Assembly: GCA_016210055.1 (NCBI GenBank)
Contig: JACQUZ010000155.1
Span: 5,633-69,632 of the forward strand
From: Deltaproteobacteria bacterium
Lineage (GTDB): Bacteria > Myxococcota_A > Polyangia > Haliangiales > SHYZ01
Length of the DNA: 64,000 bases
Direction: 5' to 3'
The position numbers and the translations under genes were made by a program. Below are positions 1-64,000 of this stretch, piece after piece (positions within the stretch are counted from its first letter, which is position 1; every line of letters begins with the position of its first letter). Under the pieces are notes generated by a model. The model worked only from the letters and a program-made list of their open reading frames with translations, ran no database searches and was not told where the DNA came from.

Positions 1-55
1 GCTCCGCCCGCTCGACCCTACCCGCTCAGCCAACCCTGGTGTACCTTTCCTTGCC

Positions 56-1075
56 ATGACGCGAATCGAGACCCCGCTCACGCGCCACGTGGGAACCGAG
101 GTTCCCATCATTTGCGGCGCCATGTACCCCTGCTCCAATCCCGAGCTCATCGCCGCTGTTTCCAAGGCTGGCGCGGTGGGCATTATCCAGCCCATCTCGA
201 TGAGCTTTGTCCACGGCGTGGACCTCCGCGCCGGGATCAGGCGGATCCGGGCCATCACCGACAAGCCCATCGGCTTCAACGCCATCGTCGAAAAGACCTC
301 GAAGATCTACGAGGAACGGATGCGCGCCTGGGTCGATATCGCGCTCGAAGAAGGGGTGCGCTTCTTCGTCACTGCCCTCGGCAAGCCACGGTGGGTGGTG
401 GAGAAAGTCCACGCCGCGGGGGGGATCGTTTACCACGACGTAACCGAACGCAGGTGGGCCGAGAGAGCCCTCGAAGAAGGCGTTGATGGGCTCATTTGCG
501 TCAACGACCGCGCCGGTGGGCATGCGGGCCGCCTCACGCCCCGCGCGCTCTACGAAAGCATGGCCGACCTCAAGGTGCCCCTCGTTTGCGCCGGAGGAAT
601 CGGCGACGAGCGCGCGTTCATCGAAGCCCTCTCCATGGGCTATGCGGGGGTCCAAATGGGGACGCGCTTCATTGCCACGACGGAGTGCAACGCGCATGAG
701 GACTACAAGCGCGCCATTGTCCAGGCACGCGCCGAGGACATTGTCCTCACCGAGAAGCTCTCCGGCGTCCCGGCGGCGGTGATCAAGACGAGGCACGTGG
801 AGCGGATGGGGACCAAGGCAGGCTTTGTTGCCAAGCGCCTGCTTCGCCACCCCAGGGCGAAGCACTGGATGCGCACGTACTACGCTGTCAAGTCGATTTG
901 GCAGCTAAAGCGGGCGTCAATCAAGGGCACGGCCTATAAGGATTACTTCCAGGCCGGCAAGAGCGTGGCAGGGATTCATGGGGTGGAGCCCGTGGGGGAG
1001 ATCATTCGCCGGTTCGCGAATGCCGCAAGTCAGGACAGGGCGCCCTGCGCAGAGAGGATTGGAGCAAGTCACTAG
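56..1075 (+). CDS. Nitronate monooxygenase / 2-nitropropane dioxygenase family (FabK-like) FMN oxidoreductase
   Basis: 339-aa ORF. NMO-family segments are present in the translation: PIICGAMYPCSNPELIAAVSKAGAVG near the N-terminus and CAGGIGDERAFIEALSMGYAGVQMGTRFIAT (FMN-binding region). The antisense ORF 26..865 is treated as a GC shadow. Confidence 0.85.
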   Translation: MTRIETPLTRHVGTEVPIICGAMYPCSNPELIAAVSKAGAVGIIQPISMSFVHGVDLRAGIRRIRAITDKPIGFNAIVEKTSKIYEERMRAWVDIALEEGVRFFVTALGKPRWVVEKVHAAGGIVYHDVTERRWAERALEEGVDGLICVNDRAGGHAGRLTPRALYESMADLKVPLVCAGGIGDERAFIEALSMGYAGVQMGTRFIATTECNAHEDYKRAIVQARAEDIVLTEKLSGVPAAVIKTRHVERMGTKAGFVAKRLLRHPRAKHWMRTYYAVKSIWQLKRASIKGTAYKDYFQAGKSVAGIHGVEPVGEIIRRFANAASQDRAPCAERIGASH

Positions 1076-1081
1076 CGCCGG

Positions 1082-1738
1082 TTAGTTGATCGCGTTGCCA
1101 ATGGCAGCGCCCACGCAGGCTCCGCAAACCACGGCTCCGGCAAAACTAGGGAACGTGGCGCAGGCACCAAGCGTCACCCACCAGGGGCAGTTCGGGATTT
1201 TCGAGGCAAATGACGAGCAGATCTGACCATCCTCGGTCGCTGTGCACATGTTCGTACCTAGATCGGCCAGGTTGCTGCCCAGGACCGGGTCGTTCAGGAC
1301 CGCCTGCAGGACCTCCATCTCGCGCGTGAGCTCGCGGGGGAACTCGCCGCTTAGCACCTCGACGCCAGCCTCGCTGAACCTGACCCGGACCTTCTCGACG
1401 GTCCCGACGATAACCGCCAGCTCTTGTCCTTCACGCCGCACCACGAGGGGTGCGTCCGAGCTATCGAGCTGGATAGAGGACTCCTGGGTCCCGGCCGACT
1501 CCACACCACGCACGGTCCCGATCTCGACGCCCGAGAAATCGCGCAAGTGGATAAACGTCTCGGCTCCCGCGTAGATTTCATAGCTCCCAATCCCCAGGGC
1601 CCTCGGCTTCTCACCAGAAGCCACGATGACCGACTGCTCTGTGGACGCGCCTTCCGTGGAAGGGGCCTGGTCGGAGGCACATCCCCCGAATGCGAACGCA
1701 GCGACCAACATCGAAGAGAGCGAGAGTAGCTTTTTCAT
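1082..1738 (-). CDS. Hypothetical lipoprotein with a Cys-rich, Gly/Ala-rich hydrophobic C-terminal tail
   Basis: The start is moved to the internal ATG (1738), giving MKKLLSLSSMLVAAFAFGGCASDQ, a signal peptide with a lipobox-like FGGC. The C-terminus is CTATEDGQICSSFASKIPNCPWWVTLGACATFPSFAGAVVCGACVGAAIGNAIN. I recognise no family. Confidence 0.6.
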   Translation of the reverse strand: MKKLLSLSSMLVAAFAFGGCASDQAPSTEGASTEQSVIVASGEKPRALGIGSYEIYAGAETFIHLRDFSGVEIGTVRGVESAGTQESSIQLDSSDAPLVVRREGQELAVIVGTVEKVRVRFSEAGVEVLSGEFPRELTREMEVLQAVLNDPVLGSNLADLGTNMCTATEDGQICSSFASKIPNCPWWVTLGACATFPSFAGAVVCGACVGAAIGNAIN

Positions 1739-1795
1739 GGCGGTCCTTTTCTTTTTTCTAATGAGTTGTCCCAATTGTCCGTGATTAGCCTAAAG

Positions 1796-2002
1796 CTAGA
1801 AATAAACACCGCAGCAGCGCCGAATGCCCTGGGTCACGCTGACGCAGTCGCCGCACGCATAGCCGCCGCACTTGGTATAGCCTTCGCTTGGCCCCTTGGG
1901 CCAGGCGATGGCGCCCCCATTCAAGTCGGCGAGCTGCGCGTCCGAGAGATACTTGATGGTTTCCTTGTTCAGGCTCAGCTTCTTGGTGGTCTTGTTCGAC
2001 AT
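1796..2002 (-). CDS. Double-glycine (GG) leader peptide with Cys-rich core; putative bacteriocin/RiPP precursor
   Basis: 68 aa: MSNKTTKKLSLNKETIKYLSDAQLADLNGG | AIAWPKGPSEGYTKCGGYACGDCVSVTQGIRRCCGVYF. The leader matches the bacteriocin-type double-glycine pattern (LS-x2-EL/QL-x2-(I/L)-x-GG). The 38-aa core has 5 Cys. A strong SD lies upstream on the minus strand (ccaatAGGAGAaacgtcATG). Confidence 0.6.
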   Translation of the reverse strand: MSNKTTKKLSLNKETIKYLSDAQLADLNGGAIAWPKGPSEGYTKCGGYACGDCVSVTQGIRRCCGVYF

Positions 2003-2189
2003 GACGTTTCTCCTATTGGGGCGCTCAGTTTCGCCCGCGTTGGCCGGGGCGTATTGCAGCGGGCGTGCCTATCCCGAGCGCCTTGCAAGGTTCCGAAACT
2101 GCGATAAAACGCCGCGTGACGCTGACCGGGGACTGACACGGTGCCACTGTGTTGACCGCAGGGAATGAGTCAGAGGAGAGACGTAGTTT

Positions 2190-3290
2190 TCAAATCCACC
2201 GCAGGTCCAGGTAAGGCCGCGCGGTGGCGGCGGCTCCAAGCGGTGGGGCTTCCGCCCACTCGAGGAGATCCACGTCGGAGACGAACGACTGGAAGGGAAT
2301 CCCTTTCATCGCCGGGCGCAATGGGTCATCCCCGGCAAAGCCCACGTGGATCATGTGGACCCCGGTCCCGAGGAGGTCGTCGTGGAGGACGGCCAGGAGG
2401 TCCCGCAGGATTGCTGGATCCCCGCTCGGTACAGCCACGCGCGTCGTGGTCACTGTGCGGAAGGATTCGCCAGGCCGTGGAAGGGGAGCCGAGCGCCGCA
2501 GCCAAAGGCGGGCTGCGCGGTGGGCCAAGCGAATCGCGTGTCCCCTGGGGGAGAAGCCGAGGACGGTGGTTCGGCGCACGGCGCCCGCGTCCCAGGCCCC
2601 CATGACCCCGACGAGCTCCGAACCCACGTGAGCGAGATAGAAATCCCCAACCGAGAACCCTGGAAGACGCCGGACGTCGTCCGAGAGATCCTCGTCGGTG
2701 CAAGCGGGCGCGAAGAGCCGCCCCTCGTAGGCACGGGCCATTAGCTTGGCCATGGCGGGGAGATCCTCCACTTGGGCACGCCGCACCTTGCAGCGCCTCG
2801 GCTCTCCCAGAGGGCGGAGCACGAGGACGTTCGCTGCTTCGAAGGCACACAACCTGCGGACTCGGATGCTCGGAATGGCCAACCGATCCATCACTTGCCT
2901 GGCCGACGTGTTCCCCCTCTTCACCAGGCAGAAGCCGAGGGCAAGCGACCGCGGATCCACGGCGATGGCATGGGCGGCAGCGCGTTCTGTGAACCTGTGC
3001 CCGCGCTCGCTAGGAAGTACCCGCGCGTCCCCGCCGTAATAGAACGCACCCCACCCGGCGCCTGTATAGCCTCGTGCCCACCCGAAAAGAAAATAGGCGC
3101 AAAGCTCATCGTCGCGAAATCCGCCGAGGTACAGGTGCCGATCAAACACGGCGTCGGGCCAGCCAAAGAAGCATGGGGCCCGATCGAAGAAGAAAGTGAA
3201 GTCCGCTCGGATCGGGCACGCGCGGTTGATCTCGCGCATTCTGCCCTCGAGGCTCCTATCAAGCAGCCTGATTGCGAGCGCATCCCTCAT
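2190..3290 (-). CDS. Putative GNAT-fold acyltransferase (two-lobed), function unknown
   Basis: 366-aa ORF whose ATG overlaps the stop of the upstream DUF3419 gene (3287..3290). It carries weak GNAT-like segments (FYLAHVGSELVGVMGAWD; PSERGHRFTERAAAHAI). The family assignment is tentative. Confidence 0.55.
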   Translation of the reverse strand: MRDALAIRLLDRSLEGRMREINRACPIRADFTFFFDRAPCFFGWPDAVFDRHLYLGGFRDDELCAYFLFGWARGYTGAGWGAFYYGGDARVLPSERGHRFTERAAAHAIAVDPRSLALGFCLVKRGNTSARQVMDRLAIPSIRVRRLCAFEAANVLVLRPLGEPRRCKVRRAQVEDLPAMAKLMARAYEGRLFAPACTDEDLSDDVRRLPGFSVGDFYLAHVGSELVGVMGAWDAGAVRRTTVLGFSPRGHAIRLAHRAARLWLRRSAPLPRPGESFRTVTTTRVAVPSGDPAILRDLLAVLHDDLLGTGVHMIHVGFAGDDPLRPAMKGIPFQSFVSDVDLLEWAEAPPLGAAATARPYLDLRWI

Positions 3291-4384
3291 GGGATACGAC
3301 GCCGCGCCACGCTGGCGGGCACCACCTGGTAAAAGGGGAAGCGGTCTCTTTGGGTCAGCTCACGACCAAGGGCATCATCCACGCACACCGTCTCGCGGAG
3401 GCGCTCGGGTAAAGGACGGTTCACGTGGATGTAACGCCACGCGACCCGCCCCCCGTCGGGCATGCGGGTGGCCACGGCGTCCAAGAGGTCACCCCACTGC
3501 TCCTGAGAAAGCCAGTCGGGAAGATTCGAAAGCTGGACCTTTTGGAATGTCCCGACGGGCTCGCGCTTGAGGCACTGGCCGATATCCTCGTGCCTGAGGT
3601 CCAAGCAACCAGGCCGCGCGCGGAGGGTCTCGACCCCCGCACGAGAAAGATAGAATGGGCACGCGTCGGCGCTCGTCAGGCGACCGAGGAGGGACAGCGC
3701 CAAGAGTGGGTTGTCGGAAGCCAAGTGCCCCGTGCACAGCTTGCGAAACTGCTCGAAGAACTGATCGCCGAGTGGGACCTGCGAGTCGCGGTACTTAAGC
3801 GACCTCGGGTCCATCCCACGCTTGCGAAACAGGCGAGGATGGAACACCAGGCGGAAGACGCGCCGCAAGGATGGACGGGCAATCTCGCGGTCGAAGTGAG
3901 CGCACTGCTCCTCGAGGGTGGAGGCACGAAAAAGGCCCTCGAGCCTGCGCGACCCCACGAGCGGGCCAAAAGCCCTTCGCACGAGGCCCATGTAGCGCTC
4001 GTACCGGCCCGCCCAAATGACCCCTTTCTTGACAGCACTCTCGTGGCGCGTCCAGAACGCGCGTGCATCGTCGGACACGAGCGGCAGGACCTGGCGAAGC
4101 TGCTTCTTCCTCGCGGCGCCGCTGCATGGCACGTATCCGAGAAACCGCAGGGCATCCTCACGCAAGAGCGCCCGCACCGCCGCGAGCTTGAGCTCGACGA
4201 GAAAGAGCTGGGGCTTGCTCGTGTCCACGGCGACCACCCGGCTCGCCCCGAGCGCGAGGAGCGAAAGGGGCATCTCCCCGGCGCTGGCCACGCACAGGAT
4301 GTGGTCGCGGTCGCACAGCTTGAGCGCCCGTGCCTCGGTGCGCTCGTCCTCCTGGGACAGTCCAAAGTTGTAAAGGGCGCTCAC
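3287..4384 (-). CDS. DUF3419 / BtaA-like protein (family of S-adenosylmethionine:diacylglycerol 3-amino-3-carboxypropyl transferase)
   Basis: 365 aa. The N-terminal block LYNFGLSQEDERTEARALKL...ILCVASAGEMPLSLLALGASRVVAVDTSKPQLFLVELKLAAVRAL matches the conserved DUF3419/BtaA N-terminus (a SAM-binding Rossmann-like motif followed by the LELKLAA helix). There are 4-nt overlaps with both neighbouring genes. Confidence 0.8.
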   Translation of the reverse strand: MSALYNFGLSQEDERTEARALKLCDRDHILCVASAGEMPLSLLALGASRVVAVDTSKPQLFLVELKLAAVRALLREDALRFLGYVPCSGAARKKQLRQVLPLVSDDARAFWTRHESAVKKGVIWAGRYERYMGLVRRAFGPLVGSRRLEGLFRASTLEEQCAHFDREIARPSLRRVFRLVFHPRLFRKRGMDPRSLKYRDSQVPLGDQFFEQFRKLCTGHLASDNPLLALSLLGRLTSADACPFYLSRAGVETLRARPGCLDLRHEDIGQCLKREPVGTFQKVQLSNLPDWLSQEQWGDLLDAVATRMPDGGRVAWRYIHVNRPLPERLRETVCVDDALGRELTQRDRFPFYQVVPASVARRRIP

Positions 4385-7300
4385 TCCTCCTTGGATACCA
4401 TGGAAGCCGCGGAGGCCCTAAACCCGCCCCCGCCCAGCGCGGCGTAGAACCCAAGCCGCTCCCCGAGCGCATCGAGGGCTGCCACGCTTTGCGGATCGAT
4501 GTCGCCGACGAGCCTCAGGTCACGCGTCTCCTCGGGCGCGAGGCCGAGCAGCATGACCTCGGCGGCGCAGCAGAACGTGCTCCCCTCTGGAGTGTGAGAG
4601 CTCACGACGAAATCCGGCGCAGAAGGAACCGCGACGGTGCCAGCAAAAGGAACTACCCGCACGTTCGGCATGCCTTGTACCAGCGGCGACACGGCGCTCG
4701 GGACCGAGACGTCGGCAATAAGGACCGGGTGCCCTGTGGCCAGGTGGTGTGGAAACACCAGGGGCTCATTGGTGCTCGTGGCCACGGTCACCACGTGGCA
4801 GGCGCGAAGCAGGTGCAAGTCCGTGCCCACCTGGACGTCAATGGCGCCGCCTGCCCCTCTGCCCACCTCGGAGAGCACCTGGTCTCTCAAGGCCGCGAGC
4901 CGCCGCTGGTCGCGGCCGAGGAGCACCACGCGGCCAGGCCGCGGCAAGCCCGTGACGAGCTTGTGCACGAGCGCAGACCCGATGTTCCCCGTGGCACCGA
5001 CGACGCCCAGCACCGCGTCGCCCACGGCCACGCCCATGCCCGCGCATGCGCCTTGCAGGCGACGGGCCGCTACCGCGACGGTGAAGCTGTTCCCCGACGT
5101 AATTCGCACCCCATCTGGTGGAAGCAACGCCAACCCATCGCGCGCGAGGATGCTCGTGTACCCGCCCAGCGCCACGTGACCGCAGCCGAGAGACGCAGCC
5201 AGGTTGACCGCGTCCTGGAGCCGCTCGGTCTCTAGGTAGCGGTAGTTGCGGCGGAGCCTTTCCTCCAAGAACGCAGCGTCGGCTGGAATAACGATGGATA
5301 CAAACCAGAGTCGCCCGCCGAACAGGTTTCGCGAGAAACCCAGGATGGGCTTGAGCTCGAGGAACGTGGTGAGCCTTTGGAATAGCGCCCGCAAGGCGCC
5401 CCGCCCCAGGGCGGCGAGGGACGGCTCGGCCATGGCGATTTCCCGCTCCGGCAGGGCGAAGTGCGAAATGAAGGCCACTCGCGCGGCGCCCTCGGCAGGT
5501 CGCTCCACCCGCCCCGAGAACCTTGGAAGCGCCTGCGCTGGGAAACGATCTTGCTCGGCGAGATCCTCGCGCGGAAGAATGCCGCGGAGCAAGACGCCCA
5601 GGTCACGGCGAACGAGCACATCGCAAAGTCCCCGGAGTGCGTTCACAAGCTGATCCTGCCCATGGCTATCGAGGAATGCGCTCGGTTGAATTCGAAGGGT
5701 GCTCGGCGCCGACAAGGTCGGCAGGATACGGACGTGATGCTCGTGAAGGAGGAACGCGGAAGCCACGGCCCCCAGGAGGTCATGCGTCTCGAGGGCCCGA
5801 AGAACCAGCGAGTCCTCGGTAGCCTTCGGTGCAAGCTTGATCCCGAGAAGAAGCCCCCGACCCGAGACCCGCTCGATCACGTCAGGGTATTCGTGCGCCA
5901 GGCCGACGAGCGCAGCCTTTAGCGCCTCGCCACGTTCCCTCGCCCTCCTGGGAATGTCCTCCCTTTCGATGACATCTAGCACCCGGCGCGCCACGCGGCA
6001 GGAAAACGGGTCGCCCCCAAAGGTCGACGAGTAGTGCTCGTCAAAGCGATCCAAGTAGCGGCTCCGCTCCACGAGCAGCGCCGAGATCTTGGCCGCACCT
6101 CCCCCGAGCGCCTTGCCAAAAAGATAGTAATGCCCACGCACCCCCTCGGAGGCGAGGAAGGTCCCCACCCGGCCGAGGCCGCTCTGGATCTCATCCAAAA
6201 TGAGCGGGAACTCGTACCCGCCGAGCCTTGCGAGCAGGCGAGGATCGATCTCGGTCACCCCGCCCTCCCCCTGGATGGGTTCGGCGATCGCCGCCACGAC
6301 ATTCACGAAGGAGAGCGTTCCCAAGGCCGCGCCATGACCACGTGGAACGAGGATGGGCACGCAGGCCGTGTACTCGCAAACAAGGGCGTCGAGGTCAATC
6401 TCCCCGCTCCTCGGCACGAACCGGGTCTCGATCCCCATGAGGCTCTCGTAGGGCGCCCGCTTGCGCGCATTTCCCAAGACGGCCCTTGCTCCCAAGGAAT
6501 GGCCATGAAACGCCCCTTCCAAGGCAATGAGCGCCAGCCTCGACGCCCCCAGGATCCGCTCGGCCTCCGCCAGGCAGTGCGAGACGAGCTCGGGCTGGGC
6601 GCCCCCAAAACGCCGCTTCTGGTCTCGGGCGATCCTCCGCCAGCGCTCGTTTCGCTCGAGCGCCGCGTGGGAGATGGCCATCTCCACCGCCTCCGACCCG
6701 GTTGAACCGAAACGCACGACGTAGGCTTGTCCGGTGGTCTCCGCGACCTTCAGGGCGAGCTTCCTGGCCAGCTCGCCCTGCTCGGGACGCGCAGCCCCTT
6801 GGTCCCAGAAAAGAACCGAGTCGTCTTCCAGGGCCGCGGATGCCGCTTCTCGCACGGCCTCATGCGAATGGCCGAGCAAGTTGCCACCGAAGCCACCGAC
6901 GGCGTCGAGGACCTCGATCGGACGACTACCGTCGAGAAAAACGAGGCGATCCCCCTTTCCCGACACGTAGTGCTTGTCCATGCGCGTCGAGCGAAGAAGC
7001 GCCCCACGGCGTGGGCTCGCGAGCCGCACGTGGGTGGGCTGGAAGAAATGCTCTTCAGGCAAGAGCACGATGCCTGCACGCTTGGAGTAGGGCCCGCACA
7101 GGTTCGCGAGCAATGGGCCATAACGCCTATCAATCTCACTTCGGACGACCGACCCTTTTCGCGTGCGGGGAACCTGGTCGCGAACGCAGGCGAACCGCTT
7201 GATCGTGAGGTGGCGAAACTCGAATTCCTCGAGGGAATCCAGGAAATGCTCGTGCCTGGCCTCGAGCTGGCCTTGCACTGATGAAAGGATCGCCCGGGCG

Positions 7301-8856
7301 GTCACGAGGCATCCCGCCTCGGGCGCATGCTCGCCCAAGAGAAACACCAGGGCCGCAAGCCCTGGCTCCTCGCGCAGCGGGAAGCACTCCACATGAGCGA
7401 CGGGCGGCATGAGCCCCCCGTACAGCTCCTCCAAGCGGCCTCGCGATACCTTGACGCCAAAGCTGTCCTTGACGAAGTCCCCCTTCGCCCGGGCAAAGTA
7501 CTTGAGCCCCGCCTTCGACTTCACGACGAGATCGCCCGTATCCATGAATCCACCGGGGCCCGGGAAGTTCCCGCCCTGAGCGGCGCTATCTTCGTGGGCA
7601 AGATAGCCGAGCGAGGCGAATGGAGATCGGGCCCACAAGCGAAACACGCCCTCACCTTGGGAGGGTTCTGGCGCGAGTCCCAGCTCCACCCCGGGAAGCG
7701 GCGACCCGAGACTCCCAGGCTCGTGGGGACCTCCGACAAGCGTGCAGGCGATCATCTGAGTCTCGGTAGTGCCAAGCGCGTTTTCCAAGGGGAGGCCGAG
7801 GGCGACGTGGAGCCGCTTGGCCAAGCTTCCGTCGTAGGGCGCACCATTCGAGACAAGGCACTTGAGATCCTGGAAGCAGGTCTCCTTGAGCTGGGGGAAG
7901 ACCCGCGCGAGCTCGAGGAGCGCGCGATACGTGGCAGGACCAGCGAGCACGTGCTCTGGCCGCATCTCGAGAAGCAGGTCACGCACCCGACCAGGATGCT
8001 CGATCACTCTCTCGGGAGTCAGGAGGCACAAGGGCTTGCGCGTCCACAGCGCATTCCAGAGCGCGCGCACGCCCATGGAATGACCGAGGAGGAGGCTCAG
8101 ACCACGGTTTCCGAGTCGATCTTCACCGAGAAGCCCGGCCGCCTCCCAGCTCGCCGCGCTGCGAAGAAACGCCCCTTGTGCATAGCGAACGAGCCTCGCG
8201 CGGCCGGACGTCCCCGAGGTCGTCAGGAGCAATGCCTCCGTCTCGGCCGAAGTCGCTCCCATGAGGGTGGCAATGAGCGGATCGCTCGCGGGCGGGCTCT
8301 CCTCGTGCGTCTCGACAGCCCGTGCTCCCAGGTTCAAGTCCCCCTGCAAGCAAAGGGCAGGGATGCCGAGCGTGCGAGCCATGGCACGCAGGCGCCCAAG
8401 AAGCGCAAGATCTGCCTCGTGCTTCACGAGGTCTTCCACCTCGTGAGCATTCCAAAGAAGGAGCTTGCTTCCCGACGCCTTGAGCCAGGCTTCGAGGCGG
8501 TCGCACTCGATGTACATGGGAAGGAATACCCGCACCCCCCACGCAGAGAGCGCCACGAGCGACAAGGCGACGAGCGTTTCACTCGTGCGTGGCAGCCTGA
8601 GGACGCACACCGTGTCTCCCGGCTTCACTCCGCGGCGCGAAAGATCGGCAATGAGGCCAAGCGTCGCGTGCCGAAGTGCACGCAGGGATACACGCACGCC
8701 CCCCTCGTCAATGGTGCCCATGATGACGGGCTCAGCATCTGACCCGCCATCCGCGCGACCGAACAAAAGGTCGGCGAAATTCTGGAACCTGAGCAAGCAA
8801 GGCGCCGCGCCACCGGGCGACCGGATCACTTCGAACACCTCTAGAGAACGCGGCAT
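4381..8856 (-). CDS. Three-domain fusion enzyme: AMP-dependent acyl ligase + class-III (PLP) aminotransferase + acyl-ACP-reductase (AAR)-like NAD(P) domain
   Basis: 1491 aa. N-terminal third: AMP-binding core motif LLLTTSGTSGRARLV and a later GDLV...KG adenylation-type segment. Middle: class-III aminotransferase motifs (GSTGSEAVEMAI, LILDEIQSGLGRVG, FGKALGGGAAKIS with the PLP Lys). C-terminal about 340 aa align by eye with cyanobacterial acyl-ACP reductase: VAFISHF vs FGLIGHL, ALGGYTSIL vs ALGGFTSII, ITSGNSFTVAV vs FTTGNTHTAYV, VVGATGNIGSALV vs VVGATGDIGSAV, FCCAAEVMLL vs FACFAEAMLL (catalytic Cys). No phosphopantetheine carrier motif was noticed. Confidence 0.85.
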   Translation of the reverse strand: MPRSLEVFEVIRSPGGAAPCLLRFQNFADLLFGRADGGSDAEPVIMGTIDEGGVRVSLRALRHATLGLIADLSRRGVKPGDTVCVLRLPRTSETLVALSLVALSAWGVRVFLPMYIECDRLEAWLKASGSKLLLWNAHEVEDLVKHEADLALLGRLRAMARTLGIPALCLQGDLNLGARAVETHEESPPASDPLIATLMGATSAETEALLLTTSGTSGRARLVRYAQGAFLRSAASWEAAGLLGEDRLGNRGLSLLLGHSMGVRALWNALWTRKPLCLLTPERVIEHPGRVRDLLLEMRPEHVLAGPATYRALLELARVFPQLKETCFQDLKCLVSNGAPYDGSLAKRLHVALGLPLENALGTTETQMIACTLVGGPHEPGSLGSPLPGVELGLAPEPSQGEGVFRLWARSPFASLGYLAHEDSAAQGGNFPGPGGFMDTGDLVVKSKAGLKYFARAKGDFVKDSFGVKVSRGRLEELYGGLMPPVAHVECFPLREEPGLAALVFLLGEHAPEAGCLVTARAILSSVQGQLEARHEHFLDSLEEFEFRHLTIKRFACVRDQVPRTRKGSVVRSEIDRRYGPLLANLCGPYSKRAGIVLLPEEHFFQPTHVRLASPRRGALLRSTRMDKHYVSGKGDRLVFLDGSRPIEVLDAVGGFGGNLLGHSHEAVREAASAALEDDSVLFWDQGAARPEQGELARKLALKVAETTGQAYVVRFGSTGSEAVEMAISHAALERNERWRRIARDQKRRFGGAQPELVSHCLAEAERILGASRLALIALEGAFHGHSLGARAVLGNARKRAPYESLMGIETRFVPRSGEIDLDALVCEYTACVPILVPRGHGAALGTLSFVNVVAAIAEPIQGEGGVTEIDPRLLARLGGYEFPLILDEIQSGLGRVGTFLASEGVRGHYYLFGKALGGGAAKISALLVERSRYLDRFDEHYSSTFGGDPFSCRVARRVLDVIEREDIPRRARERGEALKAALVGLAHEYPDVIERVSGRGLLLGIKLAPKATEDSLVLRALETHDLLGAVASAFLLHEHHVRILPTLSAPSTLRIQPSAFLDSHGQDQLVNALRGLCDVLVRRDLGVLLRGILPREDLAEQDRFPAQALPRFSGRVERPAEGAARVAFISHFALPEREIAMAEPSLAALGRGALRALFQRLTTFLELKPILGFSRNLFGGRLWFVSIVIPADAAFLEERLRRNYRYLETERLQDAVNLAASLGCGHVALGGYTSILARDGLALLPPDGVRITSGNSFTVAVAARRLQGACAGMGVAVGDAVLGVVGATGNIGSALVHKLVTGLPRPGRVVLLGRDQRRLAALRDQVLSEVGRGAGGAIDVQVGTDLHLLRACHVVTVATSTNEPLVFPHHLATGHPVLIADVSVPSAVSPLVQGMPNVRVVPFAGTVAVPSAPDFVVSSHTPEGSTFCCAAEVMLLGLAPEETRDLRLVGDIDPQSVAALDALGERLGFYAALGGGGFRASAASMVSKEE

Positions 8857-8955
8857 GAAGACGCTTTTGTGAGGTTATCACGCCTAGAATGCCCCATGGG
8901 AGGCATCACTTGGCGAAGGCACAAAAACGGCATGAAGATTGCTGGCTAGACTTGC

Positions 8956-9612
8956 ATGCCCACAACCGACCGCGCCTTCATTCCGGCCGCCCGATTCCAT
9001 TGGCTCACGCCGGTCTATGATTCACTTTGCCGCTTGCTCGGGCTGGGCGCCGCGCTGCGGGACTTCGAGCTCGAACTCCTCGAGTCCGTCGAGGCATCTG
9101 ACATTCTCGAGGTGGGTTGCGGTACGGGTGAGCTCCTCCTTCGAGTAGCCCGGCGGTTTCCGTCAGCCCGAGTGGTCGGTATCGACCCCGACCCGCGCGC
9201 ACTCCGGATTGCGGCCAAGAAGCTTCCTCCCGAGCGCGACATCCGATTGGTCAAGGGGCGTGCCGAGTCCCTCGAGTTCCCAGACCATTCATTCGACCTG
9301 GTGCTGTCGAGCCTCATGCTCCACCACCTCGACACCGAGAGTAAGATCGCCGCTCTGAGGGAATGGAAGCGGGTCTTGAGGCCTGGCGGTCAAATCGTCC
9401 TGGTTGACCTTGGGGAGCCGCGCTCCCTGACTACCAAGGTTCTTCTCTACCCGCTGCGGTTCAACCTCTTCGAAAAACAGGCCGACAACTTGAGGGGTAA
9501 GATACCGTCGTTCATCCAGCAGGTGGGCCTCGCGCTTTCCGAGGCGGCCGTATTCCGCTCTGCCGTGGTGGCCTACCGCGCTTGGCTGCCGGGGACGCCG
9601 CCGAGAGCGTAG
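8956..9612 (+). CDS. Class I SAM-dependent methyltransferase (UbiE/COQ5-like)
   Basis: 218 aa. SAM motif I is ILEVGCGTGELLL, followed by an acidic post-I residue (VVGIDPD) and a downstream LRPGGQIVLVD motif. It is transcribed divergently from the 4381..8856 operon across a roughly 100-bp gap. Confidence 0.85.
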   Translation: MPTTDRAFIPAARFHWLTPVYDSLCRLLGLGAALRDFELELLESVEASDILEVGCGTGELLLRVARRFPSARVVGIDPDPRALRIAAKKLPPERDIRLVKGRAESLEFPDHSFDLVLSSLMLHHLDTESKIAALREWKRVLRPGGQIVLVDLGEPRSLTTKVLLYPLRFNLFEKQADNLRGKIPSFIQQVGLALSEAAVFRSAVVAYRAWLPGTPPRA

Positions 9613-9634
9613 GCGTCCATGCAGGGGATAACGA

Positions 9635-9672
9635 TGGCGACCCCAGCGGGATTCGAACCCGCGTCACCAACG
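9635..9672 (-). pseudogene. Truncated 3' half of tRNA-Glu (anticodon-stem 3' strand through acceptor end, with encoded CCA)
   Basis: The reverse complement reads GTTGG TGAC GCGGG TTCGAAT CCCGC TGGGGTC G CCA. It is identical over 36 nt to the 3' part of the intact tRNA-Glu 80 nt downstream. There is no matching 5' acceptor strand or D-arm upstream, so it cannot fold as a tRNA. Confidence 0.7.
9637..9672. repeat. 36-nt direct repeat, copy 1 (tRNA-Glu 3' segment)
   Basis: gcgaccccagcgggattcgaacccgcgtcaccaacg is identical to 9717..9752. Confidence 0.9.
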
Positions 9673-9716
9673 CCGAAACGACAAAGACGCGTGTCCTGCA
9701 CCTGCCAAAAACAGAA

Positions 9717-9752
9717 GCGACCCCAGCGGGATTCGAACCCGCGTCACCAACG
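9717..9752. repeat. 36-nt direct repeat, copy 2 (inside the intact tRNA-Glu)
   Basis: Identical to 9637..9672. Confidence 0.9.
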
Positions 9753-9791
9753 TGAAAGGCTGGTGTCCTAGGCCGACTGGACGATGGGGTC
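9718..9791 (-). tRNA. tRNA-Glu (anticodon UUC)
   Basis: Manual cloverleaf on the minus strand: GACCCCA TC GTCC AGTCGGCCTA GGAC A CCAGC CTTTCAC GTTGG TGAC GCGGG TTCGAAT CCCGC TGGGGTC G. 74 nt, CCA not encoded. It closely resembles bacterial tRNA-Glu. Confidence 0.9.
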
Positions 9792-9823
9792 TTAAGTGAT
9801 TTCTTCTACCAAACTTTTCGCCG

Positions 9824-9896
9824 TGAGCCCAGCAGGGATCGAACCTGCGACCAACGGGTTAAAAGCCCGCTGCTCTACCGGCTGAGCTATGGGCTC
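9824..9896 (-). tRNA. tRNA-Lys (anticodon UUU)
   Basis: Manual cloverleaf on the minus strand: GAGCCCA TA GCTC AGCCGGTA GAGC A GCGGG CTTTTAA CCCGT TGGTC GCAGG TTCGATC CCTGC TGGGCTC A. 73 nt. Confidence 0.9.
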
Positions 9897-10006
9897 CCCT
9901 TCCGGTCAAGGCGTGTTTTCCTATCATTGCGGATCCGGCAAGTCAAGGCGCCTACGCCCGAGCGTAAATTTTTTCCTGGCTGCCCCATCGTGCTACTGTC
10001 GCTCCC

Positions 10007-10354
10007 GTGATTGACCAACGCCGTGCGACGCGCGTGGCCTCAGATCTTCCGGCCCGGTACCAGACGAGCGAAATTCTCCTCGAAGGGTGGGCCGGCAACT
10101 TGAGTCAGGGGGGGATGTTCTTCGTCGGCCCAGCCATCGACAGGGGGGTCGGGGACGTTCGCGTGGAGATAGCACTCCCGGAGTTCAGCCCGCTCATGTT
10201 GGCTGGTGAAGTCCGGTGGGTCGAAGAAGGACCCGTTCACTTCGGCATGGGGATTCGCTTCGTGAACGTTGCCCGATTCGAGCGTCAGCTCCTCGCGAAC
10301 TACTTGCTCCGCCGGACGTACCACCACTCGTCGTCGGGCTCTTCGCCCGCTTGA
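10007..10354 (+). CDS. PilZ domain protein (c-di-GMP binding type)
   Basis: 115 aa with a GTG start. Contains the bipartite PilZ motifs RxxxR (QRRATR) and (D/N)xSxxG (GNLSQGG). Confidence 0.8.
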   Translation: MIDQRRATRVASDLPARYQTSEILLEGWAGNLSQGGMFFVGPAIDRGVGDVRVEIALPEFSPLMLAGEVRWVEEGPVHFGMGIRFVNVARFERQLLANYLLRRTYHHSSSGSSPA

Positions 10355-10402
10355 CTCCCCCTAGATGCACAGTAAGATGGATCGGAGCGCAGGATCGTCG
10401 AC

Positions 10403-10738
10403 GTGAAGAAGTCTCTGAACATCGATGTCGCCGGGCAGAGGTTTACCTTGAAAACCGATGCCGACGAGGCCTACGTCCGGTCTTTGGCCCAGTTCGTGAC
10501 CGAAAAAATCGACGAAGCGCGGCAAAACGCCAAGGCCGTCACGACCCAGTCGCTGGCAATCTTGGCGGCAATGAACATTGCCGACGATCTTTTTCAGGCA
10601 AGGCGCCAGCAATCGGACTTGAAGCGACGGATTCGGGACAAGTCACATACGATCCTGGAACTCTTGGAAAAGGAGGCAAAGCTGATCGGATCCTCTCGCG
10701 AGCCGGTCCACATGACCGGCGAGAGCGAACGACAATAA
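10403..10738 (+). CDS. zapA: Cell division protein ZapA
   Basis: 111 aa. ZapA-like N-terminus (LNIDVAGQRFTLKTDADEAYVRSLAQFV) and a coiled-coil tail. It sits in the conserved position upstream of 5-FCL. Confidence 0.8.
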   Translation: MKKSLNIDVAGQRFTLKTDADEAYVRSLAQFVTEKIDEARQNAKAVTTQSLAILAAMNIADDLFQARRQQSDLKRRIRDKSHTILELLEKEAKLIGSSREPVHMTGESERQ

Positions 10739-10740
10739 TA

Positions 10741-10925
10741 GGGCTTCCCCTGCCCGACTCGTGATGAGGTGTCGGTCAACCTAGCACCTCAAAGGGAGGG
10801 GGTCGCACCGGCCATGGTGAGCACGCCCCGGTGTGCCTGAAGTGGCCGTTCGATCCCGGCCTTTGGTTCCCTGGTCCAGTTTTGGTTCGAGTCGTCGCCC
10901 ACACGGCCGAGGCGGGGGACTTATG
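10741..10925 (+). ncRNA. ssrS: Candidate 6S RNA (ssrS)
   Basis: A roughly 240-nt gap with no convincing coding signal lies between zapA and the 5-formyltetrahydrofolate cyclo-ligase gene. That is the conserved zapA-ssrS-ygfA arrangement known from many bacteria. The 5' end (gggcttcccctgcccgactcg) and 3' end (cgagtcg...ggccgaggcgggggac) are partly complementary, as expected for a 6S closing stem. Boundaries are approximate and no covariance model was run. Confidence 0.4.
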
Positions 10926-10982
10926 AGTCGAGTCGATCCTTATCGTCGCACATTAGTTCCGATCGGCGCCTTTTGCGCTACC

Positions 10983-11606
10983 ATGAGCCTATCCGTCCTT
11001 TCGATGCGCGCTTTAAAAGATGAGCTCCGCCGCGAGATGCGAATCCGGCGTCTCGATGTCTCGATGGAGCAATCGAGGAAGTGCGCAGAAATGGCGGCCA
11101 GGCACATCGCCAGGATTCCAGGGTTCCGCGAAGCCGGTGTCGTCGCCGTGTATGCTCCCGTGCGCGGAGAACTCGACACCGCTCCGCTCGTCAGTGAGCT
11201 CCGCTCCCGCGGCAAGACGGTGTGCTATCCCTGCATGGCGCCAAGCCACCGCCTGCTCGCCTTCCACGCTGTTGATGATGAAACCCGGCTGGTGCCAAGC
11301 CGGCTCGGAATCCCTGAACCTACCGAGGACATGCCCGTCGTCCCATCCGATCGGATTGAATGGATTATCGTCCCCGGACTCGCGTTTGATGCGCGAGGAG
11401 GAAGGCTTGGGTGGGGACGCGCTTACTACGACACCACTCTTGCGGCCAAGCCGCTGGCCCTGCGCGTCGGGTTGGCCCACGGCTTCCAAATCGTCCACTC
11501 CGTCCCGGAAACGGCAGACGACGAACGGATGGACGCCATCGTCACGGAGCTGGGCGCTCGGCTCACGCTCGCCAGAACCCAGCTCAACATGCGGAGGAAA
11601 CGTTGA
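10983..11606 (+). CDS. 5-formyltetrahydrofolate cyclo-ligase
   Basis: Family motifs are present: AVYAPVRGELD, GIPEP, IIVPGLAFDARGGRLGWGRAYYD. The start is moved from 10833 to the internal ATG 10983 (MSLSVLSMRALKDELRR). The longer form would cover the 6S candidate and adds an Arg/Pro-rich non-homologous extension. Confidence 0.8.
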   Translation: MSLSVLSMRALKDELRREMRIRRLDVSMEQSRKCAEMAARHIARIPGFREAGVVAVYAPVRGELDTAPLVSELRSRGKTVCYPCMAPSHRLLAFHAVDDETRLVPSRLGIPEPTEDMPVVPSDRIEWIIVPGLAFDARGGRLGWGRAYYDTTLAAKPLALRVGLAHGFQIVHSVPETADDERMDAIVTELGARLTLARTQLNMRRKR

Positions 11607-13165
11607 TCATTATCTACTTGCTTCTCGGCGTGCTGGCCGGCGCCCTCCTTTCGTACCTGGTCATCCCCAGGGTTTGGGGGAAGGCGGGCGCGGATGCGGC
11701 TGACGGCGCAGAGGCCGAGGGACAGAAGATCCTCGACGCCGCCCGCGCCGAGGCAGAAGCCATCCGGAAAGACGCCTTGGTCAAGGGGAAGGAGCTCGCG
11801 TTTGGGCTCAGGGCGGAGGTCGAAGAGGAAATCCGAGGGAGAAGAACCGATCTCGCCAAGCAGGAAGAGGCCCTGTCGGTTCGGGAAGAACAGGCCGAAA
11901 AGCGGGCCCGAGACGCGGGGCGCCGAGAGGAGGACCTGCAAAAGAAAGAAAAGACTATCGCGGCTCGCGAGCAGGCGGCAGAGGCCATGGCACGTCAAGC
12001 TGAGCAAGCAGTCGCCGAGGCCAAGGCACGACTCGAGAAGGTTGCCGGAATGACGGCGGCGGAGGCACGGCAGAAGCTGGCCGACCAGATGATTGACGAG
12101 GCCCGCAAGCTCGCCGCGGCAGAGGTCAAGCGAATCGAGACCACGGCCCAAGAGGAAGCGGCGGAAAAAGCAAAAAAGGTCATCGGCACTGCGATCCAGC
12201 GCTTTGCGAGCGAGTACGTGGCGGAGCGAACCGTCGCCGTCGTCCCCCTGCCCTCCGATGACATGAAGGGGCGACTGATCGGTCGCGAAGGCCGAAACGT
12301 ACGAGCCCTCGAGGCTGCCACGGGTATCGACCTCATTATCGATGACACCCCCGAGGCGATCACGATCTCCTGCTTCAACCCGATTCGGCGCGAGATCGCC
12401 CGCCTTGCAATCGGCCGCTTGGTCGCGGATGGACGAATCCACCCGACTCGAATCGAAGAGGTCGTCGCCAAGTGCGAGGAAGAGGTCCAGAACCAGTGCA
12501 AGGAGGCCGGCGAGCAGGCGGTCTTTGACCTTGGCCTGCACCGCGTGCATCCGGAGCTCATCAAGCTCCTGGGTGGGCTCAAGTACCGCTCGAGCTACGC
12601 GCAAAACCTCCTCGCGCACAGCATCGAGGTCGGCTTTCTCGCCGGGATCATGGCGGCAGAGCTGGGGCTCAACATCAAGCAGGCACGGCGTGCGGGCCTT
12701 TTCCACGACATTGGCAAGGCGGTCGACCACCAGCAGGAAGGCTCCCACGCGGTCGTGGGCGCGCAGCTGCTCAAGAAATACGGCGAGTCGCCGAGGATTT
12801 GCCAGGCGGTGGCCGCGCACCACGACGACGTGCCCCAGGAGGGCGTGCTCGATCACGTCGTGGACGCGGCCAATCGCCTAAGTGGCCAGCGGCCTGGCGC
12901 ACGAAGGGAGACCCTCGAGTCCTATATCAAGCGCCTGCACGATCTTGAAGCGCTCGCAAGGGGCTACAAGGGGGTCGACAAGGCATTCGCCATCCAGGCA
13001 GGCCGGGAGGTGCGGGTCGTCGTCGAAAATGGGCAGATCAATGACGAGCAGGCCATCCTCCTATCGAAGGACATCGCGAGAAAGATTGAGACTGAAATGT
13101 CCTATCCAGGCCAGGTGCGCGTTTGCGTGATACGCGAGACCAGGGCCACGGACTACGCACGATAG
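11603..13165 (+). CDS. rny: Ribonuclease Y
   Basis: N-terminal TM helix (IIIYLLLGVLAGALLSYLVI), a long Glu/Ala/Lys coiled coil, a KH domain (GRLIGREGRNVRALE) and an HD domain (LFHDIGKAVDH). I propose a TTG start at 11603, preceded by GGAGGA and overlapping the 5-FCL stop (TTGA). This gives about 520 aa, the typical RNase Y length. Confidence 0.9.
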   Translation: MIIIYLLLGVLAGALLSYLVIPRVWGKAGADAADGAEAEGQKILDAARAEAEAIRKDALVKGKELAFGLRAEVEEEIRGRRTDLAKQEEALSVREEQAEKRARDAGRREEDLQKKEKTIAAREQAAEAMARQAEQAVAEAKARLEKVAGMTAAEARQKLADQMIDEARKLAAAEVKRIETTAQEEAAEKAKKVIGTAIQRFASEYVAERTVAVVPLPSDDMKGRLIGREGRNVRALEAATGIDLIIDDTPEAITISCFNPIRREIARLAIGRLVADGRIHPTRIEEVVAKCEEEVQNQCKEAGEQAVFDLGLHRVHPELIKLLGGLKYRSSYAQNLLAHSIEVGFLAGIMAAELGLNIKQARRAGLFHDIGKAVDHQQEGSHAVVGAQLLKKYGESPRICQAVAAHHDDVPQEGVLDHVVDAANRLSGQRPGARRETLESYIKRLHDLEALARGYKGVDKAFAIQAGREVRVVVENGQINDEQAILLSKDIARKIETEMSYPGQVRVCVIRETRATDYAR

Positions 13166-13174
13166 CCAACTCCC

Positions 13175-14440
13175 ATGCATGTACTCGACGACCTGACAGC
13201 GCGCGGCCTGGTTTACGACGTGACGGATCGCGAAGGGCTCGCCAAGCTCCTCGCAGAAGGGCCGGTTACGTTTTACTGCGGCTACGATCCCACTGCGATT
13301 TCCCTGCACGTGGGAAACCTAGTCCCTCTGGGCATCATGCGCAGGCTGGCCATGGCGGGGCACAGGATGGTCGCCGTAATCGGCGGCGCCACGGGGATGA
13401 TCGGAGATCCGTCGGGCAAGACCACGGAGAGGAAACTCCTCGACAAGGAGACGCTCGTCCGAAACCAAGAAGCCATCTCGGCTCAGGTAAAGCAGCTGGT
13501 CGCAGGCAACGCGATTGTTCTAAACAATGCGGATTGGATTGCCCCATTGAGCTTGCTCGATTTCCTACGGGACGTTGGGAAGCTCATGACAATCAACTAC
13601 ATGCTGGCCAAGGAGAGCGTGCGCGCTCGGCTCGAGGATCGCGAGCACGGGATTAGCTACACCGAGTTCTCGTACATGCTCCTGCAGGCCTTCGACTTCA
13701 CGTACCTGGCCAAGCAGCATGGCTGCCGCCTGCAGATTGGCGCATCAGATCAATGGGGCAACATCACGTGCGGAATTGAGCTATGCCGCAAGATGGGCGG
13801 TCCAGAGCTATTTGGATTGGTCGCGCCTCTATTGACCGACAAGTCAGGAGTCAAGTTCGGGAAGAGCGAGGCGGGGACGAGCGTGTGGCTCGACCCGAGC
13901 TTGACCTCGCCCTATCGGTTCTATCAGTTCTGGGTCAACACCGAGGACGCGAATCTCGATCGGCTCCTCAAGATCTTTACCTTCTTGCCGCTCGAAGAGA
14001 TCGACCGGGTCGTCAGGGAGCACCAGGAAATCCCCAGCAAGCGGATTGGCCAGCGTCGGCTCGCGGGCGAGGTCACGACGTGGGTACACGGGGCCGAAGC
14101 GGCCCGGCGCGCCCAGGCCGCGTCGGAAGTCATGTTCGGTGGATCGATTGAAAACCTGGGGGATGCCGACCTCGAGCCGCTCCTCGCCGACTTGCCGTGG
14201 ACGCAGCTCGCGCGCGCCGAGCTGGAAAAGGGGTTGCCGCTCGTGGACCTCATGGCGCGCACCAAGCTGGTTGATTCCAAGGGAGCGGCACGTCGCCTGT
14301 TGTCCCAAGGTGGCGTGTACGTAAACAACGTGAGGCAGGACGATCCGAATCGTGTCCTTTGGCCCGCCGACTTGGCTACCGAGACGATGGTTGTCCTTCG
14401 CGCGGGCAAGAAGAGCTATCACGTGCTGAAAATCCTCTAG
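13175..14440 (+). CDS. tyrS: Tyrosine--tRNA ligase
   Basis: 421 aa with a HIGH-type motif (LHVGNL), a KMSKS-type motif (KFGKS) and a C-terminal S4-like domain. Confidence 0.95.
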   Translation: MHVLDDLTARGLVYDVTDREGLAKLLAEGPVTFYCGYDPTAISLHVGNLVPLGIMRRLAMAGHRMVAVIGGATGMIGDPSGKTTERKLLDKETLVRNQEAISAQVKQLVAGNAIVLNNADWIAPLSLLDFLRDVGKLMTINYMLAKESVRARLEDREHGISYTEFSYMLLQAFDFTYLAKQHGCRLQIGASDQWGNITCGIELCRKMGGPELFGLVAPLLTDKSGVKFGKSEAGTSVWLDPSLTSPYRFYQFWVNTEDANLDRLLKIFTFLPLEEIDRVVREHQEIPSKRIGQRRLAGEVTTWVHGAEAARRAQAASEVMFGGSIENLGDADLEPLLADLPWTQLARAELEKGLPLVDLMARTKLVDSKGAARRLLSQGGVYVNNVRQDDPNRVLWPADLATETMVVLRAGKKSYHVLKIL

Positions 14441-14458
14441 AATTGGCTCCGTCGCTCC

Positions 14459-16522
14459 TTAGTTTTGCCCACCCACTGCGCCTCTTCGGAGGCGGGGAAG
14501 GCTTGCTCGGGCGTCCGGTTCGCTCGGATCCAGGCGCAGGGCGTTTTCCAAGTGGCGTTGTGCCTCGGCGACCTCCCCGGCACGTGCCTCGATGATGCCG
14601 AGAAGTGACCAGGCGTCTGCCCGGTGAGGGGCGACCTTGACCGCGCGCAGTGCATGACGCCGGGCCGCCATGTCGTCCCCCAGCGCCAAGCGATACCTCG
14701 CCGCGTTCACGAGCGCGCCGTCGTGGTTCGGTCGCACCGCAAGGGCTTCCTCGGTGACGAGGGCCGCAGCCACGTGGTCCCCCGCTTGCGCGTGCAAGAC
14801 ACCGAGGTTCACGTACGACGACACGTGGCGCGGATCGACCTCACGTCCGGCGGCGAACAGGAGCTGTGCCTGCGCCCGGTCTCCGTTCATGAGCACCCCA
14901 CGGCCCAGGGCCGAAAGGGCCTGTGCGTGTTGGCGCCTTGCATTGGGGTCCGGGTCCCGTTCCGTTCCGAAGATCCGCTTGAGCACTTGGATCGAAGTGA
15001 GAGGTTCCGATTCGGTACCGTCCACCAGGGCAAGCGGAACCCCCCAGGCGAGCTTGCGTCCACCCGGGGGCAAATCGGCGCCCGGCTCCCAAGCCACCGG
15101 TCGTCCCGAGGAAAAGATCACCCCGAGCACGTTCTTCGGCCGTGCTCCAAGACGCACCCCCACCGCACCGAGAACGTCCCGGTCCCTGCGTAGATCCCAA
15201 AGATGCTGCCGCGCGAGCACGGCCACGTCGGGCCTTGCGCCTTCGACCAGCGTAAGCCACAAGAGACCTGCGGCCGTGGAGTCGCCCTGTACGAGCGCAA
15301 CGCTGCGCGAAGGGCACTGTGCCAGTGCCACTTCGCTCCATCGCCGCGGGGCATCGCTCGCCCGCGTCGAGAGCTTTTCGCCGTGCGAGACGAACCACGC
15401 TGGGACGAGCGCCATGAACCCCAGGGCCGCGGTCCCATGGGGTGCCATTCGGCCCAGGCGCCGCACGGCCAAAGACATGCCCACGCCTGCGAGCAGTGAG
15501 AGCGCCACGGCCATGGGCACGCCGTTTTGCCGATCCTCGAGGCCCATGGGGTTGACCCAGGCGCCGTAGGCGAAGTCAGCGATCGCCATCCACGCCAGGA
15601 TCCCACCCAAGAGGCGCCCGCCGCCTCCACGGCGCGACGCGAGGAGCGCGATCAGCCCGAGCGCCGAGCAGGAGATCGCGATGGGGCCAAGATCCTCCTC
15701 GAGAACGCGGCCGAGCGCTCGCCCATTCTCGAGAAACACCTCCGGGACCGACGACATGATCTCGCCCTGGAAGGCCTCTCGTATGCGCTGCGCGGTCAGG
15801 TGGCTCCATAGGGCCGAGACCGTGCTGGGATGCCCCCAGTCGAGCGCCGGGACGCGGCCGCTTGCCGACCGAACAGGCAGGTACAAGGTCATCGCCAACA
15901 TGCCGAGCGCAGCCAGGAGCGGCGCCATTCGCAACCAGCGTCGTCGCCTAGCGCCGAGGACGAACAAGACGAAAAGGGGCGGACCCACAACGATTCGATA
16001 CGAAGCGTGCACGCCGACGGCGCCGATGCCAAAGGCCAGCGACAGGAGGAGCCCGGCTCGCGCGCCACCGCCACGCATCGTCCTAAGGACTAGCCACAGC
16101 GATAGCGCTATCCATGCAGCCGTCGGGGTGTATACCTCCGCGACGCTCGCCTGGCGGAAAAAAGTCCCTGACGCGAAAAGGAGGCCGCCGGCAGCGACTG
16201 CGCCTACAAGGGAAGTCGCGTTGTCCCCGTTCAATTCGAGGACGATCCTGGTCGTCATCGCGACGGCGACCGCCGCGCAAGCAGACGAAACCAGGTGAAT
16301 GCGAAACGCGAGCTCACCCCACGGGATCCAAGACGCCAGGTGCGCGATTACCATGTACAGGGGGAATCCCGTGGGGTGAGGAACGCCGAGCCGCACGGCG
16401 GACGCGGCGAGCTCCTGGGAGTCCAGCCAGTAGGGCCCAGGAGCCACCGCCACGACGAGCCCCCCAAAAGCAAGAAGCCCCACGATGCGGGGGACTGCGC
16501 GAGCGCATCGAGGCGATGTCAC
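14459..16522 (-). CDS. DUF2723-family polytopic membrane protein (putative glycosyltransferase) with C-terminal TPR repeats
   Basis: 687 aa. The N-terminus PGPYWLDSQELAASAVRLGVPHPTGFPLYMV matches the DUF2723 signature. It has many TM segments and C-terminal TPR-like repeats (ALRLDPSEPDA, AVKVAPHRADAW). Confidence 0.75.
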   Translation of the reverse strand: MTSPRCARAVPRIVGLLAFGGLVVAVAPGPYWLDSQELAASAVRLGVPHPTGFPLYMVIAHLASWIPWGELAFRIHLVSSACAAVAVAMTTRIVLELNGDNATSLVGAVAAGGLLFASGTFFRQASVAEVYTPTAAWIALSLWLVLRTMRGGGARAGLLLSLAFGIGAVGVHASYRIVVGPPLFVLFVLGARRRRWLRMAPLLAALGMLAMTLYLPVRSASGRVPALDWGHPSTVSALWSHLTAQRIREAFQGEIMSSVPEVFLENGRALGRVLEEDLGPIAISCSALGLIALLASRRGGGGRLLGGILAWMAIADFAYGAWVNPMGLEDRQNGVPMAVALSLLAGVGMSLAVRRLGRMAPHGTAALGFMALVPAWFVSHGEKLSTRASDAPRRWSEVALAQCPSRSVALVQGDSTAAGLLWLTLVEGARPDVAVLARQHLWDLRRDRDVLGAVGVRLGARPKNVLGVIFSSGRPVAWEPGADLPPGGRKLAWGVPLALVDGTESEPLTSIQVLKRIFGTERDPDPNARRQHAQALSALGRGVLMNGDRAQAQLLFAAGREVDPRHVSSYVNLGVLHAQAGDHVAAALVTEEALAVRPNHDGALVNAARYRLALGDDMAARRHALRAVKVAPHRADAWSLLGIIEARAGEVAEAQRHLENALRLDPSEPDARASLPRLRRGAVGGQN

Positions 16523-16652
16523 GGAGTGAGGTTATCCCAGTCGCTGCGCGGAAGCGAGTTGACGCATGACGCCAGTCGGTGCAACCCTCGCCCCTTGACG
16601 CGGCGCAGGGCCGACCCACAACCAGGCCGATGCCGCGGGCAGGTCAAACCAA

Positions 16653-17600
16653 ATGGAAGTATTCCGCGGTGCCAAAAATCTTACGCGCCCCCTCCGTGAG
16701 CCCGTCGTGGCGATTGGAAACTTCGACGGCGTGCACGTGGGCCACCGGGCGCTCTTGTCCAAGGCAAGACAGGCCGCGCGAGCACGTGGCGGGGAGGCGG
16801 TGGTATTGACCTTCGATCCCCATCCGGCAAAGGTCCTTGCGCCCAAGCTCGCCCCTCCGCTCATCGCGAACCTTGAGCAGAAGCTGGAGCTCCTCGCGGG
16901 AATTGGGGTGGACGCGTGCGTGCTTGAGCCGTTTTCCTGGGAGCTCGCGTCGAAGAGCCCGGACGAGTTCGTGGCAGAAAACCTGGTCACGTTGCTCCAT
17001 GCCCGAGAAGTGGTGGTTGGACACGACTTCACTTATGGAAGCAAGCGCCAAGGAGACACCAAGAGCCTGAAGGAGGCAGGCGCCGCCCATGGCTTCCAGG
17101 TGCACGTGATACCCGCCGTCACGATCAACGGCCTGGTCGTGTCGTCGACGAAGGTCCGCGAGCTCGTGCTCGAGGGGAACGTGGAGGGCGCGAACCTCCT
17201 CCTCGGCCGCGAGCTCGAAGTTGACGGCGTCGTCGTCAAGGGCGCGGGCCGAGGGCGGTCGATCGGGTTCCCGACCGCCAACGTCGTAACCGAGAACGAG
17301 CTCCTGCCTCGCCCTGGCGTGTACGCTGGCCACCTCGCGCTCCTTTCCGCCGAAGGCCGCGATCGGTGGGACGCAGTGATAAGCCTGGGGAGAAACCCTA
17401 CCTTTGTCACCGAGGGTGAGCTCACCCTAGAAGTCCACGTGCTCGAATTCGATCGCGACCTCTACGACCAACGGGTACGGGTGGGTTTTCACTCGTGGTT
17501 GCGTGGGGAAGAGCGCTTTCCGTCGGTCCAATCCCTCCTTGAGCAAATCCACGAGGACATCGGCGTCGCCAGGCTTAGGCTCTCAGGAAAACGATCATGA
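16653..17600 (+). CDS. ribF: Bifunctional riboflavin kinase / FMN adenylyltransferase
   Basis: 315 aa. FAD synthetase motif VVAIGNFDGVHVGHRALL, and a C-terminal riboflavin kinase domain (GFPTANV ... RFPSVQSLLEQIHEDI). Confidence 0.9.
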   Translation: MEVFRGAKNLTRPLREPVVAIGNFDGVHVGHRALLSKARQAARARGGEAVVLTFDPHPAKVLAPKLAPPLIANLEQKLELLAGIGVDACVLEPFSWELASKSPDEFVAENLVTLLHAREVVVGHDFTYGSKRQGDTKSLKEAGAAHGFQVHVIPAVTINGLVVSSTKVRELVLEGNVEGANLLLGRELEVDGVVVKGAGRGRSIGFPTANVVTENELLPRPGVYAGHLALLSAEGRDRWDAVISLGRNPTFVTEGELTLEVHVLEFDRDLYDQRVRVGFHSWLRGEERFPSVQSLLEQIHEDIGVARLRLSGKRS

Positions 17601-18640
17601 CGGACAACGACAAGAGACGCCCGGACCGAGGGATTATCGGCCAAGCGCGAGAGATAGCGCGCCGCGCGCTGTCAGAGGCGGCCAAGAAGATCTCCCGGAG
17701 AACAGGCAGTGCCAAGGAACCGGAAATGGTACGCGTCGCCCCACCTCCAGTCGCTGTTTCCGAGCAGGTCGAAGCGCCGAAGCAGAGGATCCCGGGCGAA
17801 GAAGCGCCTGGTTCGCCAGTGCCTGGGCCCGAACGAGAACCCGCGTCACCACCGCCTCTCGCCGCAGATATGGCTCCACAGGCGGGTTCTGCAGCGCCGA
17901 TCGAGGGCTTGCTGGGAAGCAGCCCATGGCGATCCACGCCGCCTTATCCGGAGGAGGAGAAGACCTCGGAAGCGCCTCTGGGCGAGCCCATCGGAATTCT
18001 CGACATCGAGGAGCCCCCTGAAACCTATGGCGTGGACGAAGTGACCGTTCTCGCGCGCGATCCGTTCACGCTCTTCGCGTACTGGGAGGTCACGGGCGAG
18101 GGCTGGAACAATGCACGCCAGATGCTCGGCGGAAACGGGACGCTCGTCCTGCGGGTCTACTCGGCCCACCCGGCCCCCGACGGAAAGCCCACGACCAGCA
18201 CTCAAGATATAACGCTCGGCTGGGACCACGGCAGGAAGTATTTCCCAGCCCCCAGGCCAGGAGCTTGCGTGACCGCAGCGATTGGCCTCCTGTCGGTGGA
18301 TGGACGATTTGCGCCAATGGCCCACTCGCCGCGGGTCCGCGTGCCTCACGCCGAGCCCGGCCCCGACGGCCCTGTGGAGTGGATTGAAGTCGTGCCGGCC
18401 CAATCGCGCGGCGCAAGGCTCGAGCCGCCCCAAGTGCGGATGCGTGGTCCGGCCCGGGAAATACCTGGCGCGCCGGGGACCGCGACTCCCGGAGGGGAGC
18501 GGCTGCCACGATGGCATGAAGGGGCTTGGGAGCACTTCGCAGGCAGCCGCGTCCCGCCGCGGCCTGGAGAGGGGCGCCTGCCTACCTCGGGAGAGCTGCC
18601 CGCGTCCCCGTGGCGTTGGCTCGGGAGCTCTTCCCAATGA
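17597..18640 (+). CDS. DUF4912 domain protein with a Pro/Ala-rich N-terminal region
   Basis: 347 aa. DUF4912 core YGVDEVTVLARDPFTLFAYWEVT. ATGA overlaps with both ribF and the downstream GH57 gene. Confidence 0.7.
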   Translation: MTDNDKRRPDRGIIGQAREIARRALSEAAKKISRRTGSAKEPEMVRVAPPPVAVSEQVEAPKQRIPGEEAPGSPVPGPEREPASPPPLAADMAPQAGSAAPIEGLLGSSPWRSTPPYPEEEKTSEAPLGEPIGILDIEEPPETYGVDEVTVLARDPFTLFAYWEVTGEGWNNARQMLGGNGTLVLRVYSAHPAPDGKPTTSTQDITLGWDHGRKYFPAPRPGACVTAAIGLLSVDGRFAPMAHSPRVRVPHAEPGPDGPVEWIEVVPAQSRGARLEPPQVRMRGPAREIPGAPGTATPGGERLPRWHEGAWEHFAGSRVPPRPGEGRLPTSGELPASPWRWLGSSSQ

Positions 18641-20247
18641 CGAATCAGCGGCGAGCAAGTCCTCACATGGGCACTCTTGCGCTCGTGCTTCATGCGCACC
18701 TGCCCTTTGTGCGCCACCCCGAGCATCGTTACCACCTGGAAGAGAACTGGCTCTTTGAAGCCGTGACGGCGACGTACCTCCCGCTCCTCGAGGTATTCCG
18801 GAACTTGGTCAAGGATGGCGTGTTCTTCCGCGTCACCATGTCGATGTCGCCGCCCCTCGTGTCGATGCTTCGCGACGACCATCTCAAGCTGAGGACCGCG
18901 GCGTACCTCGACCGGCTCCTCGATCTCGCCGAGAAAGAGCAACGCCGGACGGCTGGAGATCCGACGTTCCATCGCCTCGCCCGTTTTTATGGCGATCGAT
19001 TCGGCCGCCTCAAGGCGCTCTACGATGAGATCCGCGGCGACCTCGTCGATGGGTTTCGACGATTGCAGGACGACGGGTTCCTCGAAGTCGTCACGGTCGG
19101 CGCCACCCATGGCTACCTGCCGACCATCCGCGAGCCCGCCGCACGGAGGGCCCAGGTACAGGTGGCGGCCCAGCACTACCGCCAGCATTTCGGTCGCTGG
19201 CCCCGGGGGATTTGGCTCCCGGAATGCGGCTATACCGAAGGCATCGAGGACGTCCTCGCCGAGGCTGGCATCCGTTACTTCTTCGTCGACGCGCACGGGC
19301 TGCTGCTCGGGCGTCCCCGCCCCCCCCTGGGCACAGCGGCACCGGTGTACACGCGTGCAGGCGTGGCGGCGTTCGGCCGCGACATGGAATCCTCCAAGCA
19401 GGTCTGGTCGGCGCAAGAAGGGTATCCTGGGGACGCAGCATATCGGGATTTCTACCGCGACATCGGCTTTGACCTCCCGATGGAGCAGATCCGTCCGTAT
19501 ATCCACCCAGACGGGATTCGCATCCATACTGGGCTGAAGTACTTCCGCGTGACCGGACGGGTGGATCTGGCCCACAAGGAGCCCTACGATCCCGACCTGG
19601 CGCGTGAACGTGCGGCCACCCATGCGGGCAACTTCATGTTCAACCGCGAGCAGCAAGTCCGCTGGCTCGCCAAGCACATGGATCGCCGGCCCATAATCGT
19701 CTCCCCCTACGACGCCGAGCTTTACGGCCACTGGTGGTTCGAGGGACCCCAGTTTTTGGACGTCCTCTGCCGCAAGCTGCACTTCGACCAGGACGTGGTG
19801 AAGCTCCAGACTCCATCCGAGCACTTGGAGGAGTACCCGACCCAGGCCTTGTGCGAGATATCTCCGTCGAGCTGGGGAGAAGGAGGCTTCTCGTCGGTTT
19901 GGATTGACGGAGCAAACGATTGGATCTACCGCCACCAGCACCGCGCCGAAGCCCGCATGGTCGACTTGGCGCGCCGGTTCCAAGCGGACTGTCCGGAGCT
20001 CACGCGGCGGGCGCTCAACCAAGCGGCCCGCGAGCTCCTCCTGCTTCAATCGAGTGATTGGGCGTTCATCTTGAAGACCGGCACGGCAACGGGTTACGCG
20101 ATAAGCCGCGTGAAGGCCCACCTGGCACGCTTTCGGCGGCTCGACCGGGAGATCGCCAACCAGCGCATTGACGAGGGTTGGCTCGCAGACCTCGAACGCC
20201 GCGACAACGTCTTCCCTGACATCGACTTCCGCGTGTACGCGAGCTAG
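18637..20247 (+). CDS. Glycoside hydrolase family 57 protein (1,4-alpha-glucan branching enzyme-like, DUF1957 C-terminus)
   Basis: The start is set at ATG 18637, which overlaps the upstream stop. The N-terminus GTLALVLHAHLPFVRHPE plus WLPECGY and YDAELYGHWWFEG are typical of GH57 branching enzymes. Confidence 0.85.
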   Translation: MTNQRRASPHMGTLALVLHAHLPFVRHPEHRYHLEENWLFEAVTATYLPLLEVFRNLVKDGVFFRVTMSMSPPLVSMLRDDHLKLRTAAYLDRLLDLAEKEQRRTAGDPTFHRLARFYGDRFGRLKALYDEIRGDLVDGFRRLQDDGFLEVVTVGATHGYLPTIREPAARRAQVQVAAQHYRQHFGRWPRGIWLPECGYTEGIEDVLAEAGIRYFFVDAHGLLLGRPRPPLGTAAPVYTRAGVAAFGRDMESSKQVWSAQEGYPGDAAYRDFYRDIGFDLPMEQIRPYIHPDGIRIHTGLKYFRVTGRVDLAHKEPYDPDLARERAATHAGNFMFNREQQVRWLAKHMDRRPIIVSPYDAELYGHWWFEGPQFLDVLCRKLHFDQDVVKLQTPSEHLEEYPTQALCEISPSSWGEGGFSSVWIDGANDWIYRHQHRAEARMVDLARRFQADCPELTRRALNQAARELLLLQSSDWAFILKTGTATGYAISRVKAHLARFRRLDREIANQRIDEGWLADLERRDNVFPDIDFRVYAS

Positions 20248-20259
20248 ACTCCCCACCCC

Positions 20260-21462
20260 ATGTCCAAGCAGGATGAACCCGAGGATTTCGCCGCGCTCCT
20301 CCTGGAGTACGAGCAGAAGGAGCCCAAGAAGAATCGGCGTGGCCCCCAGGTCGGGGAGACGGTGCGTGGCCGCGTCCTCTCGATCGGGCGAGAGGCCATC
20401 TTCCTGGATCTAGGTTTCAAGTCCGAGGCCATGCTCGACATCGGCGAGGTGCGCGATGAGGACGGCAAGCTCACCGTCGCCGTAGGTGATGAGATCGAGG
20501 CCCGTGTCGTCGATACCCAAGGCGGCTCGGGAATGATCGTGCTCCGCCGCGTGCTCAAGCGTGGCCCCGAGGCGCGAGCGGAGCTTTTGCAGGCGCACAT
20601 GCTGGCCATCCCCATCGAGGGGCTGGTGTCCTCCGTCAACAAGGGAGGCGTCGAGGTACAAGTGGCCGGGTTGCGCGCGTTTTGCCCCATCTCGCAGCTC
20701 GACCTGCGGCACGTGGAGGACGCGTCCAAGTATGTCGGGGAGCGCTTCACCTTCCGGATCACGCGCTATGAAGCAGGGGGGCCTAGGGGTCCGAACATCG
20801 TGCTGTCTCGCCGCGTCCTCCTCGAAGAGGAAGCAAGGGCCCGCGCGGTCGAGACCAGGGCTCGACTCACCGTCGGAGCGGTGCTACGAGGAACCGTCTC
20901 TACCCTCAAGGACTACGGGGCGTTTGTTGACCTCGGGGGCATCGAGGGCATGCTCCATGTTTCCGAAATTGGCTTCTCACGCGTCGCCCACCCGCGCGAG
21001 GTCCTCACCGTCGGCCAGAACCTAGAGGTCCAAGTAAAGAAGATCGAGAAGGGGGATGACCCGGAGCGGCCGCGTATCTCGTTGTCCCTGAAGTCCCTGG
21101 AACGAGATCCGTGGTCCGATGTCACCGAGCGATTCCCTGAAGGCACGCGATGCAAGGGGAGCGTCGTGCGAGTAGAATCGTTCGGCGCCTTTGTCGAAAT
21201 CTCCCCCGGCGTCGAGGGGCTCCTTCACGTGAGTGAGCTGGCCACGGGGCGCAAGGTGAACCACGCCCGCGAGCGCACAAAGGTGGGGCAGGCCCTCGAG
21301 GTCACCATCCTGGCCGTTGATGTGGAGAAGCGCCGCCTCTCTTTGTCGCTGGCAGGTTCCGCGGAACCCGACGACGACATGCCCATGCCGACGACCCCAT
21401 CGCAGAAGCAGGGTTTCGGAACCCTGGGTGACCTGCTCAATCGCTCCGTGCGGAAAAGTTAG
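20260..21462 (+). CDS. S1 RNA-binding domain protein (four S1 repeats)
   Basis: 400 aa with repeated S1 motifs: GETVRGRVLSIG, GLVSSVNKGGVEVQV, GAVLRGTVSTLKDYGAFVDLGGIEGMLHVSE, TRCKGSVVRVESFGAFVEISPGVEGLLHVSE. Confidence 0.85.
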   Translation: MSKQDEPEDFAALLLEYEQKEPKKNRRGPQVGETVRGRVLSIGREAIFLDLGFKSEAMLDIGEVRDEDGKLTVAVGDEIEARVVDTQGGSGMIVLRRVLKRGPEARAELLQAHMLAIPIEGLVSSVNKGGVEVQVAGLRAFCPISQLDLRHVEDASKYVGERFTFRITRYEAGGPRGPNIVLSRRVLLEEEARARAVETRARLTVGAVLRGTVSTLKDYGAFVDLGGIEGMLHVSEIGFSRVAHPREVLTVGQNLEVQVKKIEKGDDPERPRISLSLKSLERDPWSDVTERFPEGTRCKGSVVRVESFGAFVEISPGVEGLLHVSELATGRKVNHARERTKVGQALEVTILAVDVEKRRLSLSLAGSAEPDDDMPMPTTPSQKQGFGTLGDLLNRSVRKS

Positions 21463-21632
21463 CCGCATCCGCGCCCGATGCGCGACGCGATGTGCGGCTC
21501 GCGCACATGACCAGCGACCCGCGTGATCAATCGCACGTAAACCCGAGGCGCCAAGCCCTGCTCCCGCGCCCAACTTGGCGGGGGTTGCGGGTACGCACGT
21601 TGCATGAGTCCCGTAGGTCTCTGTGAAGGTTA

Positions 21633-22109
21633 TTGCAAGGAGGCGACGGTGAAAAACGGAGGGAACGCGTGATGGAAGGTGGAGCCGAGCAGTTCCTGCG
21701 CGTGGATGAGCCCGTGGGGGCATTTCCCCGCCGGAGACAAGACCGCGTGCCTAGCGTACTCGTAGTGGACGACGAAGAGGATTTCTTAGAACTCACTGAG
21801 CTGTTTCTCGAGGCGGACGGCATCCGCATCATGAAGGCACGTTCCGCGAGCGAAGCCCTGTGGCATGCCTTGAGGACGCCGCCCGACATCGTGTTCTTGG
21901 ACTTGATGCTTCCTGGAGCGGACGGCTTTCAGGTGCTGCGTGCTCTTCGCTCCGAGCCGGAAACGCGTGACATCCCCGTGTTTGCCTGCAGCGCTGCCGA
22001 CATCGGAGACGGCCATCGGATCCTGCGCGCAGGTTTCGACGGGCACTTCCCAAAGCCCGTCAACTGGCCGCGGCTTCGTCAGGTGCTGCGCAGGTTGCTT
22101 GGAAGTTAG
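21633..22109 (+). CDS. Single-domain response regulator (receiver, CheY-like)
   Basis: VLVVDDEEDF acidic pocket, phospho-acceptor context IVFLDLMLPGADG, and a conserved Lys in GHFPKPV. The start is uncertain (21633 or the ATG at 21672). Confidence 0.8.
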   Translation: MQGGDGEKRRERVMEGGAEQFLRVDEPVGAFPRRRQDRVPSVLVVDDEEDFLELTELFLEADGIRIMKARSASEALWHALRTPPDIVFLDLMLPGADGFQVLRALRSEPETRDIPVFACSAADIGDGHRILRAGFDGHFPKPVNWPRLRQVLRRLLGS

Positions 22110-22171
22110 CACCGCCGACAGAAGTACCGCCGCACCTGGACACGCCGCGCATGGCTCGCTAGATTTCCTGC

Positions 22172-23065
22172 ATGACTCAGCGTGCCAAGCCGTTCGAAGG
22201 AGTCTTCACTGCTCTCGTTACCCCCATGCGCGGAGGAAAGGTCGACGACAAGGCGCTCGCGGAACTCGTAGAGGAGCAGGTGGCCCACGGGATCCACGGC
22301 CTAGTGGCCGTGGGTACCACCGGCGAAAGCCCCACCCTTTCCTTTGAGGAGCACGTTCATGTCGTCGCCCAGGTGGTGAAACAGGCAAGAAACCGGGTTC
22401 CTGTGATCGCGGGGACCGGCTCGAACAGCACCGCCGAGGCCATTGAGCTCTCCAAGGCGGCGCGCGAAGTTGGGGCAGACGGCTTGCTGCTCGTCACGCC
22501 CTATTACAACAAGCCCACCCAGGATGGGTTGGTGAGGCACTTCCGCGCGGTGTGCGAGGCGGTACCCCTTCCTGCCATCGTCTACAACATCCCAGGCCGC
22601 ACCGGGTGCGACATGCTTGCCGAAACCGTAGCCAGGCTCGCTGCCGAGGTTCCGACGGTCGTCGGGATTAAGGAAGCAAGCGGCAGCATTCAACGGGCCA
22701 CGCAGATCCTCCGCCTCGTGGGAGATCGGTTGGCCGTGCTCGCCGGTGATGACGCCCTCGCCTTCCCCACCCATGCCGTTGGCGGACGCGGGGTCATCGC
22801 GGTCGTATCCCATCTGCACCCACGAGCCATGGTCGAAATGTGGGAAGCCGCGAAATCCTTGGACCTTGCGCGAGCGCGCGAGCTTCACTTCAAGATTCAA
22901 CCGCTCGTGGAGCTTCTCTTCGTGGAGGCCAATCCCATCCCAGTCAAGAGCGCGCTCGCGATGATGGGGAAGATCGCCGACGAGATCCGACCTCCCCTCT
23001 ATCCGCTAGCAGGCGAGGCACGCGAGCGTCTCCGCAAGCAGCTCGTTGCTGAAGGGCTCCTGTGA
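22172..23065 (+). CDS. dapA: 4-hydroxy-tetrahydrodipicolinate synthase
   Basis: 297 aa. GTTGESPTLS motif, YYNKP, and the Schiff-base Lys context VVGIKEASG. Confidence 0.95.
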   Translation: MTQRAKPFEGVFTALVTPMRGGKVDDKALAELVEEQVAHGIHGLVAVGTTGESPTLSFEEHVHVVAQVVKQARNRVPVIAGTGSNSTAEAIELSKAAREVGADGLLLVTPYYNKPTQDGLVRHFRAVCEAVPLPAIVYNIPGRTGCDMLAETVARLAAEVPTVVGIKEASGSIQRATQILRLVGDRLAVLAGDDALAFPTHAVGGRGVIAVVSHLHPRAMVEMWEAAKSLDLARARELHFKIQPLVELLFVEANPIPVKSALAMMGKIADEIRPPLYPLAGEARERLRKQLVAEGLL

Positions 23066-23844
23066 TCCGCGTCGCGGTGCCCGGCGCGGCCGGCAAGATG
23101 GGACAAATGGTCCTTCAGGCGCTTCAAGAGCGGAGCGACATGCGCCCTTCAGCCGCCGTCGAGCGGGCCGGCCATCCGAAGCTCGGGCAAGAGCTCTTGC
23201 CCTCCGTGCGTCTCACGAGCGACCTGGCCACAGCGCTTGCCCAGGCAGACGTGTACGTGGACTTCACAGTCCCAGATGCCACGGTCCAGGCGGTCTCGCT
23301 TGCTGCTGAGCTCGGGGTTGCGGCGGTGGTGGGCACGACCGGGCTTTCGCCCACCGAGCGGGGTGCCCTCGAGCGAGCGGCAAGCCGAATTCCGATCGTC
23401 TTTTCCCCAAACTTCTCGCTCGGCGTGAACCTCCTCTTGGGCTTGGCAGAGCAAGCAGCCCGAGCGCTCGGGGATGACTTCGACCTCGAAATCGTCGAGT
23501 TGCACCACCGGGCCAAGCGGGACGCGCCGTCGGGAACCGCCATCGCCTTGGCGGATGCGCTGGCACGGGGGCGAGGCCTGTCGCTGGACAAGGTCAAGAG
23601 GTTCAGTCGAGAGGGGGACGTGGGGGCGCGTTCCCAAGACGAGCTCGGCGTCTTTGCCGTTCGGGGAGGAGATGTCGTGGGTGAGCACACGGCTTTCTTC
23701 CTCGGGAACGGGGAGCGGGTCGAGCTCACCCACCGAGCGACGACCCGAATGATTTTTGCTCGCGGCGCCGCGCGCGCCGCCGCCTGGGTGGTTGGCAAGC
23801 CACCAAGGCTTTACTCCATGGCGGACGTGCTCGGGTTCTCTTGA
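23062..23844 (+). CDS. dapB: 4-hydroxy-tetrahydrodipicolinate reductase
   Basis: 260 aa with a GTG start overlapping the dapA stop. N-terminal GAAGKMG Rossmann motif and the EIVELHHRAKRDAPSGTA signature. Confidence 0.9.
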   Translation: MIRVAVPGAAGKMGQMVLQALQERSDMRPSAAVERAGHPKLGQELLPSVRLTSDLATALAQADVYVDFTVPDATVQAVSLAAELGVAAVVGTTGLSPTERGALERAASRIPIVFSPNFSLGVNLLLGLAEQAARALGDDFDLEIVELHHRAKRDAPSGTAIALADALARGRGLSLDKVKRFSREGDVGARSQDELGVFAVRGGDVVGEHTAFFLGNGERVELTHRATTRMIFARGAARAAAWVVGKPPRLYSMADVLGFS

Positions 23845-23848
23845 TCCC

Positions 23849-24796
23849 ATGACGAAACCACGGGGGCTCTCCAACAAGGCGTACGCGACCCTTCCCACAG
23901 AGCGGGTCTTGGCAGCGGCAGAGGGCCTGGATACTTTTCCGGCGAAGCGCATCGTCAGCCTCCTCGCATCTGAAGAAGAGCGAAGCGTCCGAGCGGTCAA
24001 CCGAGTAGCCGCACGAATTGCACGTGCGGCTCGAACTTGCGCACGCTCTCTCGAAGATGGGGGGCGCATCGTCTACGTGGGAGCTGGCACGAGCGGTCGC
24101 CTGGCTGCCCTTGATGCCGCCGAGTGCCCTCCCACCTTCGGCGTTCGCCCATCCCAGGTGGTGGCGGTTGTTGCCGGGGGACCGCGCGCCTTGCGACGAG
24201 CCGTCGAGGGCGCGGAAGACCGGGGAGACGACGCCGTGCGCGCCCTCACCAAGCTCCGCCTCGGCCCCAAGGACACGATGATTGCCATTGCGGCCTCTGG
24301 TGTCACGCCGTTCGCACGTGCGGCGCTCTTGTTCGCCCGTCATGCCTCGGTGCCGTCGATCCTCATTACCTGCGCGCCCATGGCCGCGCGGGCAGGAGGT
24401 GCGCGAGCCGACCTCGTGATCGGGCTGGACGTGGGTCCCGAGGTCATCGCCGGCTCAACACGCCTCAAGGCCGGCACGGCCACCAAGATCACCCTCAACG
24501 CGATTTCGACCACCGCCATGGTGCTTCTCGGGAAGTGCTATGGCCCACGCATGGTTGATCTCCGGGCCGGGAGTGCCAAGCTCAGGGCGCGAGCCCAGCG
24601 AATTGTCGTCGAGGTCGGGCAAGTGCCAGGCGACCGGGCCGACGACCTCCTTGCGGCGGCCCACGGAAATGCGAAGATCGCGATCGTCATGGCCAGGCTC
24701 GGGGTTTCCCGCAAGGAGGCGGAAGTGCTGCTTCATCAATCGGCCGGACGCCTCCGTCGTCTCCTCGGGCCCAAGGTCCCGAGGAGACGACCGTGA
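23849..24796 (+). CDS. murQ: N-acetylmuramic acid 6-phosphate etherase
   Basis: SIS-domain etherase motifs are present (VYVGAGTSGRLAALDAAECPPTFG; AGSTRLKAGTATK). The start is moved to the internal ATG 23849, just after the dapB stop. Confidence 0.85.
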   Translation: MTKPRGLSNKAYATLPTERVLAAAEGLDTFPAKRIVSLLASEEERSVRAVNRVAARIARAARTCARSLEDGGRIVYVGAGTSGRLAALDAAECPPTFGVRPSQVVAVVAGGPRALRRAVEGAEDRGDDAVRALTKLRLGPKDTMIAIAASGVTPFARAALLFARHASVPSILITCAPMAARAGGARADLVIGLDVGPEVIAGSTRLKAGTATKITLNAISTTAMVLLGKCYGPRMVDLRAGSAKLRARAQRIVVEVGQVPGDRADDLLAAAHGNAKIAIVMARLGVSRKEAEVLLHQSAGRLRRLLGPKVPRRRP

Positions 24797-25962
24797 CTGA
24801 CCCACTCACTCGCATCCTGGACTTGCGCAATCGACCGATCCGACGCGTGGTGGGCCTGCTTTCGGGCACCAGCGCCGACGGCATCGACGCCGCGCTCGTC
24901 GAGGTTTGCGGCGTTTCCGAAACCACGCGTGCCCATCTCTTGGCCTTTGAAACGACCCCATTCGAGGAGCCCCTCCGCACGCGCCTCCTCACCGCGTCGA
25001 GAGCAACGGGCAGCGAGCTGTGCGAGCTCGACTTCACCCTGGGTGAAGCCTTCGCGCGTGCAGTGCTCTCGGTGGCCCATCGCGCGGGGCTCCCTCCCTC
25101 CGATGTCGATCTCGTCGGCTCCCATGGGCAGACCGCCTCGCACCAGCCCCGCTCGGCCGGCGCGACCGGCGCTACGCTACAAATCGGTGAAGCCGCGGTC
25201 ATCGCCGAACGGGTGGGTGCCCCGGTGGTATGCGACTTCCGGGTGCGAGACGTGGCCGCAGGGGGCGAAGGAGCGCCACTCGTCCCACTCGCCGACTTCT
25301 ACCTATTCAGGCAGCCCGGTAGTGTCCGCGCGCTTCAAAACATCGGCGGCATCGCGAACGTCACCGTGGTGACCGACCACCTGGATGGCGTGTTCGCGTT
25401 CGACAACGGCCCAGGCAACATGCCGCTCGACGTGGTGGCGCACGTGGCGTCGGACGGGAAGCGGTCTTACGACACGAATGGAGAGTGGGCGGCGCGCGGG
25501 CGCATCGACAGGGCCTTGCTTGAAGAGCTGCACAAGTCCCCCTTCTTCGACCGTCCGCCACCACGTTCGACCGGGCGCGAGGCGTTTGGTGAGGAGTGGC
25601 TCGCCCCACTCCTCACCACGCACCAAGGGCAGTGGGAAGACCTCCTTGCCACCTTGACCCGCTTCACCGCAGAAGCAATCCGCCGCAGCTACGCTGAGTA
25701 CGTCGATACGCGCGTGCGCGTCTCGGAGGTTCTCATCAGCGGGGGTGGAGTCCACAACCGCACCCTCATGGGCCACCTCCAGGAGCTCTTTGCCCCGATC
25801 CCGGTTCGCTCCACGTCTGATGCGGGGATAGACCCTGACGCCAAGGAAGCCATGGCCTTCGCGATCCTCGCGAACGAGACCATGTACGGGCTCCCAGGGA
25901 ACCTCCCAGCCGCCACGGGTGCTATCGGCCCACGAGTCCTCGGGAAAATCGTTCTGCCGTGA
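24793..25962 (+). CDS. anmK: Anhydro-N-acetylmuramic acid kinase
   Basis: 389 aa. N-terminus GLLSGTSADGIDAALVE, then NIGGIANV and DNGPGN motifs. Its start overlaps the murQ stop. Confidence 0.9.
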   Translation: MTDPLTRILDLRNRPIRRVVGLLSGTSADGIDAALVEVCGVSETTRAHLLAFETTPFEEPLRTRLLTASRATGSELCELDFTLGEAFARAVLSVAHRAGLPPSDVDLVGSHGQTASHQPRSAGATGATLQIGEAAVIAERVGAPVVCDFRVRDVAAGGEGAPLVPLADFYLFRQPGSVRALQNIGGIANVTVVTDHLDGVFAFDNGPGNMPLDVVAHVASDGKRSYDTNGEWAARGRIDRALLEELHKSPFFDRPPPRSTGREAFGEEWLAPLLTTHQGQWEDLLATLTRFTAEAIRRSYAEYVDTRVRVSEVLISGGGVHNRTLMGHLQELFAPIPVRSTSDAGIDPDAKEAMAFAILANETMYGLPGNLPAATGAIGPRVLGKIVLP

Positions 25963-26897
25963 ATCGGTTGGGCATTGGCCTTGCATCGTCGTGGCCCATG
26001 GAGCCGAAACTTAACCCGCATGATCGTGAGGTGTTTCGGCGAGCGCTCACCGCGCTGAACCGCGAGCGTGTCCGCTATGTGGTCGCCGGAGCGTTCGCGC
26101 TCAATCATTACACCGGAGTCTGGAGGTACACGAAAGACCTCGACGTCTTCTGCGAGCCGATTGCGTCCCAGGGTGCGCTCTCTGCCCTCGCTCGGGCCGG
26201 GTTTCAGACTTATGTCGAGGAGAAGCATTGGCTGGGGAAAGCGGTCCTCCACGACACGCTCGTCGATGTGATATGGGCAGGCGGGAACTGGGCCACGTTC
26301 GTCGACGAAGGGTGGTTTGGACGGGCACACGTGGGACGCGTCCTGGGCATCGACGTCCTCGTCGCCAGCCCGGAGGACATCGTCTTGTCGAAAGCCTACG
26401 TGGCCGGCCGCGAGCGCTTTGACGGCGCAGACATCGCGCACCTGATTCACGCTTGCGGAGAGGCATTCAATTGGGACGACCTCGCCGTCCGGTTTGGCGA
26501 TCACTGGCCTCTTCTCCTCCATTACATGGTGCTGTTCCGCTTCGTGTACCCCGAGGATCGGGAAACGGCACCAGCACGGATCGTTCACGAGCTCGCCATG
26601 AGGATCGGGACGGAAGACGAGACCACGGACGGCCTCACGTTCCGAGGGCCGCTCCTCGACCGATACGGATATCTCCACGATCTCCACGCCCATGGGCGTC
26701 CAGATCCACGCGAGGTCTTGGCGGCAAGGGCAGGCCTCCCCGTCGCCGACGTGAAAAGGCGACGGCTTCTCGACAAGCTGGCCCTAGAGGACGGTCGTGT
26801 CACCCCAAGCCGGCCAAATGGCCGCAGCACGAGACCTACCGTCCGAGCCAGGAAGCCCCGCGACAAGCGACACGCGCTTTCAGCGCACGACAGGTAG
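25959..26897 (+). CDS. Nucleotidyltransferase-fold protein (uncharacterised family)
   Basis: 312 aa. YVVAGAFALNHYTGVWRYTKDLDVF resembles the G-x-A...T-x-D-x-D minimal nucleotidyltransferase motif. The start overlaps the anmK stop (GTGA); an alternative ATG lies at 25998. The C-terminal tail is basic and low-complexity. Confidence 0.5.
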   Translation: MNRLGIGLASSWPMEPKLNPHDREVFRRALTALNRERVRYVVAGAFALNHYTGVWRYTKDLDVFCEPIASQGALSALARAGFQTYVEEKHWLGKAVLHDTLVDVIWAGGNWATFVDEGWFGRAHVGRVLGIDVLVASPEDIVLSKAYVAGRERFDGADIAHLIHACGEAFNWDDLAVRFGDHWPLLLHYMVLFRFVYPEDRETAPARIVHELAMRIGTEDETTDGLTFRGPLLDRYGYLHDLHAHGRPDPREVLAARAGLPVADVKRRRLLDKLALEDGRVTPSRPNGRSTRPTVRARKPRDKRHALSAHDR

Positions 26898-27887
26898 CGT
26901 TGCGACGACGGGTAGCGTCGCTACCGTGTGCAGGCCCGGTGGCGAAGCGGCGACGATGGGAATGGCGTTCAGCACGGCGCCGACGGTCGCCCGGTCCCCT
27001 TGGAAGCCTCCCTGCACGACGACTTCCAGCGGTGGATCACCTTCCACCCACACCTGGTCACGCGGCGCCTCCGCACCCACGTACATTTCGAGGACGAGCT
27101 CCACCACCGGCTGTTCACCGTGGGTAACCCATGCGACCTGCTTCACGCCCAACACGCGGCCTTGGGTTACTCCCGCGGCATCCACTTGGGCGATCACCGG
27201 CTCGATCGTCTCCTCTACGCCGGAGAACGGAAGCCCCAGCCCACTCGCAAGGAGCGCAGCCGACTCGGCAAGCCCTACGTGGCCAAGCCGCCCTTGTGAA
27301 ACCCCCTGTCGGAACTCATCTGGAGAGAGCCCTGCCCCGACCTTGGCCCGGAGCGGCCCACGACGCTTCGCAGCGTCCACCACGCGGTGCACCCGCACCT
27401 TGTCCACGCGCACGCACGCCGACGTAATGACGAGTGGCAGGCGATCCATGACCATTCCAGGGTTCACCCCAGTGCCGAGAACCACTACGCCTCGTTCCCG
27501 CGCACGCTTGTCCAAGGACCGCGCGATCTCCGCATGCCTCTGCCAGGGAAACGCAAGCTCCTCGCAGGTCGACACGACGTGCAACCCTACATCGACAGCC
27601 TGCTCCAGCTGGGGCGCCACTTGGTCGAGTCGTGACCCGGTGCACACCACCGCGACGTCCTCATGTCCACGGCTTCCCTGGGTACGGGCATAGAGCTCTC
27701 GCGCCTCCCCTACGACAAGGTCGCCACGGGGCGGCATTCCGAGGAGTATCCCCAGGTCAGCCCCCACTTTTCCAGGCATGGGATCCGCTGCCCCGAGGAG
27801 GTTCATGTCTGACCGCGTGAGGATTGCCTTGCCCACCTCAATGCCGATGGGGCCCAAGCCTAATAGGAAAACGCGCGCGTGCGTCAC
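26880..27887 (-). CDS. DapB-N-like NAD(P)-dependent oxidoreductase (amine dehydrogenase / dihydrodipicolinate reductase-like family)
   Basis: 335 aa. N-terminal Rossmann motif VFLLGLGPIGIEVG. The overall layout resembles the 2,4-diaminopentanoate dehydrogenase-like family. There is a 4-nt overlap with the upstream gene. Confidence 0.65.
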   Translation of the reverse strand: MTHARVFLLGLGPIGIEVGKAILTRSDMNLLGAADPMPGKVGADLGILLGMPPRGDLVVGEARELYARTQGSRGHEDVAVVCTGSRLDQVAPQLEQAVDVGLHVVSTCEELAFPWQRHAEIARSLDKRARERGVVVLGTGVNPGMVMDRLPLVITSACVRVDKVRVHRVVDAAKRRGPLRAKVGAGLSPDEFRQGVSQGRLGHVGLAESAALLASGLGLPFSGVEETIEPVIAQVDAAGVTQGRVLGVKQVAWVTHGEQPVVELVLEMYVGAEAPRDQVWVEGDPPLEVVVQGGFQGDRATVGAVLNAIPIVAASPPGLHTVATLPVVATLPVVR

Positions 27888-30271
27888 GGCCGCCCGTCGC
27901 TGCGGCTGCTCGCGGCAGTCGCCTCGGCAAGGATCCGATCCAGCATCGCCGCCACGTCGAGGGCTGAGCGGCCAAGCGCCTGGTCGCGTGCCGAGCGCAG
28001 CCTGTCTACCACCTCGTCGACTTGCTTGCGGGCTCGCGCCAGCTCGCTATCGGTGGGGACAGGCTCGGGGATCTTCTTCGCCTCGACGAGAAGCGCCCGC
28101 AACCCGTCCTCGAGCGCCACCAGCCTGAGCTCCTCCTCACGCATTCCGGCGTCCAGGATGCGAACGAGCTCGTCGATTTCATCGACGCGTGCCAGCGCCC
28201 GCGTGCCGTCGACACGTGGATGATCGGCCTCCCGCCTCGCCGCCAGCGCTTGCTCGGCCGAAGTTACCGCGTCCCGTGCGACTCGAAGCTCGGACTCCTT
28301 CTCGGCGAGCGAGCCGCGGAGCTTTGCGAGCTCTTCTTCGCGCTCGACATCTTTTCGAGCGACCACCTCCTTGAGCTCGGCGGCCTGCTTCTCGAGCTCC
28401 TTTCGCTCCCTCTCCGTGCGGATGACCTCATCACGAACCGACACGAGCTTCTTCGAGGCCTCTTCCATCGCGCGAGTCAGCGCCACCTGGGCCGCCTGCC
28501 TCTGGGCGCGCGCGTTCTCCACGGCCTGCTCACGCGCGGTCTCGGCCTCCCTCTGCATCTCACCGATCTTGCGCCACAGCTCGTTGGTCTTGCTTTCGGC
28601 TTCTTTCCAGCGTGCCGCAGCCTTTTCTGCCGCCGTGGTTTTTTCGGCGACAGAAGCCTCCAGCTCGGCGATCCGTGAGACCTGGGCGGGGTCTGGTCCC
28701 ACCACTCGCTCACCTCGGAGCCTGAGCACCTCCCCTTCGGCTCGGGCTGCTCGGGAGCGTAGCTCTCGCAGCTCCTTTTCCAGGGAGCTGGCCGTGGCGG
28801 CACGGCGTTTCTCGGCCACGGCTGTCTCGGCGACAGCTTGCTGGGCCCGGGCCAGCTCGTCCCGAAGCTCGTCGATATATGCGTCTCGTTCCTCGATCTC
28901 TGCCCTCGACTCGCGCATCGAGTGCTCGTGCTTGAGTGCCGCTTCGGCGACGAGCTCCGCGGCTTCCTGACCTTTCGGCGCAGGCGGCGCCACGGCCCAT
29001 TCACCCTCTGCTCGGCAGAGCTTCCCCTGGAGCTCGCCCACCTGCCATGAAGTCGCCTGGAGGTCGGCGGAGAGGCTCAGGATCTCGGCCTCCCGCTCGC
29101 GCAAGAGAAGCTTGGTCCTTGAAAGCTCCACGCCATCGCTTTCCGGAGGCAGGGACGGCTCTACCTGAGCCTGCGTCGCCGACACGTTCCGGATGTTCAC
29201 AGCCTCGGCGAGCTTATCCGTGAGCTGTTCCACGACCTTGGTAAGCCGGCGGATCTCCTTCGAGGACTGCTCGCTGACCCGTTTCTTCTCTGCCTCGGCT
29301 TCACTTGCGCTCGTACGCAGTTGCTTGGCCTCGATTTCTGTCTTCGAGCGTAGCTCCTCCGCACGTGCAAGCTTCTGGCGCAAGTCCTCGAGCTTCTGGG
29401 CGTGGGAAGCGCGCGCAGTATCGAGCTCGCGCTCGAGCTCGCCGGCTTTCTTGGACGCGCAAGAAGCCTCCGCTTCTGCCTCGACTAGGCGCGACTTTAG
29501 GTCCTCGGCCACAGGGACCGGATCCGGACCGGAAGGCAAGAGAGCGCTCTTCGGATCGCCAATCACGTCAGTGAACAGGAGCTGGGTTCCCTCCCGAACT
29601 GGAAGCTGAACCACCATGAAGCCGCGTTTTCCCGGCGCCCGCCCTGCTACGACCACGTACTGCAAGACGTGGTCGTCGTCAGAACCGTCCGCGGGGAGAA
29701 GCGTCGCGTCTAGGTCTACATCGGGAACCTCGTTGACCTGATCCGAAAACTCCGCCAGGGAGATGCCCACAAAAGGCGAAACTCCGACGAGACGCACTTG
29801 ACCAAAAAGCGGCGAAACGCGGGCGATGACATCCTCGGAGACCCCCGCCTGTTCGGATGGCGTGCTTCCCCGCGCCACCGCCAAGAGGAGAACGCCATCC
29901 TTCTTGAGAACCCGGCGGACCTCCTGGAGGTAATGGGGGTTGCTCAGAAACAGGTTCCCTTCCGGGATGCACGCAACGTCAAAAATGCCCTCGTCCAATC
30001 CCAAGGACCCGAATTCCGCCGCGCGAAAGCCCAGGTTGCGCAGCCTGTGCCTGCGTCTCGCGACGTCGATCAGCTTGGGCGACGAATCGACTCCAAGGAC
30101 CGTGCGTGCACCGTTTTGCGCCAGGAAGCGTGCACCGTGCCCTTCGCCGCAGCCGAGCTCGATGGCCTTTCGTCCACTCCAGGCATCTTCGAGGTACACG
30201 TAGGTGGGGAGACGCCGAAACTTGCTGGTGTCGCGAGAATCCATCGAACCTCCGGTGGGACCTAAGCTCAC
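27884..30271 (-). CDS. Class I SAM methyltransferase domain fused to a roughly 550-aa coiled-coil region
   Basis: 795 aa. The N-terminal region carries methyltransferase motifs (AIELGCGEGHGARFL; VLGVDSS; LKKDGVLLLAV). The rest is highly charged Glu/Ala/Arg/Lys/Leu heptad-like sequence running to the C-terminus. Confidence 0.75.
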   Translation of the reverse strand: MSLGPTGGSMDSRDTSKFRRLPTYVYLEDAWSGRKAIELGCGEGHGARFLAQNGARTVLGVDSSPKLIDVARRRHRLRNLGFRAAEFGSLGLDEGIFDVACIPEGNLFLSNPHYLQEVRRVLKKDGVLLLAVARGSTPSEQAGVSEDVIARVSPLFGQVRLVGVSPFVGISLAEFSDQVNEVPDVDLDATLLPADGSDDDHVLQYVVVAGRAPGKRGFMVVQLPVREGTQLLFTDVIGDPKSALLPSGPDPVPVAEDLKSRLVEAEAEASCASKKAGELERELDTARASHAQKLEDLRQKLARAEELRSKTEIEAKQLRTSASEAEAEKKRVSEQSSKEIRRLTKVVEQLTDKLAEAVNIRNVSATQAQVEPSLPPESDGVELSRTKLLLREREAEILSLSADLQATSWQVGELQGKLCRAEGEWAVAPPAPKGQEAAELVAEAALKHEHSMRESRAEIEERDAYIDELRDELARAQQAVAETAVAEKRRAATASSLEKELRELRSRAARAEGEVLRLRGERVVGPDPAQVSRIAELEASVAEKTTAAEKAAARWKEAESKTNELWRKIGEMQREAETAREQAVENARAQRQAAQVALTRAMEEASKKLVSVRDEVIRTERERKELEKQAAELKEVVARKDVEREEELAKLRGSLAEKESELRVARDAVTSAEQALAARREADHPRVDGTRALARVDEIDELVRILDAGMREEELRLVALEDGLRALLVEAKKIPEPVPTDSELARARKQVDEVVDRLRSARDQALGRSALDVAAMLDRILAEATAASSRSDGRP

Positions 30272-30331
30272 TACCGTTTCAAATGAGAAGTAAGGACCGT
30301 GTCGAAAGTAGAACCGCTCGCAATCTTATAC

Positions 30332-30637
30332 CTAGTGGCGGACACGGAAACCATGATTTTCCCCGGTTGGGTCCTTCCACTCGGCGCGCACGGAGGCGAC
30401 GTGCGCCAAGGGTGGCCCTTCCTTGCAACAGGCGAGGAGAGACTCGAGCGCGGCTTTGGGTCCCTCGGCTTCGAGCTCAACGCTCCCATCGGGCAAGTTT
30501 CGCACCCACCCACTCAACCCCAAGCGGTGGGCTTCTTGTGCCGTCCACGCCCTGAACGATACTCCCTGAACCCGTCCTGTCACGACGGCGCGAAAACGAG
30601 CTCGTTCCACGTTTAATCTCCTTGACAGCTTTCGCAA
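30332..30637 (-). CDS. Acylphosphatase
   Basis: 101 aa with the VTGRVQGVSFRAW signature and GWVRNLPDGSVE. Confidence 0.8.
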   Translation of the reverse strand: MRKLSRRLNVERARFRAVVTGRVQGVSFRAWTAQEAHRLGLSGWVRNLPDGSVELEAEGPKAALESLLACCKEGPPLAHVASVRAEWKDPTGENHGFRVRH

Positions 30638-30761
30638 CAGCGCCTAAACGTACAAAGGCATCGCGCGGTAGTTCCCGCTATCAACCCATTCCGAGATACC
30701 GCAACAACCTCCCCATGAAAATAGGTAAGGCGGGGGCCTTCCCCTCTAAGGAGTCGAACGG

Positions 30762-32009
30762 ATGAACCTGACCGAAATCAAGCGCAAGAACATCAAAGAT
30801 CTCTATCAGATGGCGGCTGAATACAACATCGAAGGGTTCTCCGCCATGCGAAAGCAGGAGCTGATTTTCGCGCTCCTCAATGCTCGCGCAGACCAGCGAG
30901 GCGAGATCTGGGCAGAGGGTGTCCTCGAGACTCTCCCCGACGGCTTTGGGTTCCTCCGCGCCCCGGACTACAACTACCTGCCGGGCCCCGACGACATCTA
31001 CGTGTCCCCCTCGCAGATTCGACGATTCGGACTGCGCACCGGCGACACCATTACCGGGCAAATCCGCCCTCCCAAGGACTCCGAGCGCTATTTTGCGCTC
31101 CTCAAGGTCGAGAGAATCAACCACGAAACTCCCGAGGTTCAGCGCGACAAGATCCTGTTCGACAACCTCACCCCTCTCTACCCGAACAAGAAGCTCAACC
31201 TCGAGTACCACTCCAAGAATCTCTCAACCCGCATCATCGACCTCCTTTGTCCCATCGGCAAGGGCCAAAGGTGCCTGATTGTCTCGCCTCCCCGAGCGGG
31301 GAAGACCGTCCTCCTCCAGGACATTGCGCACGCTGTGACCTCGAACCATCCGGACGTTGTGCTCATTGTGCTCTTGATTGATGAGCGCCCCGAAGAAGTG
31401 ACGGACATGCAGCGCACCGTGAAGGGGGAGGTCATCAGCTCCACCTTTGACGAGCCAGCGGCGCGCCACGTGCAAGTCGCAGAGATGGTCATTGAAAAGG
31501 CGAAGCGGCTCGCGGAGCACAAGAAGGACGTCGTGATCCTCCTGGACTCCATTACGCGCCTCGCCCGCGCCTACAACACGGTCGTGCCCCCGTCGGGAAA
31601 GATCCTGTCTGGCGGCGTTGATTCGAACGCCCTGCACAAGCCCAAGAGGTTCTTCGGAACCGCACGGAATATCGAGGAAGGCGGCTCGGTCACCATTATC
31701 GCCACGGCCCTCGTCGATACAGGCTCCCGAATGGACGAGGTTATCTTCGAGGAGTTCAAGGGTACCGGTAACTCCGAAATCCACCTCGATCGCAAGCTCA
31801 TGGAGAAGCGCATCTTCCCGTGCTTGGACATCAACAAGTCGAGCACCCGCAAGGAAGAGCTACTCATGCCAGACAACGTTCTCAACCGCGTCTGGATCCT
31901 CCGCCAGCTCATCCATCCGCTGAACGTCATCGACGCCATGGAGTTCCTCCGCGACAAGATTGCCAAGGTCGAGTTGAACCGCGAGTTCGTCGAGTCGATG
32001 TCAGCCTAG
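30762..32009 (+). CDS. rho: Transcription termination factor Rho
   Basis: 415 aa. N-terminal Rho_N ([27 protein letters not shown]), an RNA-binding CSD-like domain, Walker A ([10 protein letters not shown]) and an F1-ATPase-like core. Confidence 0.95.
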
Positions 32010-32080
32010 CGCTTCCCCACCGTTTCCTTGCCACTCGAGAGCGCAGCCCTCTCGAGTCCCGTGTGGTAAAGTCGTCGGGG

Positions 32081-32923
32081 ATGGCCCGTGTGCTTCGCCT
32101 GCCGGACCACGGACGCCTGCTCGTCGCCACCGACCTGCAGGGCTGTCTCCGGGATTTCGTGCGCATGGAGAGGATCTTCCGTGCGGCCGAGGACAAGAGC
32201 CTGGGAGAGGTCCACCTTCTTTTCACTGGCGACCTCATCCACGGCCCTCGAATTCCAGAGGATGGGTGGCCCGACTATCTCGGGGAGTTCTATAAGGACG
32301 AGTCCCCCAAGCTCATTGACCGCTTCATTGCCTTGCAAGAACGCTTCCCCAAGCAGGTCCACTCACTGCTCGGGAACCACGAGCACGGCCACATTGGCGG
32401 ACCGCATACGGCCAAGTTCGCCTACGACGAGGTAGCACTGCTCGAATCGATCCTGGGCCCCAAGAATACAGAGAAACTCCGCCGGCTGTTCCGGGATTTC
32501 CCCTTGGTTGCCGTCGCTCCGTGCGGGATCGTGTTTACCCATGGGGCACCTGCGGCCCACATCCGCTCCATCGCCGAAATTGAAGCGGCCAAGCTGGACG
32601 GCATCACATATCGTTCTCCGGTCGATATCCTCCACGTGCCTGTCATCGGACAGATCCTCTGGGCGCGATCGGCCTCAGCCGAGGCAGCGCGGAAGTTCGT
32701 CGGCGCCCTTGGCGGACGCGTGTCGGTGTTCGGGCACGACGTCGTCCCCCAAGGCTTTGAGCGGGTGGGCGACGAGCAGATCATCATCTCGACGAGCTTT
32801 GGCGTCGCCGATGCCCAGAAGGTCTACCTGGACATCGACCTGTCGAGGAGATTCGACACGGTCCACGACCTGCGGGAGGGGATCGAAATCGTTCCCCTCT
32901 ACCCCCAGCGGCAACGCAGTTGA
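32081..32923 (+). CDS. Metallophosphoesterase (calcineurin-like phosphatase family)
   Basis: The start is moved to ATG 32081 ([21 protein letters not shown]). Metallophosphoesterase motifs D-x-(H/Q)G, GDLIHGP and GNHEHGH are present. Confidence 0.75.
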
Positions 32924-33016
32924 CAGATTCCATAAGACCTGCCTACGTTTATAATGTTGGGAAAAGACTGCTCCTTGGCTTCTGCTCACTCCCCGTGCTC
33001 ACGACATTGCGCGCGC

Positions 33017-34360
33017 ATGGCGGTCCTCTTGCTCGCCGTTTCCTGGGCATGCGGACCCAATGGAGGAAAAGGGGATAGCATCGACGGGGGGCGCGCCGAG
33101 CCCCGCATCGATAGTGGTCCCACGCCCTGCCGTGGCGCCGAATGCCAGAACTTCTGCCCCGACGGGAAGAAAACGACCCTGAGCGGGACTGTCACTGCGC
33201 CCAACGGCATTGACCCGGTAGCAGGCGCCATTGTCCTCGTGCCCTCGGAGATAGATGAAATCCCGAGCACCGTGTCCTGCGATCTCTGCGCCCACATCTC
33301 GGGCCGGGCGAAAGTCCAAGCCACAACCCGACCGGACGGCAGTTTCTCGCTCTCTCCAATTCCCACTCAAGCGGATCAACTTCCCGGCAAGTCGATCCAA
33401 TTGGTTGTTCAGAAGGGCCGATTTCGTCGCGTTTCCACGGTCACGATTGACAACCCGTGCGGTGAAAACGTCGTCGAAGAAGGCCTGGTCAGTCTTCCCA
33501 AGAAGAGCGAGGGGCAAAACCACGTGCCCAAGATCGCGATCGCGACGGGTCGGTATGACGCCATGGAATGCGTCCTTCTGCGCATGGGTCTCGACCAAGA
33601 CGCATTCACGATTTTTGAGGGAGACGACTACAGCAACGCTCCCCACTTTCTCGACGCGCTGCTTCGTGACCCCTCCCAAATGGCCGAATACGACGTCCTT
33701 TTCCTTAATTGCGGCAACGACTACGAAGGCCTCCTCGCAGACCAGGCGATCCGAAATAACCTCGCGTCCTACGTCGAAAAAGGTGGTCGGCTATACGTCA
33801 CCGACCAGGCGTACGACTTCGTCGAGCAGGTGGAAGTATTTTCACGGTTTATCGATTTCGGCCCCACCAAGACCACCGCCACGACTCCGGAGCTCAAGGA
33901 CGCGGCGCAGGTTGGAGCCGGCGGCTTGGTTGTCCAGGCTTCTATCTTGGATTCCGAGTTGGCAAGTTGGTTGTCGGCAATCGAGAAGCGCACGGGAAAG
34001 GAAGTGATCGGCAACGACAACCGGGTGAAAGTAGAGCACTTCGTCGAGGGCTGGGCTGTCCCATACGCGGTGCCACCGGGGCCCGACTCACATGCATGGG
34101 TCGAAGGGGAAGTCTCGGGAGAGGCGATGCCTACGAGCGTACGCCCGCTTACGATGACCTTTGACTACAAGCAATGCGGTCGGGTGCTCTTTTCCAGCTA
34201 CCACACGACGGGCAAGGGGACGACTACGGGAATTCCCCCGGTTGGCGGGAAGAACAGCGGGTACCTCACGCACTGCGCCATCGACCAGACCCTCACGCCC
34301 CAGGAACGGATCCTCGAGTATCTCATTCTGCACGTGGCCGACTGCTTGACCATCGAATGA
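33017..34360 (+). CDS. Hypothetical secreted/lipoprotein with a carboxypeptidase-regulatory-like N-domain
   Basis: The start is set at MAVLLLAVSWACG, a signal/lipobox-like sequence. LSGTVTAPNGIDPVAGAIVLVP resembles a CarboxypepD_reg-type beta-sandwich. The C-terminal part has no family I recognise. Confidence 0.55.
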   Translation: MAVLLLAVSWACGPNGGKGDSIDGGRAEPRIDSGPTPCRGAECQNFCPDGKKTTLSGTVTAPNGIDPVAGAIVLVPSEIDEIPSTVSCDLCAHISGRAKVQATTRPDGSFSLSPIPTQADQLPGKSIQLVVQKGRFRRVSTVTIDNPCGENVVEEGLVSLPKKSEGQNHVPKIAIATGRYDAMECVLLRMGLDQDAFTIFEGDDYSNAPHFLDALLRDPSQMAEYDVLFLNCGNDYEGLLADQAIRNNLASYVEKGGRLYVTDQAYDFVEQVEVFSRFIDFGPTKTTATTPELKDAAQVGAGGLVVQASILDSELASWLSAIEKRTGKEVIGNDNRVKVEHFVEGWAVPYAVPPGPDSHAWVEGEVSGEAMPTSVRPLTMTFDYKQCGRVLFSSYHTTGKGTTTGIPPVGGKNSGYLTHCAIDQTLTPQERILEYLILHVADCLTIE

Positions 34361-34384
34361 GGCGCATGCCCTACGCCGCGGTGC

Positions 34385-34413
34385 TTGAAACGACGTTCAT
34401 CCTCTGCTATACG
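34385..34413 (+). promoter_or_regulatory. Possible sigma-70-type promoter upstream of rpmE
   Basis: TTGAAA (34385-34390), a 17-nt spacer, then TATACG (34408-34413), about 30 nt upstream of the rpmE ATG. This is a pattern match only. Confidence 0.25.
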
Positions 34414-34443
34414 ACGTGACTTCGACACCCGAGGACTACGCTC

Positions 34444-34668
34444 ATGAAGCCAGAAGTGCACCCCAACTACAAGCCCGCCACCATCACCTGTGCCTGTGGG
34501 TTTGCCTACGAGACCTTTTCGACCCGCGGCTCCTTCATGGTGGAAATCTGCTCCAATTGTCACCCTTTCTACACCGGAAAGCAGAAACTCCTAGACACCG
34601 CCGGACGCATCGACCGCTTCAATAAGAAGTACGGGCGCACCCCCAAGAAGGAAAAGGCTACCGAATAG
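34444..34668 (+). CDS. rpmE: 50S ribosomal protein L31
   Basis: 74 aa: MKPEVHPNY...[13 protein letters not shown]...RIDRFNKKY. Confidence 0.95.
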
Positions 34669-34680
34669 CTGCAGCGTTCC

Positions 34681-35763
34681 ATGCCAAAGCGTTTTGACGT
34701 CGGCGGTCAAGCGGTCATCGAGGGCGTGATGATGCGCTCGCCCCGTTCTTTCGCCGTGGTCTGCCGGCGGCCAAGCGGCGAGATCGTCATCAAAGAGGAC
34801 GCCTGGCAGCCTATCTGGAAAGGTTTCAAGCCTCTTCGCTGGCCCTTCTTGCGCGGGACGATCGTCCTTCTCGAGTCCCTCTGGAATGGGATATCAGCAC
34901 TGTCGTTTGCGGCCGAGCAGCAAGCCATCACGAGCGAGAGTCCCAAGCCCAGGTCCCTAGGAGCACGTGCGGCCCGCGAGCCTTCTGACCCCAGCCCGAC
35001 AGGAAACCAAGCTCCAAGTTCTGGGTCGGGCCAGGACGAAGTTCAGCTGACATGGCTAGCCAAACTGGGAATGATCGGCACGTCCATCCTCTTTGCGCTT
35101 CTGCTCTTCGTGGGCGCACCCCACTTGGTTGCCTGGGGACTGGGTACAGTCCTTGGATTTGATGCGACGAGCTTCTGGTTTCATGCGGTCGATGGCGTGG
35201 TGAAGCTGGCCATCCTCATCGGCTACCTGGCCGCCATCTCGCTAATCCCCGAGATTCGCAGGGTTTTCCAGTACCATGGCGCCGAGCACAAGTCGATCTT
35301 CACCTACGAGAAAGACCTTCCGCTGACCCTCGAGAACGCCCGGATACAGTCCCGGTTTCACCCGCGCTGTGGTACGTCGTTCCTCCTCATCGTGATCATG
35401 GTTTCCGTGGTCCTGTTTGCGGCCTTGCTCCGCGGGAAGATGGCAGAGCCCCCGATGCTCGACCATCTCGCCAAGATCATCATCAAAGTTCCGCTGATGT
35501 TTCCGGTGGCCGGCGTCGCCTACGAGCTGATCAAGCTCACCGGGCGCTTTGCGGAATCCAGCCCGCTCGCACGGGCGGTTGCCGCGCCTGGCATGTGGTT
35601 GCAGGCCATTACGACGCGTGAGCCTAGCGACGATCAACTCGAGATCGCGCTGATCTCCATTCGAAAAACCCTTTGGCGCGAGCGGATGGGGGACACCGCG
35701 GGCCCTCCGGGCGGAATCGAGGTCTTCTCCTCGACTGCTGAAATCGATCTCCCCCTTTTCTAG
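34681..35763 (+). CDS. DUF1385 domain membrane protein
   Basis: 360 aa. N-terminus VGGQAVIEGVMMRSP and the later YHGAEHK motif are typical of DUF1385. It sits in the conserved position between rpmE and prfA. Confidence 0.85.
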   Translation: MPKRFDVGGQAVIEGVMMRSPRSFAVVCRRPSGEIVIKEDAWQPIWKGFKPLRWPFLRGTIVLLESLWNGISALSFAAEQQAITSESPKPRSLGARAAREPSDPSPTGNQAPSSGSGQDEVQLTWLAKLGMIGTSILFALLLFVGAPHLVAWGLGTVLGFDATSFWFHAVDGVVKLAILIGYLAAISLIPEIRRVFQYHGAEHKSIFTYEKDLPLTLENARIQSRFHPRCGTSFLLIVIMVSVVLFAALLRGKMAEPPMLDHLAKIIIKVPLMFPVAGVAYELIKLTGRFAESSPLARAVAAPGMWLQAITTREPSDDQLEIALISIRKTLWRERMGDTAGPPGGIEVFSSTAEIDLPLF

Positions 35764-35772
35764 CGACGACAC

Positions 35773-36861
35773 ATGTTTGACGATCCCAAGTTCCTTTCCA
35801 AGTTGGAGAGCATCGAGCAGCGAAACGAAGAGCTGACCCGCCTTCTCGGCGAGCCGGAGATCATCGGCAACAGGACCGAGTTCCTCAAGCTCTCACGGGA
35901 ACATGCGAGCACGGGCGAGCTCACCGAGGCCATCCGAAATCGGCGCAAGGTAGTCGCCGACCTCGAGGAGGCCAAGGCCATGCTGCGAGAGGGCGACCCT
36001 GAAATGAGGGAGCTCGCCAAGGAAGAGGTCGCTCGCCTGGAATCCGAGAAGGAAAATGTCGAGCAGCGAATAAAGATCCTGCTCCTGCCAAGAGACTCCA
36101 ACGACGAAAAGAACATCCTCCTCGAGATACGGGCTGGAACGGGCGGAGAAGAGGCCGCCCTTTTTGCCGCAGACCTCTTCCGCATGTACCTGCGGTTCGC
36201 CGAGAGGAAGAGGTGGCGTGTTGAGATCATGTCCCGCTCCGACAGCTCGGCAGGGGGCATCAAGGAAGCCATAGCGCTCGTGGAAGGGAAAGAGGTCTAC
36301 TCGCACCTCAAGTACGAGTCGGGCGTGCACCGGGTGCAGCGCGTCCCAGCAACCGAGACCCAGGGACGCATTCATACCTCGGCAGCAACCGTTGCCGTGC
36401 TCCCAGAAGCAGAAGAAGTGGACATCAAGATCGAAGAGAAAGACCTGCGGATCGACGTCATGCGCGCTGGCGGCCCCGGTGGCCAGTCCGTCAACACCAC
36501 CGACTCCGCGGTTCGTATCACGCACATCCCATCGGGCTTGGTCGTCTTGTGCATGGACGAGAAGTCACAGCACAAGAACAAGGCCAAAGCCATGAAGATC
36601 CTCCGTTCCCGTCTTCTGGACATGGAACGGGAAAAGCAGGAGGCGGCTGAGCGAGAAGCGCGCCGCATGCAGGTGAAGAGCGGCGACCGCTCGGACAAGA
36701 TTCGCACCTACAATTTTCCCCAGGACCGTATCACCGACCATCGAATCGGCCTCACCAAGCACAACCTCCCTTCGGTCCTGGATGGTGATCTCGACGACTT
36801 TGTCGAGGCCCTTCGAGCCAACGCTCAAGCGGAGGCACTCAAGGCATCGGCTGGTGACTGA
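35773..36861 (+). CDS. prfA: Peptide chain release factor 1
   Basis: 362 aa. PAT-type tripeptide (RVPATE) and GGQ motif ([11 protein letters not shown]). Confidence 0.95.
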
Positions 36862-37076
36862 GCTCTCCCATCGCCACCCACAAGATACGGGCGACCTGTT
36901 GTCCTTGACACCGGAGGTTGCCTTTACTATCCATTTGGCACGATTGACCCGTAGAGGTGCGTTCCAAGGAAGTTGCCGCGGGTCAAAGGTACTGCCTTGA
37001 AACCATGCCCCAAAGGATCCACAAGGTTTTCGCCCGGTGTCGAAGCCTAGGTCGTGTGATGCCGTAAAAGGAAGTC

Positions 37077-38021
37077 ATGCACCGTCTTGCCATCACCACA
37101 GCCCTAGCCACATTTCTGCTCCTGATTGTCGGAGGGGCCGTGCACGCCACGGGCTCGAGCCTTGCCTGCCCCGACTGGCCCTTGTGCTACGGCCAGCTGA
37201 TGCCGGAAATGAAGGGAGGAGTGCTTTATGAGCACAGTCATCGCCTCCTTGCCACGCTTGTCGGGCTGCTCACGATCGCGCTCACGGTGGTCCTCGTCAG
37301 GAAACGGAAGGACGATCGAGCCCTTGGCTGGCTTGGCCCTCTTGCTTTAGTTGCGGTGATTGTTCAGGGAGTCCTAGGTGGGATCACGGTCCTGTACCGC
37401 CTGCCCACCCTGGTCTCGACAGCGCACCTTGCGCTGTCGATGCTCTATTTCCTGCTCCTGATCTACATCGCCTTCCGCACAGCGCCACCTGGCGTCGTCG
37501 CCCGGGTGACCTTGCATCCGACGCAGCGGCGATGGGTCTGGCTCGCGGCCACCGCCGTGTACTTGCAGGTTATCCTGGGCGGGCTCGTGCGGCATACCGG
37601 CGCCGGGCTGTCGTGTCTCGACATTCCTCTCTGCAGGGGGACGATTTGGCCGGCTTACGGGCCCGTGCTCGCTCAAGTGCACATGCTTCATCGCCTCGCG
37701 GCGGTACTGGTTTCGATCGTCGTGATTCTCGCGAGCGCGCGGGTGCTCCGAGGGATGCGAGGGCAGCGGGGAGCGTTCGTGCGATTCCTTGCGCTCGCGG
37801 CGCCGGTCCTGGTCTCCATCCAGGTTGGACTGGGCATCTGGAGTGTCTGGGCATATCTCGGCACGATCCCTGTGACGGCACACCTCGCGGTGGGAGCGCT
37901 CATCGTAGGCACCCTGCAAGCCCTTTATCTTGCGACAAAGGCGCAGCCTGTCGCCATCACGGAAGCGAGCAAGGGATCGGAAACTGCAGTTCATGCCGGG
38001 ATTCGGCCATGCAGTTCGTAG
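37077..38021 (+). CDS. ctaA: Heme A synthase (COX15/CtaA)
   Basis: 314 aa, polytopic. Contains CPDWPLCYG and a second Cys pair context (GAGLSCLDIPLC), plus conserved His residues. Confidence 0.85.
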   Translation: MHRLAITTALATFLLLIVGGAVHATGSSLACPDWPLCYGQLMPEMKGGVLYEHSHRLLATLVGLLTIALTVVLVRKRKDDRALGWLGPLALVAVIVQGVLGGITVLYRLPTLVSTAHLALSMLYFLLLIYIAFRTAPPGVVARVTLHPTQRRWVWLAATAVYLQVILGGLVRHTGAGLSCLDIPLCRGTIWPAYGPVLAQVHMLHRLAAVLVSIVVILASARVLRGMRGQRGAFVRFLALAAPVLVSIQVGLGIWSVWAYLGTIPVTAHLAVGALIVGTLQALYLATKAQPVAITEASKGSETAVHAGIRPCSS

Positions 38022-38866
38022 CTGGCCAGTCCATGCGCGAGCTCGTCTTGCTCATGAAGCCGCGCATTACGCTCCTTTCGGTGGCAACCGCGGCCACCGG
38101 GCTTTGGCTTGCTCCTGGGAGCCCCTCGGCGTCTCTCGTGATGCTCACCCTGGTCGGAACCCTTCTTCTCGTGGGGGCTGCGAGCACGCTCAACATGTAC
38201 TTCGAGCGCGACGTCGATGGGCTGATGGCGAGGACTCGGAATCGGCCGCTTCCCGCGGGCAGGCTGCAGCCACGCGTGGCGTTTTGGTTTGGAATCGGAC
38301 AGGCCCTCGTTGCCATCCCGATGCTGGCTCTTGGGACTAACCCGCTCACCGGTGTACTCGGGGCCTTCTCTCTCCTCACGTACGTTTGGATCTATACCCC
38401 TCTCAAGCGCAAGACGGTGCTCTCACTTCCCATAGGCGCCATCCCGGGGGCAATGCCTCCCCTGCTCGGATGGACCGCAGCCACGGCCCAGATCGAGCTT
38501 CCTGCATTACTGCTCTTCGCCGTCGTTTTTTTCTGGCAACTCCCCCATTTTCTGGCCATTGCCTTGTTCCGCAAGGGGGAATACGTGGCTGCAGGACTCA
38601 AGATCATGCCCGCGGTGAATGGTGAACAGGCAACCAAGCACGCGATCTTCGTGATCCTCGTGCTGCAAGTCCTCGTCACGCTGCTCCTGGTACCTGCGGG
38701 CATTGGCGGTCATGGCTACCTGATTGGGGCCTCGCTGCTGGGCGCCATCATGCTCAGCTTTGGCTATTCGGGCCTTCACCGCCCGGCCGTCGACGCGTGG
38801 GCCCGCAAGCTATTCATCCTATCCGTGATCTACCTACCCGTGCTGTTCGCGCTGCTGTTCCTGTGA
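38009..38866 (+). CDS. ctaB: Protoheme IX farnesyltransferase (heme O synthase)
   Basis: The internal ATG at 38009 is chosen within the longer ORF 37532..38866. UbiA-family motif LNMYFERDVDGLMARTRNRPL, and multiple TM segments. Confidence 0.85.
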   Translation: MQFVAGQSMRELVLLMKPRITLLSVATAATGLWLAPGSPSASLVMLTLVGTLLLVGAASTLNMYFERDVDGLMARTRNRPLPAGRLQPRVAFWFGIGQALVAIPMLALGTNPLTGVLGAFSLLTYVWIYTPLKRKTVLSLPIGAIPGAMPPLLGWTAATAQIELPALLLFAVVFFWQLPHFLAIALFRKGEYVAAGLKIMPAVNGEQATKHAIFVILVLQVLVTLLLVPAGIGGHGYLIGASLLGAIMLSFGYSGLHRPAVDAWARKLFILSVIYLPVLFALLFL

Positions 38867-39861
38867 TGAGTCACGCCCTCATTTCGGCTCATGGTCTCGT
38901 GCGTCGCTATGGCGCGGTAAAGGCGCTTCAGGGCGTCTCGTTTCACGTTTCTCGGGGGGAGATTTTTGGCTTCCTCGGGCCAAACGGCGCGGGCAAGACA
39001 ACTACATTTGAGCTGCTTTCAGGCCTACGTTCGGCCGACGAAGGGGAAGTGCGCTGGAACGGTGAGCGCATGCACCCAACGGATTCCCGATTCCGGGCTC
39101 GATTGGGCGTAGTGTTCCAGAAGCCGAGCGTTGACGACAAGTTGACTGCCCGAGAGAACCTTCTCCTTGGGGCGGCGCTCTACGGGCTAACCGGACGAGT
39201 GGCGCGCGAGCGCATGGAGCAAGCCCTAAGGCTCGTGGAGCTCCAAGGTCGCGACCGTGGGCCGGTGGCTGGGTTCTCTGGCGGGATGCGTCGTCGCCTG
39301 GAGCTCGCGAGGGTGCTGCTCCACGAGCCAGAGCTCCTGATCCTCGACGAACCTACCCAGGGATTGGATCCTGCTTTTTTCAAGAAGTTCTGGAGCCAGA
39401 TCGAGGCGCTCAGGCGAGAGCGGAACCTGACCATCCTCATTACGACCCACGATCCCAAGGAGGCCGAGATCTGCGACCGTCTTGCGATTCTGGATGCCGG
39501 AAGAATCATCGCCGAGGGAACTCCGCATGAGCTGAAGAAGCAGGTGGGTGGCGACGTGGTCGTGGTGGAGGCGGATCGCCCCGACGAGCTCGTCCCGTTC
39601 ATTTCGGACCGCCTCGACGTTCCCATTCAGCTTGCGGATGGACGCCTGTACCTCACGCGCCCGAACGGGCACGAGCTCATCCCACGGCTCGTCGAGCTGT
39701 TCCCAGCCGGTAGGCTGAAAAGCGTGGGCTTGCACGCGCCCACGCTCGCAGACGTCTTTGTCACGCTCGCGGGCCGTAGGCTATCCGTGGACGTGCCGGC
39801 GTCATGCCATGTCGGCAGGTCTGAGTCCGAGGCGCTCGAGGGAGTCGCGCGCGCCTCATGA
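38866..39861 (+). CDS. ABC transporter ATP-binding protein (ABC-2 type)
   Basis: The start ATG at 38866 overlaps the ctaB stop. Walker A GPNGAGKTT, signature FSGGMRRRLELA, Walker B LLILDEPTQGLD. Confidence 0.85.
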   Translation: MSHALISAHGLVRRYGAVKALQGVSFHVSRGEIFGFLGPNGAGKTTTFELLSGLRSADEGEVRWNGERMHPTDSRFRARLGVVFQKPSVDDKLTARENLLLGAALYGLTGRVARERMEQALRLVELQGRDRGPVAGFSGGMRRRLELARVLLHEPELLILDEPTQGLDPAFFKKFWSQIEALRRERNLTILITTHDPKEAEICDRLAILDAGRIIAEGTPHELKKQVGGDVVVVEADRPDELVPFISDRLDVPIQLADGRLYLTRPNGHELIPRLVELFPAGRLKSVGLHAPTLADVFVTLAGRRLSVDVPASCHVGRSESEALEGVARAS

Positions 39862-40640
39862 ACCGCAACCTGGCCACCATCGTCGTTCTGTTCCGCCGCG
39901 AGCTCGTGCGCTTCTTCCGCCAGCGAAGTCGTGTCCTAGGCGCCCTCGCGCAGCCAATCATCTTCTGGGTGATCATTGGCGGTGGGCTGGATCGCTCCTT
40001 CTTGGTGCCGGGCGCGGAGGGGCTCGGGTATCGGGAATACTTCTTCCCGGGCGTGCTCATGATGGTCGTGCTGTTCACGTCGATCTTTTCCACGATGTCG
40101 ATCATCGAGGACCGCCATGCGGGGTTTCTTCAAGCGGTGCTTGTGGCCCCGTCATCGCGGTCCGCGCTGGTCCTGGGAAAAGCACTCGGCGGCGTGTCGA
40201 TCGCGCTCCTGCAAGCCCTCTTGCTCCTGCTCGCAGCGCCGGTCGCGGGGTTTTCTCTTGGCCAGATAAACCTGCCGCACGTCCTCCTCGTGCTCGTTTC
40301 GTCCTCATTGGCGCTGACTGCACTGGGATTCGCGATCGCGTGGTGGCTCGATTCGGTGCAGGGTTTTCACGCCATCATGAGCGTTCTCCTCATCCCGGCG
40401 TGGATTCTGTCTGGAGCCATGTTCCCCGTAGAGAAGACCTCCAAGTGGATGGGCGCGCTCATGCACGTCAATCCGATAACTTATGGGGTGGAGGGGCTCC
40501 GTCGTGCCCTCTACGGGGGAGTGCTCCCTCCGGGCGTTGGGGTCTCTGGGTCTTCGATGCTCTTGGAGCTTGGGGTTGTGGCAGGCTTTGCGGTGAGCAC
40601 CTTGGCGCTGGCCGCGTGGACCTGCAAGAGGCAAGCATAG
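39858..40640 (+). CDS. ABC-2 type transporter permease
   Basis: 260 aa with six predicted TM segments. Its start overlaps the stop of the ATPase gene. Confidence 0.8.
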   Translation: MNRNLATIVVLFRRELVRFFRQRSRVLGALAQPIIFWVIIGGGLDRSFLVPGAEGLGYREYFFPGVLMMVVLFTSIFSTMSIIEDRHAGFLQAVLVAPSSRSALVLGKALGGVSIALLQALLLLLAAPVAGFSLGQINLPHVLLVLVSSSLALTALGFAIAWWLDSVQGFHAIMSVLLIPAWILSGAMFPVEKTSKWMGALMHVNPITYGVEGLRRALYGGVLPPGVGVSGSSMLLELGVVAGFAVSTLALAAWTCKRQA

Positions 40641-40647
40641 GAAAGGC

Positions 40648-41079
40648 ATGAAACCCGTCGATATCCTTCCCGCATTCAACGCAGCGCTAAATGGGGTGAG
40701 TTGTGCGCTCCTGTTTCTTGCGGTTCGCGCCATTCGAGCAGGACGACGGGAAAAGCATCGGCAGCTCATGCTTGGCGCGCTCGGATGCTCAACCGTCTTT
40801 CTCGCGTCGTACCTCGTTCGCTTTGCGCTGACCGGCGCCCATCGCTACCCAGTGGCCGACTTCACGCGGACCGTGTACTACGTGGTCCTGTTTTCGCATA
40901 CGGTCCTCGCAGCCGTGGTACTCCCGCTGATTGTTCGCACGCTCTTCTTGGCCCTCAAGCAGCGATTTGACAGCCACAGCCGGATCGCGCGGCTGACGTT
41001 CCCCATCTGGGCGTACGTTTCCGTCACTGGTGTCCTCGTGTACTTGATGCTGTATCAGCTTGCTCCGCGGCTAAGGTAG
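40648..41079 (+). CDS. DUF420 membrane protein (cytochrome oxidase assembly-associated)
   Basis: 143 aa with four TM helices. The N-terminus LPAFNAALNGVSCALLFLAVRAIRAG...H is typical of DUF420. Confidence 0.75.
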   Translation: MKPVDILPAFNAALNGVSCALLFLAVRAIRAGRREKHRQLMLGALGCSTVFLASYLVRFALTGAHRYPVADFTRTVYYVVLFSHTVLAAVVLPLIVRTLFLALKQRFDSHSRIARLTFPIWAYVSVTGVLVYLMLYQLAPRLR

Positions 41080-41082
41080 TTC

Positions 41083-41700
41083 CTACCGCATGATCAGCTT
41101 GATGTCCCGCACCAGGTCGGCCTGGCCTTGGTCATCCGAGCGGTAATAGCCGCGGATGTTCCCCGCTTGATCCACGAGCACGAACTGCTCTCCATGAAAG
41201 ATCTGAAGGATTTCCCCCTTTTCTCCCGTGGGCTCCTTCCCCATGGCGATCTTGAACCCACCGACAACCGTCTTTTCCACGTCGGAAGAAGGTCCAGTCA
41301 AGAACGTCCAGATCTCGGGATTCGCGCCGTGCGCCCTGGCGTACTCGGCCAATTTCTCGGGGGTGTCATTCTCCGGGTCCACCGTAAATGTCACGAGCCG
41401 CACCCGGTCGCCCAGGGATTCGAGTTTTTCCTGCAGGGCTTTCATGCGCGAGGTGAGGCGTGGGCACACGCTTGGACACGCCAGGAATACGAAGTCAGCA
41501 ACCCACGCTCGGCCCAAGAGATCTGCACGACCAAAGGGCCCCCCTCTCTCGCTGGTCAGGCGAAACTCAGGTAGCTCGAGGAGGACGGGTGGAACCGGTC
41601 GCTCGGCCCGCAGCGAGCGAAGCAATGGCGTCGCGAGCACCGCGACGAGAAGTAGGAAAGAAACCGGGGAGCTGAAAAAGCGTCTTGCCGCCGCGCGCAT
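41083..41700 (-). CDS. SCO1/SenC family copper chaperone / thiol-disulfide oxidoreductase
   Basis: 205 aa with an N-terminal anchor. CxxxC motif FLACPSVCP, followed by a conserved His (IFHGEQFVLVD). Confidence 0.85.
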   Translation of the reverse strand: MRAAARRFFSSPVSFLLLVAVLATPLLRSLRAERPVPPVLLELPEFRLTSERGGPFGRADLLGRAWVADFVFLACPSVCPRLTSRMKALQEKLESLGDRVRLVTFTVDPENDTPEKLAEYARAHGANPEIWTFLTGPSSDVEKTVVGGFKIAMGKEPTGEKGEILQIFHGEQFVLVDQAGNIRGYYRSDDQGQADLVRDIKLIMR

Positions 41701-41835
41701 CTCGGCTGCGTTATGCGCCGCGCGGCGTGCACCGTCAAGCGGCGCTGCAAGCGGTGCCTACCGAGCTTCTGCTGCCCGCCGATGATAATCGGCGGGCATG
41801 GTGCGCGCCCCGGCCCTTGCATTACACTCCGCACC

Positions 41836-42807
41836 GTGCCTCGCTTTCCCTTCTTGCTTGCCGCTTTTCTAGTCCCGGTCGCGGCTGCGCACGCCGATCA
41901 AAAACAACTCCATGAGGTGCGCGCTGACCTCGATCTCGAGGCGGGAAACCCATCGAGCCAGTCGAACCTGGACGTTCAATATACCTTCACTCCGTCGGGC
42001 ATCGATCGCCGTGATGAGGTGGTGCCGCCCTTGCGACGATTCGTACGCCACCCTAGTGCGGCCTGGCTTAGGGGATCGTACGACGGGTCCTTCCGCGGAA
42101 GTGCAGCCTCCGCCCGAGGAGGAGGAATCGCTTACCTCCTTCAAGGAAGAGCTCATGCCCAGGGCGAGATCGGCATCGAGCGCGTGACGATTGACTACGA
42201 CGCCCATGAAGAAGGATTCATTTCCGCGCCCCTTCGGGCAGAGCTCGGGGCCCGTCCATTCCCACTCGTCGCCGTGGCGGCGCATGTCCGCTGGAACCCC
42301 GTTCTCGACGCCCTTTCCAGCAGCAACAGGTCTCCAGCCGAACGTTCGGGGGCAGAGCGCGAGGTTGGAGCCACTCTCACGACGGCTATCCCAGGCGATC
42401 GGCTCCTTTTTTCTGCGGGCGTCGGACGCAATGAAATTGATTGGACGTTCAGCGGGTTCCATCCGGGCTCCGTGACGGCGAGCGGCATTCGGGCGAGCAC
42501 GATCACGAGCATCCAGGCCTCACCTACCCTTTCGTTCCAGCTCAGCCTCGCTTGGCGCCGAGAAGACTGGGACAACCGGCGCACTGGAGAGCAAGAGGAC
42601 GGCTTCATGAAGGGCAGCCTGTCGCGCCGCGTGCATGGAATCCAGGGCGACCTGGGGGTTACGTTTTGGTTTCGCGGGAGGCTCGCGTTCCGGGCTGCAC
42701 TGGGCGGCGGTTTCGAGAATCCGCCGCCGATTTATTACCGGGAAACCGGATTGGACAAGGACCGCCCCTTCCTCAAGCTTCGGCTCGGGCTGACAAAGCG
42801 CTATTGA
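41836..42807 (+). CDS. Hypothetical secreted protein, possibly an outer-membrane beta-barrel
   Basis: A GTG start at 41836 gives the signal peptide VPRFPFLLAAFLVPVAAAHA. The sequence has alternating hydrophobic/polar strand-like segments and a C-terminal aromatic residue (…LTKRY). No family recognised. Confidence 0.5.
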   Translation: MPRFPFLLAAFLVPVAAAHADQKQLHEVRADLDLEAGNPSSQSNLDVQYTFTPSGIDRRDEVVPPLRRFVRHPSAAWLRGSYDGSFRGSAASARGGGIAYLLQGRAHAQGEIGIERVTIDYDAHEEGFISAPLRAELGARPFPLVAVAAHVRWNPVLDALSSSNRSPAERSGAEREVGATLTTAIPGDRLLFSAGVGRNEIDWTFSGFHPGSVTASGIRASTITSIQASPTLSFQLSLAWRREDWDNRRTGEQEDGFMKGSLSRRVHGIQGDLGVTFWFRGRLAFRAALGGGFENPPPIYYRETGLDKDRPFLKLRLGLTKRY

Positions 42808-43382
42808 CGCTTGCCCTTCACGAGCTCCTCGACTTCTCGCTCGACGGCGCGTTCATCGCCAGGCCTGTACCCCTTGTGAACAAAACGCGCGATTCCTCTC
42901 GCGTCAATGACGAAAAGAGAGGGCATGGCGGGCAAGCGGTACGCTTCGGCGGTGTGCGAAGTGGGGTCCAAGAGCACCCGCAGCGCCGAGACGCCTGCAT
43001 CCTTCAGGAATTTCTCGGCACTCCTGCGTTCGGAGTCGATGTTGATGGCGAGGAGGACCACATCCTTTCGCTGGCGCCACTTCTTGGCCAATCGGTCCAG
43101 GGCAGGCAGTTCCTTGCGGCACGGAACACACCAGCTCGCCCAGAAATCGACGATGACAACTTTTCCCCGAAGCGATGAGAGGGTGACCGACGTGCCCGCA
43201 AGATCCTCCAGCGAAAACTCCGGGGCTGCGTCCCCGGGTTTCACGGCGCTCGCCACGCAAGGCCAAAGAAGCAACAAAATCGCGAGCAAGGCTAGCACTG
43301 CTAGGCCAGGAGCGCTCCCCAAGCCCTTCCGCTTGCCACGCTTGCCGCTCGCCTCGTCACCGATGGAGGGCGAGTTCTTCAC
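42801..43382 (-). CDS. TlpA/ResA-like thioredoxin-fold thiol:disulfide oxidoreductase
   Basis: WCVPC active site (FWASWCVPCRKE) behind an N-terminal membrane/signal segment. The start is uncertain. GTG at 43382 is preferred over ATG at 43445 because the latter overlaps the upstream gene by 89 nt. Confidence 0.75.
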   Translation of the reverse strand: MKNSPSIGDEASGKRGKRKGLGSAPGLAVLALLAILLLLWPCVASAVKPGDAAPEFSLEDLAGTSVTLSSLRGKVVIVDFWASWCVPCRKELPALDRLAKKWRQRKDVVLLAINIDSERRSAEKFLKDAGVSALRVLLDPTSHTAEAYRLPAMPSLFVIDARGIARFVHKGYRPGDERAVEREVEELVKGKRQ

Positions 43383-44295
43383 GAACCACGTCCACGAGGT
43401 CAGACAAGGTCCCAGCCATGTCGTATTCCGAGACCTTGCGACCACTCACGTACAGCGTTGGCGTTCCTTCGAGATCGGCCTTGAGCCCTTCTTCCCTGTC
43501 GGCCATCACCTTGGCGCGCGTCGCCGGATCCTGCATGTCCGCCTCGAACTTCGCCTGGTCCAGGCCAATTTCTTTCGCGTACCGGAAGAGGTCTTCCTTT
43601 GAGTGCTTCGTCTGGAAGGAGAAGAGCTTGCGGTGCATCTCGCGGAACTTTCCCTGCTTTGCCGCCGAAACGGCCGCCATCGCCGCTGGGATGGAATCGG
43701 GATGGGAGCTCAGGGGGAAATTCTTGTAGTAAACGACAACCTCCGACGGAAGCTCGGCGACCAGGTCCTCGAGCTTCATGGAAAACTGCTTGCAGGCCGG
43801 GCAGCCGTAATCAAAGAACTCGACGAGCACCACCGGCGAATTGGGCGCACCGTCAAATGGAGTGCTCTTTAGGTCGAACTGATATCCCCCCTTGCGAAGG
43901 TAGCGGGCCTCGTAGACCACCTCAAGCTCCTCTTCGCTAAGGTCTTGTGCCGCTCGACGGGCAAGGTGACGTGCTGCAAGCAACGAGCGCTTGCACTCTG
44001 GGTCAGTCGCAAGCGATGTCTTGAGCGCATGCGCCTTGCCGCAGGGAGACTGAAGCTTGTCGACGAGCTTGAGCAAGCGGGCTTTCTGCTCGGAACCGAG
44101 GGACGACAGGTCGACCCCAGGGAGCTCATTGGACGGTGCAGGCGGTGCAGTGCCTTTGGCCTGGGCTTCAGTCCCAGCGCCCACAGCCGGTGTCTCGACC
44201 TTCTTCTTTCCGTCACAAGAGGCGCCCAAGAAAGGAAGAGACATGGCCGCCAGCGCCGACGCCAGTATCACCCCATGCAAGCTTCTTTTGTGCAT
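43357..44295 (-). CDS. DsbA-family thioredoxin-domain lipoprotein
   Basis: 312 aa. Signal with a Cys (LPFLGASCDG) and a CPAC active site (FFDYGCPACKQF). Confidence 0.8.
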   Translation of the reverse strand: MHKRSLHGVILASALAAMSLPFLGASCDGKKKVETPAVGAGTEAQAKGTAPPAPSNELPGVDLSSLGSEQKARLLKLVDKLQSPCGKAHALKTSLATDPECKRSLLAARHLARRAAQDLSEEELEVVYEARYLRKGGYQFDLKSTPFDGAPNSPVVLVEFFDYGCPACKQFSMKLEDLVAELPSEVVVYYKNFPLSSHPDSIPAAMAAVSAAKQGKFREMHRKLFSFQTKHSKEDLFRYAKEIGLDQAKFEADMQDPATRAKVMADREEGLKADLEGTPTLYVSGRKVSEYDMAGTLSDLVDVVREELALHR

Positions 44296-44430
44296 CGCGG
44301 CACTTTGTAAACTAGCTTGGCCGCCATCGCAAGCTCATGGTGTTGGCGACAAGCGCCCACCTGGATGAAAACGCGCCAAATACGTCCCCTTTCGCCTTGA
44401 CTTGGCGCGTCAGGGTCGATACAAAACGAA

Positions 44431-44448
44431 TGAATGAATCATCATTCA
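44431..44448. promoter_or_regulatory. Perfect 7-4-7 inverted repeat overlapping the TetR start codon (candidate operator)
   Basis: TGAATGA atca TCATTCA at 44431-44448. A TTGACT-N17-TACAAA promoter-like pattern lies just upstream (about 44397-44425). Confidence 0.3.
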
Positions 44449-45039
44449 GTCCGTGGAGGCGACAAGCGTGCTCGGATTCTCGAGTCCGCGTTGAAAGTAT
44501 TCGCCTCCAAGGGGTTCTACGCAGCCAAGGTAGCGGACGTAGCTGCTGAAGCTGGAGTCGCCGACGGGACCATCTACCTGTACTTCAAGTCAAAGGACGA
44601 CCTCCTCATCTCGCTCTTCGAGGAGCAAATGCAGCAGGTCAACTCGCAGCTCACCACAGCGCTCGTGGGCGCCATCAGTGCTACTGATAAGCTCCAGCGG
44701 TTTTTCAAGGCCTATCTCGGCATGGTCGAGACCCACCGCCATGCGACCGAGATCATCACCATTGAGCTCCGCCAATCGGCGAAGTTCATGAAGGACTACG
44801 CGAACCCTCGCTTTGCCGAGTTCCTGAAGCTCTTGGCCGGCATCATCGACGAGGGGCAAGCAAGCGGCACGTTCGTGAGTGGTACGCCACCGACGGTCCT
44901 AGCCCGCGCGATCTTCGGGCTTCTCGACGAGTTGGCCTTGATGTGGGTGACAACCAAGGGAGATAAGATCGACATCCGCAAGGCTGCCGATTGGGTCGGC
45001 AGGCTTGTGCTAGAAGGGCTCGAAAGGAGGAGTGCGTGA
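44434..45039 (+). CDS. TetR/AcrR family transcriptional regulator
   Basis: 201 aa. N-terminal HTH region (RILESALKVFASKGFYAAKVADVAAEAGVADGTIYLYFKSKDDLL). Confidence 0.85.
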   Translation: MNHHSVRGGDKRARILESALKVFASKGFYAAKVADVAAEAGVADGTIYLYFKSKDDLLISLFEEQMQQVNSQLTTALVGAISATDKLQRFFKAYLGMVETHRHATEIITIELRQSAKFMKDYANPRFAEFLKLLAGIIDEGQASGTFVSGTPPTVLARAIFGLLDELALMWVTTKGDKIDIRKAADWVGRLVLEGLERRSA

Positions 45040-45854
45040 AGATCCTCGTCACTGTGAAGCGGGTTCCAGACCCGGAAATGAAGCCAAAGTTCAAGGGCGC
45101 CTCGCTGGATCTTTCCAGCGCGAGCTGGGTGGTCAACACCTTCGACGAGTACGCCGTGGAGACAGCGCTACGCCTCACGGAAAATGGGGCTACGGGCGAG
45201 CGATTTGGCGAAGTCGTCGTGCTGTCCATCGGCCCCAAGGACGCTTCCCAGCAGCTTCGCTCGGCGCTTGCCATGGGGGCTGATCGCGCCATTCTTGTCG
45301 ACGCCCTCGACGAGAATCTCGACTCCGACTCGGTCGCACGTATCGTTCAGGCCGTTGTCTCGCGGGAGAAGCCCGATCTCCTCCTCATGGGCAAGCAGGC
45401 CGTCGACGGAGATGCCAACCAAGCGGGGCAAGTCGTGGCGGGGCTCCTAGGCTGGGCTCAAGCCACCTTTGCCGCCGAAGTAAGCCTGGCCGCTGATGCC
45501 AAGAGCGTCCTCGTTTCGCGCGAAGTAGACTCCGGCGTGGAATCCAAGCGCATCCCGCTGCCGGGTGTCGTTACCGTCGATCTCCGGATCGTGGCGCCCA
45601 AGGCGGTCAAGAACGGGAAGACCCCCGACTCGCACGCCTACGCGGACGGCCCTCGCTACGCGTCGCTCAAGGGCATCATGGCCGCGAAGAAGAAGGAGAT
45701 TAAGGAGCTCAAGCTCGCTGACCTGGGGGTATCCGTGACTCCAAAGGTCAAGTGGATCTCCGTCGAGCCGCCACCTGCGCGAAAGGCCGGCATCAAGGTG
45801 GGAGACGTGCAAGAGCTGGTAAAGCGCCTCCATGACGAGGCAAAGGTCCTGTAA
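45036..45854 (+). CDS. etfB: Electron transfer flavoprotein subunit beta
   Basis: The GTG start at 45036 overlaps the TetR stop (GTGA) and is preceded by AGGAGG. N-terminus VKILVTVKRVPDPE, and the LLLMGKQAVDGD motif. Confidence 0.9.
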   Translation: MKILVTVKRVPDPEMKPKFKGASLDLSSASWVVNTFDEYAVETALRLTENGATGERFGEVVVLSIGPKDASQQLRSALAMGADRAILVDALDENLDSDSVARIVQAVVSREKPDLLLMGKQAVDGDANQAGQVVAGLLGWAQATFAAEVSLAADAKSVLVSREVDSGVESKRIPLPGVVTVDLRIVAPKAVKNGKTPDSHAYADGPRYASLKGIMAAKKKEIKELKLADLGVSVTPKVKWISVEPPPARKAGIKVGDVQELVKRLHDEAKVL

Positions 45855-45869
45855 AGGAGCGGAGCGATC

Positions 45870-46838
<969 letters not shown>

Positions 46839-46874
46839 GAACCAATCTCACGACCAAGTCGCCCCTGGCGATTC

Positions 46875-47657
46875 ATGCCTTTCGTCACTCAACCCACCTA
46901 TCGTATTCGCTATCGCGAGTCGGGGGAGGGGCGCCCTCCCCCACCCGTATTGTTCATCCATGGTGCCGGGGCCTCTTCCGCTGCTTGGATGGGAATCCTT
47001 TCCCGCGTCGGACGTTTCCGCCGCTCCCTTGCGTTCGATCTTCCGGGCCACGGACAGTCGACTGGCGCCGTATCTTCAGTCGACGAGATGCGTGACGCCA
47101 TAGGTGTCTCGGCGGCGAAGCTATGCCTTGGGCCATCCGTTGTCGTTGGGCACAGCCTTGGGGGACTCGTCGCCCTCTCGGCGGCGCTCTCTTGGCCAGA
47201 CAAGGTCGCTGGATTGGTCGTCGTGTGCGCCGGGGCACGCATGAAGGTCGCGCAACCGGTTTTCGATGTCCTCGAAAAGAGCTGGCCGGCCTGGCCAAGG
47301 CTCCTAGCCGAGACGGCCTACTCGCCTGAAACACCCCCCGACATCCGTGCCCAGGGAGCGAGCATCGCGGTAGCCGCCTCGCAGGCACAGACGACCGCGG
47401 ACTTCCGTGCCGTGGCCGAATGTGATCTACGTCACCGGGTGGGCCAGGTAGGAGCGATCCGCTGTCCAACCCTCATCGTGGCCGGGGGAGACGATTTCCT
47501 TGCCCCCGTCAAGTGGGGCGCTCTCCTCGCCGAGGCGATACCTGGCGCCAAAATCGCTCTGCTCCCACGCTGTGGCCACATGCCCATGCATGAACAGCCC
47601 GACGCGCTCGCTAAGGTATTGCTCGAGTTTCTGGGTGGCATCACGGCTCGAACGTAG
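46875..47657 (+). CDS. Alpha/beta hydrolase fold protein
   Basis: 260 aa. HG oxyanion motif (LFIHGAG), nucleophile elbow GHSLGG, and a C-terminal catalytic His (CGHMPMHE). Confidence 0.8.
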   Translation: MPFVTQPTYRIRYRESGEGRPPPPVLFIHGAGASSAAWMGILSRVGRFRRSLAFDLPGHGQSTGAVSSVDEMRDAIGVSAAKLCLGPSVVVGHSLGGLVALSAALSWPDKVAGLVVVCAGARMKVAQPVFDVLEKSWPAWPRLLAETAYSPETPPDIRAQGASIAVAASQAQTTADFRAVAECDLRHRVGQVGAIRCPTLIVAGGDDFLAPVKWGALLAEAIPGAKIALLPRCGHMPMHEQPDALAKVLLEFLGGITART

Positions 47658-47684
47658 TAGGCTGCCCGGGTCACTAACTTCCGG

Positions 47685-48575
47685 ATGGCAACCATGGTGC
47701 CGTGGGTGGAGCGGTCCCTTAGAATCGCTGACGTCGAGATCTTGCTAAGATCGAACCGCGCCGAGCTCTTGGACGCGTTCTTCGCCCCGCTCAAGGGATA
47801 TGAATCCCCGGGCGCCCCCCCCGAGATCATTCAGCAGTACGTAGTGGCCTCAGGTTTCCGTCCATTCCTGCCTGCCGAGCGCGAGTACCCCGGATACAAC
47901 TTCCGCCCTGAAGTCGACGCGGACGGCAAAGCGGGAGCGTCCGCGCGCTATCTTTTCAGTCGCCGTGATTCTGGCGGAACCATCGAAGTTCCCGACGCTC
48001 CATCGGAACCAGTCGTAGGGACTTTTGAGGGGCGCGGAGCTCGGTCAGTGCTCGAGGCTACGCTTCGTATTTCCCTTTGCATGGCGCTCCTTAGGAATGG
48101 TGGCCTCATGCTGCACTCCGCGGGGGCTGCCGCTGCCAGTGACGAGGAAGCGCGCGTGTTCACGGGGCAAAGTGGTGCCGGCAAAAGCACGCTTTTTGGG
48201 CTGCTGCATGGCAGTGGTCTATTTCGACACATGCTCGGGGATGAGATGATCGTGCTCCGCCCCGATCCCGGGTCGCCCACAGCGTGGCGTGCCCACGCGA
48301 CCCCGTTCGGCGGCGAACGGGGTCCGTGTGCTCGTGCGAGCGCACCCCTTAGGGCCATCTATTTCCTCGAGAAAGCGCCTCACCACCGGGCTGTCCCGCT
48401 TCAAGGCCCACGCGTGGTGCCAGGGATCCTGCGTAACACCTTGGCCTATGTAGGCGACCGCGCCAATGCCGCTCGAGCCCTGGCAAGCGCCACGCGGCTC
48501 GTCAAGGACGTGGCGACCTATAGGCTTGAATTCCAAAAGGACGAACACGTGGTGAGCGTGCTTGGTCTCACTTGA
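47685..48575 (+). CDS. HPr kinase-related (HprK C-terminal-like) P-loop protein
   Basis: 296 aa. LLHSAGAAAASDEEARVFTGQSGAGKSTLFGLL resembles the HprK/P catalytic-domain P-loop (G-x-SG-x-GKS). The arrangement next to a PqqD-family gene matches the HprK-related kinase families described in peptide-modification neighbourhoods. Confidence 0.65.
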   Translation: MATMVPWVERSLRIADVEILLRSNRAELLDAFFAPLKGYESPGAPPEIIQQYVVASGFRPFLPAEREYPGYNFRPEVDADGKAGASARYLFSRRDSGGTIEVPDAPSEPVVGTFEGRGARSVLEATLRISLCMALLRNGGLMLHSAGAAAASDEEARVFTGQSGAGKSTLFGLLHGSGLFRHMLGDEMIVLRPDPGSPTAWRAHATPFGGERGPCARASAPLRAIYFLEKAPHHRAVPLQGPRVVPGILRNTLAYVGDRANAARALASATRLVKDVATYRLEFQKDEHVVSVLGLT

Positions 48576-48605
48576 AACCGCTCTCGAATTTGGAGTAGGC
48601 TCGGG

Positions 48606-48884
48606 ATGCACGAGGACAGTGTGATCACCTATCGACAGAATCCCCGGACCGCGGGGCGCGTAGTAGACGGATTGGCGTTTGTCGTCACCCCGGACGACAA
48701 CAAGCTTCACACCCTGAATGGCACGGGCGCGCTGATTTGGCAGCTTGCTGAGAATGGCTGCACCCTTGACGAGATCGTTTCGGCGATAACCAGTCGCTAT
48801 TCGGTAGAACCCGAGCGCGCCCGGCAGGATGCCGAGACGTTTGCGACCGACCTCCTCAGGCGCCGCATCTTGGAGACGCCATGA
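48606..48884 (+). CDS. PqqD-family protein (RiPP recognition element / peptide chaperone)
   Basis: 92 aa. Has the PqqD pattern: beta-strands (AGRVVDGLAFVVTPDDNKLHTLNGTGALIW) followed by helices (CTLDEIVSAITSRYSV...ARQDAETFATDLLRRRIL). Confidence 0.85.
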   Translation: MHEDSVITYRQNPRTAGRVVDGLAFVVTPDDNKLHTLNGTGALIWQLAENGCTLDEIVSAITSRYSVEPERARQDAETFATDLLRRRILETP

Positions 48885-50092
48885 TGGAAAACAGCGAGTC
48901 CATCAGCACCCAAGAGCAGGAGATGCCGGAGGTGCAAGCAGTCGGCCAGAAGCGATTCGCGGGGGAGATATTCGCCAAGGCGGCGAGCAAGGTCGGCGCT
49001 CCGGCTTCCGTGTCGTTCCGGGTGACGGATCGCTGTAATTACGAGTGCGTCCACTGCTATCAGACCCATGACGACAAGAACGAGCTCCGCCTCGATGAAA
49101 TTGACCGCATTCTCGGCGAAATCGCCGATGAAGGAGCGCTCTTCCTCACGTTCATGGGCGGCGAGTTCTTCATGCGGCGCGATGCGGACGCAATCCTCAT
49201 CGCGGCACGAAAGCGGAAGTTCGCGATAAAGCTCATGACAACCGGGCATCATGTCGATGACCGTCGGGCGGATCTTCTGCGTGATCTCGGCTCCATCCAG
49301 GTGGACCTGTCGCTCTACTCCTCGGATCGGCATGTTCATGATCAGGTAACGCAAGTGAAGGGCTCGTGGGAGCGAACCCTCGCTGCGGCCAATCGCCTGC
49401 GCGCCCGCGGTATCATCGTCGTACTAAAGTCTCCCCTCATGTCGATTAATGCGAGCACCATTACAGGTGTCGCGAGCATTGCCCAGGACATCGGCGCCAA
49501 GTTCACTTTTGATCCCAAGGTAACCGCTCGTGAAGATGGCGACCAAGGTCCCACATCGCTACGAGTCGACGAAGAAACACTAAAGGGCTTTTACGGTTCT
49601 GATTTCGCGGGAATTTGGGCGTTCATCAAGAATCGGTTCGGGCCTTCAGACGGAATGCCCGAGAAACCCTTGGACGCAACCCCATGTCGGGCGGGGAGCG
49701 CGATCGCTTCGATTAACCCCCAAGGCCTCGTTTACGCCTGCACTGCCCTTCCAATAGCGTGCGGCGACCTGCGAAAACAGAGCTTCCGTGAGGTCTGGCG
49801 CCATTCGCGACGGCTAGACGAAATACGAGGCCTTACCTGGGGGCAAATCGAGGAATGCAACCGCTGTGATGTACGAAAGTACTGCAAGCGGTGTCACGCC
49901 ATGGCTCTCATCGAGGACGGCAAGATGGATGGTCCTTCCACGGAGGCCTGCCGCCACGCCGTGGTCTTGCGTGACCTGCTCCGAGAGCAAGGACTAATCG
50001 ATAAGGCGGATAACGCAATGCCCGCCACGTTCGCGCGCGAACAACGCAACAAGCTGTCGATTCGTTCCTCGGCACTTCGCGTAGTCGGCTAA
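48881..50092 (+). CDS. Radical SAM enzyme with a C-terminal SPASM-type auxiliary cluster domain
   Basis: 403 aa. CxxxCxxC (VTDRCNYECVHCYQ). C-terminal Cys-rich region (CRAGSAIASINPQGLVYAC ... CNRCDVRKYCKRCHA). ATGA overlap with the PqqD gene. Confidence 0.9.
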   Translation: MMENSESISTQEQEMPEVQAVGQKRFAGEIFAKAASKVGAPASVSFRVTDRCNYECVHCYQTHDDKNELRLDEIDRILGEIADEGALFLTFMGGEFFMRRDADAILIAARKRKFAIKLMTTGHHVDDRRADLLRDLGSIQVDLSLYSSDRHVHDQVTQVKGSWERTLAAANRLRARGIIVVLKSPLMSINASTITGVASIAQDIGAKFTFDPKVTAREDGDQGPTSLRVDEETLKGFYGSDFAGIWAFIKNRFGPSDGMPEKPLDATPCRAGSAIASINPQGLVYACTALPIACGDLRKQSFREVWRHSRRLDEIRGLTWGQIEECNRCDVRKYCKRCHAMALIEDGKMDGPSTEACRHAVVLRDLLREQGLIDKADNAMPATFAREQRNKLSIRSSALRVVG

Positions 50093-50138
50093 TCGGCAGC
50101 CCAAACGCTGGCTGTAAAGGGAATAGGGGGAGTTGAAC

Positions 50139-53100
50139 ATGCGCCTGTCTCAATTATCACTCCGAGTTATCCTAGCCGGTTCAATGGGATTGGGAGTGCT
50201 CGCCTGTAGTGACGATCCCAAGGACCTGCGGACACTCAAGATCAAGTCGCCGACCTCAACGGGAGGCCCCGTCGAGCTTTGCCTCGATGAAGACGAGAAC
50301 ACCACGACGAGTGGTATTCAGTACAGCGTCCAGGTGGATGCGGATCATTTCAAGAACGGGGCGCTCGTTTCACTCCTGATCGATGGCAAGGTAGACAAGC
50401 AGCTCGATAAGGCGGTGACCGACGAGACAGTGACCTGGAGCGGGATTACGTTCGCGGCCGGCTCCCACACCATCCAGGTGAAATCACAGGATGGCAAGAT
50501 CCAATCAGAGACCATACCAATCCTCGTCAATGAGACCGCCCCAGCGGTCTCATTCATTTCCCCAGCGACTGGGGATACGCTAGGCATGGGAAAAGACACC
50601 GATGCAGGGACGGCAGGGCTGCAAGCGACCATTCGGGTTTTCGCTGCAGTCGCGGACGACCAGGAAGCGACCATTAGCGTTATTCCTCCTTCAGGCGGCA
50701 CCGCACCAACGTTGACGCCCGTCAAGGTCAAGAACCAAGAAGCCACTTGGGACAAGGTGACATTCAACAAGTCTGGCAAGTGGACCCTTACCGCGAACAC
50801 CAAGTCGGAGTGCGGAAATCCAGGCACCAAGAGCATTGACGTCCAGGTGGACCTCGACGCCGACGCGTGCACCATCGAGGTCGTACCCACGCCGGTTTCA
50901 AGGAAAGGGAAGCTCTTCTTGAACAAGGCGATGGATACCAATCCATCGGCAGGCTTCCAGGCAAGAGTCAACGTCGTGGCGTCCCAAGGGAGTCGGGTGA
51001 CGCTCCTTCAGAACGGCGCGGATAAGGGATCGATCATCGTCGGTACCACGGCGTTGGCGAACTACGACCTCACGCTCACGGAAGGCGAGCAGGTGTTTTC
51101 TGCTTCGTGTCGCGACTCCGCCGGCAATGAAAAAACGTCCAAGGATCCAGTCACTGTCCACGTGGATACGCAAGCACCCAAGTGCGAGATCACGGCACCG
51201 GCGGACGGCGCGATCCTCCATCCAGGCCTCGACGCGAACAAGGATACGCCTGACACCGACTTCGATATCACCGTCTCGGTCGACCCCGACGTGAACGGCG
51301 AGAATGTCTCGGTTTCCGTCGGCGGGGCAGCAATTACTCCGGTCAAGGAGGCCGCGGCAGGAACGGTTGCATACAGGAAGGGGCTAAATGCTCCCGGGAA
51401 AGACATCGAGGTCAAGGCGACTTCCAATGACCAAGCCGGGAACACCTGCCAGGATACGATCAAGGTCAATCATTACACCACGGGTTGCTCGATAGCGATC
51501 CTCGAGCCCACCCTGTTCACTTCGGACGCGAACGGCACCGTGTCCGGCGTCCAAGTCCCGGTCATCGTGCAGGTGGGTGACGAGTGCAAGGGGAAAGAAG
51601 TCTCGCTCTTTTGCGGCAACCAGCCGGTCAAGAAGGCCGCGGCCGATGGCAACACCGCCAAGGCGAGCTTTGAAATCACCTCATGTCCGACCATTGCCTG
51701 TGAAACGCAAGTCAAGTGCGTGGCGAAGGTGACGAGCCCGAGCACGATTGAGACCCAGTCGCTCGAGGCAACGATTACCACGGACACGGTCGCCCCGTCG
51801 GTGATCGTCAGCGTGGTTAACCCCGCCATTTCGTGCGGTTCTTCCATTACCAAGGACCAGGATATCGATCCCGATACTGACGGCGTGCAGATCAAGATCA
51901 TGCAGGACGGGTCGGATGCAGTCACGCGCTCGTTCAACATCACGACCGCTACCGCTGGTACCAAGAACGTGGCAGCAGACGTGGATAGGAGCGTTGTTCT
52001 CACGCTTGAGTCAGGAAAGAACACGATCGAGGGCAAGGCAACCGACTCGTCCGGGCTGGAAGGCAAGTCGAGCACTTGTTCCGTTACGCTGGCAAACCTG
52101 GCAGTGGCGTTCACCAAGCCTACGGACAACCAAGTGCTTGGGCCTGGAAACGACCTCATTCCGGGAGGTTCATTGGACTACAGCGTCTGTGGCACGTTTA
52201 GCTCGTCCCATGACACCACGACGGTGACCGTTCAACTCGACGGGCAGCCCCCTCTTACGGCAATCGTGGCGGTGGACAAGTCCTTCTGCGCGACCGTCAA
52301 CGGCATCGCTCGCGGAGCCCACAAGCTGAAGGCACAGGCAAGAGACAGCTCCAACGAGAACTCCGGAGAAGCAACCATCTCGTTCTCCGTCGATGATCAA
52401 GAACCAGGTGTGCCGATTGTGGTCGTCATGAAAAGCAACCGTCATTCGCACTCGGTGGAGCTGACCGCGACCGCTGATGACTTCCCAGGTGTTGACCGGT
52501 GCGTGTTAAAGCGTTCTCTTGATCCGATCGTGCTCGAGACCTTTGATGCCGCCACGACGGTCGCGACCTTTGAAGACGCCACGAACGACTCGACCCACAC
52601 CTACCCGGCGCCGAGTAACGACCTTAGAGATTGGTATTACGCCGCACGCTGCTACGACGCGGTAAACAACGGGTCCTTCCTGGGTACCGCGAATATTGAC
52701 ATGGGCTTCGAGAAGGGGCCACTCTTGGTTCCGGCGCCATTTCTTGACGCCAACATATCGAAGCCGCGCTTCGGGATGAGCGCGGCGAGCGCTGACCTCA
52801 ATAATGACACGTTTTTGGATCTGGCCGTGGGTTACACCGCTGCGGACATCGGTATCCACACCACGAAGCAGAACAACGAAGGGGCCGTCTATGTATTCAT
52901 GGGTGGAGCCGACGGCATTTCGTCCACTCCAAGCTTCGTCATCTCTGGGGATGCCGCCCAAACGAAGGGCGAATTCGGCTACGCGATCACTCGAGTCCGG
53001 TGGAACGCCGACACCATCGATGACATCGCGGTCGGTTATCCGGGCAAGTCCCAGGTGCTCATTTTCTTCGGCAGCGATACGACTTGGAAGCCAGGCGAAA

Positions 53101-54224
53101 GCATCACGGCTTACGACCATACGAATGCCAATGTCGTCATTGGGAAGGATACTACGACGGACGGCGCCTGGTATGGCACCATGGGCCACCGAGTCGAGCG
53201 GTTGGACTTTGACGGCAACGGTAAGGACGATCTCCTGATCTCGGCGTCCGGCGGTGATTGGAAAGGAGGTGCCTTCGTCCTGTTCGGCGGCAGCACAAAA
53301 CCAGCGGGTAGCGGCGGTCAGATCGGCATCGACCTGCCAACCGACCTTAGTCCTAGTACTGGAACGAACACCAAGGTTACTCGATTCACGTTCGCTTCCA
53401 TTACAGCGGACAATACTTTTCCGTCCTACGGGCAATCACTGGCGAACCTCGGCAAGCTAGGTAATGGAACGACCGCCGACAAGGAGGACGATGTCGCTAT
53501 AGGCGCCGAACCCTCGTCTTCCCACGTCGCAAACAATCCGTCACCCGAGGTATTTGTCTTCTACGGGCGTCCCGCCCCGGCAGATCCAAGCGCGTCCGAG
53601 GAAATCAAGTGGGGCGATGCGGACCAGAGGATTAAGGCCGCGTCATTCACGCCGGTCGTAACCCCCGATGGCGTGGTCGCAACATCCTATTTTGGCCAGG
53701 CCATCGCTTCGATTTCCGATCTCGACGGGGACGGGAAGCGCGACATCGCCGTTTCCACGGCATTGGGCGGTGGCGATCTTCATGGCATCATTAACATCGT
53801 TCCAGGCGGCATCAAGACGGATACCCAGGCGGTCCAGGATCTCGGCGTAGCAGCAACGTCGATCGTCACCATTACTGGTACCCGGTTTGACGAAGAAATC
53901 GGAGCTATGATTGCCAACTCGGGGACTGGACTCGGAAGCGACGTGGATGGGGATGGAAAGGAAGATCTCGTCACCGCCAATGCTGTACTTAGGGGCGGTG
54001 CATCTTACACAGCGGTCCGAGTGTTCCTCAACGCGAGCCTCAAAGGGAACCTGCTCGGTAGTCAAGCCGATAGCGTATTGCTCCCAACTACGGCGACCGT
54101 TAAGACAACATGGGCGCTCCCATGGTGTGGTGACCTTAACAAGGATGGACTCATGGACCTAGCGTGGACCGACCCCAGGAAAACGATTGGAGAAGCAGCC
54201 GGTTTCGTGCAGGTACTGTATTGA
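50139..54224 (+). CDS. Giant surface lipoprotein: about seven Ig-like repeats followed by a seven-blade FG-GAP (integrin-alpha-like) propeller
   Basis: MRLSQLSLRVILAGSMGLGVLAC is a lipoprotein signal. Repeated module starts are visible: ETAPAVSFISPATG, DADACTIEVVP, DTQAPKCEITAPADG, TTGCSIAILEP, DTVAPSVIVSVVNP, ANLAVAFTKPTDN. The C-terminal third has seven Ca-binding FG-GAP-like loops: DLNNDTFLDLAVG, NADTIDDIAVG, DFDGNGKDDLLIS, TTADKEDDVAIG, DLDGDGKRDIAVS, DVDGDGKEDLVTA, DLNKDGLMDLAW. The ORF track starts at TTG 50133; ATG 50139 is preferred. Confidence 0.85.
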   Translation: MRLSQLSLRVILAGSMGLGVLACSDDPKDLRTLKIKSPTSTGGPVELCLDEDENTTTSGIQYSVQVDADHFKNGALVSLLIDGKVDKQLDKAVTDETVTWSGITFAAGSHTIQVKSQDGKIQSETIPILVNETAPAVSFISPATGDTLGMGKDTDAGTAGLQATIRVFAAVADDQEATISVIPPSGGTAPTLTPVKVKNQEATWDKVTFNKSGKWTLTANTKSECGNPGTKSIDVQVDLDADACTIEVVPTPVSRKGKLFLNKAMDTNPSAGFQARVNVVASQGSRVTLLQNGADKGSIIVGTTALANYDLTLTEGEQVFSASCRDSAGNEKTSKDPVTVHVDTQAPKCEITAPADGAILHPGLDANKDTPDTDFDITVSVDPDVNGENVSVSVGGAAITPVKEAAAGTVAYRKGLNAPGKDIEVKATSNDQAGNTCQDTIKVNHYTTGCSIAILEPTLFTSDANGTVSGVQVPVIVQVGDECKGKEVSLFCGNQPVKKAAADGNTAKASFEITSCPTIACETQVKCVAKVTSPSTIETQSLEATITTDTVAPSVIVSVVNPAISCGSSITKDQDIDPDTDGVQIKIMQDGSDAVTRSFNITTATAGTKNVAADVDRSVVLTLESGKNTIEGKATDSSGLEGKSSTCSVTLANLAVAFTKPTDNQVLGPGNDLIPGGSLDYSVCGTFSSSHDTTTVTVQLDGQPPLTAIVAVDKSFCATVNGIARGAHKLKAQARDSSNENSGEATISFSVDDQEPGVPIVVVMKSNRHSHSVELTATADDFPGVDRCVLKRSLDPIVLETFDAATTVATFEDATNDSTHTYPAPSNDLRDWYYAARCYDAVNNGSFLGTANIDMGFEKGPLLVPAPFLDANISKPRFGMSAASADLNNDTFLDLAVGYTAADIGIHTTKQNNEGAVYVFMGGADGISSTPSFVISGDAAQTKGEFGYAITRVRWNADTIDDIAVGYPGKSQVLIFFGSDTTWKPGESITAYDHTNANVVIGKDTTTDGAWYGTMGHRVERLDFDGNGKDDLLISASGGDWKGGAFVLFGGSTKPAGSGGQIGIDLPTDLSPSTGTNTKVTRFTFASITADNTFPSYGQSLANLGKLGNGTTADKEDDVAIGAEPSSSHVANNPSPEVFVFYGRPAPADPSASEEIKWGDADQRIKAASFTPVVTPDGVVATSYFGQAIASISDLDGDGKRDIAVSTALGGGDLHGIINIVPGGIKTDTQAVQDLGVAATSIVTITGTRFDEEIGAMIANSGTGLGSDVDGDGKEDLVTANAVLRGGASYTAVRVFLNASLKGNLLGSQADSVLLPTTATVKTTWALPWCGDLNKDGLMDLAWTDPRKTIGEAAGFVQVLY

Positions 54225-54243
54225 CAGGAAAAGAGGAACTGCC

Positions 54244-54411
54244 ATGTCGAAAGTAGACTTATCGCCGCAAGGAAGTTCGTCGGAGCAAGGCAAGGCTCCT
54301 TATGAGCCCCCCGCAGTCATTTCCGATGAAGCGTTCGAAACACTCGCCCTCGCTTGCGGAAAAGTTTCTGACGTCCCTCCGAGCGATTGCACCGGAGATA
54401 ACGCGTCGTAG
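54244..54411 (+). CDS. 55-aa acidic peptide, candidate RiPP precursor
   Basis: MSKVDLSPQGSSSEQGKAPYEPPAVISDEAFETLALACGKVSDVPPSDCTGDNAS. The ATG is preceded by AAGAGGAA at a 6-nt spacing and lies 20 nt after the giant gene's stop and 8 nt before the peptidase gene. The track lists it only as a longer ORF starting at 54187, which overlaps the upstream gene. Confidence 0.5.
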   Translation: MSKVDLSPQGSSSEQGKAPYEPPAVISDEAFETLALACGKVSDVPPSDCTGDNAS

Positions 54412-54419
54412 AAATAAAC

Positions 54420-54833
54420 ATGCCCCCTCTCCCTGACTCGGCCCACTTGCTCCTCGTCGGCCAGCTTCTGCGTCAACGTGGATGGTGGGACGTGACCGTC
54501 ACAACCGGGTCCATGCGGCCAACCATTCCCGTGGGCGCGCGGGTTCGCGTCGTAGCATCCAACCGGGTCAAGCTGGGAGAAGTCGCGGCCCTTGCCATTG
54601 GGGATCGCGTGTACATTCACCGGGTATTGGCCAGGTTCCCGACACCCATGGGCACAATGCTCGTGCACGGCGGAGACGCGCCGCAGGCGCTACCCAGTTT
54701 CGTTTTTGAATCACGCCTCATCGGTCGAGCCGATGTTCCTAGGAAACGGATCTCCGTGCCCAAGCGATTGGCGAGCCTGGCAAGGGCTGCACTTGTCTAC
54801 TTGAGACGACGGCGAGCGCACGTAGCGCCGTGA
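54420..54833 (+). CDS. Minimal S26-family (signal peptidase I-like, Ser/His type) peptidase
   Basis: 137 aa. Catalytic Ser motif TTGSMRPTI, GDxV-like segment (IGDRVYIHRVL) with the HRV His motif typical of archaeal/ER-type S26B enzymes, and a basic C-terminal tail. Confidence 0.6.
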   Translation: MPPLPDSAHLLLVGQLLRQRGWWDVTVTTGSMRPTIPVGARVRVVASNRVKLGEVAALAIGDRVYIHRVLARFPTPMGTMLVHGGDAPQALPSFVFESRLIGRADVPRKRISVPKRLASLARAALVYLRRRRAHVAP

Positions 54834-54896
54834 GACCTAATCCAAAGGCCAAAACAGGAAGGCCCCCAAAGGGGGGCGTCTGATATACTCGGGTCA

Positions 54897-55874
54897 ATGT
54901 CTCTTGTCGCCGCGCATCCTCGCCCGGCCCCCACTGAGGCAATAGGCGCGCTCCGCCAGGTCGAGGAGAGCATGGGGCACGTCGTTCGTGGGAAGCCCGA
55001 CGCGATTCGATTGGCCCTTTCTGCCCTCTTGGCTAAGGGGCATCTGCTCATCGAAGACGTCCCCGGGGTAGGAAAGACTACCCTCGCTCGCTCTCTCGCC
55101 CGCTGCCTGGGCGGAACATTCAGGCGAATTCAGTTCACGAGCGATCTCCTGCCTTCGGACATCATCGGGGTGTCTGTGTTTGACCAGAAATCCGGGCGCT
55201 TCGAGTTTCGTCCCGGGCCGATCTTTGCGAACGTCGTGCTCGCCGACGAGATCAATCGGACAACTCCACGCACTCAATCATCACTCCTGGAAGCCATGGC
55301 CGAGGGGCAGGTCTCCGTCGACGACAGGACCCACCCCCTCGATCAGCCGTTCTTTGTCATTGCCACCCAGAACCCACAGGAGCATTACGGCACGTATCCC
55401 CTGCCCGAATCGCAGATGGACCGATTCCTCCTGCGAATTCGCCTCGGGTATCCCTCACTCGACGATGAGCGGCGAGTGCTCAGGGAACGCGGCGGTGGGG
55501 ATCCCGTGGATACGCTGCGCCCGGTGCTGCAGCTGGATGTCCTCCGGGGTCTTCAGGGGATGGTTGATCAGGTACGCGTGGACGATCGGCTGCTCGATTA
55601 CGCCATGCAGCTCATTACCCAAAGCCGGAAGAGCCAGCACCTGTCACTCGGGGTTTCCACTCGCGGCGGCATCGCCTGGTACCGCGCTGCGCAGGCCCAC
55701 GCACTCGCCTGCGGGCGGGATTACTGCGTGCCCGACGACTTCAAGACGCTGGCCAGCCCGGTGCTTGCGCACAGGGTCGTCCTGGCGTCGCAGCACGAGT
55801 CCCTTGGCCGCGCCCGCGAGGAAAGTGAGAAGATCATAGGAGATCTGCTCGATCGCGTTGCGGTACCGACCTGA
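54897..55874 (+). CDS. MoxR-family AAA+ ATPase
   Basis: 325 aa. Walker A GVGKTTLA, Walker [10 protein letters not shown], followed by [12 protein letters not shown], the AAA_3 signature. Confidence 0.9.
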
Positions 55875-55923
55875 GCCCCACCCCCATGTTCGTGCCATGC
55901 CAGGTACAGAGCGTCGAGTGGGC

Positions 55924-57060
55924 ATGCAAGCGCTGAAGAAGTGGTTCCGGCCACCGCGACGCCTCAAGATCATGAGGGAGGGCAAGTACTTCATTGCCAT
56001 TACCATTGGCATCGGCTTTGCGGCGATTAACACCGGGAACAACTTGCTCTACCTGATTCTCGGCTGGCTTCTCTCGGTCATTATCGCGTCCGGCATCATG
56101 AGCGAGCAGGTGCTCCGTGGGCTGCGGGTGTCCCGAGTGCCTCCTGCATCCCGCTATGCCGGGCGCCCATTCCTCATGGGCATTACGCTCAAGAACGAGA
56201 AGCGCCGAATTCCGTCCTTCTCGATCGAGGTGGAGGATCTTATCGACGAAAAGCCGCTCGACAAGAAGTGCTTCTTCTTGAAAATTCCGCCGGGACGCGC
56301 CCAATCCACAAGCTACCGCCACGCGTTCTCACGACGCGGACTCTATCGTTTTCAAGGGTTCCGCCTGTCGACCAAGTTCCCGTTCGCGCTCTTTCGCAAG
56401 TCCAGGGATATCGACCTGCCGGGTGAAATCATCGTGTATCCAGAGATCTACCCGCTCCCCACCCCTGCCCCTGCGGCGACACATGGCGGCGACGAGGAGC
56501 GAGCCCGGCTGGGCCGCCGGGGCGAGTTCTTCGGGCTCCGTGACCTCCGGCAGGGAGACGATCGCCGCGACGTGCACTGGCGTTCGACCGCACGAATTGG
56601 CCGGATGATGGTGCGCGAGTACGAGGAGGAGTCACACCGCCGGGCTACCGTTTTCCTCGACAACGGTCTCCCAGAGAACGCCTCCCATGAGGATCGCGAG
56701 GCGCTCGAACGGGCGATCAGCCTGGCTGCATCTCTAGCCAAGTGCTTCCTCGAGCAGCAGTACGCAGTTCGCTTGGTTACCCGTGGCGGGCAAGTCCCAT
56801 CAGCATTAGGGCCAACTCACTTGGTCAGAATCCTGCGCACCTTGGCACTGCTCGAGTCCACGCCCCTTGGCACGCCTTTCGCCGGCACACCCGACCGAGG
56901 GGCAGACAACACGCTCGTCGTCCGGCACGGGCAGGCACCTTCCGCCTCACCCATGGGGATGAGCCGGGTTCTGGTCGCCCCGAGCCCGACCGAAAAACGT
57001 GCGAGGCCACCGTCAATTGAAACCAAGCTCCCGGCGAGCGGGATTGTCATGGTCGGCTAA
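55924..57060 (+). CDS. DUF58 domain protein
   Basis: The start is moved to ATG 55924 (MQALKKWF...). It has two N-terminal TM helices and the DUF58 motif FGLRDLRQGDDRRDVHWRSTAR. Confidence 0.85.
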   Translation: MQALKKWFRPPRRLKIMREGKYFIAITIGIGFAAINTGNNLLYLILGWLLSVIIASGIMSEQVLRGLRVSRVPPASRYAGRPFLMGITLKNEKRRIPSFSIEVEDLIDEKPLDKKCFFLKIPPGRAQSTSYRHAFSRRGLYRFQGFRLSTKFPFALFRKSRDIDLPGEIIVYPEIYPLPTPAPAATHGGDEERARLGRRGEFFGLRDLRQGDDRRDVHWRSTARIGRMMVREYEEESHRRATVFLDNGLPENASHEDREALERAISLAASLAKCFLEQQYAVRLVTRGGQVPSALGPTHLVRILRTLALLESTPLGTPFAGTPDRGADNTLVVRHGQAPSASPMGMSRVLVAPSPTEKRARPPSIETKLPASGIVMVG

Positions 57061-59300
57061 TGCGATTCCGTGACATTCACAAGCTCTCGAGTTACTTGAT
57101 GGTGATTGCCGCCTATGCCGCCGTCGCATTTTCCGACGAGCTCGGGACGTTGACGGTCGCTCTTGGAGTCGTCGGAATCGCCATTAGCTGGTTTTGGGAG
57201 CCGCCCCGTGTTCGGCCAGACCGCTGGACGATTGCGTGGAACATCGCGGCCATCTTCGCCCTCGTCTATACCTTCCTGTCGGTGATTGGGGGCGGAGGTG
57301 TCGTCGACTCCTTTGCCCGTTTCTTGGTTTTCCTACTGGTCGCCAAGCTCTTCTCCCGCGTGACGTCGAGGGATTACCTCTGGTGCTACGTGCTGGCCTT
57401 TAGTCTCCTCACCGCGGGGAGCGCGCTAAATGGCGACTTGAGCTACGCCCTCTGCTTCCTGGCGTTTGTCGTTTTCGCGACCTGGGCGCTCATCCTGTTC
57501 CACCTGCGCCGGGAGATGGACGAGAACTACCTCCTCAAGCATGCAGACGACGCGAGCTCCGAAAAGGTCGAGGTAGAGCGCATCCTCCTCTCGCGGCGCA
57601 TCGTGGGTCCAGCTTTCTTGGTAACCACTTCGACGGTTTCTCTCGCGATCTTCTTGGGCGCTTCGCTCATGTTCTTCCTGTTTCCGCGTGTCGGTTTCGG
57701 CCTCTTCTTTCAGAAGTCCCGCTCGGGCCTGTCGATGGCGGGCTTCTCCGATGGAGTGAGCCTCGGTGGTCACGGCGTCATCCGCGACGACCCACGAGTG
57801 GTCATGCGGGTTACGATGGGTGACAAGCCAGACCAGGGAAAGTTCGTTCCTCCGCTCCATTGGAGGGGCGTAGCATTCGATTACTATGAGGGCGGGCAAT
57901 GGTCTCGGTCACCGGCGGGACATCCGACGAGGTTCGTGGAGCACCGCACGGGGACTGGCAAGTCGATTTTCATCTCCATGAACGACCGTGAACCCGATCC
58001 CAAGCAAGCCAAGCGTGGGCTTAGGCAAGAGATATACCTCGAGCCCATTGACACCACGGTGCTTTTCGGCGCATCGATGCCCGTGCGAATGGATCTCGAC
58101 CTGCCGCGATTCGGTGGGCGAATGAGCCGACCGGGTTGGGGATTGAATGGCGAGATCCGGTTTCCGCACTCCGCCGGAATCAAGTATGTCGTCACCTCGG
58201 ATGTGAACTTGCCGAAGGAAGATCTCCTCAATCAGTCCCCGAGCACGCCCCCCGGGAAGATGACCCCATACCTGCAACTGCCGAGGGAGCTCCCTCCACG
58301 CGTCATCCAGCTCGCGAGGTCAATTACCGAAAAGGCAACCACTCCGTTCGAAAGAGCAATGGCCATTAAGAGGTTCCTGCTCGCCAATTACAGGTACACG
58401 CTCAAGCTCCACGACGAGGCGGGGCGAGAGCCGGTCGATGACTTCCTCTTCGAGCGAAAAATGGGCCATTGCGAGTACTTCTCGACTGCGATGGCGATTC
58501 TTCTTCGGGCAGTGGGTATTCCTTCCCGCAACGTGAACGGTTTCTACGGCGGCGAATGGAACGAGTACGGCAATTACGTTGCCGTCCGCAGCGGGGACGC
58601 GCACTCCTGGGTGGAGGCTTGGTTCGAAGGCGTTGGCTGGGTCACGCTCGATCCAACGCCACCGGGGGCGGTCTCACCTTTTGGGCGACGCGGCGACTCC
58701 ATCCTGGACGAGATGCGCCGCATGGTCGACACCCTTCGCCTGCAGTGGTTCAAGTGGATCATCGAGTACGACTTGGCGCGCCAGGTGGGGATGTTCAAGA
58801 AGGCGGCAGAGTGGCTGACTCCATCAAAGGGGGGTGGACGAAGGGGTGCGGCCACGGTTGGTGGTTTTCTCAATCAGCACAAGCGCACGCTATCCTTGGT
58901 CCTCGTCGGTGGTGCAGTCCTCGCCGTCGGGGGGACCATTCTGTGGCGTCGCCGCGACATGCGGCTTTCTCTGCGACTCGGCAGTGGGCGGGCGCGGGTC
59001 CATCCCGTGACGGCGTTGTATCTTAGGACGGCCGCATTTCTTGCTCGCCGGGGGTACAGGCGGCCCGAAGGTCGGACCCCGAGAGAGCATGCGGCCAAGC
59101 TATGCGAAAAGGGGATTCCTGGTGCGGTGGACTTTGCAGCGCTGACCGAGATGTATTACGCGGCGCGCTTTGGCGAAGGCGCTGCCCTGGCACGTGCGGT
59201 GAAGGTCGAAGAGGCTCGCCGCCTGGCCGAAGTGGTTCGGAAGGCCATCCGCCGTCCCCGCGCAGCGGGCGAGCCGATGGTCAATCGCGCCACCCACTGA
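57060..59300 (+). CDS. Transglutaminase-like membrane protein (TgpA-like: DUF3488 + transglutaminase core + DUF4129-like tail)
   Basis: 746 aa. N-terminal polytopic region, Cys-His-Asp core (KMGHCEYFSTAMAILLRAVGIPSR; GDAHSWVEAWF; VTLDPT), and a C-terminal TM followed by an Arg-rich helix. The TAATG overlaps the DUF58 stop. Confidence 0.85.
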   Translation: MRFRDIHKLSSYLMVIAAYAAVAFSDELGTLTVALGVVGIAISWFWEPPRVRPDRWTIAWNIAAIFALVYTFLSVIGGGGVVDSFARFLVFLLVAKLFSRVTSRDYLWCYVLAFSLLTAGSALNGDLSYALCFLAFVVFATWALILFHLRREMDENYLLKHADDASSEKVEVERILLSRRIVGPAFLVTTSTVSLAIFLGASLMFFLFPRVGFGLFFQKSRSGLSMAGFSDGVSLGGHGVIRDDPRVVMRVTMGDKPDQGKFVPPLHWRGVAFDYYEGGQWSRSPAGHPTRFVEHRTGTGKSIFISMNDREPDPKQAKRGLRQEIYLEPIDTTVLFGASMPVRMDLDLPRFGGRMSRPGWGLNGEIRFPHSAGIKYVVTSDVNLPKEDLLNQSPSTPPGKMTPYLQLPRELPPRVIQLARSITEKATTPFERAMAIKRFLLANYRYTLKLHDEAGREPVDDFLFERKMGHCEYFSTAMAILLRAVGIPSRNVNGFYGGEWNEYGNYVAVRSGDAHSWVEAWFEGVGWVTLDPTPPGAVSPFGRRGDSILDEMRRMVDTLRLQWFKWIIEYDLARQVGMFKKAAEWLTPSKGGGRRGAATVGGFLNQHKRTLSLVLVGGAVLAVGGTILWRRRDMRLSLRLGSGRARVHPVTALYLRTAAFLARRGYRRPEGRTPREHAAKLCEKGIPGAVDFAALTEMYYAARFGEGAALARAVKVEEARRLAEVVRKAIRRPRAAGEPMVNRATH

Positions 59301-59456
59301 GACCGTTGACCTCCTTGCCAAAAAGTCACTCGCACGAGACGGGAACTGCCACCCTGTCACGACATTGCCGCCAGGTGATTGGGCGTGCTAGTAGTTATCG
59401 CTAAGTCAAGCCGCCTGGCGCTGCCAGGCATCCTCCTTGCAGGCAAGGGTCTCGAC

Positions 59457-61376
59457 ATGCGTAGATGGGTATCGATATTTCTCGCCTTGGTTTTCTCTGC
59501 TCCTCTTTCGCCGGGGGTGGCGTGGGCGGTGGAGAACGCTGCGACCATTAAGATTGGGGAGTTGAAGGACGGCAAATTCACGGAGTTCACCAATCAAACC
59601 CAACTGGATGAGTTCTTTAATCGGGCGAATTGCCTATGTGCCACAAAGCAAGTGGCGCTGGAAATCGAAGCCACAAGCGACCTGCCGACAGATGTCGATG
59701 ATGGAGCCAGCGTTGTCCTCTGGGCGGGAACCGAATGCAACAAGGCCTCTAATGAAGTAGATCGAAAGAAGACCTGCCGGAAGCTTGGCATTGAGTTGTT
59801 TACCGTTGGCGAGCTAAGGAAAGCAAAGGTCACGAAGTCAGTCACGGTTGGCCCACTTGTACAGCGCCCCGAAGATGAGGTTCTGGACTGCAGTGGACAA
59901 AGAGACCTAGCGGTCTTTGCTCTTATCGACACTGGCGGTGACGCGACGCCTGAGCACTTCGGGCAGTCCGCCAAGGTCGGATACGATGGCGATCCGCCAA
60001 CCCAGCCTAGCTCGACCACGGCTGAAGCCGGTAGTTCCAGCATCACGGTTTCAGGAAGTAGCGTCGCGACGACTTCGGACATCTTTATCCAGGTGCTTTG
60101 CGCGAAGGCCGACGGTACTTCAGTCTTCACCGATAATAAGACGGACGCGAAGTACGAGCTAAGCGAGCAGACCTGCCAAGTCAAAGACGAGAAGCTCACG
60201 CTCCCACTCTCCTGCACCAAAGAAGACGCGGCTGTATCGGGTGGCACGAATGGGGATGCGGGGGTCACTGGTGTAAAGAAGCTCAACGAGCTCGACAAGG
60301 ACTTTGTCTGCAGCGAACGAACACAAGGCACCACCGCGACGATCAACCTCCAAGGCTTGGACCTAGACCCCAACGAGAAAATCCTCATTCGCGCTATTTA
60401 TACTGACGCTGCACTCAACACCGTGGCCTCCTGCGTGAGCGCCGTGCAGCTCACGCCATCGAGCGGCTTCTGGGGCGAATACCAAAAGGACGGCGGCCTG
60501 GCTGAGGAAGGCTGCTCCTTGGCCCCGCCAAGGCGTGCGCGTGGGCGCTCCCTCCTCGGAGTCCTTGCGCTCTTTGCGGTCACGGGCGTCGCATGGCTCG
60601 CGCGCAGGCGGCGGCTCAAGGCGAGGCACATCGTTCCGTTTCTCCTCGCAGGGCTCGCCGCCAGCACCACGAGCACTGCCCGCGCCCAGGTATTCATTGA
60701 AGAGGGATATCCCGCCGCAGAGCAGGCCCGTGTTTCCACCTCGGTATTCGAGGTGAAGCTCGGACCCTACTTCCCCGACGTCGACAAGGAAGACGCGCTG
60801 GTCCGCGCAGGAAAGACCCCGTACGAGACGTTCTTTGGCGACGACTCCTCCCTGATGACCCAAATCGAATACGACCGGTTCTTCCTCTGGCCCGCTGGAC
60901 AGCTCGGGATAGGGCTAGGCGCCGGTTACATGCAAGAATCCGGGGACAACTGCAAGCTCGTCGGTGGCGTCAGCAACTGCTCCCAGCGCGTCACGGCCGA
61001 CGAAACGATCTTCCACCTGATTCCCCTGCACCTGTCCGCGGTGTACAGGTTCACGTACCTCGCAGATAGACGCTTTTTCCCCGTGGCGCCTTACGGAAAA
61101 ATCGGCTTGTCCTACTACATCTGGCTGATCCGCGACGAAGCTGCAGGAGGAGACGCCGAAGGTGCCACCCTCGGCTGGCAGTGGTCCCTCGGCCTCACCC
61201 TCCGCGCCGACGACCTCGACCCCGGGGCGACGCGAAACCTACGCAACGACTTTGGCGTGGAGCATGCCGGCTTCTTTGCGGAAATGACCAAGGCTACCGT
61301 CGACGGCCTAGGTCAGGAGCGCAAGCTCTCCGTCGGCGATTTCACCTGGTCCGCGGGCGTCAACTTCGAGTTTTAG
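59457..61376 (+). CDS. Composite ORF: secreted Cys-containing domain with an internal MYXO-CTERM-like motif, fused in frame to a beta-barrel-like C-terminal domain
   Basis: The start is set at MRRWVSIFLALVFSAPLSPGVAWA, a signal peptide. The internal segment EEGCSLAPPRRARGRSLLGVLALFAVTGVAWLARRRR has a GC motif, a TM helix and an Arg cluster. It is immediately followed by LKARHIVPFLLAGLAASTTSTARAQ, which looks like a signal peptide. After that comes a domain with alternating strands ending in ...SAGVNFEF. Confidence 0.65.
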   Translation: MRRWVSIFLALVFSAPLSPGVAWAVENAATIKIGELKDGKFTEFTNQTQLDEFFNRANCLCATKQVALEIEATSDLPTDVDDGASVVLWAGTECNKASNEVDRKKTCRKLGIELFTVGELRKAKVTKSVTVGPLVQRPEDEVLDCSGQRDLAVFALIDTGGDATPEHFGQSAKVGYDGDPPTQPSSTTAEAGSSSITVSGSSVATTSDIFIQVLCAKADGTSVFTDNKTDAKYELSEQTCQVKDEKLTLPLSCTKEDAAVSGGTNGDAGVTGVKKLNELDKDFVCSERTQGTTATINLQGLDLDPNEKILIRAIYTDAALNTVASCVSAVQLTPSSGFWGEYQKDGGLAEEGCSLAPPRRARGRSLLGVLALFAVTGVAWLARRRRLKARHIVPFLLAGLAASTTSTARAQVFIEEGYPAAEQARVSTSVFEVKLGPYFPDVDKEDALVRAGKTPYETFFGDDSSLMTQIEYDRFFLWPAGQLGIGLGAGYMQESGDNCKLVGGVSNCSQRVTADETIFHLIPLHLSAVYRFTYLADRRFFPVAPYGKIGLSYYIWLIRDEAAGGDAEGATLGWQWSLGLTLRADDLDPGATRNLRNDFGVEHAGFFAEMTKATVDGLGQERKLSVGDFTWSAGVNFEF

Positions 61377-61438
61377 CCTGGCTCCAAGCGAACGCCCCGC
61401 TTCGCCTCCAACGTCCACCACTGCTAGACTTCTCCGCC

Positions 61439-62191
61439 TTGACGCAACCCCAACGCAACCTGAAGCTCACCCTCGAGTACCTCGGCACCGACTTCGCGGG
61501 CTGGCAGAGACAACTGCCCCGGTTTCGCACGGTCCAGCAGGTCCTTGAGGAAGCCATCGAGAAGATGACCCGCGAAAAAGTATTCGTCCGTGGTGCAGGA
61601 CGCACGGACGCGGGGGTTCATGCCAAGGGACAGGTCGCTAATTTTCGCTCCACATCTGCGATCCCCCTGATCGGGTTCCTTCGCGGCCTCAACGGCACGT
61701 TGCCACCCGACGTCTCGGTCGTGAGCGTTGACGAGGCGGACCCTGCGTTCGATGCACTTCGCTACGCCAAGGGGAAGCACTACACGTACCGCATTTGGAA
61801 CCGAGAAGCGCGCGCGCCGCTCCGCGCGAGCACGAGCTGGCACGTGTATCGCCACCTCGACTTCGAGGCCATGAAGGAAGCGGCGCGCCACCTCGCCGGA
61901 GAGCATGACTTTACGTCGTTCCGCGCCGCCGACTGTGATCGAAGAAACCCGGTGCGCCAAATGCGCCGGATCGAGGTGTCCACGCCCGAACCTCACCTCA
62001 TCGCCATCGACCTCGAATCCACAGGGTTTCTCAAGCACATGGTCCGCGTCATCGCGGGCACCCTCTTCGAAGTTGGCGCCGGGTTCCGCAGATCGGACGA
62101 AATCCCAACGATCCTCGCGGCCCGAGACCGTACCCGAGCCGGACGCACAGCCCCTTCCTCAGGGCTGACCCTCGAGAAGGTCTTCTACTAG
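61439..62191 (+). CDS. truA: tRNA pseudouridine(38-40) synthase
   Basis: LKLTLEYLGTDFAGWQRQ, catalytic Asp context GAGRTDAGVHAKGQV, and FLKHMVR. There is no in-frame ATG near the conserved N-terminus, so a TTG start at 61439 is proposed. The start is uncertain. Confidence 0.8.
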   Translation: MTQPQRNLKLTLEYLGTDFAGWQRQLPRFRTVQQVLEEAIEKMTREKVFVRGAGRTDAGVHAKGQVANFRSTSAIPLIGFLRGLNGTLPPDVSVVSVDEADPAFDALRYAKGKHYTYRIWNREARAPLRASTSWHVYRHLDFEAMKEAARHLAGEHDFTSFRAADCDRRNPVRQMRRIEVSTPEPHLIAIDLESTGFLKHMVRVIAGTLFEVGAGFRRSDEIPTILAARDRTRAGRTAPSSGLTLEKVFY

Positions 62192-62351
62192 CCCGGAACG
62201 CCCTCCATGATCGCGCACCGTGTCAAGCGCCATCACCCCCATCACCCATGTGCGTTCCTGGCACATCACTAAGCCTCTTCGATGTGATTCTGCGCACCGA
62301 GGCCGCTTCTCCAGAGGGCCCCTGGAACGGGGCGTGCTAAAATCTAACAGG

Positions 62352-63098
62352 ATGGACGTGCGCAGGGCAGCCTTTGTCCTCCCCAACCTGTTCACGCTCA
62401 GCAGTCTATTCTGCGGCTTTTTTTCTATCGCGCAGAGCTTCGGAGCGGGCAGCACGGATGAGCTCCATGCAGCGGCTATAGCCATCCTCTACGGGGCGTT
62501 TTTTGACGCCTTTGACGGTCGAGTCGCGCGGCTCACGAGGACTCAAACGGCTCTCGGACTCGAGCTCGATTCGTTGTGCGACGTGGTGACGTTCGGTGTC
62601 GCCCCTGCGTCCCTCGTGTACAACTGGGGACTCGAGCGCCTTGGTCTCGTCGGCATGTTGATCAGTTTCGTTTGGATCGCCGCCGGTGCGCTCCGGCTGG
62701 CACGATTCAACGTCCTCGCCCAGCGCGCCGAAGCCAAGCCTGGCAAGTACATCGTCGGTCTTCCCATTCCGATGGCAGCGATGGTAATCGTGGCCCTGGT
62801 CGTTCTGGCGAACCAGGTGGGCGGCGAGCGCTACATCCTGGGGCAGGGAAGCCTCGCGCTCGTCGTGCTCGGGTTGTCGTTCCTGATGGTCAGTCGGATC
62901 CGGTTTCGCTCCTTCAAGGATGTGAAATGGCGCAGCCGAAAGACCCTTGGGTTGATCTTGCTCCTGGGAGTGAGCAGCACAGCGGTATGGGTCGGACTGC
63001 GTGGCGCACACGTGTTCCTGTTCCTGCTCGCGATCTACATCAGTCTCGGGATCGCGGAAACGCTCTTGTGGAGGCATGGAGACAACGTGAACCGCTAA
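62352..63098 (+). CDS. pssA: CDP-diacylglycerol--serine O-phosphatidyltransferase (CDP-alcohol phosphatidyltransferase family)
   Basis: The start is moved to ATG 62352 (MDVRRAAFVLPNLFTL). The CDP-alcohol motif D-x2-DG-x2-AR-x8-G-x3-D-x3-D is present as DAFDGRVARLTRTQTALGLELDSLCD. Confidence 0.85.
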   Translation: MDVRRAAFVLPNLFTLSSLFCGFFSIAQSFGAGSTDELHAAAIAILYGAFFDAFDGRVARLTRTQTALGLELDSLCDVVTFGVAPASLVYNWGLERLGLVGMLISFVWIAAGALRLARFNVLAQRAEAKPGKYIVGLPIPMAAMVIVALVVLANQVGGERYILGQGSLALVVLGLSFLMVSRIRFRSFKDVKWRSRKTLGLILLLGVSSTAVWVGLRGAHVFLFLLAIYISLGIAETLLWRHGDNVNR

Positions 63099-63108
63099 GG
63101 AGAGTAAA

Positions 63109-63711
63109 GTGGGACCTGAAGCGGCAAAGGCACGATTCCTGGAGGAAGAACGGAAGCTCGTCGAGCGGGCTCGCCATGGGGACCTTGGCGCCTTCCGAGC
63201 GTTGTTCGAACGCCACGCGGATGCGCTGTTTTGTGGCGTGGTTCTCCCACGGCTCGGAAACGCCACGGCCGCAGGGGAGGTCTTGCGCGAAACGTTCGTC
63301 TCGGTAGTGCACGAAATCCACGAGCTTCGCGAAGACCAGGGTCTATACGCATGGATGCGCGACCTTGCGCTCAAGAAGGTGATCGATATCCACCGGCAGG
63401 CCCGACGCGCCGGCAAGCTGGTCGAGGCGCTCGCGGCGGAGCTCTCCGGCGGATCGCCCGGCGAGGAAACTGAAAGTCAGGCGCTCATGGCTGAGGAGCG
63501 CAGGCGGAACATCGCCCGCGTCGAAGCCACTCTCGCAGGCTTGCCCCCCCGAGACCAGGAAGTCATCAGGATGCGCCTCCGGGGCGGCCTCCCGAGAGAG
63601 GAGTGCGCGCGCAGGCTCTCGATGACGCTCTTGGGGTTCGACGTGGCCTTGACCCGCGCGCTTAAGCGGTTTCGAAATGAATTCGGCGGCTTCGAGAAAC
63701 ACGAGGGGTAA
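63109..63711 (+). CDS. ECF-type RNA polymerase sigma-70 family factor
   Basis: 200 aa with a GTG start preceded by AAGGAGAG. Region 2-like segment (LVERARHGDLGAFRALFERHADAL...) and region 4 HTH (EVIRMRLRGGLPREECARRLSMTL). Confidence 0.85.
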   Translation: MGPEAAKARFLEEERKLVERARHGDLGAFRALFERHADALFCGVVLPRLGNATAAGEVLRETFVSVVHEIHELREDQGLYAWMRDLALKKVIDIHRQARRAGKLVEALAAELSGGSPGEETESQALMAEERRRNIARVEATLAGLPPRDQEVIRMRLRGGLPREECARRLSMTLLGFDVALTRALKRFRNEFGGFEKHEG

Positions 63712-63719
63712 GGCTCCAC

Positions 63720-64000
63720 ATGATCCAATCCGATGACGATCCAGAAAGTGCCGGTGAGAGCGAGAGAGCCCGCGCGCAATCGCTTTCGCGCCTCGTCGAC
63801 GCCATGACCGCCGGGGAATCCCCCCCTCCAGCCCTCGAGGCAGAAGATCGGGCGCTCCTAGAGACAGCCACGGAAATCCACGCAGCGGGTCACGCCACCC
63901 TCGACGCATCCAGGCGGGACCGCGTCATCGATTCAGCCCTCGCCGTGCCGGTCGATGAGCCCGTGGGCAACCTTGCGGTGCTCCCTCTGCTCGTCAAGCA
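63720..64000 (+). CDS. Partial ORF (5' end only), possible anti-sigma factor
   Basis: The ATG lies 9 nt after the sigma factor stop, and the frame stays open to the window edge (MIQSDDDPESAGESERARAQSLSRLVDAMTAGE...). The function is inferred only from its position after an ECF sigma gene. Confidence 0.4.
   Translation, partial: MIQSDDDPESAGESERARAQSLSRLVDAMTAGESPPPALEAEDRALLETATEIHAAGHATLDASRRDRVIDSALAVPVDEPVGNLAVLPLLVK

Follow-up and report, generated by a model that had tools for sequence, protein, structure and literature searches.

The window, by which we mean the whole 64-kb stretch of DNA that was analysed, holds a block of genes on the forward strand. It starts with an ScmC-type P-loop kinase with an HprK/PEPCK fold (47685..48575), followed by a discrete PqqD-family RiPP recognition element (RRE; 48606..48884, Pfam PqqD E 1.4e-16) and a radical SAM/SPASM enzyme of the PqqE/SkfB-like group (48881..50092, Pfam Radical_SAM and SPASM), the start of which overlaps the PqqD stop codon. 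A 1363-aa FG-GAP repeat lipoprotein (50133..54224, Pfam FG-GAP, with the lipoprotein-type signal MRLSQLSLRVILAGSMGLGVLAC), whose membership in the pathway is uncertain, comes before a 55-codon ORF (54244..54411) and a gene for a putative cytoplasmic leader peptidase similar to ER/archaeal-type signal peptidase I (S26B-like; 54420..54833). The catalytic residues are intact in all the enzymes.

The 55-codon ORF, the proposed precursor peptide, translates as MSKVDLSPQGSSSEQGKAPYEPPAVISDEAFETLALACGKVSDVPPSDCTGDNAS followed by a stop. A Shine-Dalgarno-like AAGAGGAA is seen directly in the sequence at 54231..54238 on the same strand, with 7 nt between its GAGG and the ATG. The stop codon of the upstream 1363-aa gene (54222..54224) leaves a gap of 19 nt to this ATG, and the downstream gene starts at 54420, just 8 nt past the TAG of the peptide. 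A previous sequence-only reading of this DNA had proposed this frame and translation, a ribosome binding site at proper spacing and a close fit between the preceding stop and the peptidase gene, all of which are borne out. It had also placed the ORF inside a longer entry (54187..54411), and it is indeed nested there; this TTG-started 74-aa form overlaps the upstream gene and its N-terminal extension has no counterpart among the homologues. The public protein collection has no called gene for the ORF in its 55-aa or its 74-aa form, scans of the peptide with Pfam and NCBIfam models gave no match, and its profile found no match in the PDB.

A single-sequence search retrieved seven small homologues of 50-59 aa, with PYEPPAV...FETLALACGK and a terminal Ser in common. 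The profile built on these seven, searched against 1.84 billion representatives, recovered 611 of them (clusters at 50% identity) at E<=1e-3, 26 at E<=1e-10, forming a family without a name whose members are nearly all 47-90 aa long. Motif statistics were taken from the best 155 of the 611 representatives, mutually less than 50% identical. The family signature runs from Y-x-x-P-x7-F-E-T through (L/M)-A-L-(A/S/T)-C-G-K and one further Cys to a Ser at the C-terminus. All 155 representatives have the Tyr and Pro of YxxP, the P-x7-F spacer is kept in 154 and FET in 133, and the median length of the segment that follows FET is 22 residues. Numbering that segment as the core, Cys is found at position 5 in 153 members, Ala at position 2 in 149, one of A/S/T/G at position 4 in most, and Leu at position 3 in 143, where Ser is never conserved. 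Exactly two Cys are present in 148/155 members and the last residue is Ser in 150/155. In the peptide of the window the putative leader (residues 1-33, 54244..54342) has a variable part (1-18) followed by YxxP (Y20-P23, 54301..54312) and FET (F31-T33, 54334..54342), while the proposed core comprises residues 34-55 (54343..54408), including Cys38 (54355..54357), Cys49 (54388..54390) and the C-terminal Ser55 (54406..54408), all on the forward strand.

Synonymous sites are saturated among the loci (pS about 0.8), and the pN/pS ratio changes along the peptide, with 0.79 for residues 2-18, 0.31 for the leader motif (residues 19-33), 0.10 for LALACGK and 0.73 for the tail of the core, which is hypervariable in both sequence and length. 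The motif part of this selection test is partly circular, as some loci were found through the motif; the same invariants are seen in the profile search, which was not motif-based. The pattern of synonymous and nonsynonymous changes, put forward in the sequence-only reading as a check on the frame, is that of a constrained protein, and this conservation marks the 55-codon ORF as a genuine gene, widely kept and under purifying selection.

Scanning one genome per species gave 40 loci, all of them from MAGs. The hosts are Haliangium and Kofleriaceae (Myxococcota) and many Terriglobales (Acidobacteriota), together with MAGs labelled Proteobacteria/Pseudomonadota (one Kiloniellales) or just "bacterium". 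Neighbours were counted in 44 loci, window included, with HMMs made from the neighbouring genes and applied within 9 kb of the peptide gene. The ScmC-like kinase and the radical SAM/SPASM enzyme were found in 38/44 loci each, the PqqD protein and the signal-peptidase-like protease in 34/44 each and an NTP_transf_5 nucleotidyltransferase in 28/44; the protease gene lies directly 3' of the peptide gene in 34/44. A discrete PqqD gene was not found within 9 kb in 10/44 loci. The loci that miss enzyme genes are mostly on truncated contigs, and there are two clear orphan copies of the peptide (L013 and L040), the second of which shares its MAG with the complete locus L035.

At least three gene orders exist. 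The window type runs kinase-PqqD-rSAM-(FG-GAP protein)-peptide-protease, the acidobacterial one has an ABC ATPase and ABC-2 permease followed by peptide-protease-kinase-PqqD-rSAM, a third shows PqqD-rSAM-peptide with the kinase a few kb downstream, and a further arrangement is kinase-PqqD-rSAM-peptide. The position between the radical SAM and peptide genes, taken by the FG-GAP gene in the window, is also filled in the myxobacterial-type loci L003-L006, L012 and L022, and no FG-GAP gene is found there in the acidobacterial loci. Two divergent clusters keep the same logic: L045, in which kinase-PqqD-rSAM-peptide-protease-NTP_transf_5 (peptide MQKKTWVRPHLRSERVQETLARPACQF...AFS) are found within a Wzz/Wzy/glycosyltransferase locus, and L047, arranged as PqqD-rSAM-peptide-kinase-protease (peptide ...IYTAPSV...ALMSICKGG...GGGS). 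That linkage is kept despite rearrangement across phyla argues for a functional unit. Small homologous ORFs beside radical SAM and PqqD genes of other genomes, which had been proposed as a search, were found across phyla and gene orders in most of these 44 loci, and the earlier suggestion of a candidate precursor gains support from the 611 homologues and from their co-travel with PqqD, radical SAM/SPASM and HprK-like kinase genes.

A useful frame of comparison are the linear polyphosphorylated peptides (LPP) of Bacillota, encoded by LppA/B/K/S/N/D (Popov et al., Nat Commun 2026;17:6633, PMC13381572). Their precursor LppA has the leader motif YxxPxVLxHQxIxFETxxS, and LppB is a discrete RRE crystallised with the leader (PDB 9x8z), in which N33 secures the kink of the leader at its Pro, D70 makes a hydrogen bond with the Tyr of the leader and F74 is stacked on that Pro (PMC13381572). 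The best match of the PqqD protein of the window in the whole PDB is precisely this LppB chain, 9x8z_B (BLASTP, 29% identity over 65 aa, E 1e-10), and the equivalents of the three residues, N38, D75 and F79, are conserved in 34/34, 34/34 and 30/34 members of its family. On the peptide side, the leader motif reads Y20-E-P-P23-A-V...F31-E-T33, and the peptide profile aligns with LppA as YxxPxV.S..(2-residue gap)FET, with an hhalign E of 0.12 over 20 columns that is not significant alone. Binding of the leader by the PqqD protein through Y20-x-x-P23 is well supported by these correspondences, and would be the first contact between the peptide and its enzymes. The N-terminal half had been described beforehand as polar and leader-like; it does look like a leader, with an RRE-binding YxxP motif in addition, and what did not stand is its description as a generic polar leader, since the block is a YxxP-x7-FET homologous to the LPP leader. 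From this homology the boundary between leader and core would be placed after T33, with ACGK inside the core.

The adjacent peptidase carries invariant S31, H67 and D86. Its family profile matches human SEC11C (E 2.2e-10) and SEC11A (E 2e-9), and compared with LppS it gives an hhalign probability of 98.5% (E 3.9e-15, 106 columns); the family profile was needed, the PDB search with the single sequence having returned noise only. The ER/archaeal-type signal-peptidase nature of this protein, as an LppS homologue, was absent from the sequence-only reading. LppS is an archaeal-type signal-peptidase-like leader protease (catalytic S29, H68 and D93) that cuts after the Thr of FET solely when LppB is present, and its cleavage is impaired by mutations of F-3, E-2 and T-1 and not by mutations of core residues 1-5 (PMC13381572). 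By analogy, the protease of the window, aided by the PqqD protein, would cut after F31-E32-T33 and free the modified 22-residue core LALACGKVSDVPPSDCTGDNAS, the limits of which were taken from the LppS cut after T-1 of FET. We consider a cut after T33 quite probable, because the homologous LppS depends on F-3, E-2 and T-1.

Our initial idea had been cleavage before Cys38, after A-L-A (A37) and following the AxA rule of signal peptidases, so that the core would begin with the Cys. Both ER-type and bacterial signal peptidases favour small residues at -1 and -3, and the family offers them, with its Ala at core position 2 and mostly A/S/T/G at position 4. Nonetheless, Q, M or R occupy the would-be -1 position in some members, and the LppS cleavage data, with Phe at -3 of the site and indifference to changes in the first five core residues, led us to downgrade this cut, which now appears unlikely.

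With the leader held, the radical SAM enzyme would modify the core, in our proposal at the two invariant Cys. The enzyme has C52-x3-C56-x2-C59 and a complete set of SPASM cysteines, and its best PDB matches are PqqE (E 1.6e-13) and the sactisynthase SkfB (E 8.4e-12), while against family models it shows the generic matches of a PqqE-like SPASM enzyme. The Cys seem the likeliest target because the five LPP precursors compared have no radical SAM partner and no Cys, both are present here, and acidic and aromatic residues are not conserved. Among 153 cores, Asp or Glu are found in 59 (with C-x3-[DE] in 17), aromatic residues in 64 and Trp in 2, so the conserved side chains left are those of Cys, Lys7 and the aliphatic residues. 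These few acidic cores rule out a freyrasin-type Cys-Asp ranthionine as the family-wide chemistry, and the pairing of Cys with a nearby Asp or Thr, which the sequence-only reading had favoured as crosslink sites, is not conserved in the family. The most likely product would be intramolecular thioether links of sactionine type. Our best guess is a thioether to a backbone or aliphatic carbon, to which we give slightly less than an even chance; epimerisation, or a change on aliphatic residues or on Lys, may take place instead. That the nearest relatives of the enzyme are of the PqqE, NirJ and MftC types, none of which forms thioethers, counts against this chemistry.

Identification of the kinase (locus tag HY698_18770) comes from family models and fold. 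The window protein matches HprK_rel_A and ScmC (NCBIfam) below threshold, and 11/11 family members tested match ScmC, HprK_rel_A or HprK_rel_B, all below the trusted cut-offs; for the identical protein P0157 the Pfam family PF27840 is on record. H144 and the Walker A motif G161-x-SGAGK167-T are invariant, D186 is invariant or near-invariant in A3/A4 and E187 is near-invariant in A3 only, a spacing that resembles the His-Lys-Asp-Asp set reported for lasso-peptide kinases. The AF2 model (pLDDT 91) retrieves PEPCK (E 3.5e-8) and the HPr kinase/phosphatase 1knx (E 3e-4) with Foldseek; here too a family profile was needed, as a single-sequence PDB search produced noise only. One more distant PF27840 member belongs to a cluster of typical lasso make-up, where the kinase is accompanied by an Asn-synthase-like cyclase, PqqD and a B2 protease, and where the precursor has a WxxP leader and ends in ...SDSELYS.

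Kinases of the paeninodin type place their phosphate on the linear precursor, at precisely the C-terminal Ser. By analogy, the kinase of the window would phosphorylate the hydroxyl of the C-terminal Ser55, an assignment that we regard as probable; Ser55 is taken as the acceptor because no other hydroxyl is conserved in the family and because the acceptor position of LPP, +3, is Leu here. The sequence-only reading had singled out the terminal Ser as the kind of residue used by such kinases, and its conservation is what would be expected for paeninodin-type action. Against Ser55 counts the fact that the LPP kinase targets Ser+3 of the core and not a C-terminal Ser.

Taken together, the peptide is very probably a RiPP precursor, whose pathway also includes four products of the same-strand block, namely PqqD, radical SAM/SPASM enzyme, ScmC/HprK-like kinase and signal-peptidase-like protease. 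Homology and linkage establish that the gene is real, that it is associated with the four enzyme families and that its leader motif, RRE and protease are homologous to those of LPP; the chemistry and the order of the steps we infer from them. Later steps would, in most relatives, fall to an NTP_transf_5 enzyme and an ABC-2 exporter. No NTP_transf_5 homologue was found in the 64-kb window, and its sole ABC exporter-type pair is located about 8 kb upstream and is not contiguous with the block. Also counting against the proposal, the 4.1-kb lipoprotein gene separates the peptide in the window from the PqqD, radical SAM and kinase genes.

A rival view is that the radical SAM enzyme does not work on the peptide. 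The peptide could serve the kinase and the protease only, as in LPP systems, which function without a radical SAM enzyme, leaving this enzyme to act on something else, for instance the large secreted protein next to it or a small molecule. Large secreted repeat proteins do recur beside the peptide gene, and the best family scores of the enzyme are to the heme and PQQ enzymes NirJ2, AhbD and PqqE. Yet its linkage to the peptide equals that of the kinase, its gene is usually translationally coupled to that of PqqD, the acidobacterial loci keep it though they have no FG-GAP gene, and the invariant Cys are confined to the family linked to radical SAM, the five LPP precursors compared having none, all of which make this division of labour very unlikely.

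We give about as little weight, if anything a shade less, to the peptide being the precursor of a cofactor or intracellular small molecule, like PQQ or mycofactocin, rather than of an exported peptide. A PqqE/MftC-like radical SAM enzyme paired with a discrete PqqD would fit such a role, as would the invariant start and terminal residue of the core, comparable to those of MftA and PqqA. So would the electron-transfer flavoprotein genes found a short way upstream in the window, but they are not conserved neighbours. The hypervariable core tail also speaks against a cofactor, as do the ABC-2 exporter pair that adjoins the acidobacterial loci and the contexts with kinase, NTP_transf_5 and polysaccharide genes, which recall how exported lasso and LPP peptides are tailored. 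That the ORF arose by chance, short ORFs being common in GC-rich DNA, or encodes a small lipoprotein or secreted protein with the lipobox-like L-A-L-A-C, has a negligible probability, as the first is refuted by conservation (purifying selection on 611 homologues), the residues ahead of LALAC are acidic and hydrophilic and form no hydrophobic signal core, and the family is linked to RiPP enzymes.

We compared the proposed RiPP precursor and its four enzymes with the described systems. By its sequence relationships it resembles LPP in recognition, leader removal and kinase tailoring: the leader YxxPxV...FET, the LppB-type discrete RRE and the LppS-type Ser/His/Asp protease are present here, the HprK-like kinase (identified by family models and fold) is set beside LppK by description, and an NTP_transf_5 gene and an exporter are found in most related loci. 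LppK is HprK-like and polyphosphorylates Ser3 of the core, and LPP clusters include an NTP transferase (PF14907) and an MsbA-like exporter (PMC13381572). The differences are many. LPP are linear products with phosphorylation as their main modification and no further class-defining maturase, and here a radical SAM/SPASM gene is linked to the peptide in 38/44 loci. The YxxP-FET spacer has lost two residues relative to LPP, Leu stands at core position +3 in place of the phospho-acceptor Ser (FETxxS), and the core has about 22 aa compared with 45 in LPP. The two invariant Cys and the invariant C-terminal Ser have no equivalent in the five LppA sequences compared, the window is without an NTP transferase, the exporter of the acidobacterial loci is of ABC-2 and not MsbA type, and the hosts are Myxococcota and Acidobacteriota as opposed to Bacillota. 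With no Ser+3, a radical SAM maturase, no NTP transferase in the window and hosts outside Bacillota, the system is not a member of LPP as defined. LPP were described as restricted to Bacillota; a supplementary table of the same work has entries from Acidobacteriota and Myxococcota among its signal-peptidase homologues, placed in unstudied clusters of the network and given no precursor, some of them co-localised with RREs classed as "other", and radical SAM goes unmentioned in paper and supplements alike (PMC13381572). In our literature searches there was no relevant match for HprK or HPr kinase together with radical SAM, PqqD, SPASM or RiPP, nor for the motif ETLALAC or for SynChlorMet.

Paeninodin-type lasso peptides (PadeK, ThcoK, PsmK) share with this system the PF27840 kinase, a PqqD RRE and a precursor with a C-terminal Ser, and differ in that a serine leader protease and a radical SAM enzyme are found here. 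A lasso peptide is ruled out by the window, in which phmmer searches with lasso C and B2 queries found no Asn-synthase-like cyclase and no B2 protease. With the sacti- and ranthipeptides (AlbA, SkfB, PapB) the likeness is a radical SAM/SPASM enzyme and an RRE acting on a Cys-containing core; here the RRE is discrete instead of fused, there are only two Cys and no conserved Asp/Glu acceptor, the thioether is a prediction, and a kinase and a signal-peptidase-type protease are added. In PQQ and mycofactocin (PqqA/D/E; MftA/B/C) a small precursor likewise goes with a SPASM radical SAM enzyme and a discrete chaperone of PqqD type, whereas the peptide here has no conserved Glu/Tyr, no C-terminal Val-Tyr and a variable core tail, and has a kinase, an exporter and a signal-peptidase-like protease on its side.

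The same trio of ScmC-, PqqD- and PqqE-like proteins is found, as compared through the NCBIfam models, in the SynChlorMet cassette (ScmC/ScmD/ScmE/ScmF, TIGR04248-04251), for which to our knowledge no precursor is identified in the model descriptions. The window block has a single radical SAM gene, with no second one (ScmF), and its proteins score 17.3 bits for ScmC (TIGR04249; trusted cut-off 125), 32.9 for ScmD (cut-off 100) and 89.2 for ScmE (cut-off 400). Scores that fall this far short of the cut-offs, together with the lack of a second radical SAM gene, led us to reject the window as an equivalog of this cassette.

By sequence, then, the system is a previously undescribed, radical-SAM-containing relative of LPP peptides in soil Acidobacteria and Myxobacteria. 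Whether it amounts to a new RiPP class we would call an even bet: such a class, widespread in Acidobacteriota and Myxococcota, would have a two-Cys core crosslinked by a radical SAM enzyme, an invariant C-terminal Ser that an HprK-type kinase phosphorylates, a phosphate decorated by NTP_transf_5 in most lineages and a cytoplasmic ER-type signal peptidase that removes a lasso-like YxxP leader. If true, it would also supply the long-missing type of substrate for the ScmC/PqqD/radical SAM ("SynChlorMet-like") cassettes. An unannotated 55-codon ORF becomes a testable substrate for four enzymes lacking a known partner in these phyla, and the LPP logic (RRE, signal-peptidase-like protease and HprK-like kinase) reaches the abundant soil Acidobacteriota and Myxococcota, where it is seen combined with radical SAM chemistry. 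The contrast with LPP (no radical SAM, no Cys, Ser+3) leads to falsifiable predictions of the residue used by each enzyme. With hundreds of members that have a fixed LALAC-G-K...C...S scaffold and a hypervariable remainder, the family is suited to genome mining and engineering.

Downstream of the block, a GC-rich hairpin (GCCCCCAAAGGGGGC, 54862..54877), a consensus match from a terminator-like scan, sits between the peptidase and MoxR genes and may mark the end of the operon. The TgpA gene found further on (57060..59300) is part of a MoxR-DUF58-TgpA unit.

Among the relatives' MAG-derived loci, the precursor gene is present in two tandem copies at L028 (9758..10114), with the cores ...LALACVKADTQCAPAPGGTVLQS and ...LALACTKADTQCAPPVGVAALQS. 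P0115, a protein of 131 aa from the profile-search matches, consists of MFETEAIACGLTMPPLTESQGVE repeated four times in tandem; this could be either an assembly artefact or a precursor with several cores that is related to the peptide family. At L022 (9941..10252) the peptide frame continues for about 27 residues beyond the end common to all relatives (…GGGTARRS LQGRL…), which could mean that the stop codon has been lost, that the sequence contains an error or that the extension is genuine. Two loci, L013 and L040, each contain a match to the precursor gene (at about 10007..10120), with the genes for kinase, PqqD, radical SAM enzyme and protease all absent within 9 kb of it. L040 shares its MAG with a complete locus (L035), which suggests additional precursors supplied in trans. 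A discrete PqqD ORF was not detected within 10 kb in two loci from Haliangium MAGs (L005 and L007), which do carry the peptide gene together with those for the kinase, the radical SAM enzyme and the protease. In another locus (L004) the PqqD gene and the peptide gene are approximately 9 kb apart, with PqqD upstream.

Two of the clusters are divergent. The first one (L045, 6049..16789) has the order kinase, PqqD, radical SAM, peptide, protease and NTP_transf_5, and its peptide has WxxP, QET and only one Cys. It sits inside an exopolysaccharide locus (Wzz, Wzy_C and glycosyltransferases), a setting that echoes the capsule-locus context reported in Bacilli for the linear polyphosphorylated peptides, a related known system. 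In the second one (L047), the signal-peptidase-like protease (2756..3193) shows GYCMRP versus the G-x-SM-x-P of the family, i.e., the catalytic Ser is replaced by Cys, with the HR motif retained. We have also found a related kinase (PF27840) in a lasso-peptide cluster (L049, 5103..9870), together with an Asn-synthase-like cyclase, PqqD and a B2 protease; the candidate precursor there has the leader motif WQKPEL and Ser as its last residue.

As for the other genes around the cluster in the window, an electron-transfer flavoprotein (ETF) beta gene followed by the alpha gene (44991..46838) and then by one for an alpha/beta hydrolase (46875..47657) occupies the stretch immediately upstream of the kinase gene. 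The ETF alpha subunit gave a sub-threshold match to the mycofactocin-associated ETF model, and in the other loci the ETF and hydrolase genes are not conserved beside the system. Farther upstream, at a distance of about 8 kb from the kinase gene and on the same strand, there is an ABC ATPase and ABC-2 permease pair (38797..40640). It is not contiguous with the peptide cluster; in acidobacterial loci, a homologous pair is found directly before the peptide gene. Between the radical SAM and peptide genes the window encodes an FG-GAP repeat protein of 1363 aa (50133..54224) with a lipoprotein signal (…GVLAC). Other loci also have large secreted repeat proteins beside the peptide gene, namely proteins of 879 aa, 445 aa and 753 aa (FG-GAP/UnbV_ASPIC) in L001 and a CHB_HEX_C/Fn3_assoc protein of 1209 aa in L016.

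Directly after the protease gene comes a MoxR AAA ATPase, DUF58 and TgpA transglutaminase unit (54897..59300), preceded by a GC-rich hairpin (54862..54877), and this unit looks like a separate, generic module. The same order was also found in another locus (L003). Finally, the protein encoded at 59379..61376, an outer-membrane beta-barrel of the MXAN_2562 family whose N-terminal part resembles MXAN_2561, points to a myxobacterial origin of the window.
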